Part shown: positions 1 to 41,654 of the stretch, piece by piece | Position numbering within the stretch: the stretch's first letter is position 1 | Layout: each line of letters begins with the position of its first letter | IMG/VR virus record: IMGVR_UViG_2531839667_000017 | Span: 1-41,654 of that record | Source: a virus | Taxonomy: Duplodnaviria > Heunggongvirae > Uroviricota > Caudoviricetes | Strand: one strand, 5' to 3' | DNA length: 41,654 nucleotides | Made by a program: the position numbers and the translations under genes | The notes under the pieces: model-generated | Databases searched by the model: none | The model's input: the letters and a program-made list of their open reading frames with translations, nothing else | Told to the model about the DNA's origin: nothing

Positions 1-3000
1 TTATTCTCTGGATGCGATTAATACACCGTTTTTGCGAACTTCAAAACCATAACCCGTGTAACTTGTACCTCCCGGGTTATTACCACTTCCCGGATAGCTA
101 TACGCTATTCCGTTAAAGATAATGGGCGGAATAATGATTTGACGGTCAAAGTTATGATCATCGCTGATGGTGACTGTAACCGTCCCGTTTGGTGTTTCCG
201 TGTTACCCCACGTACCAGCCTGTTTCGGGAATGATTTGGATACAGCTTTAACGAAGTCACCTCTGACCTGAGTCGCCTCCAGCATGCCCTTAATCGTACA
301 GTTTTCATTTACCGTGACATTGTTGAGCGTCCCGGCGTTCGCATTCACACTGCCACTGATATCGGCATTTTTAGCGGTCAGCTTTCCGTCTGATGTCAGG
401 GAAAATGCCGGAGGATTGCCGCCACTGGTAATGGTGGGAGCCGTCAGATATTTCAGGAACACTTCATTCATGAATATCTGATCTCCCTGACCAACAAACA
501 TCGGCGTTTCATTCCCGTTTGCCGGGTCAATAAACGCGATACGGTTAGCGGCAACCAGAAACTGGCTCAGTTTGCCTTCCTCCGAGTCCTCCATGCTGAG
601 GCCAATACCCGCGACATAATGTTTGCCGTCTTTGGTCTGCTCAATTTTGACAGCCCACATGGCATTCCACTTATCGTTGGCGTCCTTCCACTCTTTCGAA
701 AACTCCTCCAGTTTGCTGGCGTTATCCTCCGTCAGCTCGACTTTTTCCAGCAGTTCCTTGCCGAGATGGGATTCGGTTATCTGGCCTTTGAAAAAATCCA
801 GGTAACCTTCCGCATCATCGCTCGCCTGACCGACAGCCTCCACGAATGCCGATTTGCCAACGGTGTTCACACTGCGGATATAAAAGTAATAATCATGGCC
901 CGGTTTGATATTGATACTGGCGGCTATCCAGTACAGCGCCATGCCAAGATAGCGCGCGCTGGTTTCAACCTGCCTGATATCCGCAATCCGCTTTTCCGAG
1001 AACCAGAACTCAAACTGTACCGTCGGATCATAAACCGCAAGATGCGGCGTGGCGGTTATCTGAAAATAGCCCGGCGTCAGCTCAATCTGTGACGGCGCTG
1101 CCGGTGCGGCAATCCTGAACGATACCGACGCCGGATCGCCCTGCTGTCCCCACGCATTTACCGCCCGGACAGTCAGCGTGTAACTCCCCAGCGCCAGTTG
1201 TGTGAAGCGGTATGTGGTTTCCGCCGTCCGGGCTGTGCTGACCAGCCGCTCACTGCCGTCATCCGCTGCCACGGTCAGGCGAAGCATGAAACTCACGCCC
1301 TTCACCACCTTCGGCGTATCCCAGCGGGCCAGTACCTGATACTCCCCGCTGTCTGCGGTGACTTCGGCAGTCAGGTGCTGCACTGCTGGCGGCGTGACAC
1401 CATTCACCGTGCCGCTCTGGTCGCCGTCAAAGTGCGCCCCGTTATCCACGATAGCCTCTTTTTCAGGCACATGCTGCACGGCGGTGATGGCATACGTGCC
1501 GTCGTCGTTCTCACGGATACTCACGCAGCGGAACAGGCGCTGGCGCAGCGTCGGCAGCTTCAGCCCCCACACGCTGTATCCGGCAACGCCGTCAGGAACA
1601 CGGCTCACTTTTACCTTCACGCCGTCGGTGACGGACTGGACCTCCACGCTGACCGGATTGCCACTTCCGTCAACCTGGCTTATCAGCGTGGTACCGGAGG
1701 ATGGCAGCGTGATTTCACGGTCGAGCGTCAGCGTCCGGGTCTGGCTGTTCACCGCCAGTACGCGCCCGCCGGTGCTGATACCGGCATAGTCATCATCGCA
1801 GATTTCAATGACGTCTCCCGGCACATGGCGAAGCCCTTCTGCACCCACGCTGAAGTCCACGGTCTGCGTTTCCAGCAGCTCCGTTTTAATCAGCCACAGC
1901 CCGGCGCGGTGTGCCTGCCCCCGACAGGTACAGCCAAAGGCATCCATCTTCGTGACGTTACGACCGTAACGGGCAATGGCCTGCGTGTCCTCCACAAGCT
2001 CTGTTGCCGTCTCCCAGCCGTTGTTCGGGTCAATCCAGTTCACCTCAACGGCATTATGGCGGTCCTTCAGGGCGCTGAAGCTGTAGCGGAACGGTGCGCC
2101 ATCATCCGGCATCACCACATTACTGCGGTTATAGGTCCACACCTTATCCGATGGCCGGTCCTGCACGAACGTCAGCGTCTGCCCGTTCCATACCGGCATA
2201 CAGCGCATCGCCGAGCAGAAATCACTGAGCACATCCCACGCCTTGCGCTGTGTGGTCAGGTACGCATTACAGGTGATGCGCGGCTCCGTGCCGCCAGAGC
2301 CATCCGGTACCGACTGGTCGCAGTACTGGCCGATGACATACAGCGCCCATTTATCCACATCCGCCGCACCAAGACGTTTCCCCATGCCGTAGCGCGGGTG
2401 GGTCAGCATGTCCCACAGACACCAGGCCATGTTGTCGCTGTACGCTGGCTTAAACGTTCCGTCCCAGATACCGCTGTATTGCCGCGTCTGCGGGTTATAG
2501 TTCGACGGCACCTGCAGAATGCGCCCGCGAAGATGATAATTACGGCTCACCTGCTGGCTGCCGAACTGCTCCGAGTCCACCTGTACACCGACCAGTGCCG
2601 TGTTCGGGTAGCCCTGTTTCACATCGATGATTTCGGTATACGAGGACCAGATTGTTTTGTTCTGCAGCTGGTCTGTGGTGCTGTCCGGTGTCAGCCTGCG
2701 CATCCTGATATTGAACGGTCGCGGCGGCAGGTTATCCACCACCACCGAGGCCAGATACTGTGAGGTGGTTTTGCCCTTAATGGTGATGTCTTTTTCCGTC
2801 ACCCAGCCACCATTACGTTGTATCTGAACCAGCAGGCGGACTTCCGACGGATTCCGGTCCCCCTTTGAAGTGGTTTCCACCAGTGCCTGCACACCGAAGG
2901 TCAGGCGCAGACGGTCGATGTTTGCCGACGTGATGGTCCGGGTGATCGGCGTGTCATATTTCACTTCTGTACCGAGCACCGTCTCGGAGCCGGAGGATTC

Positions 3001-3243
3001 AAATCCCTCCGGCGGTGTCTGCTCCTGCTCACCGGCCCGGAACACCACCGTGACGCCGGATATATTGGTATTCCCCTCACTGTCCAGCACCGGCGTACTA
3101 TTCAGCAGCACGCTTTTTAATCCATCCACCGGACCTTCAACCGGCCCTTCGCTGATGGCATCAATCACACTCAGCAGTTGCGTGGACTTCAGGTTGTCCT
3201 TCGCTTCGCGCGGGGTATGCCCCTTACTGCTTCCTTTGCCCAT
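1..3243 (-). CDS. J: tail tip / host specificity protein J (central fibre)
   Basis: 1080-aa ORF with ATG at 3241-3243 and TAA at 1-3; N-terminal ~950 aa collinear with lambda J as recalled ([24 protein letters not shown]...); C-terminal ~130 aa diverges. Confidence 0.9.
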
Positions 3244-3303
3244 TCGTCATGCTCCATAAACGACAAAACCGCCCGGAGGCGGTTTCACATGAAATATTTT
3301 GCA

Positions 3304-3975
3304 TCAGCGGCCAATCACCACAACCTGACCACCGTCCCCTTCGTCTGCCGTGCTGATCTCCTGAGAAACCACGCGTGACCCCACGCGCATTTCACCGTAC
3401 AGAACCGGCAGAACATTGCCCTGGGCAACCATGTTATCCAGTGAGGAGAAATAGGTGTTTTGTTTGCCGTTATCCGTTGTCTGTGTACGGGGAGTTCTGG
3501 CTTTCGGTGCCAGCATTTGCGCCACACCACCGAGCACCATACTGGCACCGAGAGAAAACAGGATGCCGGTCATACCACCGGCCCCAATGGCTGCCCCCCA
3601 TGCTGCAAGGGTGGCTCCGGCGGTAAAGAATGATCCGGCAATGGCGGCAGCCCCCAGGACAATCTGGAATACGCCACCTGACTTGGCCCCGGCGACTCTG
3701 GGAACAATATGAATCACAGCGCCATCAGGCAGAGTATCATGTAACTGCGCCGTTAACCCGGACGTGCTGACGTCCCGCCCGGCAATCCGTACCTGATACC
3801 AACCGTCGCTCAGTTTCTGACGAAACGCCGGAAGCTGTGTGGCCAGCGCCCGGATGGCTTCAGCACCCGTTTTCACACGAAGGTCGATGCGGCGGCCAAA
3901 TCGTTGTAAATCCCCGTAAAGGCAGATGCGTGCCATGCCCGGTGACGCCAGAGGGAGTGTGTGCGTCGCTGCCAT
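3304..3975 (-). CDS. I: tail assembly protein I
   Basis: 223 aa, MAATHTLPLASPGMARICLYGDLQRF... matches lambda I; position between K and J. Confidence 0.88.
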   Translation of the reverse strand: MAATHTLPLASPGMARICLYGDLQRFGRRIDLRVKTGAEAIRALATQLPAFRQKLSDGWYQVRIAGRDVSTSGLTAQLHDTLPDGAVIHIVPRVAGAKSGGVFQIVLGAAAIAGSFFTAGATLAAWGAAIGAGGMTGILFSLGASMVLGGVAQMLAPKARTPRTQTTDNGKQNTYFSSLDNMVAQGNVLPVLYGEMRVGSRVVSQEISTADEGDGGQVVVIGR

Positions 3976-4616
3976 TTGTCGGTATACCTCTCTCGTTTGC
4001 TCAGTTGTTCAGGAATATGGTGCAGCAGCTCGCCGTCACCACAGTAAATGGCGGCATGATTCGGCACCGATGAACCAAAGCAGCACAGCAGCACATCGCC
4101 CGGCTGCGCCGCTGACAACGGCACCTGATACAGCCCCGTTGCCTCCAGATTATCCAGATAGAGATTCTGACCGTGACGCCACCAGTCATCCTCCCGCGTA
4201 AAATCCGGCATCTCAATCCCCGCCAGATGGTAAGCGTCCCGGAACAGCGTGTAACAGTCCGTCACCCCGTGCTCAAAGCGCCGCCCGGTGAGATGCGGCA
4301 CACAGCGGAACTTGTGAATCGCCCCCCGGCAGACCAGCCACCACGGCAAATCACTCTGCACCTGCAGCCGCCGGTCGGCCTCACTCAGCCAGGGCAGACC
4401 ACCGGGATGACTGTGGACCAGCGCCACAATCTCACCCTGCATCTCTGCCTGCAGCCAGTCCTCCGGCGACATCCGGAAATAATCCTCCGGCTCACCGGAG
4501 ATATTCACGCAGGGAAAATATCTTTCCCCCTCCGGCGTTCTCACCACGAAGCCGCACGACTCCGCTGGCGCACATCGCCGGGCGTGCGCCAGAATCGCTG
4601 ATTCTGTCTCTGTCAT
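3873..4616 (-). CDS. K: tail assembly protein K (MPN/JAMM plus NlpC/P60-like domains)
   Basis: 247-aa ORF with HSHP...D JAMM-like motif and C-terminal Cys/His peptidase-like region; ATG at 4614-4616 is 5 nt downstream of the L stop; 3' end overlaps I by 103 nt as in lambda. Confidence 0.85.
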   Translation of the reverse strand: MTETESAILAHARRCAPAESCGFVVRTPEGERYFPCVNISGEPEDYFRMSPEDWLQAEMQGEIVALVHSHPGGLPWLSEADRRLQVQSDLPWWLVCRGAIHKFRCVPHLTGRRFEHGVTDCYTLFRDAYHLAGIEMPDFTREDDWWRHGQNLYLDNLEATGLYQVPLSAAQPGDVLLCCFGSSVPNHAAIYCGDGELLHHIPEQLSKRERYTDKWQRRTHSLWRHRAWHASAFTGIYNDLAAASTFV

Positions 4617-4621
4617 GGGAT

Positions 4622-5320
4622 TTACTGCGAAAGTTTGTTAATGGAAAGGAAGCCGCCAAAGTTGCCGACGTTATTGCGAAACTTACAGCCACTCAGGCAT
4701 TTGCTGCATTTATCCTTCGTGATATCGGACGTCGGCTGGTCATATTCATCCGCGACCGCCGGACCGCTATAACCGCACTCATCACCGCGATAGGTCCAGG
4801 TACAGGTGTTGGCCAGCATGATGCGCCCCGGAAAAACAGCACCATCCGTTTCCGTCGGTGTGGACAACACAAAGGAGGCACTGACCGCGCTCAGTTCGCT
4901 GCACTGCTCGATGCGCCAGCGGCTGATCACCTCCTGCTCCGGATCGGCATCGCTGTTTCCGTTGACGAAGTTCACCGCATCCAGAAAACGGGCGTAAACC
5001 TTACGCCTGACCACCGTTCCGCCGACCAGACTCTGCAGATCTTCCACCATCCCGGTGACCATGCCGTACAGGTTAGAGACTGCCAGCGTGGGGCGCGTAC
5101 TGGTGCCTTTGCCATTCAGTTCAAAACCACTCCCCTGAATGGGATACGCCAGATACTGCCGCCCCTGCCAGGTGACCGGCTCACCTTTTTCGTTCTGCTC
5201 ATTACAGAAAAAATAACGTTCACCACCGACCTCTGTCAGATCGATTTCCCAGAGCACCACGCTGGCCGACTGCTCCGCACGGGTGCATTCATTCAGTGTT
5301 TCCTGCCGGATATCCTGCAT
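4622..5320 (-). CDS. L: minor tail protein L
   Basis: 232 aa, same length as lambda L with strong similarity; conserved position. Confidence 0.9.
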   Translation of the reverse strand: MQDIRQETLNECTRAEQSASVVLWEIDLTEVGGERYFFCNEQNEKGEPVTWQGRQYLAYPIQGSGFELNGKGTSTRPTLAVSNLYGMVTGMVEDLQSLVGGTVVRRKVYARFLDAVNFVNGNSDADPEQEVISRWRIEQCSELSAVSASFVLSTPTETDGAVFPGRIMLANTCTWTYRGDECGYSGPAVADEYDQPTSDITKDKCSKCLSGCKFRNNVGNFGGFLSINKLSQ

Positions 5321-5649
5321 CAGTTCACCACCTGTTTAAACTCTGCGCTGAACTCAACACGCAGCATACTGACCCGCGACGTCCATTTTGCGCAGGTCAC
5401 CTTTATCTGCCGCCAGTCATAAGGCGGCGTCCACAGAAAGGCTTTCCAGCCTCCGTGCTCTGCCAGAAACGATTCCAGCGCCGTGGCCTCCCAACGGGGG
5501 ACAGAAATCGTCACGCTGTACGTTTTCAGGTTGGCATTCAGCCCGGCAGGCGCGCGCTGGGAGTAACCATCACCAAAGCGCACCTCCCTGACGGAAGGAG
5601 TCGAAGCCACATCCATACCCGGTTTCACTTTCCAGCGGAAGGTTTTCAT
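5320..5649 (-). CDS. M: minor tail protein M
   Basis: 109 aa, MKTFRWKVKPGMDVASTPSVREVRFGDGYSQ...; lambda M-like. Confidence 0.9.
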   Translation of the reverse strand: MKTFRWKVKPGMDVASTPSVREVRFGDGYSQRAPAGLNANLKTYSVTISVPRWEATALESFLAEHGGWKAFLWTPPYDWRQIKVTCAKWTSRVSMLRVEFSAEFKQVVN

Positions 5650-8225
5650 CGTCCACCTCCGGAGAACAGACCACCATCACGCATCTGCCCGGTCACAACA
5701 TCCATTGCCGCCTTACGGGCTACGTCATAAACCGCCTTCAGCGCCTGTGGCCCTATCTGACCGTTCGTGCCGTCGTTGTTAATCACCACATGGTTATTCT
5801 GCTCAAACTTCCCGGACGCCTGCGACCGACTGTCCGCCATGCTGCCCGGTGTACCGACATAACCGCCGGTGGCATAGCCGCGCATCAGCCGGTAAAGATT
5901 CCCCACGCCAATCCGGCTGGTTGCCTCCTTCGTGAAGACAAATTCACCACGGTGAACAATCCCCGCTGGCTCATATTTGCCGCCGGTTCCCGTAAATCCT
6001 CCGGTCGCAAAATGGAGTTTCGCCGCAGCGGCCTGAATGGCTGCACCACCTGACGCTGATGAGCCGCCACCGGTAGCACCTCCAATGGCGCTGCCGATAC
6101 TCCCGACAATCCCCACCATTGCCTGCTTAAGCAGAATTTCTGTCATCATGGACAGCACGGAACGGGTGAAGCTGCGCCAGTTCTGTTCACTGCCGGTCAG
6201 CATCGCCGCCATATTCTGTGCAATACCATCAAAGGTCTGCGTGGCTGCACTTTTAACCTGCGACATACTGTCCGTGGCGCTCTCTTCCCACTCACTCCAG
6301 CCGGACTTCAGGCCTGCCATCCAGCTCCCACGAAGCTGGTCTTCAGCCGCCCAGGTCTTTTTCTGCTCTGACATGACGTTATTCAGCGCCAGCGGATTAT
6401 CGCCATACTCCTCCTTCAGGCGCTGTTCCGTGCCTTCCCGTTCTGCCTGCCGGTCAGTCAGCCCCCGGCTTTTCGCATCAATGGCGGCCCGTTTTGCCCG
6501 TTGCTGCTGTGCGAATTTATCCGCCTGCTGCGCCAGCGCGTTCAGGTGCTCCTGATACGTAACCTTGTCGCCAAGTGCAGCCAGCTGGCGCTTGTACTCC
6601 AGCGTCTCATCTTTATGCGCCAGCAGGGATTTCTCCTGTGCAGACAGCTGGCGACGTTGCGCCGCCTCCTCCAGTACCGCGAACTGATTCTCCGCCTTCC
6701 ACAAATCCCGGCGCTGCTGGCTGATTTTCTCATTCGCTCCGGCATGCTTCTCCAGCGTCCGGAGTTCTGCCTGAAGCGTCAGAAGGGCAGCATGAGCACT
6801 GTCTTCCTGACGATCGCCCGCAGACACCTTCACGCCGGAGTGCTTCGGCTTTTTCAGCGTCGCTTCATAGTCCTTTTTCGCCGCCGCCATCAGCGTGTTG
6901 TAATCTGCCTGCAGGATTTTCCCGTCCTTCAGTGCCTTGTTCAGTTCTTCCTGACGGGCGGTATATTTCTCCAGCGGCGTCTGCAGGCGTTCGTAAGCCT
7001 TCTGCGCCTCTTCGGTATATTTCAGCCGTGATGCCTCAGAGTCGGCCCAGTCCTTTGCTGCCATCTCTCTGGCCTTTTCAAGATCGGCCTTCAACGTGGC
7101 GGCTGAAAGCCCAAGTTGCGCATTCACTCTGTCCTCCCATGCTCCACGGAGATTGGCAAGAAATGCTGAGGTTTTACCGCGCCGGTGGCTTCGGCTCTGA
7201 TACCACTGCCATTTTTTATCCGCTTCATCAAAAGCCTTTTCAGCTTTGGCGAGCATATCTGCAGAGGAGTCCGGGCGGCCAATATCCAGCACCGCATCCC
7301 ACATGGATTTGAATGCCTGTGCAGTCTTGTCAGCCCAGGTCTCCAGCGTACCCATGTTCTCTTTCAGGCGGCGGGTCTGGTCATCAAACCCTTTCGTTGC
7401 GGCCTCGTTCGCCGCCTGCAACGCCCCGGCCCCATCGCCGGAACGCTGCAACTGAGCAACATACGCAATCTGTTCCGCCGTCACGTTATGGAACTGGCGC
7501 GCCATCGCCGTCAACCCAGACGTCGGGTCAGTGGTCAGCTTCCCGAAGGCTTCAGCGACCTTGTCCACCTCCACGCCGGATGCAGAGGAGAAACGCGCCA
7601 CACTCTGGCTGATTGCCTCAAACTGCTCACCACCACGCACACCGGCATTCACCAGCGCCGTCAGTGACTCGCTGGTCTGGTTAAACGTCAGCCCTGCCGC
7701 CTGCCCGGATCTGGACAGGGCCAGCATACGATCTGCCGTCAGTCCCGCCTGATTACCGGAAAGGACCAGCGTTTTGTTGAAATTAGACAGGGTTGAGTCA
7801 CCCTGATACCAGGCATACGCCAGCGCACCGGTCGCCACCGCTAGCGAAGTGATACCAACCATCGGCAGGGTGATCGCACCGGCAAGCCCCCTGAACATGG
7901 GGATCATCCCGCCGAAGGAGTCCTTCACCTGACCGCCCTGTTGCAGCAGGATCAGCCACGGACTTTGCCCGCCTGCAAGCTGCGTGGCCACGTCGGTGAA
8001 CTGCGCAGGCAGCATACGCATGGCAGCTTTATACTGCCCGACGGAAATCCCCGCTTTCTGTGCAGCCAGCGCCTGTCGGTTCATCGACTGTTCAACGACT
8101 GCCGCTGTTTTTTTCGCATCACTTTCCGTACCGGAAAAATGACGCCTGACTCTGGCCATCTGCTCGTCAAATCTGGCCGCATCCAGACTCAAATCAACGA
8201 CCAGATCACCTACCGGTTCAGCCAT
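5646..8225 (-). CDS. H: tail tape measure protein H
   Basis: 859 aa, Ala/Gln-rich coiled-coil centre and Gly-rich C-terminus; lambda H-like; follows G-T. Confidence 0.9.
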   Translation of the reverse strand: MAEPVGDLVVDLSLDAARFDEQMARVRRHFSGTESDAKKTAAVVEQSMNRQALAAQKAGISVGQYKAAMRMLPAQFTDVATQLAGGQSPWLILLQQGGQVKDSFGGMIPMFRGLAGAITLPMVGITSLAVATGALAYAWYQGDSTLSNFNKTLVLSGNQAGLTADRMLALSRSGQAAGLTFNQTSESLTALVNAGVRGGEQFEAISQSVARFSSASGVEVDKVAEAFGKLTTDPTSGLTAMARQFHNVTAEQIAYVAQLQRSGDGAGALQAANEAATKGFDDQTRRLKENMGTLETWADKTAQAFKSMWDAVLDIGRPDSSADMLAKAEKAFDEADKKWQWYQSRSHRRGKTSAFLANLRGAWEDRVNAQLGLSAATLKADLEKAREMAAKDWADSEASRLKYTEEAQKAYERLQTPLEKYTARQEELNKALKDGKILQADYNTLMAAAKKDYEATLKKPKHSGVKVSAGDRQEDSAHAALLTLQAELRTLEKHAGANEKISQQRRDLWKAENQFAVLEEAAQRRQLSAQEKSLLAHKDETLEYKRQLAALGDKVTYQEHLNALAQQADKFAQQQRAKRAAIDAKSRGLTDRQAEREGTEQRLKEEYGDNPLALNNVMSEQKKTWAAEDQLRGSWMAGLKSGWSEWEESATDSMSQVKSAATQTFDGIAQNMAAMLTGSEQNWRSFTRSVLSMMTEILLKQAMVGIVGSIGSAIGGATGGGSSASGGAAIQAAAAKLHFATGGFTGTGGKYEPAGIVHRGEFVFTKEATSRIGVGNLYRLMRGYATGGYVGTPGSMADSRSQASGKFEQNNHVVINNDGTNGQIGPQALKAVYDVARKAAMDVVTGQMRDGGLFSGGGR

Positions 8226-9056
8226 ACCGGACTCCTCCTGCGATCCCTTCTGATACTGTCATCAGCATTACGTCATCCTCCGTCATGTCCGCCACATCCG
8301 GGGAAGCGGGGATAACTTCATTCCCGTCAGGGCCAAAACGAACGCCTCCGGCAAGCCCTGCCGCTTTCTGCATCAGCACATCATCTTCAGGCTCTTCGTC
8401 AGCCTCACGCCGGCTCAGCAGACTGAAATCCAGCGGATGCATATCCGGATCGCTGAAAAACAGGCTGAGCACGGTGTACGTCAGCCCGGAAAAGTGCATA
8501 TCCAGCAGAACATCATGAAAATAATGGGTACTGTAAAAGCGGTGCCAGTCGGCATACTCCGTGGATGACATCCCGGCAAGCATGGCGCGCCAGTCGGGTC
8601 GCCCCATCTCACGCGCCAGTTTCAGGGCAAAACTCAGCTCACCGTCGAACACTTTCCCGCAGAAACAGGCTCTGCAGGCCCGGCGTCATCTGTCTGTTCA
8701 GGGGCATTATTCACAACAAACTCAGACATTCCGGACAGACGTAACACAACGTTTTCAGCCTGAGCAATTGCCTCCGTGGGCCAGGTGGTAAGCACTTCCT
8801 GCTCAATCTGCGTAATGGCTTCATTCATGGACGGCAGCTTTGTTTTCTGCGGATGGTTATGCCACAGAGACATCGCCACCAGAAACGCCCCGCCTCTGAT
8901 AAGATCCTCTACAGACACCTGCAGGTTGCCACTGGATTCAGCCTTTTTTTCCTGCTCTTTCAACCAAGCAAGATGCTCAATACGCTGCAGGGCTGACAGT
9001 TCAGAAAGCGTGACGGTCACGCCGTTATGTTCAAATGATTCGGTTTTCAGGAACAT
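8218..9056 (-). CDS. T: tail assembly chaperone G-T fusion, made by programmed -1 ribosomal frameshift at GGGAAAG
   Basis: After a -1 slip at G GGA AAG the reading continues VFDGELSFALKLAREMGR... (T frame, 8218-8652), which has no independent start with an RBS; the arrangement is the lambda G/GT one. Confidence 0.85.
8634..9056 (-). CDS. G: tail assembly chaperone G
   Basis: 140 aa ending ...PVSAGKCSTVS; slippery heptamer G GGA AAG is in the last codons (minus-strand equivalent of 8652-8658). Confidence 0.9.
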   Translation of the reverse strand: MFLKTESFEHNGVTVTLSELSALQRIEHLAWLKEQEKKAESSGNLQVSVEDLIRGGAFLVAMSLWHNHPQKTKLPSMNEAITQIEQEVLTTWPTEAIAQAENVVLRLSGMSEFVVNNAPEQTDDAGPAEPVSAGKCSTVS

Positions 9057-9071
9057 CTCTGACTCTCCGGA

Positions 9072-9812
9072 TTAGCTGTCGGTGACGTTGATTTCTGCAA
9101 CCGCAGCAAACTCACCATTACCGGATACGACCGGAATGTTGACCTTGCCTGCAGCAACGCCCTTCACGGTGATGGTCATCCCACTGACCGACACGGTGGC
9201 TTTTGTTTTATCCGCTGACACCGCACGGAAGCTCTTGTCGGTTGCGCCTTCCGGCTGGAATGCCACGGTCAGCGTGGTGCTCTGCCCTTTCACTACGGAA
9301 GCACTGGCTGGCGTTACCGTCATGCCGGTTGCCGCTGTCACCGTGCTGCGATCTTCTGCCATTGACGGACGGCCCACATTGGTGACCTTCACCGTACGGG
9401 TGATCACTTCCTTCGCCGTCACTGCCTTACCGATACTGCTGACCCAGCCACGGAACACATCGACCGTGCCGTTCGGGAAGCGGATTTTATAGGCACGGGT
9501 ATCGCCTTCATTAAACCACGCCAGCAGCGCCTGCTGCCCCTGCTCTCCGGGCATCCACGCCAGCGTGAAGCTGGTATCTCCGGCGGATTTCTGCCCCTGC
9601 CCGGTCGCGGCCCAGTCCGGATCTTCATCATCGAGATAACTGTCGTCATAGGACTCTGCGGTCAGTTCGCCGGGCGTCAGTTCTTTAACTTTTGCCAGAC
9701 GCGACCAGTCAACGTCTGAAAGCGGGTTCGCATAAGGGTCACCGTTCCCCTTATAAACCCACAGGGTGGTTCCGGCCCCTTTCACCGGTGCCAGAGGATT
9801 TGGTGTTGGCAT
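9072..9812 (-). CDS. V: major tail tube protein V
   Basis: 246 aa from ATG 9810-9812 ([22 protein letters not shown]...) with GAGGA SD; Ig-like C-terminus; ORF-track start at 9842 is probably an over-extension. Confidence 0.88.
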
Positions 9813-9819
9813 ATCGTCC

Positions 9820-10215
9820 TCACATTTCATAGGTAATGACATAAGTCAGATCGGCTGAACTCCACAGGCCCGCATCATCGTCGCGCCGGTAGTCATAGCC
9901 ACTGGCCACCATACTGGTGATCAAATCTGACAGTGCCGGGATATCGTTCATCACCGGATAAATCCGGGACTCCATCCACGCATCCAGCTCTGAATCCGGT
10001 ACCTGAGCAGGCAGGAAAACTTCAATATGCAGCTCCGCCTGCCAGGTATCGCTGTCCAGCTCTTCGCCCGTGTATTCAGCGCCGGTGAGATAAACGGCAA
10101 CTGCCGGAAAATCCGCCTCATCAAAAACAGCGGGGCGACCATCAAAAAGCGTCGCCCCGGTGTCATGCTTCTCCAGTGCATCCAGTACGGCTGCACGGAG
10201 TTCAGTATGTTTCAT
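9820..10215 (-). CDS. U: tail terminator protein U
   Basis: 131 aa, lambda U-like; start codon overlaps the Z stop (ATGA). Confidence 0.9.
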
Positions 10216-10745
10216 CGCTTTATTACCATCCTCAGTTGATGCTGCAGCGCATAGCCCAGCTCTTTCGGAAGACGCTCACGCCGTATCTGTTCAATATTCT
10301 GTTTAAACGCCGTGGTCAGCGGCACCGCCATCGGGATTTTCACCACATCAATGGGGTAACGGTTTTTCCCGGCCACACGCTGCATGACATGCCAGCGACC
10401 ATTTTTTAATCGCTGGATAAATGCCCGCTGATAACGATGCTGACCGGCCCGTAGCGTACTGTTGGGACGACTTCCGGTGATCCGTATCCCCAGTTTGATG
10501 ACAGGTAAATCACCGCGGTTAACAATGATTTTTACGTGCGGATTTTTGACCGTGGCCTTTTTCAGTCTGGCCCTTTCCTTTACCAGTTTTCGCCGCACCT
10601 TTGTCTCACGGGCAACCTGTGACGCCGACTGATTCATTGCCGTTGTGGCCACGCGGTTAATGGCCATTGCGGAGGCACCGGGCACTGCCGTTTTGCTGAT
10701 ACGGCTGAGGTTTTCAACGGCCTGCTCAAGACCTTTTATGGCCAT
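10212..10745 (-). CDS. Z: tail completion protein Z
   Basis: 177 aa, lambda Z-like sequence and position. Confidence 0.85.
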   Translation of the reverse strand: MAIKGLEQAVENLSRISKTAVPGASAMAINRVATTAMNQSASQVARETKVRRKLVKERARLKKATVKNPHVKIIVNRGDLPVIKLGIRITGSRPNSTLRAGQHRYQRAFIQRLKNGRWHVMQRVAGKNRYPIDVVKIPMAVPLTTAFKQNIEQIRRERLPKELGYALQHQLRMVIKR

Positions 10746-10756
10746 ACCTCCTCCTT

Positions 10757-11110
10757 TCAGCGGCGACGGTTAACGGCAGGCGGTACGCCCCGCCCAAGCC
10801 AGAGATGACAGCTTCCGCCATCATCCGGCGAAATCCGGTCTATCCAGAAGTTTTCCTCACCGATGCTCAGCGTGTCGCCGCGCCGCAGCTGCCGCACATC
10901 ATCAGTCCGGACAAACAGGGACGGGCTGGAGCCTTCAACGCGCACGCCCTGTCCGGCATAGCTGATATTTTCAGGGTCATCAAAAACACCACGTATCACA
11001 GCACCGGACTGCTCACCGGATGTCATGGTGGCTGACGTTCCCATGTACCCGCGTATCGTTTCATCGGCGCAGGCAATGGCAGCATCGAACAGGTTATCGA
11101 AATCAGCCAC
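10757..11110 (-). CDS. FII: head-tail joining protein FII
   Basis: 117 aa, GTG start at 11108-11110 preceded by GGGAGG; MADFDNLFDAAIA... lambda FII-like. Confidence 0.9.
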   Translation of the reverse strand: MADFDNLFDAAIACADETIRGYMGTSATMTSGEQSGAVIRGVFDDPENISYAGQGVRVEGSSPSLFVRTDDVRQLRRGDTLSIGEENFWIDRISPDDGGSCHLWLGRGVPPAVNRRR

Positions 11111-11121
11111 AGCGCCTCCCG

Positions 11122-11517
11122 TTATTGCATTCTGGCCAGGCCGCGCTCTGTCATTTCAGCTGCCACACCGGCAGAGACACGGAACGCCGTTCCCGGCAGC
11201 ACAAATGCCACAGCCTCATCCCGCGTGGCGTGAAGTGCATCAGTATGCAGCGTCACCAGTGCCACAACCGTGACCAGATCAGCCGTATCAGTCACGGTAT
11301 CCGGCTGCGCTGATACCAACTCATTTTCATGCCCGGTCAGCGCATTTTCCGGGCTGACAGATGTGTCCTGACCGGCAGCGTCATCCGTGTCATTAAGCTC
11401 CTCTTCCAGCTCTGCCACACGGAGTGCCAGTTCTTCTTTCGTCCCCGTCAGGCTGACATCACGGTTCAGTTGCTCACCCAGCACCTGAAGACGGGCAATC
11501 AGTTCATCTTTCGTCAT
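11122..11517 (-). CDS. FI: DNA packaging protein FI
   Basis: 132 aa from ATG 11515-11517 (MTKDELIARLQ...) preceded by GGAGGAG; lambda FI-like. Confidence 0.85.
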   Translation of the reverse strand: MTKDELIARLQVLGEQLNRDVSLTGTKEELALRVAELEEELNDTDDAAGQDTSVSPENALTGHENELVSAQPDTVTDTADLVTVVALVTLHTDALHATRDEAVAFVLPGTAFRVSAGVAAEMTERGLARMQ

Positions 11518-11558
11518 GGACTCCTCCACAGAGAGAAAATGGCCCCGAAGGGCCATGA

Positions 11559-12584
11559 TTACGCCAGTTGTACGGACACGAACGCATCAGGGTCAGCCAG
11601 CAGCATCAGCGGTGCTGACTGAATCATGGTGAACTCACACGCCGGATCGCCGGTGGTCACCCAGTTTTTCGGGTAGCGGGCAGAGGCGTTAATACCTTCG
11701 CGCTGTGCGTCCGCATCCTGAATGCAGCCATAGGTGCGCAGACCGCGTGCCTGAGTGTTCCCCAGCACCATCGTGTTGTCCGGCAGGAAGTTCTTTTTGA
11801 CGTCGTTTTCCACGTACTGTCCGGAATACACGACGATCGCCGTATCGCCATACATCCCCTTATAGGACACCGCTTCGCCCAGGTCTTTTACCGCAGTCTC
11901 CAGCTCGGAATTAGAGCCGCGACGGGTATCCAGCTTCTCCTTGACGGCTTTGAAGGAACGGAACAGCGCCCAGCCTTTCGGATCAAACACGATGATGTTC
12001 ACCACACCGCTGGCGTTCAGCGCGTAGGCTTCGATATCGTCGGTCGGGTCATACGTGGACTTGTCACGCTTGCTCCACTCCGTGCCACCGGACTGTGTGA
12101 TGTTGTTCGCCGCACTGCGGCCCATATCCACCTCAACCGGATCGAAGGCTTCACCGGTCATGGTGTATTTGCCCTTGAGCACAGCAGAAACGGCCTGCAT
12201 CTCTTCGACCTGAGCAATGGCAAGCTCCTCATCACGCATGTTTTGCATGATGATGCGACGGCGGCGGTAAGCCGGATCCGCCAGATTCTGTGGATCTTCA
12301 TCCGGCAGGCGACGCAGGGTCATCTGCGGATTCACCTCATGCTTCGGCTTGACATATCCCGGCGTAAATTCAGAGGTGGAGCCACCACGGGAGCGGATAA
12401 CCTCACCGGAAACAATTGGCGAAACGTACAACGCCATGTTTACCAGTCCCGGAATTTGTGAGAGATAGACTTTCTCCGTGGTGAAGGGATAGCTCTCACG
12501 GAAAAAGAGACGCAGAAACAGCGGATCAAACTTAAATTTCTTCTCATTTGCCGCCAGCAGCTGGGCGGTTGTGTACATCGACAT
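11559..12584 (-). CDS. E: major capsid protein E
   Basis: 341 aa from ATG 12582-12584 (MSMYTTAQLLAANE...); near-identical to lambda E as recalled. Confidence 0.92.
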   Translation of the reverse strand: MSMYTTAQLLAANEKKFKFDPLFLRLFFRESYPFTTEKVYLSQIPGLVNMALYVSPIVSGEVIRSRGGSTSEFTPGYVKPKHEVNPQMTLRRLPDEDPQNLADPAYRRRRIIMQNMRDEELAIAQVEEMQAVSAVLKGKYTMTGEAFDPVEVDMGRSAANNITQSGGTEWSKRDKSTYDPTDDIEAYALNASGVVNIIVFDPKGWALFRSFKAVKEKLDTRRGSNSELETAVKDLGEAVSYKGMYGDTAIVVYSGQYVENDVKKNFLPDNTMVLGNTQARGLRTYGCIQDADAQREGINASARYPKNWVTTGDPACEFTMIQSAPLMLLADPDAFVSVQLA

Positions 12585-12639
12585 AAAAAAATCCCGTAAA
12601 AAAAGCCGCACCGGCGGCCTTTAGTGATGAAGGGTAAGG

Positions 12640-12972
12640 TTAAACGATGCTGATTGCCGTTCCGGCAAACGCGGTCCGTTTTTTCGTCTCGTCGGTGGCA
12701 GCCTCCGGCCAGAGCACATCCTCATAACGGAACGTGCCGGACTTGTAGAACGTCAGCGTGGTGCTGGTCTGGTCAGCAGCAACCGCCAGAATGCCAACGG
12801 CAGCACCGTCGGTGGTGCCATCCCACACAACCAGCTTACGGGTGGAGGTATCCGGCATCAGCGGGGTCATTGCAGGCGCTTTCGCACTCAATCCGCCGGG
12901 CGCGGTTGCCGTATGTGCCGGGTCACTGTTGCCCAGCGGCTGGTAATGGGTAAAGGTTTCTTTGCTCGTCAT
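12640..12972 (-). CDS. D: head decoration protein D
   Basis: 110 aa from ATG 12970-12972 ([27 protein letters not shown]...); lambda D-like. Confidence 0.92.
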
Positions 12973-12981
12973 AAACATCCC

Positions 12982-13587
12982 TTACACTGGTGTGTTCAGC
13001 AAATCGTTAACGGCATCAGATGCCGGGTTACCTGCAGCCAGCGGTGCCGGTGCCCCCTGCATCAGACGATCCAGCGCAGTGTCACTGCGCGCCTGTGCAC
13101 TCTGTGGTGCAGCTGCCAGAATGCGGCGGGCCGTTTCCACGGTCATACCGGGGGTTTCGGCCAGCACGCGTGCCTGTTCTTCGCGTCCGTGAGCCTCCTC
13201 ACAGTTGAGGATCCCCATAATGCGGCTGTTTTCTGCCGCAACCGCTGCGGTGATCTGCGCGTTCACATCCGGCTGCGCCGCGCTGGCGTTTTTGCCCTCC
13301 GTCGCTTGCACCACGCCAGTAACGTCAGCCTGCGAAGCAGTGGCTGAAACAGTTGTTGATTGAGTCTCTTTGGTCATTCGCCCTCCTGAGAGACGGGATT
13401 TACGTGTATCCAGTGCATCACGCATGACGGTGATCGCATCGGTACTGTTAACAAGTTCATCAGCCAGTCCGGCATCAATGGCCTCCTGACCGCTGTACAC
13501 TGCAGCCTCGGTATCCAGCACAGCCTGCACGGACAGGCCGGTATATGCCGATACCTTCTGTGCAAACATCCGGCGGGTTGCATCCAT
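12982..13587 (-). CDS. nu3: scaffold protein Nu3 (in-frame internal start within C)
   Basis: ATG at 13585-13587 (MDATRRMFAQKVSAYTG...) in the C frame gives 201 aa sharing the C-terminus of C, as for lambda Nu3. Confidence 0.7.
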   Translation of the reverse strand: MDATRRMFAQKVSAYTGLSVQAVLDTEAAVYSGQEAIDAGLADELVNSTDAITVMRDALDTRKSRLSGGRMTKETQSTTVSATASQADVTGVVQATEGKNASAAQPDVNAQITAAVAAENSRIMGILNCEEAHGREEQARVLAETPGMTVETARRILAAAPQSAQARSDTALDRLMQGAPAPLAAGNPASDAVNDLLNTPV

Positions 13588-14281
13588 CCGGGACTGCAGT
13601 GTTTCCCGGACATCATCCGGTAGATGGCTGTAGGGGTTGCCATCCACCTTATGGCTGCCGCTGTAAATCAGCGTGATTTCCACGCCCTGTTTCTCCAGCG
13701 CAGCGCCGTAATTACTGTGAGCCATCATGACGCCGATGGAGCCTGTCCGGGCGGTCTGCGTGACCAGACGCCGGGAGGCGGCACTGGCAAGCAGCTGACC
13801 TGCACTGCAGTTCATGTCGTTGGCCAGCGCCCATACCGGTTTTATGTCACGCACACGGGCGATGATGTCAGCGCAGTCAAATGCCCCCGCCACCATCCCG
13901 CCGGGCGTGTCCATATCGAGCAGAATGCCGTCCACCATCGGATCGCTGGCAGCCTGTTGCAGACGGGCGATAATGCCGTTGTAACCGGTCATCCCCGAAT
14001 ACGGCTGCAGCGCCCGCGTCCGGCTGACCAGCGTGCCGGAAACCGGCAGCACGGCGATGCCGTTCATGACCTGATAACTGCGGGCCTGTCGTGGTCCGTC
14101 ATCATCACCGGATAACGCCAGCGTCGCGGGTGCCTCTCCGGCAGTCAGGCTGTCACCGGACACCGCATCTGTCAGGCGGCTGATCCCAAGCTGGCCTGCA
14201 AGCGCACAAAAGAAAACCCGCGCATAGGCGGGTTCAAGCATCAGCGGCTCATTAAAGGCCATGCTGGCAATATGCGGGAGA

Positions 14282-14301
<20 letters not shown>
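12982..14301 (-). CDS. C: capsid assembly protease C (S49 family)
   Basis: 439 aa from GTG at 14299-14301 (VTAELRNLPHIASMAFNEP...); lambda C-like; 5' end overlaps the 3' end of B. Confidence 0.85.
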
Positions 14302-17982
<3,681 letters not shown>

Positions 17983-18008
<26 letters not shown>

Positions 18009-18528
18009 TCAGCAACCCCGGTATCAGTTCATCCAGCGCGGCTGCTTTGTTCATGGCTTTGATGATATCCCGTTTCAGGAAATCAACATGTCGGTTTTCC
18101 AGTTCCGGAAAACGCCGCTGCACCGACAGTGGGATCCCGTCGAGAATACTGGCAATTTCACCTGCGATCCGCGACAGCACGAAAGTACAGAATGCGGTTT
18201 CCACCACTTCAGCGGAGTCTCTGGCATTTTTCAGCTCCTGTGCGTCGGCCTGCGCACGCGTAAGTCGATGGCGTTCGTACTCAATAGTCCCTGGCTGGAG
18301 ATCTGTCTCGCTGGCCTGCCGCAGTTCTTCAACCTCCCGGCGCAGCTTTTCGTTCTCAATTTCAGCATCCCTTTCGGCATACCATTTTATGACGGCGGCA
18401 GAGTCATAAAGCACCTCATTACCCTTGCCACCGCCTCGCAGAACGGGCATTCCCTGTTCCTGCCAGTTCTGAATGGTACGGATACTCGCACCGAAAATGT
18501 CAGCCAGCTGCTTTTTGTTGACTTCCAT
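17983..18528 (-). CDS. nu1: terminase small subunit Nu1
   Basis: 181 aa, MEVNKKQLADIFGASIRTIQNWQEQGMPV...; lambda Nu1-like; 3' end overlaps A. Confidence 0.92.
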
Positions 18529-18760
18529 TGTTCATTCCACGGACAAAAACAGAGAAAGGAAACGACAAAGGCCAAAAAGCCCGTTTTCAGCACCTGTCGT
18601 TTCCTTTCTTTTCAGGGGGTATTTTAAATAAAAACACTAAGTTACGACGAAGAAGAACGGAAACGCCTTAAACCGGAAAATTTTCATAAATAGCGAAAAC
18701 CCGCGAGGTCGCCGCCCCGTAGCCTGCCGGATCGCCGGAAAGGACCCGCAAGCGTTCTGG
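18529..18760 (-). other. cos site (cosB-cosN-cosQ region); cosN 12-nt cohesive end at 18706-18717
   Basis: Minus strand reads GGGCGGCGACCT CGCGGGTTTTCGCTATTTATGAAAATTTTCCGGTTTAAGGCG..., matching the lambda left end as recalled, directly upstream of Nu1. Confidence 0.85.
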
Positions 18761-19017
18761 TTTATTCGCAATGAATTCAATGTCTGACAGACCAGCGTCG
18801 TGCGACCACGGTCGCACGCTCCTGAATACATGCCCTGTTTCTTCCACCCTCGCACAAGACTGGCGAGCATGAGGGACAAACCCGCGAATCATTAGCGCGG
18901 TAAAAACCCGGTGTGCATCGTTTTGATTATTCCCGCACACTCGCGCAGAAGGAATTCCCCGTCGGGCTACGGTCATGGTTAATGCGGGAATACGGCGACG
19001 ATACAGCGCATAATGTG

Positions 19018-19566
19018 TCAGGCTTGAATACCTTTATCGAATCCCGGTAATAAAAACTGTCCCTGTCTCTCCAGACGTTCCAGCTTTGCAAGCAATTGAG
19101 GTTTTTTCGTTCTCCCCCAGCGATTGAGCAGACGGCCTGACATGCTGGCGACATCCTTCTCTTTCATGTACTCCAGCATTACGGCGTTACGTTCTGCTTC
19201 ATAACTTTCGCTGTACTTACGGAGTTCTGCTGACATCCAGTTAAACGCATTGATATAGGCTTCTTTAACAGCATCGGCTTTTGCCCCGTTAAATCCCATA
19301 ACCAGCATAACGAAGCCACTAAAGTCCATGCGGTAGTAAATCTGTTTCTTGTCAAAAATCCCTAAGTCATTGATTTTCTCGACGGCCCAAAAATGGGTTG
19401 TCGAGAATTCCTCAGAACATCTCAAACATTTAATAGCCCTAATCACATGCTGATGGCGTTTACCAAATGCCCTGGCAATCTGGAAGGTGTCAGTTACCGG
19501 TTGACCTTCTGCTGCGGTAACTAACTGGCGAAAGTCGAAGTCATGATTCGCAATTAATTCATTCAT
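19018..19566 (-). CDS. Rha-family phage regulatory protein (antirepressor-like)
   Basis: 182 aa from ATG 19564-19566; motif FQIARAFGKRHQHVIRAI resembles the Rha family signature; sits between lysis cassette and cos. Confidence 0.55.
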   Translation of the reverse strand: MNELIANHDFDFRQLVTAAEGQPVTDTFQIARAFGKRHQHVIRAIKCLRCSEEFSTTHFWAVEKINDLGIFDKKQIYYRMDFSGFVMLVMGFNGAKADAVKEAYINAFNWMSAELRKYSESYEAERNAVMLEYMKEKDVASMSGRLLNRWGRTKKPQLLAKLERLERQGQFLLPGFDKGIQA

Positions 19567-19718
19567 GGCGTTGCCTGCTTCTTTGAAATGAACCTTTGCC
19601 GCACAGGAAACCAGCCCACCGAGGCTCGCCAGCACTAACTGGTATCCTCAAAGGCCCATTCCAAAGGGTCAGGTTCGGTGTTTATTGTGCGCTGCGGTGC
19701 GCGGTGAAATACCGGTAC

Positions 19719-19747
19719 AAAAATGCCCCGCATCTGCGAGGCATTTT
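19719..19747. terminator. bidirectional intrinsic terminator between Rz and rha
   Basis: A-run, hairpin GCCCCGCA-TCTG-CGAGGC (7-bp stem), then T-run; reads as a terminator on either strand. Confidence 0.6.
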
Positions 19748-19784
19748 CCTGAAAGTCACTTGTTAAATTTCAGTGAAATTAAAA

Positions 19785-20222
19785 TTATTTTAAGCACTGC
19801 GTCCTGATGTATTCCTGCAGGTAGTTAACCTGCGCGGTTATCTTGTCGATTCCACCTCGGAGACGGTAATAATTGAGTTCAGCATCTGCTGTAAGCCCTG
19901 GGCTTTCTCCATCGCCCATGCTGCTGGCTCCGGTCGTTGACTTTGCACAGGTGGCGGAGACTTGCAGGCGCTTACGACCAGCAGAAACATCGGCACGGAG
20001 ACTTTCGATAGTCGCGTTAGCATCAGCAAGTTCCTTTGTATATCTTGCGTCGAGTTCTGCTACATCACGTTGACGCTTCTGCATATCAGCGATGATGGAT
20101 GTGGCTTTATCGCGCTGCTCTTTGTAGGCGATGGCGTTATCACGGTAATGATTAACAGCCCATGACAGGCAGAGGATGATGCAAATAACCAGAGCGGAGA
20201 TAATCGCGGTTACCCTGCTCAT
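19785..20222 (-). CDS. Rz: i-spanin Rz
   Basis: 145 aa from ATG 20220-20222 ([31 protein letters not shown]...); N-terminal TM plus coiled coil; start overlaps endolysin stop. Confidence 0.88.
19838..20029 (-). CDS. Rz1: o-spanin Rz1 (lipoprotein, embedded in Rz in the +1 frame)
   Basis: 63-aa ORF wholly inside Rz; signal peptide ending in lipobox-like LVVSAC, then Pro-rich segment. Confidence 0.7.
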
Positions 20223-20716
20223 TGCTGCCCCCACAAACAGACTTCACGCTCAATATCACGACGGGTCATCAGCCCTTTCCATTGCTTACCGCCAGCGTAT
20301 GTCCAGCGACGTAGCTGGTCACATGCGCCTTTGATATCACCCTGGTTTATTTTGCGAAGAAGCGTCGATGTTCTGAAATTACCAGCGCCCACGTTGTAAA
20401 CGAACGAGTAAAGAGCGCCGCGCGTTGTTTCCGGTATATCGACTTTGATGTACGGGTTAATTTGTCTGGCGACCGTGGCAAGGTCTTTATTCAGGAGGGC
20501 TTTGCATTCTGCTTCGGTATACGTTTTACCGGGAATGATGTCTTTTCCGGTGTGTCCGTGACATACAGTCCATACGCCAACGATATCTTCGTATGGTATG
20601 TAGCTGACACCTTCCAGGCCATCGTCACCACTCGGACCAGTGATGAGCACAGACGCTATGGCAACAGCCCCACCACCAATAGCAGCAGCAACAGCCTTGC
20701 GTAATGATGGCGACAT
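20219..20716 (-). CDS. R: SAR endolysin (lysozyme with N-terminal signal-anchor-release domain), phage-21 R-like
   Basis: 165 aa; Gly/Ala-rich weakly hydrophobic N-terminus ([20 protein letters not shown]) followed by a lysozyme domain; very similar to phage 21 endolysin as recalled. Confidence 0.85.
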
Positions 20717-20931
20717 TATTCACCTCTCGCAGCCTTACGCTTATCTTCTTTAATCTTGAAATAAAGGTTTGTCAGATACGTCAGCAAGCCAAACACCAGG
20801 CTACCCAATACGCCTATTGCCACCCACTGGGATGGGGAGACTTTGTCCAGCAACTGCAGTAGCCAGTATCCCGTCCCCACCGCTGACGTGGTGTATGACA
20901 CACCTGTTGTGATTTTTTCCATCTGGTACAT
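20716..20931 (-). CDS. S: pinholin, phage-21 S-like, with dual translational starts (ATG 20929-20931 and ATG 20920-20922)
   Basis: 71 aa [26 protein letters not shown]...[14 protein letters not shown]; two TM segments; Met1/Met4 dual-start motif; stop overlaps endolysin start (TAATG). Confidence 0.85.
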
Positions 20932-21339
20932 ACCCCGTCTCCCGTTATCCGGAAGCTGACAACAATAAAAAGCCACCAGTTAATTCCTGATGGCCCTGAT
21001 GCATAAACGTCATAATACCTGACTGTTATGATTGACAATAATGATAATGTTTATATAGAAAGGTTCCCGATGTGTGTTACATATCATTTCTCCACGGGGA
21101 ATATCCCCACGCCAGCGCAGACTCTTTTACCCGTTCTCTTCTGCGCTGGCTCTTTTTTATTATGCTGCTGCATTTACCTCTGGCACCATGCTTTCTATCT
21201 CAACACAATACGTGGTACTTCTTGTAACCAATATCATAACGATTAATCGACATAGAATTTCTCCCGTGTACAGGAACAGAGTTAAAAAGCCGGAACCGGA
21301 ATCAAATCACAGGATGACCATCTGCCAGTGGCAGGTCAT

Positions 21340-21366
21340 AAAAAAAAGGCCGCGCCATGCGCAGCC
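21340..21366 (-). terminator. intrinsic terminator on the late strand (candidate tR')
   Basis: Minus-strand RNA GGCUGCGC-AUG-GCGCGGCC (8-bp stem with one G-U) followed by U8. Confidence 0.65.
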
Positions 21367-21796
21367 AGAACTCACAAGGAAAATGATAGAAGGAAATAAC
21401 ATTAGTGATGTACGCATGGCGCCTCCCGCTAAGTTCTGCAATGATCAAACAGAACTCGCTACGTGCCCTTAAAACTCGATCATTTAGCCCCTCCAAGGAG
21501 GATTCACCATGCGGTTGATTTTTTAATAAACAGTAAACAAAAAAGTCAAGAATTATTCATTCTGTTCTTTCATCATCGGCCACAGCAATACCACAATGCC
21601 GCAGACCAGAGCGCCATCAGTCAGTACCAACATTATCCTGCTGGTGAAATCCATCATCACCATCACTAAAAGCAGGATCACAACAGCAAGCAGACACAGT
21701 TTATAAAACAATGTTCAGAAAACGCATTCAGCATGCCTAAGGTTCTATTCCTACGAATAGCCAACTTGCAACTTAAAATATTATTTATGCAGCCAA

Positions 21797-22555
21797 TTAA
21801 ATTCTGGTCCTTACAATATCAACCTGAAGATTCTTATCTTGTGCTGATTGATAAATGACAAACCTTTTACTACCTGCATTGAAAGAAGTAGACAAAACCA
21901 GACAATTATCATAACGAGCAAGAACATAATACCAACCATCATTATAATTAATCATTTCATATTCTTTCTTAAACTGCGGTTTGTAATATCCTGTCAGAAA
22001 TGAAAAAAGCCAGAAATATGCCACAAAAGCAATCATCACAATCTCAAAAAAATGTTTTTTTATAAATGGCTTATCATAGAAGCATGATACCGATAAAAAT
22101 CGCCCATAAGATCTTATCGAAATTGTAACCGCCAGCGCAATCGCTGCTGACAGTAGCAAAAGAGGTACCTGAATCTTCTGTCTCAATATAGAAAACTCAA
22201 TAATTGCCGGCACAAACAATAATTCCACAGCAAAATAAAGGCGAAATACATTTAGCTCTTGCATAGAATGTTTTCTTTTCACTGCGAAAAAGAATACAAC
22301 ACCAATACCCCAACCGATAAGAAATATAGCAATGACGATAACTGCAAAAAATAAACTTCTGGCAACATCATCAACACCTGCACCTACAATCCACCATGGG
22401 AAGCCGTAGTAAAAAGAAGTACCCCATCCATAGAAATAAGCACTCCCCCATCCAAGGCATCCCATGTAGGCAATAAAAAGTGAAGAACTCCTGAGCAGTG
22501 CACCATCCTTCATAACCACCCCAATACAAGATGATAACATTGGCTTACAACTCAT
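21797..22555 (-). CDS. AT-rich polytopic inner-membrane protein of unknown function (moron)
   Basis: 252-aa ORF (start uncertain; in-frame ATGs at 22555, 22540, 22513); four to five predicted TM helices and a ~55-aa soluble C-terminal tail; markedly AT-rich against flanking phage DNA; lies between pR' and the lysis cassette. Confidence 0.6.
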   Translation of the reverse strand: MSCKPMLSSCIGVVMKDGALLRSSSLFIAYMGCLGWGSAYFYGWGTSFYYGFPWWIVGAGVDDVARSLFFAVIVIAIFLIGWGIGVVFFFAVKRKHSMQELNVFRLYFAVELLFVPAIIEFSILRQKIQVPLLLLSAAIALAVTISIRSYGRFLSVSCFYDKPFIKKHFFEIVMIAFVAYFWLFSFLTGYYKPQFKKEYEMINYNDGWYYVLARYDNCLVLSTSFNAGSKRFVIYQSAQDKNLQVDIVRTRI

Positions 22556-22721
22556 AACAAAAGCAATTCAATGCCGTCAAGAGGTTACAGGCTAAAAAAA
22601 CTCTATTACATTGCAGTCAGCATGTTTACTACACAAATACAATTCAGAGCATAAAAACTACTCGGCGGCAGGTTATTGAGACTCATCAATGACATGTAAA
22701 AAACGCCCATTATTGGTGTCA

Positions 22722-22750
22722 AGTTTCCCCAAAGTTATTCAAAAAGTCAA
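22722..22750 (-). promoter_or_regulatory. late promoter pR' with Q-binding region (-35 TTGACT at 22745-22750; -10-like GAAACT at 22722-22727)
   Basis: Directly downstream of the Q stop; minus strand TTGACT-ttttgaataactttggg-GAAACT is homologous to, but diverged from, lambda pR' as recalled. Confidence 0.55.
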
Positions 22751-22792
22751 TATTATGCCGTTAATATGTTGCCATCCGTGGCAATCATGGCG

Positions 22793-23416
22793 CTAACGTG
22801 TGATCGCATTCAAAATGTTGTCTGCGATTGACTCTTCCTTGTGGCATTGCACAACCAGAGCGTCATACAGCGGCTTAACAGTGCGTGACCAGGTGGGTTG
22901 GGTAAGGTTTGGGATTAGCATCGTCACAGCGCGATATGCGGCGCTTGCTGGCATTCTTGAATAACCGACGCCTTTACATCTTCCGCACTCTTTCTCAGCA
23001 ACTATCCCCCACTGCTCTGTTTTGGCTATATCAACCGCACGGCCTGTACCGTGGCAATCTCTGCATCTTGCGCCCGGCGTAGCGGCACTACGGCAATAAT
23101 CCGCATAAGCGAATGTTGCGAGCACTTGCAGTACCTTTGCCTTAGTATTTCCTTCAAGCTTTGCCACGCCACGGTATTTCCCCGATACCTTGTGTGCAAA
23201 TTGCATCAGATAGTTGATAGCCTTTTGTTTGTCGTTCTGGCTGAGTTCGTGCTTACCGCAGAATGCAGCCATTCCGAATCCGGCTTGTGATTGCGCCATC
23301 CCCATAGCAGCCATCACATCAGTACCGGAAAGAGAGTCAGAAGCCGTGGCCCGTGGTGAGTCGCTCATCATCGGGCTTTTTGGCGAGTGAAATTTAGCTA
23401 CGCTTTCGAGTCTCAT
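22793..23416 (-). CDS. Q: late gene antiterminator Q
   Basis: 207 aa, MRLESVAKFHSPKSPMMSDSPRATASDSLSG...; near-identical to lambda Q as recalled. Confidence 0.92.
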   Translation of the reverse strand: MRLESVAKFHSPKSPMMSDSPRATASDSLSGTDVMAAMGMAQSQAGFGMAAFCGKHELSQNDKQKAINYLMQFAHKVSGKYRGVAKLEGNTKAKVLQVLATFAYADYCRSAATPGARCRDCHGTGRAVDIAKTEQWGIVAEKECGRCKGVGYSRMPASAAYRAVTMLIPNLTQPTWSRTVKPLYDALVVQCHKEESIADNILNAITR

Positions 23417-23601
23417 GGTCTTCCCCTCTTGCCCTGTTTGACCATCAGGACGCCGTTAACTATTACGTGACGCTCGCCTTTGCTGTCTCGGTTGTACTTG
23501 AGCACTGTTCCTCTTGCGCAGGAAAGCATCCTCGCCACTTCGGTCTGATTTCCTCGTGTCTGGATAAGAAGCTCTGGTATCGTTTGAATTGTGGCGTTCA
23601 T
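23413..23601 (-). CDS. ninH: NinH (small DNA-binding protein)
   Basis: 62 aa with GNQTEVAR...RGTV..Y HTH-like motif resembling lambda NinH; start overlaps rusA stop. Confidence 0.75.
   Translation of the reverse strand: MNATIQTIPELLIQTRGNQTEVARMLSCARGTVLKYNRDSKGERHVIVNGVLMVKQGKRGRP

Positions 23602-41654: not shown

Follow-up and report, generated by a model that had tools for sequence, protein, structure and literature searches.

An E. coli 3003 prophage J gene with the common phage 434-type specificity module, most likely cut short at a contig boundary

A J gene lies at the left edge of the window, by which we mean the whole 41,654-nucleotide stretch of DNA that was analysed. Its product as recorded is shorter than lambda J and unlike it at the C-terminus, and a first-pass annotation of the sequence had read this as a distinct, shorter domain, acquired by a mosaic swap, for a receptor other than LamB. 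The locus raises two questions: which specificity module the gene carries, and whether an end at codon 1080 belongs to that module or to the record.

The J gene and its neighbourhood

The J ORF that had been annotated here is present on the minus strand, with 1080 codons and TAA at window bases 1-3, and both peptide strings quoted for it occur in the translation. The features on which the assignment rests are as follows.

1..3243, minus strand: J (tip attachment / central tail fibre protein), 434-type; 1080 aa as recorded, without the last 57 codons of full-length relatives
328..711 (residues 845-972), minus strand: Phage_Tail_Tip domain (Pfam), central straight fibre, lambda-like
3304..3975, minus strand: tail assembly protein I homologue (PF06805, Lambda_tail_I)
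3873..4616, minus strand: tail tip protein K homologue with JAB and NlpC/P60 domains

We identified window 1-3243 as the J gene because its product gives the full gpJ series of Pfam matches (FNIII-A_GpJ, Phage-tail_3, Ig_J, Ig_J_second, Phage_Tail_Tip and Ig_GpJ_C) and because homologues of I, K, L, M and H lie upstream. All six families scored above their respective cut-offs and keep the lambda order, and gene order together with the Pfam matches of the upstream genes places J at the close of the tail-tip cluster H-M-L-K-I-J. The tail and head genes listed over 10 kb on the upstream side of J, from C to I, encode proteins of ordinary length that match the Pfam families expected of them, ORFs run on uninterrupted through the terminase region, and the lambdoid prophage looks intact in other respects. 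By homology to lambda gpJ, a trimer of J would comprise a hub at the tail tip, two FNIII/Ig layers, a helical shaft, a fibre of beta-prism type and, distally, the Ig-like receptor-binding domain; the lambda-like residues 1 to ~973 of the window protein would supply the hub, both FNIII/Ig domains and the central fibre.

We also noted a 521-aa ORF antisense to J (window 1198-2763, plus strand). Since lambda J has a comparable antisense ORF of 564 aa, the one in the window is most likely a by-product of codon usage and not a gene.

Departure from lambda J

We compared the window protein with lambda gpJ (NP_040600.1, 1132 aa), for which solved structures are available (8IYK, 8XCJ and others). The alignment gave 91% identity overall, distributed along the window protein as follows.

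Residues 1-500: 97.6% identity to lambda J
Residues 501-900: 95.2%
Residues 901-970: 91.4%
Residues 971-1000: 63%
Residues 1001-1040: 47.5%
Residues 1041-1080: 27.5%

The protein is thus ~97% identical to lambda J until about residue 973 and about 38-40% identical beyond it, with dense differences beginning at about residue 974-985. The earlier description of a J that is collinear with lambda J and then diverges was right in its pattern but not in its extents, since the collinear part runs to ~973 residues instead of 950 and the divergent part covers ~100 residues instead of 130. Its estimate of a protein about 50 aa shorter than lambda J agrees with our comparison (1080 versus 1132 aa, a difference of 52 aa). 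The two features that make up the divergent end are these.

244..324 (residues about 974-1000), minus strand: transition zone and left edge of the exchanged specificity module, where identity to lambda falls from >90% to about 63%
4..243 (residues 1001-1080), minus strand: N-terminal half of the Ig-like receptor-binding domain (Ig_GpJ_C), 434/E2348-69 type

The transition zone falls inside the 'specificity region 960-1132' of PMC6646904. In that study J residues 960-1132 were found to act as an exchangeable evolutionary module, whose lineages are defined by indels near positions 1012, 1048-1049, 1077-1078 and 1107 (Maddamsetti et al. 2018, PMC6646904). The window protein has both the module boundary, at about 974-985, and indels of the lineage type, namely one of 2 aa beside lambda position 1012 and one of 6 aa a few residues beyond 1048-1049. 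The full-length J of phage 434 has further indels a few residues from lambda 1077-1078 and 1107.

Despite this divergence, Ig_GpJ_C was matched in the window protein at 48.8 bits against a cut-off of 26.2. Because the score lies above the cut-off, we conclude that the divergent end is a homologue of the lambda receptor-binding domain, belonging to the same Ig_GpJ_C family, and no unrelated domain. Lambda gpJ and the window J are alike in family, in architecture and in the Ig-like fold family of the receptor-binding domain; they differ in the specificity module, which is about 35-40% identical and carries indels, and lambda itself binds LamB.

The divergent end is the phage 434 allele

At the DNA level the whole window gene is 94-95% identical to the J gene of phage 434 and to many other lambdoid J genes, including those of mEp460, cdtI, Ayreon, ev207, the ECOR PhiR phages and lambda h434 imm21. 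When the last 150 aa were used as a TBLASTN query, 72 phage records were returned at an identity of at least 90%, including 434, cdtI and phages converting for Stx1a and Stx2c. The 434 protein (UMO75286.1, 1137 aa), a central tail fibre representing the h434 host-range allele, is 96% identical to the window J overall, 91-93% over residues 971-1080 and 91% over residues 1001-1080, and phage 434 shares the domain order and the upstream gene neighbourhood (H-M-L-K-I-J) of the window. Over residues 985-1080 identity is 91-93% with 434 J but only 38-40% with lambda J. Seven of the 80 recorded domain residues are substituted between the window and 434 (S1004A, Q1008K, A1009V, N1019D, S1049D, Y1050D and S1061R, window residue first), and three of the seven, at residues 1008, 1009 and 1050, are only a few residues away from two of the lambda indel hot spots, 1012 and 1048-1049.

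A still closer relative is the J of a prophage in E. coli O127:H6 E2348/69 (WP_000515449.1, 1137 aa). It is 100% identical to the window J over residues 971-1080, the last 110 recorded, and the final 91 nt of coding DNA ahead of the apparent stop are also identical; residues 501-900 are more divergent (92.8%). The E2348/69 and 434 proteins differ from each other at 10 of 137 domain residues.

On the strength of the 91-93% identity to 434 J and the 100% identity to E2348/69 J, we assign the divergent end of the window J to the classical phage 434 (h434) / E2348-69-prophage allele, which is known and very common. The protein cluster to which the window J belongs at 90% identity comprises 4,993 members, and 2,004 out of 5,426 complete E. 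coli genomes contain the last 97 nt of J. The mosaic swap of the C-terminal specificity region that had been proposed is borne out, the non-lambda allele being of phage 434 type, and the check proposed with it, an alignment of the C-terminus with the J proteins of phages of known receptor, gave the 91-93% match to 434 J. That lambdoid phages exchange the J specificity module is textbook knowledge, and geneticists have worked with h434 since the 1960s. For a known allele present in roughly one in three complete E. coli genomes, the biological import of the swap is small.

None of the solved structures in the PDB copy that was searched is of the 434-type domain itself. The best solved match to this domain was 'A8 gpJ 713' (PDB 9WCA/9WCB), which covers the whole domain (E = 5e-20) and represents a third receptor-binding allele of J that has clearly diverged from the 434 type; the match to the lambda gpJ structure was weaker (E = 4e-14). 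An alignment of the full-length 434-type domain with the solved domain of lambda gpJ (residues 1002-1131) runs from end to end.

Predicted receptor

When lambda J is replaced by the 434 gene the phage binds OmpC, the receptor of 434, and specificity is set by the C-terminal part of J (PMC11101478, PMC3509688). Because the distal module of the window allele is of the 434 type, at 91-93% identity, its expected receptor would be OmpC rather than LamB. The earlier proposal of a non-LamB receptor thus appears reasonable for a 434-type allele, given the reported use of OmpC by 434 J (PMC11101478, PMC3509688); the mosaic swap and the non-LamB receptor are both sound readings, but already known.

The retained Pfam family and an alignment to lambda with few gaps might instead be taken to mean that the C-terminus is lambda-like after all and that adsorption depends on LamB. 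We regard this as extremely improbable, given that residues 1001-1080 are 37.5% identical to lambda J compared with 91% to 434 J, that its indels coincide with or adjoin the lambda hot spots 1012 and 1048-1049, by which separate J lineages are defined (PMC6646904), and that 434 J shifts lambda from LamB to OmpC (PMC11101478, PMC3509688).

By homology, the trimeric domain at the fibre tip would dock on a trimeric outer-membrane porin; the bottom loops of the domain would enter the porin, and binding would spread the three domains and open the tip, as loop insertion, domain spreading and tip opening have been described in PMC11101478. Fine specificity, for example for OmpC variants, could differ from that of 434 J because three of the recorded differences lie near lambda 1012 and 1048-1049. 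Similarly, the 10 differences from 434 among 137 domain residues, several of them near known specificity hot spots, mean that the E2348/69-type allele could be tuned to another OmpC variant or porin than 434 J. Neither the Gifsy-1 paper nor the receptor-prediction preprint treats the 434 J allele.

The laboratory hybrid lambda h434 imm21, which has been sequenced (PMC9119081; OM418627.1), carries its lambda-to-434 crossover within J, at nt 2115-2133 (about codon 706-711). Downstream of the crossover the hybrid has 5.8 kb of 434 sequence with one difference, covering the lom-like, stf, tfa and type III effector genes. From this position of the crossover, the h434 determinant consists of the J codons from about 706 on plus the downstream DNA. 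The crossover fits a determinant in distal J, and does not distinguish the contribution of J from that of the 434 side fibre genes.

The recorded end at codon 1080

The 434 and E2348/69 proteins run 57 residues past the last codon in the window, and full-length members of the 90% cluster likewise have 1137 aa, 5 aa more than lambda J. Beyond E1080 the 434 and E2348/69 proteins read TKGAIPGSYSAVIDMPSGGG...GISIR (in a longer form, TKGAIPGSYSAVIDMPSGGGSV...KKAASGISIR), and an intact J would read ACTAAAGGGGCC... past codon 1080, with its stop at codon 1138. Residue E1080 of the window protein corresponds to lambda A1072, and the absent part to lambda 1073-1132. In terms of the Ig_GpJ_C profile, the window J covers positions 1-72 of 135, compared with 1-134 for 434 J and 1-135 for lambda J. 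As recorded, the window J therefore lacks a complete receptor-binding domain, being 57 residues short of its 1137-aa relatives, a shortfall that reflects the end of the record.

By exact-sequence look-up the 1080-aa protein was found on one contig only, AFAF02000007.1 of GCA_000194665.2, which belongs to a draft assembly of E. coli 3003 and encodes the protein as EII84002.1, 'fibronectin type III protein'. Base 1 of the window is base 4 of this contig, which leaves 3 nt between the J gene and the contig end. The first-pass annotation could not have taken the contig end into account, as the apparent stop codon is the very point at which the window begins.

1..3, minus strand: apparent stop TAA, opening a non-J tail of 6 nt (TAACTT) that closes the contig

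The contig closes with ...CCAGAGAA TAA CTT, of which the final CTT is outside the window. In 434 and E2348/69 the bases ACT AAA stand in place of TAACTT, and the frame continues. We rejected a nonsense mutation as the origin of the stop: a change from ACT to TAA takes three base changes, so that the stop is a junction or junk. The junction ATCGCATCCAGAGAA/TAACTT, in short GAGAA/TAACTT, was absent from 5,426 complete E. coli genomes, though 2,004 of these hold the preceding 91 nt. A 21-nt sequence across the junction had no match among GTDB species representatives, IMG/VR and JGI metagenomes, while the wild-type junction was present in GTDB species representatives.

One contig of 1350 nt binned in a Collinsella sp. 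metagenome-assembled genome (JAGZNZ010000056.1) has the exact 434-type E. coli J junction; it is almost certainly a mis-binned fragment of a coliphage or of E. coli.

A stop in frame, the deposition of EII84002.1 as a complete protein of 1080 aa, and last ~100 residues only about 38-40% identical to lambda J could together suggest a naturally shorter, new kind of non-lambda receptor-binding domain, directed at some other outer-membrane receptor. We consider this very improbable. The divergent region is 100% identical to the matching part of a 1137-aa protein, the Pfam domain is matched only at the first 72 of its 135 positions, no other sequence in the collections searched ends at this point, and the stop is 3 nt from the contig end. 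A length of 1080 aa is no natural feature of the 434-type receptor-binding domain, and the idea of a distinct, shorter domain finds no support: the domain is in the same Ig_GpJ_C family as that of lambda, the allele is known and very common, and its full-length relatives have 1137 aa. If the truncation were real, a domain without 57 of its about 137 residues very probably could not fold or bind.

Assembly artefact or real disruption

The recorded protein has 1080 aa and falls short of 1137 because only 6 nt of contig are left beyond codon 1080 and these, TAACTT, happen to supply a TAA. With moderate confidence, we favour as the whole explanation a 434-type J module in an ORF that is cut by the record end, most likely as an artefact. 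In particular, the end at 1080 aa is probably an assembly break or a low-quality contig end, and the real gene is probably of full length. E. coli genomes carry homologues of J at 3 places in the median and at as many as 15; since J is a multicopy sequence in E. coli, of the kind at which draft assemblies break, a contig break at J is unsurprising. Partial proteins of 964 or 971 aa occur in the same cluster, where four of the six listed names are labelled partial. The uniqueness of the junction to the E. coli 3003 assembly, among the collections searched, also favours an artefact.

Two observations argue in the opposite direction. The six terminal bases differ from the expected continuation ACTAAA, whereas a break induced purely by a repeat would normally end in genuine J sequence. 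In addition, the prophage already holds one insertion of the IS21 family, in the early-left region.

33224-35139: IS21-family insertion sequence, just upstream of the RecT-family gene
33271-34053, minus strand: IstB, 260 aa
34050-35072, minus strand: IstA, 340 aa
35125/35198-36108, plus strand: RecT-family gene

The terminal inverted repeats of this element are GTGATCCAC/GTGGATCAC, and the element may separate recT from its promoter.

It is accordingly conceivable, but in our view unlikely, that the 434-type J is really cut after codon 1080 by inserted or rearranged DNA starting with TAACTT, for example an IS element. The contig's last 6 nt are unlike every J sequence examined, and the three changes needed for ACT to become TAA indicate a junction and no point mutation; the IS21-family element at about 33224-35139 shows that this prophage has received such an insertion before, and IS elements are frequent end points of contigs in draft assemblies. 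Weighing against a disruption, the putative foreign DNA amounts to just 6 nt, too few to identify anything, and this tail does not match the ends of the window's IS21-family copy. Nor was the junction found anywhere else in the collections searched, and from C to I the genes are ordinary in length and Pfam content, with uninterrupted ORFs through the terminase region. The last 7 nt of the contig, ATAACTT, are what we take to be the start of a loxP arm, and the 454 Titanium paired-end linker presumably contains loxP arms. The tail could then be a remnant of the linker, although a match of 6-7 nt may be due to chance.

The two origins of the end differ in their consequences for the phage. A real disruption would remove the distal half of the receptor-binding domain and leave particles unable to adsorb through J. 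We give only a minor chance to the outcome in which the truncation is real, the distal half of the domain is lost and the J-defective particles are non-adsorbing or depend wholly on side fibres. Under the artefact that we favour, EII84002.1, although deposited as complete, is most likely a contig-end truncation, and windows that start at a stop codon can hide such cases. Any prediction of receptor or host range for this prophage should be based on the full-length relatives of 1137 aa, and a call of a defective prophage would need a read check first.

Downstream cargo and the rest of the prophage

In the E2348/69 prophage J is followed by a terminator-like hairpin and then by a gene of the Ail/Lom family, a side fibre gene (437 aa) and an assembly chaperone gene (89 aa). 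Phage 434 and the E2348/69 prophage have the same series behind their 434-type J (lom-like, 437-aa side fibre and 89-aa chaperone genes), and in both of them genes for type III secretion effectors (NleB/NleC/NleH, Cif) lie beyond the chaperone gene. Any counterparts of the downstream lom-like, stf and tfa genes of 434, or of such effector genes, would fall beyond the end of the window's contig in E. coli 3003.

At the other end of the window we identified an integrase and a host gene.

39166-40236, plus strand: lambda-type integrase with an Arm-DNA-binding domain
40371-41654: pectinesterase-like host gene, after the integrase

The pectinesterase-like gene looks like ybhC, in which case the prophage would sit between gal and bio, in the attachment site used by lambda.

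What the first reader, a model, noticed from the sequence alone, without database searches (positions are those of the whole stretch)
8634..8658. Programmed -1 frameshift site GGGAAAG producing the G-T tail chaperone
Seen: G ends ...GCG GGA AAG TGT TCG ACG GTG AGC TGA on the minus strand; a -1 slip on G GGA AAG opens the downstream frame (VFDGELSFALKL...), which otherwise has no start with an RBS. Established: lambda and many siphoviruses make G and G-T in a fixed ratio by this mechanism.
Basis: partly seen in the sequence, partly recalled or inferred. Interest (0 to 1): 0.4.

Follow-up and report, generated by a model that had tools for sequence, protein, structure and literature searches.

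The report
Lambda-type G/GT tail chaperone frameshift site
This is the well-known ribosomal slip site that lets phage lambda and its relatives make a small amount of a fused G-T tail-assembly protein, here in a lambda-like prophage of E. coli with the site identical to lambda's, so it is real but ordinary.

Summary
On the minus strand, gene G (9056..8634, 140 aa) ends ...GCG GGA AAG TGT TCG ACG GTG AGC TGA. The heptamer G_GGA_AAG lies at 8658..8652 in the X_XXY_YYZ register. A -1 slip enters the T frame (8652..8218) and gives a 279-aa G-T fusion.

The window is a lambdoid prophage with lambda late-gene order. G and T sit between the tail tube gene V and the tape measure gene H. An 87-nt stretch around the site (8674..8588) is identical to phage lambda, where this frameshift has been shown experimentally (about 4%, gpG:gpGT about 30:1).

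In 31 distinct homologous junctions from Enterobacterales, A_AAG is invariant in the short G/T overlap, as GGGAAAG, AAAAAAG, GGAAAAG or GGTAAAG. It lies 0, 3 or 15 nt before the G stop. In 29 of the 31, the T frame has no start codon ahead of its conserved N-terminus.

A GTG sits at the junction and GenBank and RefSeq use it as the T start, but it has no usable Shine-Dalgarno sequence.

The only non-textbook item is a weakly supported, clade-limited RNA structure predicted 7 nt downstream of the heptamer.

Verdict: already known, low interest.

The parts
8634..9056 (-). Gene G (tail assembly chaperone gpG, 140 aa), the zero-frame product
   Evidence: ORF. PF06894 E 1.7e-53 and TIGR01674 E 4.9e-56. 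84% aa identity to lambda G. The start has an anti-SD duplex of -6.6 kcal/mol.
8652..8658 (-). Slippery heptamer G_GGA_AAG (Gly-Lys in both frames), the -1 shift site
   Evidence: Sequence and register. Identical to the lambda site. A_AAG is invariant in 29 aligned homologues. Literature.
8634..8636 (-). G stop codon TGA, 15 nt after the heptamer; bypassed by shifted ribosomes
8218..8652 (-). T reading frame (-1 relative to G), 144 codons counted from the junction GTG; it encodes the C-terminal part of gpGT
   Evidence: ORF. PF06223 E 2.7e-14 and TIGR01715 E 1e-55. 99% aa identity to lambda T.
8218..9056 (-). G-T fusion coding region: 9056..8652 in frame 0, base 8652 re-read, then 8652..8218 in frame -1; 279 aa with junction ...PVSAGK|VFDGEL...
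   Evidence: Constructed. Full-length match to phrog_32165, E 4.3e-128.
8634..8685 (-). G/T overlap (52 nt): the -1 frame opens at 8685 after a TGA at 8688..8686
   Evidence: The overlap contains a single in-register slippery heptamer.
8574..8644 (-). Predicted RNA structure downstream of the site: an outer 8-bp helix starting 7 nt after the heptamer and enclosing two hairpins. Its function is not established.
   Evidence: MFE -40.6 kcal/mol, z -3.08. Comparative and codon-resampling tests give weak to moderate support. The literature says no stimulator seems to be involved.
9072..9812 (-). Gene V (major tail tube protein), upstream neighbour
   Evidence: tblastn with lambda V: 95% identity, full length.
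5646..8225 (-). Gene H (tape measure protein, 859 aa), downstream neighbour; its ATG overlaps the end of T
   Evidence: ORF. tblastn with lambda H: 89% identity. Strong SD, -10.3 kcal/mol.

Best explanation
This is the programmed -1 ribosomal frameshift site of the G/GT tail assembly chaperone pair of a lambda-like prophage.

Most ribosomes translate G in frame, stop at TGA 8636..8634 and release gpG (140 aa). A small fraction slip back one base while GGA and AAG occupy the P and A sites. tRNA-Gly re-pairs on GGG and the single E. coli tRNA-Lys (mnm5s2UUU) re-pairs on AAA. These ribosomes then read GTG TTC GAC... in the T frame and make gpGT (279 aa).

By homology with lambda, gpG and the G part of gpGT coat the tape measure protein gpH. 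The T part recruits the tube protein gpV. Neither protein ends up in the virion.

Shown here: the sequence, register, frames, homology, synteny, identity of the site to lambda's, and conservation of the site across relatives. Inferred from lambda experiments: the slip itself, its rate (about 4%, ratio about 30:1) and the chaperone role.
For: - **Sequence and register:**
- **Family assignment of both ORFs:**
- **Fusion protein:** it is collinear with a PHROG family whose profile is about the length of the fusion.
- **Gene order:** V-G-T-H, with all lambda late genes intact.
- **Identity to lambda:** 87 nt around the site are identical to lambda, and T is 99% identical.
- **Close relatives (9 loci) and species-level homologues (29 loci):** every intact locus has N_NNA_AAG in register in a 16-82 nt overlap, located 0, 3 or 15 nt before the G stop. 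The heptamers are GGGAAAG, AAAAAAG, GGAAAAG and GGTAAAG.
- **Invariance:** AAAG is invariant across 29 aligned sequences.
- **No independent start in relatives:** in 29 of 31 unique junctions the T frame has no ATG, GTG or TTG before its conserved N-terminal motif E-L-x-F..LARE.GR.DWRA. In many the first start is at codon 25. That conserved segment can therefore only be reached from G.
- **No RBS in the window:** no usable SD precedes the junction GTG or the internal ATGs.
- **Annotation elsewhere:** phage LLS annotates the join and the frameshift site.
- **Literature:** PMC3296357, PMC5009743 and PMC7618472.
Against: - Nothing in the sequence argues against it.
- The heptamer on its own is no rarer than chance.
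- A GTG at the junction could in principle start T independently, and both GenBank J02459 and RefSeq PGAP annotate T that way.
- No expression data exist for this particular prophage. Its Z gene carries a 15-aa in-frame deletion, so I cannot say whether the prophage still makes tails.
Confidence: 0.95

Rival explanations
1. T is an independent gene translated from the GTG at 8652..8650, as annotated in GenBank lambda and RefSeq E. coli records, and the heptamer is incidental.
For: A GTG lies at the start of the T ORF. J02459 and PGAP list T as a separate 144-aa CDS.
Against: There is no SD at a functional distance: the best duplex is -4.3 kcal/mol on GGGA, 0-1 nt from the GTG. The GTG occurs only in the two lambda-type sequences (window and lambda) among 31 unique junctions, while the protein sequence just after it is conserved in all of them. 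The reviews read here describe only gpG and the frameshift product gpGT as the products of this region.
Confidence: 0.03
2. The same -1 ribosomal frameshift, but its efficiency is tuned by an RNA structure 7 nt downstream (8644..8574). This would be a 3' stimulator or modulator not recognised for lambda G-T.
For: - The 92 nt after the heptamer fold to -40.6 kcal/mol, z -3.08.
- The same outer-helix-plus-hairpin architecture is predicted independently for LLS, HK225 and L119 (z -4.3, -4.3, -3.75).
- 80% of cells are paired on 29 sequences, against 25-41% for slid controls. Pair 28/96 shows AU:18, GC:6, CG:1.
- Synonymous-codon resampling that keeps the protein gives z about -2 (p 0.014-0.049) in 4 of 6 sequences.
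- Synonymous entropy is low exactly at the hairpin arms, L14, A15, R24 and A25 of T.
Against: - RNAalifold does not recover the structure (consensus -2.6 kcal/mol).
- Most pairs never vary or only break.
- The structure is absent in the Kosakonia, Klebsiella, Pantoea and Proteus homologues, which keep the slip site.
- There is no signal in VT1-Sakai or L120 after codon resampling.
- The sequences are related, the structure was derived from one of them, and the arms encode the conserved peptide LARE...WRA with common E. coli codons.
Confidence: 0.12
3. The fusion is made by transcriptional slippage (RNA polymerase stuttering on the A run) rather than by the ribosome.
For: None specific. The site contains AAA.
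Against: The run is only three A's, and four or five in relatives. From general knowledge, productive transcriptional slippage needs longer homopolymer runs. In lambda the G:GT ratio changes with tRNA-Lys U34 thiolation, which points to the ribosome (PMC3296357).
Confidence: 0.01

Closest known systems
Bacteriophage lambda G / G-T (gpG, gpGT) programmed -1 frameshift at G_GGA_AAG (Levin, Hendrix & Casjens 1993; Xu, Hendrix & Duda 2004, 2013, 2014, as cited in PMC5009743 and PMC7618472)
   Same: Same heptamer, same register and same 15-nt distance to the G stop. 87 nt around the site are identical. The T domain is 99% identical. The V-G-T-H order is the same, and the host species and tRNA-Lys are the same.
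   Different: G is only 84% identical in protein; its middle part is mosaic. The -1 frame opens 12 nt later than in lambda because of a TGA at 8688..8686. Neither difference touches the mechanism.
N15 / HK225 / mEp213 / LLS-type G-T frameshift at G_GAA_AAG, and VT1-Sakai at A_AAA_AAG
   Same: Homologous G and T proteins, the same position of the site relative to the G stop, and the same A-site A_AAG.
   Different: The P-site codon differs (GAA or AAA instead of GGA), and T is shorter (114-135 codons). Three Pantoea/Enterobacterales loci use G_GUA_AAG, where only the A-site tRNA can re-pair well.
E. coli dnaX -1 frameshift (A_AAA_AAG)
   Same: The same A-site Lys AAG-to-AAA slip on the single E. 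coli tRNA-Lys (PMC5009743).
   Different: From general knowledge of that system, dnaX uses an upstream SD-like element and a strong downstream hairpin, shifts at about 50% and gives a shorter product. Here there is no upstream SD, no established stimulator, a rate of about 4%, and a longer product.

Membership tests
Lambda-type G/GT tail assembly chaperone frameshift | Two ORFs between the major tail (tube) gene and the tape measure gene | tested here: met
   V is at 9812..9072, G at 9056..8634, T at 8652..8218 and H at 8225..5646, all on the minus strand. The order is the same as in lambda.
Lambda-type G/GT tail assembly chaperone frameshift | The downstream ORF overlaps the end of the upstream ORF in the -1 frame | tested here: met
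   52-nt overlap, with T in the -1 frame relative to G.
Lambda-type G/GT tail assembly chaperone frameshift | A slippery heptamer X_XXY_YYZ, in zero-frame register, inside the overlap | tested here: met
   G_GGA_AAG at 8658..8652 is the only such heptamer in the overlap.
Lambda-type G/GT tail assembly chaperone frameshift | Sequence homology of both parts to gpG and gpT | tested here: met
   PF06894 at 1.7e-53 and PF06223 at 2.7e-14. TIGR01674 and TIGR01715, both equivalog models and both above their cut-offs. 84% and 99% identity to lambda G and T.
Lambda-type G/GT tail assembly chaperone frameshift | The downstream ORF lacks its own translation initiation signals | tested here: met
   A GTG is present, but no SD lies at a usable spacing. 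29 of 31 homologous junctions have no start codon before the conserved N-terminus of T.
Lambda-type G/GT tail assembly chaperone frameshift | The site is conserved among relatives while the flanks diverge | tested here: met
   AAAG is invariant in 29 sequences down to 36% T identity. The upstream flank is variable.
Lambda-type G/GT tail assembly chaperone frameshift | Both products are made at a fixed low ratio and both are needed for tail assembly | not testable with these tools
   Shown for lambda (PMC3296357, PMC5009743). Inferred here from the identical site and the same host species.
-1 PRF signals with a 3' stimulatory RNA structure (dnaX / IS / retroviral type) | A conserved, covarying stem-loop or pseudoknot 5-9 nt downstream of the heptamer | tested here: inconclusive
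   A stable structure is predicted 7 nt downstream. Covariation is limited to one or two pairs, RNAalifold does not recover it, and it is absent in the distant homologues.

The most novel reading that the evidence does not exclude
In the E. coli/Enterobacter lineage of lambda- and N15-like phages, the G-T slip site may be followed, 5-8 nt downstream, by a selected RNA structure. It would consist of an outer 8-10 bp helix enclosing a GGCGCG/CGCGCC hairpin at window 8644..8574. Such a structure could set or buffer the roughly 4% frameshift rate. That would contradict the prevailing view that the tailed-phage G-T shift works without stimulatory signals.
Probability: 0.12. Interest if true: 0.4.

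Novelty: already known. Interest (0 to 1): 0.1.

Why it matters
It matters mainly for annotation. The correct products of this region are gpG (140 aa) and a 279-aa gpGT made by ribosomal slippage, not a free 144-aa T protein. GenBank J02459 and RefSeq PGAP still list T as a separate CDS. Sequence matching this region is found in 3,694 of 5,426 complete E. coli genomes, so the same annotation issue is likely to be widespread. Biologically it adds nothing new: it is another copy of a textbook recoding signal. The one item that could be worth a bench test is whether the predicted downstream structure modulates the frameshift rate.

Tried and rejected
- **Bare heptamer frequency as evidence.** Rejected: 4 copies observed against 5.8 expected. 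Only the register and the context are informative.
- **Independent start for T.** Scored every ATG, GTG and TTG in the T frame against the anti-SD. None reaches the values of the better late-gene starts.
- **Upstream SD-like stimulator (dnaX type).** None found in the 20 nt before the site.
- **Structure spanning the heptamer** (8700..8590). z = +0.33, so nothing there.
- **Viral-contig scan for diverse relatives.** The best 80 loci kept were all 99% identical, so it was useless for comparison. Genome contigs gave the useful diversity.
- **RNAalifold on 29 sequences.** It did not recover the single-sequence structure.
- **Xu et al. 2013 (PMID 23851014 / PMC3762263).** Could not be read because it is not held. 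Levin et al. 1993 is not held either, so what is known experimentally about lambda's downstream sequence rests on the review statement.
- **PDB sequence search with the fusion.** No solved relative.
- **Other in-register shifty heptamers.** GGGAAAG at 40827(-) lies in an antisense ORF inside what looks like the host gene next to the attachment site. TTTAAAG at 37140(+) lies in an unnamed early-region ORF. Both were judged to be chance.

Full report
**1. The observation**

Reading the minus strand gives ...cct gtt tct gcg gga aag tgt tcg acg gtg agc tga. GGGAAAG occupies 8658..8652 and the TGA occupies 8636..8634. These are exactly the limits of the finding.

The ORF list and translations show gene G at 9056..8634 (140 aa, ending PVSAGKCSTVS). 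A second ORF runs 8652..8218 in the -1 frame and reads (V/M)FDGELSFALKLAREMGRPDW.... Counting codons from the G start puts GGA at 8657-8655 and AAG at 8654-8652, so the heptamer is in the canonical X_XXY_YYZ register.

The -1 frame is closed by a TGA at 8688..8686 and opens at 8685. The overlap is therefore 52 nt, and it contains only this one in-register slippery heptamer.

The heptamer by itself is not unusual: 4 copies in the window against 5.8 expected. An in-register X_XXA_AAG is rare, however, at 2 in 15,122 codon positions of long ORFs. About 0.002 would be expected by chance in a 17-codon overlap.

**2. What the surroundings are**

The window is a lambdoid prophage lying in reverse orientation. 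Window 274..18717 is collinear with lambda 18474..1 at 94-97% identity. Window 38879..40324 matches lambda xis/int up to the att core. The remaining 1.3 kb carries one long ORF that looks like a host gene.

tblastn with the lambda late proteins nu1 through J gives one full-length hit each (J runs off the window end), with no frame breaks. G and T sit between V (9812..9072) and H (8225..5646), as in lambda.

G matches Pfam PF06894 (1.7e-53) and T matches PF06223 (2.7e-14). The fusion built by a -1 slip is 279 aa with junction SAGK|VFDGEL. It matches the NCBIfam equivalogs phage_lambda_G and phage_lam_T in tandem. It also aligns end to end with phrog_32165, a family whose profile is about the length of the fusion (4.3e-128).

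**3. Identity with the experimentally characterised site**

The 1.1-kb region is 93.7% identical to lambda J02459 and up to 98% identical to other Escherichia phages. Sequence matching it is found in 3,694 of 5,426 complete E. coli genomes.

Over the junction, 87 consecutive bases (window 8674..8588) are identical to lambda. This stretch runs from 16 nt before the heptamer to 64 nt after it. T is 99% identical to lambda T. G is only 84% identical, because its middle part is mosaic.

For lambda the literature held here gives the following:
- GGGAAAG is the G/GT slippery sequence. About 96% of ribosomes stay in frame. tRNA-Lys(UUU) U34 thiolation restrains the shift, and the gpG:gpGT ratio matters for phage yield (PMC3296357).
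- A 30:1 molar ratio is crucial for tail assembly. gpG and the G part of gpGT bind the tape measure protein, the T part binds the tube protein, and neither is in the virion (PMC5009743).
- G_GGA_AAG is highly shift-prone in E. coli (PMC5009743; also PMC7618472).

**4. Comparative evidence gathered here**

Nine phage loci and 29 species-level chromosomal loci from Enterobacterales, down to 36% T identity, were examined. Every intact locus has an in-register N_NNA_AAG inside a short G/T overlap of 16-82 nt:
- GGGAAAG in the lambda, Stx2a, PhiR12_1 and E. albertii loci.
- AAAAAAG in VT1-Sakai.
- GGAAAAG in LLS, HK225, mEp213 and most of the chromosomal loci.
- GGTAAAG in the two Pantoea loci and an unclassified Enterobacterales genome.

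The site lies 15, 3 or 0 nt before the G stop. In the 29-sequence alignment the four bases AAAG are invariant while the upstream flank varies freely. This fits a mechanism whose essential part is the A-site Lys AAG-to-AAA re-pairing.

The T frame has no ATG, GTG or TTG between its opening and codon +6 in 29 of 31 distinct junctions. In many, the first start is the conserved Met at codon 25. Yet residues 7-25 of the T frame (E-L-x-F...L-A-R-E-x-G-R-x-D-W-R-A) are among the most conserved of the protein. That segment can only be translated by ribosomes arriving from G.

The junction GTG is found only in the two lambda-type sequences (window and lambda) among the 31 junctions. It has no Shine-Dalgarno sequence at a usable spacing. 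Its best anti-SD duplex is -4.3 kcal/mol, on the heptamer itself, whereas most of the late-gene starts scored gave -6.6 to -12.7 kcal/mol and a few ORF-list starts scored weaker.

Database practice is mixed. J02459 and RefSeq PGAP list T as a separate CDS from the GTG. HK630 calls it 'tail assembly protein GT'. Phage LLS annotates the join and the site explicitly.

**5. Mechanism**

The best explanation (confidence 0.95) is the classical one. With GGA in the P site and AAG in the A site, both tRNAs slip back one base onto GGG and AAA. Decoding then continues GTG TTC GAC... past the G stop, giving gpGT at a few per cent of gpG.

The sequence, register, homology, synteny and conservation are shown here. 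The slip itself, its rate and the chaperone roles are inferred from lambda, whose signal is identical and which uses the same host species.

Independent initiation of T (0.03) and transcriptional slippage (0.01) are disfavoured for the reasons given above.

**6. The one loose end**

The 92 nt after the heptamer are predicted to fold into an outer 8-bp helix (CGGUGAGC/GCUUGCCG) that begins 7 nt after the site. It encloses two hairpins, the stronger being GGCGCGU...GCGCGCC. The MFE is -40.6 kcal/mol, z -3.08.

Evidence in favour of a selected structure:
- The same architecture is predicted independently for LLS, HK225 and an Entomohabitans prophage (z -4.3, -4.3, -3.75).
- On 29 sequences, 80% of cells pair, against 25-41% for slid controls. 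One pair covaries (AU:18, GC:6, CG:1).
- Resampling synonymous codons while keeping the protein gives z about -2 in four of six sequences.
- The hairpin arms coincide with unusually low synonymous variation.

Evidence against:
- RNAalifold does not recover the structure.
- The structure was derived from one of the aligned sequences.
- The sequences are related.
- The arms encode a conserved peptide using common codons.
- The structure is absent in the Kosakonia, Klebsiella, Pantoea and Proteus homologues, which keep the slip site.

I rate a functional modulator at about 0.12 and list the reporter experiment that would decide it.

**7. Verdict**

This is an already known, textbook recoding signal in a very common E. 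coli prophage type. Interest is low (0.1).

Noticed in passing
window 8574..8644 (-): A stable RNA structure is predicted starting 7 nt after the slippery heptamer (z -3.08). The same architecture is predicted in several E. coli and Enterobacter-type relatives but not in distant ones. Support from covariation and codon resampling is weak to moderate.
   Followed up: yes
window 8634..9056 versus 8218..8652: G is only 84% identical to lambda G in protein, while the adjacent T is 99% identical. In the short stretch aligned (8760..8560), the mismatches to lambda cluster upstream of about 8675, which suggests a mosaic (recombination) junction inside G, upstream of the slip site.
   Followed up: partly
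window 10212..10745 (-): The tail gene Z homologue carries an in-frame 15-aa deletion relative to lambda Z (177 vs 192 aa) and is only 79% identical. In the closest E. coli genome (EC12) the same gene is annotated as frameshifted.
   Followed up: partly
window 5646..8225 (-): The tape measure gene H encodes 859 aa against 853 in lambda. A poorly aligning segment lies at window 7037..7270. This would predict a very slightly longer tail if length scales with H.
   Followed up: no
window 38879..40324 and 40371..41654: The window contains xis, int and the lambda att core position (the match ends at lambda 27724). It is followed by a 427-aa ORF that runs to the window end and looks like the host gene flanking the lambda attachment site. 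I identify it as ybhC from memory; this was not tested. If so, the window includes one prophage-host junction.
   Followed up: partly
loci L090-L104, L118, L123, L130 (genome-contig scan): T sequences 98-99% identical to the query turn up on short or low-coverage contigs (coverage about 1) in assemblies of unrelated bacteria, including Neobacillus, Oceanobacillus, Kitasatospora, Chromatium, Leeuwenhoekiella, Shewanella and Pseudoxanthomonas. This is most likely lambda DNA contamination of those assemblies.
   Followed up: no
L001 (J02459 10115..10549), L135 (E. coli EC12 locus 20549..20983): GenBank lambda and RefSeq PGAP annotate T as a free-standing CDS from the junction GTG, with no ribosomal-slippage join. 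Phage LLS (PQ299149) annotates the join and the site. Annotation is inconsistent across records.
   Followed up: yes
L128 (Shigella flexneri CP182557): In this homologous G-T locus no G ORF or slip site could be reconstructed and the frame carrying the T match is interrupted early (28 codons). It is probably a degraded prophage.
   Followed up: no
window 40821..40827 (-) and 37134..37140 (+): Two further in-register shifty heptamers occur in long ORFs. GGGAAAG lies in an antisense ORF inside the putative host gene. TTTAAAG lies in a 151-aa early-region ORF of unknown function. Both were judged to be chance.
   Followed up: partly

Follow-up and report, generated by a model that had tools for sequence, protein, structure and literature searches.

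Holins of the P21 holin S family make nanometre-scale heptameric holes that depolarise the membrane and do not let out a cytoplasmic endolysin. Endolysins with a signal-anchor-release (SAR) domain that is free of Cys are activated sterically, as is R21 of phage 21; P1 Lyz is activated by disulfide isomerisation. The phage 21 reference used herein is the complete, expert-annotated genome OL657228.1, whose lysis cassette occupies 39866..41036 and is annotated as S21-71 (antiholin), S21-68 (pinholin), an SAR endolysin, an i-spanin and an o-spanin. Within SAR endolysins more generally, the lysozyme triad takes the form E-X8-D-X5-T (PMC9239132). For embedded spanins the rule is that one or more periplasmic cysteines are needed to form a homotypic intermolecular disulfide, and lambda genetics indicate that the C-terminal Rz cysteine, with its disulfide, is enough (PMC6139136). 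The same work (Kongari et al. 2018) sorts o-spanins into families, with HK97, 2851, HK446, P22, PS34, mEp234 and mEp235 in one, and lambda, 933W and H-19B in another.

The stretch of DNA analysed here (41,654 nt, hereafter the window) contains on its minus strand, at 20931..19785, an intact set of lysis genes, S, R, Rz and Rz1, of an ordinary and well-studied type. The cassette is already known, and nothing about it is new in kind. It very probably represents the late lysis genes of a lambda-type prophage that act by the phage 21 route, i.e. by means of a pinholin, an SAR endolysin and two-component spanins. With regard to its spread, the whole cassette (at least 80% coverage) is found in 889 of the 5426 complete E. 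coli genomes, and parts of it in 5189 of these; the best matches are 99.4–99.6% identical, and the 4.9-kb neighbourhood from Q to Rha is 99.5% identical in several E. coli strains. Amongst phage records, the best whole-cassette matches are to the Stx2 phages 1717, 2851 and Stx2a_WGPS8, with 95.2% identity over S-R-Rz/Rz1.

Gene layout and homology of the cassette

Read from Met1 (MYQM...), S lies at 20716..20931 (minus strand) and encodes a class II holin (pinholin) of 71 aa, as identified by its ORF and by PF04971; read from Met4, it lies at 20716..20922 (minus strand) and yields a 68-aa product that is presumed, by analogy with S21-68, to be the active pinholin. A Shine–Dalgarno sequence for S, GGGAG, can be read at 20939..20943 on the same strand. 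Next comes R (20219..20716, minus strand), a 165-aa SAR endolysin of the GH24 lysozyme type on the basis of PF00959 and identity to R21, followed by Rz (19785..20222, minus strand), a 145-aa i-spanin with an N-terminal TMD (PF03245). The o-spanin lipoprotein Rz1 (19838..20023, minus strand; 61 aa; PF06085) completes the set, and all four ORFs are intact. The overlaps between adjacent genes that had been described previously can both be read at these coordinates: at the S/R junction (AATAATGTC, minus strand) TAA and ATG have one A in common, giving TAATG, and at the R/Rz junction (CAATGAGC, minus strand) stop and start overlap as ATGA.

Pfam assigns S to PF04971, 'Bacteriophage P21 holin S' (E=1.1e-32; 112.2 bits versus a cut-off of 26), R to PF00959 (E=2e-45), Rz to PF03245 (E=1e-34) and Rz1 to PF06085 (E=3.3e-19). 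As all four matches far exceed the gathering scores, chance is no explanation for the cassette. In NCBIfam, S, Rz and Rz1 match no specific model, and R gives only sub-threshold matches. Protein identities to phage 21 and lambda were determined by global alignment. The comparison with phage 21 S, R, Rz and Rz1 that the preliminary description had proposed gives 74.6% for S (53/71, against S21-71), 93.9% for R (155/165), 58.6% for Rz and 35% for Rz1, whilst the corresponding values versus lambda are 27, 21, 60.0 and 37%, respectively.

The pinholin S and its two start codons

The earlier reading of S as a 71-aa protein with two TM segments that begins with MYQM agrees with both the ORF (MYQMEK) and its hydropathy, which places hydrophobic segments at residues 7–28 and 36–58. 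The first of these, TMD1, is weakly hydrophobic and SAR-like, with 50% G/A/S/T and a mean Kyte–Doolittle value of 0.75; the second, TMD2, has a mean of 1.6 and keeps G40, S44 and G48, in a G40xxxS44xxxG48 arrangement that we take, from the literature on the experimentally dissected S21, to be the glycine-zipper oligomerisation face. With its length of ~70 aa, two TMDs, weakly hydrophobic TMD1 and charged C-terminus, S displays the characteristics of class II holins, and it is 93–99% identical to the holins of Stx phages and phage 434. Holins of Stx phages that carry this allele have been described as pinholins within the P21 holin S family (PMC10462455), and the assignment of S as a probable phage 21-type pinholin is thus supported.

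With regard to the claim that S is a dual-start pinholin, the architecture stands, but the charge expected of an antiholin is missing. A second in-frame ATG occurs at codon 4, and the GGGAG element lies 7 nt 5′ of the Met1 ATG and 16 nt 5′ of the Met4 ATG, a geometry that is matched in phage 21 (GGAGG, 7 nt, ATG). The N-terminal extension, Met-Tyr-Gln, however, contains no Lys or Arg, with S21 having Lys-Ser where the window has Tyr-Gln. As MYQ is without a basic residue, the part of the S21 mechanism that depends on an antiholin may be inoperative, and it is by homology with S21 that use of both start codons would be predicted.

It is accordingly possible, if somewhat doubtful, that the cassette works as proposed but that its dual start provides no holin/antiholin pair, in that one start is essentially used, or both products are active pinholin because MYQ lacks a positive charge. 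The antiholin property of S21-71 is credited to extra positive charge at its N-terminus (PMC9636201), and it is precisely here that Tyr-Gln replaces Lys-Ser. Amongst the 120 best homologue clusters of S an M-x-x-M start is common, with a basic residue between the Met residues in MYRM (21 clusters), MKSM (14), MLRM (6), MKM (3), MMKM (2), MKFM (1) and MHRM (1), and none in MYQM (29), MDQM (3), MNQM (3) and MFQM (1); the uncharged clusters are the near relatives of the window S, the basic ones being more distant. In phage 434 the start region reads ATA-CAT-CAG-ATG, such that there is no Met1 codon, and its curators annotate the 68-aa product alone. Moreover, the Met4 codon is precisely where DNA homology with phage 21 sets in (window 20922 = phage 21 39875). 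Set against these points, the M-x-x-M spacing is kept in most members of the family, whether or not a basic residue is present, the 7-nt spacing of the Shine–Dalgarno sequence from Met1 is precisely that of S21, in which both starts are used, and three extra membrane-crossing residues could still slow the release of TMD1.

Returning to a dual start that is retained, we would tentatively suggest, as one possibility, that the widespread MYQM/MDQM/MNQM allele has kept its two Met codons without a cationic residue either for a charge-independent control of timing (via N-terminal length, start-codon competition or a Shine–Dalgarno hairpin) or as a vestige in the course of decay towards a single start like that of phage 434. 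The Shine–Dalgarno sequence of S does sit within a 6-bp hairpin (CUUCCG/CGGGAG) in the MFE fold; the overall z for folding of the translation-initiation region is only −2.3 and is driven mainly by the terminator hairpin upstream, such that the Shine–Dalgarno hairpin is a weak observation and not a finding. The MYQM variant is very common, and no report of a holin/antiholin test of it was found in the literature searched.

Transcriptional context and the surrounding prophage

Upstream of the cassette, the late antiterminator Q (22793..23416, minus strand; PF03589, 1.2e-57) is of the lambda type, with 203/207 residues identical to lambda Q (98.1%) and only 18% identity to Q21 by global alignment. 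At the DNA level, window 22718..23426 corresponds to lambda 43875..44584 at 96% identity, a region that includes Q and the −35/−10 region of pR′, and homology to lambda DNA past pR′ ends at about the start of transcription. The interval between pR′ and S is occupied by a 1.8-kb non-lambda insert that contains a 252-aa membrane ORF, for which there is no Pfam match, a DUF3927 gene and two terminator-like hairpins. One of the latter is located at 21348..21366, on the coding (minus) strand, whilst the other, an intrinsic-terminator-like hairpin with a U-tract at 20969..20997 (minus strand), lies ~25 nt upstream of the S Shine–Dalgarno sequence, at a position that matches an annotated terminator in phage 434. 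An opposite-strand ORF at 21074..21472 was considered as a lysis regulator and rejected, as it has no credible family match and overlaps a strong minus-strand terminator.

At the other end of the cassette, ~37 nt past the Rz stop codon, a further terminator-like hairpin is found at 19719..19748 (minus strand; MFE of −27.7 kcal/mol for a 91-nt stretch, z = −4.5), and its order of A-tract, stem and U-tract makes it bidirectional in appearance. Beyond this hairpin is a Rha/ORF11CD3 gene, in the place where lambda and phage 21 have bor. A scan for sigma-70 promoters around the cassette returned 6 sites versus 7.5 expected from shuffled sequence, and, this being no better than shuffled, no internal promoter is claimed. 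A tRNA scan of the window found none; tRNA genes between Q and S are a feature of phage 21 and many Stx phages, but not of the window.

Much of the remaining window is likewise lambda-like. Positions 274..18717 correspond to lambda 18474..1 (J to cos) at 94–97% DNA identity, and positions 38879..40324 to lambda 29169..27724 (xis and int to the attP core) at 98%, whilst S and R have no detectable DNA similarity to lambda. Since Q (98%), int (98%) and the genes for head and tail (94–97%) are all those of lambda, and S and R are of the phage 21 kind, the earlier proposal that a module has been swapped against a background of lambda-like Q and head genes holds. In the best-matching E. coli genomes the prophage adjoins ybhC, and this neighbour fits a putative insertion into, or close to, the lambda attachment site.

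Such a setting also allows one to ask whether the prophage is defective and the cassette no more than a silent leftover that has ceased to take part in lysis, as with essD-rrrD-rzpD of DLP12. A 1954-bp IS21-family element (IS100-like) does interrupt the early-left operon, as a result of which the prophage may not be inducible, despite its intact lysis genes, and the RefSeq name for the endolysin, 'RrrD', is taken from the gene of the cryptic prophage DLP12. The element, however, leaves the late operon untouched. Intact copies of all four lysis ORFs, together with Q, pR′, cos, int/xis, the repressor and a complete set of lambda-type head and tail genes, are present in the window, rendering a silent remnant improbable.

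The endolysin R

R was assigned as an SAR endolysin of the R21 kind. It matches the solved structures of both R21 (PDB 3HDE; E=3.5e-106) and DLP12 RrrD (PDB 4ZPU; E=4.8e-107) over residues 1–165, whilst P1 Lyz (1XJT) is a distant match at 5e-9. The lysozyme triad is kept as E35-X8-D44-X5-T50. At the N-terminus, the basic residues R6 and K7 are followed by a stretch, residues 8–27, that is 65% G/A/S/T, and the first Cys of the protein is not encountered until residue 52, leaving the SAR segment Cys-free. The Gly/Ala-rich, SAR-type N-terminal segment noted previously is thus present, and over residues 1–30 it differs from R21 only by P2S and I18V.

As the 3HDE match spans residues 1–165 of R, the solved chain takes in the N-terminal SAR segment; 3HDE is said, in work reportedly by Sun et al. 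in 2009, to be the active full-length form, in which the SAR domain is kept in the enzyme. Given this 165-residue chain and the 93.9% identity to R21, the signal anchor of R is probably uncleaved, and its release on depolarisation is predicted likewise. That the N-terminus is instead an ordinary cleaved signal peptide, with R secreted constitutively and S not needed for its activation, is very hard to credit: residues 19–21, A-I-A, followed by Ser22, do fit the −3/−1 small-residue rule of signal peptidase I when read directly, but the A-I-A-S motif is also in R21, the 165-residue 3HDE chain aligns with R from residue 1 through to 165, and only two substitutions, both conservative, set residues 1–30 apart from R21.

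Taken with S, in which G40, S44 and G48 are conserved and TMD1 is weakly hydrophobic, the 93.9% identity of R to R21 and its triad indicate a holin/endolysin pair of the phage 21 kind. The pinholin/SAR-endolysin type assigned in the preliminary description is borne out by these same data, namely 155 of 165 residues shared with R21, a 3HDE match that runs from residue 1 to 165 and 53 of 71 residues shared with S21.

The spanins Rz and Rz1

Rz1 had been described as wholly embedded in Rz in the +1 frame with a lipobox, and both the coordinates and the frame offset, (20222-20023) mod 3 = 1, agree with this. Its ATG is preceded at 8 nt by an AAGGA Shine–Dalgarno sequence, and the product has a VSAC lipobox (Cys20) and a Lys at +2; its mature part of 42 aa is Pro-rich (5 Pro). 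Automated RefSeq annotation of near-identical loci leaves out this embedded gene. In Rz, the TMD covers residues 5–23 (mean Kyte–Doolittle of 2.6), and periplasmic cysteines are present at positions 92 and 143. Rz1 has no Cys besides that of its lipobox, in contrast to lambda Rz1, which has a second; by way of Cys92 and Cys143 of Rz, the pair nevertheless conforms to the periplasmic-cysteine rule for embedded spanins.

In terms of sequence, Rz resembles the lambda and phage 21 proteins over its first ~39 residues only, which include the TMD, and diverges beyond this point. Phage 21 and lambda Rz/Rz1 align closely with each other, and it is because the phage 21 spanins are of the lambda type that identity of the window Rz and Rz1 to those of phage 21 is low. 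A description of these genes as phage-21-type nested spanins therefore captures their nested +1 architecture, which is common to lambda and phage 21, but not their sequence (58.6% for Rz and 35% for Rz1). The relatives found by tblastn amongst phage records lie elsewhere: for Rz these are Stx2a_WGPS8, 1717 and 2851 (98.6%), mEp234 (95.9%), HK446 (94.5%) and PS34 gp15 (93.8%), and for Rz1 they are HK75 and HK633 (96.7%), HK022 and Sf6 (95%), HK97 (93.3%) and P22 (91.7%). By sequence, the window spanins belong to the HK97/P22/PS34/Stx2-1717 allele group, outside the phage 21/lambda family. The cassette as a whole is thus a mosaic of known modules, with S as a Stx-phage/434 allele, R as an R21/RrrD allele and the spanins as an HK97/P22 allele, and does not simply reproduce that of phage 21.

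Proposed mechanism of lysis

Upon the gene structure, homologies, catalytic and oligomerisation residues and genomic context observed above, a course of events can be projected. The lambda-type Q would let RNA polymerase from pR′ pass the terminators ahead of S, and S, R, Rz and Rz1 would be translated off one mRNA, with the TAATG and ATGA junctions coupled. S would enter the inner membrane with two TMDs, of which the weakly hydrophobic TMD1 would exit the bilayer, whilst TMD2 would oligomerise via its G40xxxS44xxxG48 face to form small pinholes, leading to collapse of the proton-motive force. R, in turn, would be exported by Sec and would be held tethered and inactive by its uncleaved Gly/Ala-rich SAR domain until depolarisation frees it, whereupon it would refold to active lysozyme (E35-D44-T50) and degrade the murein. 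Finally, Rz in the inner membrane and the lipoprotein Rz1 in the outer membrane would form a complex that spans the periplasm, after which the outer membrane would be disrupted. In this scheme the dynamics of topology, the uncleaved signal peptide and the size of the pinholes would be those of the homologous proteins.

Comparison with known systems

Phage 21 is like the window in its gene order, in a 71-aa class II holin with M-x-x-M starts and in an Rz1 embedded in the +1 frame, and its junctions show the same coordinate overlaps of 1 nt (S/R) and 4 nt (R/Rz). It differs in the extension of S, which is MKS with Lys2 as opposed to MYQ, and in having Q21 and two tRNA genes ahead of S, where the window has lambda Q, the 1.8-kb insert and no tRNA genes. 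The Stx2 phages are similarly close in parts, with a holin that is 98.6% identical in the Stx2a_WGPS4 and Stx2a_1447 records, and, in Stx2a_WGPS8, an Rz of equal identity (98.6%) and an Rz1 that is also annotated at 61 aa. Unlike the window, they are short-tailed, carry another Q and other structural genes, and have stx upstream. Phage 434 (OL657226.1), whose curated record, like that of phage 21, labels the homologues as pinholin, SAR endolysin, i-spanin and o-spanin, has a 95.8% identical holin and likewise a terminator immediately ahead of S, but has ATA for Met1, and hence a single start and a 68-aa pinholin, and its spanins are of the lambda type (153 and 60 aa).

The Rz of the window is matched in length by its closest relatives, such as the Rz of Stx2a_WGPS8 and gp15 of PS34, both of 145 aa. 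In P22, at least, this spanin allele accompanies a canonical holin and a soluble endolysin, whilst in the window it is downstream of a pinholin and an SAR endolysin. Lambda itself is like the window in the position of its lysis genes within the late operon, after Q and pR′, in its embedded spanins and in the first ~39 residues of Rz, which are nearly identical. It is unlike the window in that its S is a canonical holin of 107/105 aa with three TMDs, and its R a soluble transglycosylase without an N-terminal hydrophobic segment. The locus bears out that lambdoid prophages exchange lysis modules down to the level of single genes or parts of genes; in this case, the Q, cos and virion genes of lambda are joined to a pinholin of the Stx/434 type, an SAR endolysin of the R21 type and spanins of the HK97/P22 type.

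Mosaicism outside the lysis genes

The mosaicism of the prophage extends well beyond the lysis cassette, as its early-right region (24621..28709, minus strand) is not lambda-like. Here, a DnaB-type helicase of 483 aa occupies the place held by P in lambda, and the region also encodes a Dam methyltransferase and a homologue of P22 NinX.

The early-left (pL) operon harbours an IS21-family (IS100-like) element of 1954 bp (33205..35158), which is inserted downstream of cIII-like DNA and is bounded by 28-nt imperfect inverted repeats. Its IstA (35072..34050) and IstB (34053..33271) genes both lie on the minus strand. Polar effects of the insertion may reach xis, int and the recombination genes, and inducibility may therefore be affected.

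Surroundings of the lysis cassette

With regard to the annotation of near-identical loci, RefSeq/PGAP lists a holin, RrrD (the R-type endolysin) and a 'lysis protein', which corresponds to the i-spanin Rz, whilst the embedded o-spanin gene Rz1 is missing, both in E. coli RM14723 (locus positions 4707..5144) and in the matches from the search of complete E. coli genomes. In contrast, Rz1 is annotated in the record of the Stx2 phage Stx2a_WGPS8. Between Rz and cos, and on the same strand as the late operon, is a gene (19018..19635, minus strand) whose product belongs to the Rha family of regulators and ends in an ORF11CD3 domain; in both lambda and phage 21 this position is held by bor, in the opposite orientation.

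A 132-aa ORF (21074..21472) is present on the plus strand, opposite to that of the lysis cassette; where RefSeq includes copies of this locus, the ORF is labelled 'hypothetical protein'. As a family search with this ORF gave no credible match, and as it overlaps a strong minus-strand terminator hairpin, it may be a spurious call.

The pR'/qut region and the adjoining insert

The pR'/qut region (22700..22760, minus strand) is lambda-like, with homology stopping at approximately the transcription start. Differences from lambda comprise a pR' -10 element of AAACTT rather than TAAATT, and AATAAT in place of the pause-inducing AACGAT, such that a variant qut is paired with a Q that is 98% identical to that of lambda.

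Between the lambda-type pR' and S lies a non-lambda insert of 1.8 kb (20970..22717, minus strand), which is a putative moron cassette. It contains, all on the minus strand, a 252-aa multi-TM ORF (22555..21797) that returned no match in a Pfam search, a gene of the DUF3927 type (21711..21553) and a pair of terminator-like hairpins, one at 21366..21348 and the other at 20997..20969. In Stx phages, the slot corresponding to this insert is occupied by stx.

Follow-up and report, generated by a model that had tools for sequence, protein, structure and literature searches.

A lambda-type Q and pR' joined to a known prophage cargo cassette with two small RNA genes in the late-control region of a lambdoid prophage

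The segment that runs from the antiterminator gene Q to the lysis genes in this viral DNA is an already described prophage cargo cassette, and the unusual late region noticed in it is real but ordinary. We put at about 80% the probability that this is the late-control region of a lambdoid prophage nearly identical to PP4 of enteropathogenic Escherichia coli (EPEC) E2348/69, in which a lambda-type Q with its pR'/qut sequences has recombined with a widespread cargo cassette, beyond which lie lysis genes of the phage 21 type. Within the window (the whole 41,654-nt stretch of DNA that was analyzed, in which the late strand is the minus strand), positions 20700–22860 are 99.9% identical to PP4, with three point changes in 2161 nt, and the two are the same across Q, pR', the cargo, the small RNA (sRNA) PasD1, an Esr41-like element and the lysis genes (NC_011601, ~1058356–1062017). 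The arrangement is therefore not a new rearrangement, the locus having already been seen as PP4. At least 80% of the same region is present in 562 of 5426 complete E. coli genomes (~10%), and among the genomes compared 512 carry it at 99% identity or more. The features on which the argument draws are as follows, in the order in which late transcription would meet them.

22793–23416, minus strand: Q antiterminator of the lambda family, 207 aa (PF03589, E = 1.2e-57)
22750–22745, minus strand: pR' -35 hexamer TTGACT, from direct reading and alignment to lambda (NC_001416)
22744–22728, minus strand: 17-nt pR' spacer, which in lambda holds the Q-binding element
22727–22722, minus strand: pR' -10 hexamer GAAACT, from direct reading; identical in phage 2B8
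22706–22722, minus strand: predicted Q-loading signals, comprising TTGACA (22722–22717), a 2-bp gap, AATAAT (22714–22709) and GGG (22708–22706), from alignment with lambda
22698–22703, minus strand: T6 tract at ~+12 to +17 of the predicted pR' transcript, from direct reading
22651–22674, minus strand: vestigial promoter-proximal terminator, AACCTGCCGCCGAGTAG followed by T5, aligning with the annotated terminator of phage 434 and with E2348/69 prophage PP2
22531–22560, minus strand: predicted sigma-70 cargo promoter, TTGTTA, 18 nt, TATCAT, with TG upstream (consensus scan, 9/12)
21797–22513, minus strand (open frame up to 22555): cargo gene 1, a 238-aa multi-helix membrane protein with no assigned function (phrog_1521, E = 2e-154)
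21553–21711, minus strand: cargo gene 2, a 52-aa DUF3927 membrane peptide labeled "TciB-like" (PF13064, E = 3.4e-14; phrog_1470)
21340–21512, minus strand: PasD1, a 173-nt Hfq-dependent sRNA, identical at 173/173 positions to NC_011601 1060260–1060432
21366–21348 (stem) and 21347–21340 (T8), minus strand: intrinsic terminator of PasD1, with an 8-bp stem containing 7 GC pairs, a 3-nt loop and -14.0 kcal/mol; the "candidate tR'" of the preliminary description
21314–21339, minus strand: hairpin ATGACC-TGCCA-C-TGGCA-GAT-GGTCAT directly after the T8, folding as a bulged hairpin
21144–21253, minus strand: deletion scar of a sialate O-acetylesterase gene (SASA family, nanS-p type), from comparison with 434, 2B8 and PP2
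21071–21160, plus strand: Esr41-like sRNA convergent with PasD1 (Rfam Esr41 match below threshold; RIL-seq)
20962–20995, minus strand: second late-strand intrinsic terminator found by scan (-14.0 kcal/mol, tail TTTTATTGT), ~30 nt upstream of the start codon of the holin gene S
20716–20931, minus strand: S21-type class II holin (pinholin), 71 aa, with the dual start MYQM (PF04971, E = 2e-32; start as annotated in E2348/69)
20219–20716, minus strand: SAR-type lysozyme with an Ala/Gly-rich N-terminus (PF00959, E = 2e-45)
19785–20234, minus strand: Rz (PF03245, E = 1e-34)

The preliminary description had offered two interpretations of this region. One of them is supported by the comparisons: recombination would have brought a Q/pR' module like that of lambda up against a lysis module like that of phage 21, with cargo taken up between the two. 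Similarity of the Q/pR' part to lambda, HK97 and HK022-type phages stops at ~22706–22713, and from ~22674 onward the window follows the cargo cassette that stands behind a different, Q82-type antiterminator in phage 434 and PP2. Lambda and HK97-type phages lack this extra DNA, whereas 434 and PP2 have it as one block after another kind of Q. In this, and in ending with its own terminator (21366–21340), it resembles a moron, a set of promoter, gene and terminator inserted between conserved phage genes; the promoter is here a predicted one (22560–22531). At its far end, an S21 holin, a lysozyme with an N-terminal signal-anchor-release segment and Rz follow one another as in a phage 21-type lysis cassette. 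We rest the significance of these features on homology and not on motif counts, because scans of positions 20600–23000 for promoter and terminator patterns returned numbers no higher than the shuffled expectation (5 promoter-like sites in the consensus scan vs 6.7 expected; 3 terminator-like sites in the pattern scan vs 2.1 expected); such scans were accordingly dropped as evidence of function in their own right. Across the whole window, Rfam at curated thresholds gave zero matches, and no tRNA genes were found.

The switch itself is close to that of lambda. Q lies directly upstream of the late promoter, its stop codon 42 nt before the -35, and it is the near-lambda protein that had been recognized by eye, with 203 of 207 residues identical to lambda Q (98%) and L135Q, R138I, V140A and V205I as the only differences; it is full length in all but one of the carriers examined. 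Alignment to lambda, whose pR' reads TTGACT, 17 nt and TAAATT, bears out the earlier reading of the promoter too: the -35 and the spacing are conserved, 14 of the 17 spacer bases are identical (the changes being A>T at -28, A>C at -19 and A>T at -18) and the -10 is GAAACT. Of these positions, -18 is variable among HK97 and HK022-type phages as well, and the text of the structural paper places the Q contacts at positions 1–4 and 11–13 of a 13-bp site. Both -10 changes lead away from consensus, with GAAACT matching TATAAT at 3/6 positions and TAAATT at 4/6, and the promoter falls below the call level in the consensus scan. GAAACT could be a much weaker -10 than assumed. It does retain A at -11 and T at -7, the critical positions of a -10 element. 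This promoter allele occurs at 18 of the 122 pR' sites that viral contigs, reference loci and the window itself yielded, and sister alleles that share its leader (L004 and L089) keep TAAATT. V140A and V205I in Q, with R138I in most cases, always accompany it. We make no claim of co-adaptation between Q and promoter; with the substitutions lying within 250 bp of the promoter, inheritance as one linked block suffices as an explanation.

Directly downstream, the window has what a sigma-dependent pause element comprises, namely a -10-like hexamer followed by GGG and preceded by a -35-like TTGAC. The corresponding lambda signals are TTGACT, a 1-bp gap, AACGAT and GGG; what AACGAT (+1 to +6) and the discriminator-like GGG do there has been defined (PMC4005639). 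Both AATAAT and TTGACA are closer to consensus than their lambda equivalents, and the one additional base before the pause element is also found in another natural allele, TTGACATCAACGAT. The preliminary description had the sequence diverging just past the start point; similarity in fact runs through the pause element (CACCAATAATGGG in the window vs CTCAACGATGGG in lambda), although it is indeed lost after ~+9. As judged from these motifs, the Q-loading signals are intact and arguably stronger than those of lambda, which may be a new point.

Beyond the pause, the two systems part. The lambda late cassette consists of Q, pR', the Q-binding element QBE, a sigma-dependent pause and tR', which ends the 194-nt 6S RNA. 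The window has no lambda-style tR' within 200 nt of pR'. At the place where phage 434 has its promoter-proximal terminator there is only a remnant, whose hairpin energy is -1.5 kcal/mol vs -12.2 in 434 and -6.2 in PP2; the tR' hairpin of lambda reaches -26.6 kcal/mol. Three U-tracts do occur in the first 125 nt of the leader: the T6 at 22703–22698, which is not a terminator because so little RNA precedes it that no hairpin could form; the T5 at 22657–22653, which follows the remnant hairpin; and a T7 at 22600–22594, which follows an AU-rich hairpin of -5.5 to -6.2 kcal/mol. Folding of the 159-nt leader (z = -0.14 against shuffled sequences) showed no compact GC hairpin before a U-tract and rules out a hidden tR' there.

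A survey of hairpins with U-tails over 22750–20900 found only two canonical terminators, at 21366–21340 and 20995–20971 (each -14.0 kcal/mol), so that the first lies 1.37 kb downstream, as had been noted and as the pattern scan also returned. The label "displaced tR'" that had been attached to this first terminator is misleading, in that the terminator belongs to PasD1 and the true remnant of a tR' sits, degenerate, at 22674–22651. In function, however, the earlier reader was right: RNA polymerase that lacks Q modification meets no efficient stop in this allele until it reaches the PasD1 terminator. With the proximal terminator reduced to a vestige, the PasD1 and pre-S terminators would be the real barriers for Q, and this too may be new. 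At the place equivalent to the pre-S terminator, phage 434 has an annotated terminator.

The assignment to PasD1 rests on full identity, including the Rho-independent terminator, to an sRNA of the PasD family (PasD1/PasD2; EcOnc13) whose published coordinates are NC_011601 1060260–1060432 (PMC8550237, Table S6). Northern blotting has confirmed that RNA, which requires Hfq (PMC8550237), and the sequence of the probe occurs at 21356–21379 of the window. The Rfam model STnc100 (RF02076) aligns over its full length at this site with 37.7 bits (E ~9e-6), below its 47-bit gathering threshold. A relationship between PasD and STnc100 has been proposed, and pasD1 has been placed next to holin and lysozyme genes, in a 2026 preprint (bioRxiv 10.64898/2026.05.13.724894). 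The nested ATGACC...GGTCAT palindrome described earlier is the hairpin that follows the T8; it is present, one base away from where it had been put (21314–21339, not 21313–21338), and a conserved copy stands upstream of the esterase gene in 434, 2B8 and PP2.

The other dyad that had drawn attention, GCCAGCGC...GCGCTGGC at 21111–21150, is a perfect 11-nt inverted repeat on the late strand (21111–21121 and 21140–21150), exactly as described. It serves as terminator to an sRNA encoded on the plus strand, where it reads GCCAGCGCAGA...TCTGCGCTGGC followed by a T-run (hairpin energy -20.1 kcal/mol). RIL-seq chimeras labeled E2348C_1013 at 1060613–1060654(-) correspond to window positions 21118–21159(+), and the RNA-seq values for this label are a baseMean of 2064 and a log2 fold change of -2.9 (PMC8550237). 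The Rfam Esr41 model (RF02676) aligned a seed-like CAUUUCUCCACGGGG and the terminator but scored 32.3 bits (E = 0.0023), below its 102-bit gathering threshold. We call the element Esr41-like only, because of this sub-threshold score and because authentic Esr41 sits in O-island 43, outside lambdoid late regions (PMC8565820). Both sub-threshold Rfam matches, STnc100 and Esr41, were used only alongside the exact PasD1 identity and the published RIL-seq.

From pR' to the lysis genes the order is membrane-protein gene, DUF3927 gene, PasD1, esterase scar and convergent Esr41-like sRNA. Two further PHROG profiles start at the MKDG start of the membrane protein, which is identical in PP2 and PP4 (WP_001302581.1) and has homologues of ~237–238 aa across the Enterobacteriaceae, grouped in Pfam PF27470 and all annotated as hypothetical. 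It had no match in the local Pfam copy or in PADLOC, its PHROG matches are all of unknown function, and its AlphaFold model (pLDDT 57.5) is too low in confidence for a fold search. For the second protein, "TciB-like" is an annotation label only, a literature search on TciB having returned nothing relevant. The esterase scar is legible from both of its ends: 21253–21229 matches the first 25 nt of the esterase gene in 434, 2B8 and PP2, and 21228–21144 is ~81% identical to its last ~70 nt together with ~15 nt past the stop codon.

Set against known systems, the window resembles lambda in its Q, -35, 17-bp spacing, -35-like and -10-like pause element and GGG; it differs in its -10, its three spacer changes, the extra base before the pause element, the lack of a nearby tR' and its phage 21-type lysis genes. 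In phage 434 and in PP2 the layout is a Q82-type antiterminator, tR', the same cargo, PasD2, the nanS-p esterase, PasA and the holin. These share with the window the membrane protein, the DUF3927 peptide, a PasD and the post-terminator hairpin, with homology beginning at tR'; they differ in antiterminator family and promoter, in having the esterase gene where the window has a scar, in having PasA where the window has the Esr41-like RNA and, for 434, in an intact tR'. Phage 2B8, which we take to be a plaque-forming isolate, has the same Q, pR' and cargo as the window at 98.2% identity in a 48.8-kb record classified as phage; a literature search on it found nothing relevant. The layout is also that reported for lambdoid prophages of enterohemorrhagic E. 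coli (EHEC), where moron genes and convergent sRNAs lie 3' of PR' (Tree et al. 2014, PMC4104026): Q, PR', moron genes, facing sense and antisense Hfq-binding sRNAs, then conserved late genes. The EHEC morons hold the sRNAs AsxR or AgvB and stx cargo, whereas the window holds PasD1 and the Esr41-like RNA with a membrane protein and a DUF3927 peptide. A further parallel is StxS of Stx phages, an sRNA that arises when transcription from PR' ends prematurely (Sy et al. 2020, PMC7547250). Like PasD1, it binds Hfq and ends at a terminator that blocks late transcription in the lysogen; unlike PasD1, which lies past two genes at 1.2 kb downstream from pR' and probably has a promoter of its own, StxS is the PR'–tR' transcript itself, with 258 nt from PR' to tR'.

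We envision the following course of events at this locus. In the lysogen, pR' would fire at reduced strength, because its -10 matches consensus at just three of six positions, and Q-free polymerase would pass the vestigial tR' and add to transcription of the cargo, a read-through that we only infer. The cargo probably has its own promoters as well, one before the membrane-protein gene and one before PasD1. The PasD1 terminator would halt all late-strand transcription, backed up by the terminator before S, and the lysis genes would therefore be kept silent. After induction, Q would bind between the -35 and the -10 and load onto polymerase paused at AATAAT-GGG, and the modified polymerase would cross both terminators and go on to transcribe S, R, Rz and the structural genes. 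Published RNA-seq of E2348/69 gives baseMean values of 6 for Q, 147 for the membrane gene, 8652 for pasD1, 5.4 for the holin and 3.9 for the endolysin (PMC8550237), so that Q and holin RNA are low and PasD1 and Esr41-like RNA abundant. Cargo RNA at 147 beside Q at 6 is compatible with an own cargo promoter and with pR' read-through alike. Its level in PP4, where the proximal tR' is vestigial (147), is similar to that in PP2, where the tR' is better but partial (226), which an internal cargo promoter fits at least as well as read-through does, although this comparison is uninformative because the copies are near-identical and reads may be shared.

Several other readings of the locus can be set beside this one. 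The most ambitious holds that this pR' allele family has lost its proximal terminator, that an always-on pR' drives a 1.37-kb lysogenic-conversion transcript encoding the membrane protein and the DUF3927 peptide, that the PasD1 terminator is the working tR' and part of the PasD1 pool the processed 3' end of that transcript, a long-range analogue of StxS and lambda 6S, and that the -10 down-mutations and the strengthened pause are compensatory tuning; we think this unlikely. Somewhat better placed, if still doubtful, is a conventional switch, in which pR' transcripts would end within the 200-nt untranslated leader at weak hairpin/U-tract signals or through Rho, the cargo and PasD1 would be transcribed from their own promoters only, the PasD1 terminator would be a plain moron or sRNA terminator, and Q would override several modest barriers. 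The three leader U-tracts, the promoter-like site directly before cargo gene 1 and, by direct reading, a putative PasD1 promoter, in which TTGACT (21549–21544) and TAAAAA stand 18 nt apart ahead of the PasD1 start as published, are what it would call for, and it accords with cargo RNA being alike in PP4 and PP2 despite their unequal tR' quality and with PasD1 and PasD2 being equally abundant behind different Q/pR' types. The leader itself speaks against it: its hairpins reach -1.5 and ~-6 kcal/mol vs -12 to -27 in 434, HK97-type phages and lambda, its structure is no greater than that of shuffled sequence, and, being AU-rich rather than C-rich, it would make a poor Rho substrate by the usual criteria.

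The promoter changes invite another explanation, in which the -10 substitutions and the lost tR' are neutral decay in a cryptic prophage whose pR' and Q no longer drive the late genes. That both changes leave the consensus, that sister alleles with the same leader still have TAAATT and that the late genes are silent in E2348/69 RNA-seq (though silence is expected of any lysogen) would fit such decay. Yet the identical allele is present in the phage-classified 2B8 record, Q has stayed full length in nearly every carrier examined, the -11 A and -7 T are kept, the pause element and its -35-like hexamer are nearer to consensus than those of lambda and the region is conserved at 99% or more in 512 genomes, all of which makes decay quite improbable. 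Least credible, and very unlikely in our judgment, is the other interpretation offered at the outset, an extended Q-utilisation region that would take in the entire 1.4 kb and use the dyads as Q-related signals. Dyad symmetries are indeed present, and they are all that speaks for it; the Q-loading signals are compact and positioned as in lambda, the interval is filled by two conserved protein genes and two experimentally supported sRNAs, the same interval stands behind an unrelated Q82-type antiterminator in 434 and PP2, and lambda Q is loaded solely at the promoter and the adjacent pause site (PMC9388147).

The main value of the analysis is thus a correction: the "displaced tR'" and the dyads are the terminators of two Hfq-associated prophage sRNAs, and no new category is needed because the cargo site that holds both sRNAs had been mapped before in EPEC and EHEC. 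Residual interest, which may appeal to those who work on Q antitermination and on prophage sRNAs, attaches to the allele itself, which, in ~10% of complete E. coli genomes, combines a near-lambda Q, a weakened -10 and a near-consensus pause element with no proximal terminator. It could serve as a natural test case for how much weight tR' carries when cargo terminators lie downstream, and for whether pR' feeds the expression of lysogenic cargo and PasD1.

The late operon of the window lies on the minus strand and reads from the antiterminator gene Q through the late promoter pR' and a cargo of genes and small RNAs (sRNAs) to phage-21-type lysis genes, beginning with the holin gene S:

22793-23416, minus strand: Q, 207 aa (Pfam PF03589, E = 1.2e-57)
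22750-22745, minus: pR' -35 TTGACT, 42 bases 3' of the Q stop codon
22727-22722, minus: pR' -10 GAAACT, 17-nt spacer from the -35
22560-22531, minus: candidate internal promoter TTGTTA-18-TATCAT
likely start 22513, minus: membrane protein, 238 aa (phrog_1521, Pfam PF27470)
after the membrane gene, minus: DUF3927 peptide, 52 aa, annotated TciB-like
before PasD1, minus: candidate internal promoter TTGACT-18-TAAAAA
21512-21340, minus: PasD1 sRNA
21366-21348 plus T8, minus: terminator 1, -14.0 kcal/mol
21314-21339, minus: bulged hairpin ATGACC-TGCCA-C-TGGCA-GAT-GGTCAT, directly 3' of the PasD1 T8 tract
21144-21253, minus: scar of a sialate O-acetylesterase gene (SASA family, nanS-p-type), from sequence comparison with PP2 and 434
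21071-21160, plus: Esr41-like RNA, its terminator a perfect 11-nt dyad GCCAGCGCAGA...TCTGCGCTGGC plus T-run
20995-20971 plus TTTTATTGT, minus: terminator 2, pre-S, -14.0 kcal/mol

Q is identical to lambda Q at 203 of 207 residues. Reading the promoter and aligning it with lambda, which has TTGACT, 17 nt and TAAATT at the same place, bore out the preliminary description of a near-lambda Q, a kept -35 and 17-nt spacer with two or three changes (three positions differ) and a -10 of GAAACT. In viral contigs, the AACT-spacer promoter allele never occurs without Q V140A and V205I, and in most of them R138I is there as well; residues 138 and 140 lie within the Q arm (114-152), which touches DNA and sigma region 4, and the pairing may be a plain haplotype or co-adaptation. 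In lambda the sigma-70-dependent pause element is AACGAT (+1 to +6) and then GGG (PMC4005639). The window aligns with it, reading TTGACA-CC-AATAAT-GGG against TTGACT-C-AACGAT-GGG in lambda, so the Q-loading signals are all present. The -35-like and -10-like elements are nearer consensus than lambda's and have one extra base between them, giving a 2-bp gap that is seen in another natural allele too. The leader had been said to diverge just past the start point; similarity to lambda-type leaders is indeed lost, but only beyond about +9, and the Q-loading signals remain alike. A T6 tract at 22698-22703 (minus strand) would occupy about +12 to +17 in a transcript from pR', the place of the sigma-dependent pause of polymerase in lambda (+16/+17), and its weak rU:dA hybrid could alter the pause position or cause slippage or early release.

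Matches to lambda, HK97 and HK022-type phages stop at about 22706-22713 and take in only Q and pR', whereas those to phage 434 and PP2, a prophage of E. coli E2348/69, begin at about 22674 and run downstream, the cassette there lying behind a Q82-type antiterminator. Recombination has therefore joined a lambda-type Q/pR' module to a portable cargo cassette, and the leader is where they meet. This supports one of two readings offered earlier, a recombination junction with captured cargo; the other, a functional extended Q-utilisation region, found no support. In one IMG/VR contig, pR' is of the window type, GAAACT included, as far as a vestigial tR', the terminator shortly 3' of pR'; 434/PP2-type variants follow at once, which puts a natural recombination breakpoint at this remnant. 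In 434 (locus L001, 103-1269) and PP2 (locus L124, 106-1280), a lambda-type Q is cut to an N-terminal fragment by an opposite-facing lipid A deacylase (LpxR) gene, and the Q82-type antiterminator farther along has assumed its role, the original Q having been replaced through this second cargo insertion.

The joined arrangement is common. Window 20700-22860 is 99.9% identical (three mismatches) to E. coli O127:H6 E2348/69 NC_011601 1058912-1061072, within prophage PP4; at least 80% of the region is held by 562 of 5,426 complete E. coli genomes, and 512 records match it at 99% identity or more, O26:H11 and O103 strains among them. Phage 2B8 shares this Q and an identical pR', and carries the cargo at 98.2%. 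The layout is that of the EHEC prophages of Tree et al. 2014 (PMC4104026), in which moron genes after PR' are followed by convergent sRNAs and then conserved late genes.

A pattern scan and our own hairpin-plus-U-tail survey of the late strand from 22750 to 20900 agreed on only two canonical terminators between pR' and S, confirming that the first strong one lies at 21340-21366. Its interpretation as a displaced tR' gave way: PasD1 (published at 1060260-1060432 of E2348/69; PMC8550237 Table S6) occupies 21512-21340 with 173/173 positions identical, so the candidate tR' is PasD1's own terminator. That a long constitutive pR' transcript nonetheless has this terminator as its true tR' we consider unlikely. 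Folding of the 159-nt leader showed no more structure than in shuffled sequence (z = -0.14). Phage 434 has an annotated terminator, AAACCCGCTGCCGAGTGGG plus T8, 3' of its Q82-type promoter, and its aligned counterpart in the window is AACCTGCCGCCGAGTAG plus T5; the hairpin comes to -12.2 kcal/mol in 434 but only -1.5 in the window, with PP2 between them at -6.2, compared with -26.6 for lambda tR' and -13.9 for the HK97-type terminator. The degraded tR' is common to all members of the window-type pR' allele family, including two sister alleles that keep TAAATT, and its loss is therefore older than the two -10 substitutions.

PasD1 is Northern-blot validated, Hfq-dependent and equated with EHEC EcOnc13 (PMC8550237); the Rfam STnc100 model matches its interval below threshold, and a 2026 preprint links PasD to STnc100 and remarks that holin/lysozyme genes typically adjoin pasD1. 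Published pasD2 loci differ in having an esterase gene between, because that gene is deleted here: 21253-21229 is its first 25 nt, with ribosome-binding site and ATG retained, and 21228-21144 matches its 3' end in PP2 and 434 at about 81% identity. The ATGACC...GGTCAT hairpin has no U-tail and is kept in 434, 2B8 and PP2, where the esterase gene follows it. Within PasD1, a perfect 10-nt complement (GCGCCATGCG / CGCATGGCGC, 21352-21361 and 21413-21422) links an internal segment to the terminator stem and would allow a competing alternative pairing. The 5' part (21475-21495, minus) carries a strong Shine-Dalgarno-like GGAGGGG, with an ATG 5 nt on opening a 4-codon mini-ORF (MIEF, stop); the 62-aa membrane protein annotated in this region of 434 is probably not real.

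Membrane-protein homologues of about 238 aa occur across Enterobacteriaceae; a PADLOC search gave no match, and the modelled structure has low confidence. The plus-strand element is named Esr41-like only, since the authentic Esr41 is encoded in O-island 43 and not here. RefSeq places a 132-aa hypothetical protein, E2348C_1013 (WP_012578864.1), at 21074-21472 (plus), starting inside this sRNA and antisense to PasD1. Pfam and PHROG lend it no support, and published RIL-seq chimeras of that name, partnered with entC and dnaK leaders, map exactly to 21118-21159 (plus). The ORF is probably spurious, because its high Hfq-dependent RNA-seq signal (log2 fold change -2.9 in the PMC8550237 DESeq2 comparison) and these chimeras map to the sRNA terminator.

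Published E2348/69 RNA-seq (PMC8550237) gives baseMean values of 6 for Q, 147 for the membrane gene, 8652 for pasD1, 2064 for E2348C_1013 (Esr41-like), 5.4 for holin and 3.9 for endolysin; late-strand transcription thus climbs after Q, is highest at PasD1 and falls off at its terminator. Cargo RNA in PP2, which has the better tR', is similar to that in PP4, these copies being near-identical and their reads possibly shared. We infer that in the lysogen pR', probably weakened, would transcribe the cargo together with the candidate internal promoters, and the lysis genes would be kept silent by the PasD1 terminator, with the pre-S terminator as a second barrier; upon induction, Q would load at the conserved pause site and carry polymerase through both.

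Of the features that define a lambda-type Q switch, the Q-family antiterminator and the pause element with its -35-like element are present, and the proximal terminator was sought and not found. The promoter keeps the -35 and the 17-nt spacing but has a deviant -10, and the spacer, which holds the Q-binding element in lambda, agrees with lambda at 14 of 17 bases. None of the parts is new in kind, and for most the very sequence has been published before. Only a modest point of novelty is left: an allele, common in nature, that dispenses with a proximal tR' and combines a down-mutated -10 with a stronger pause element.
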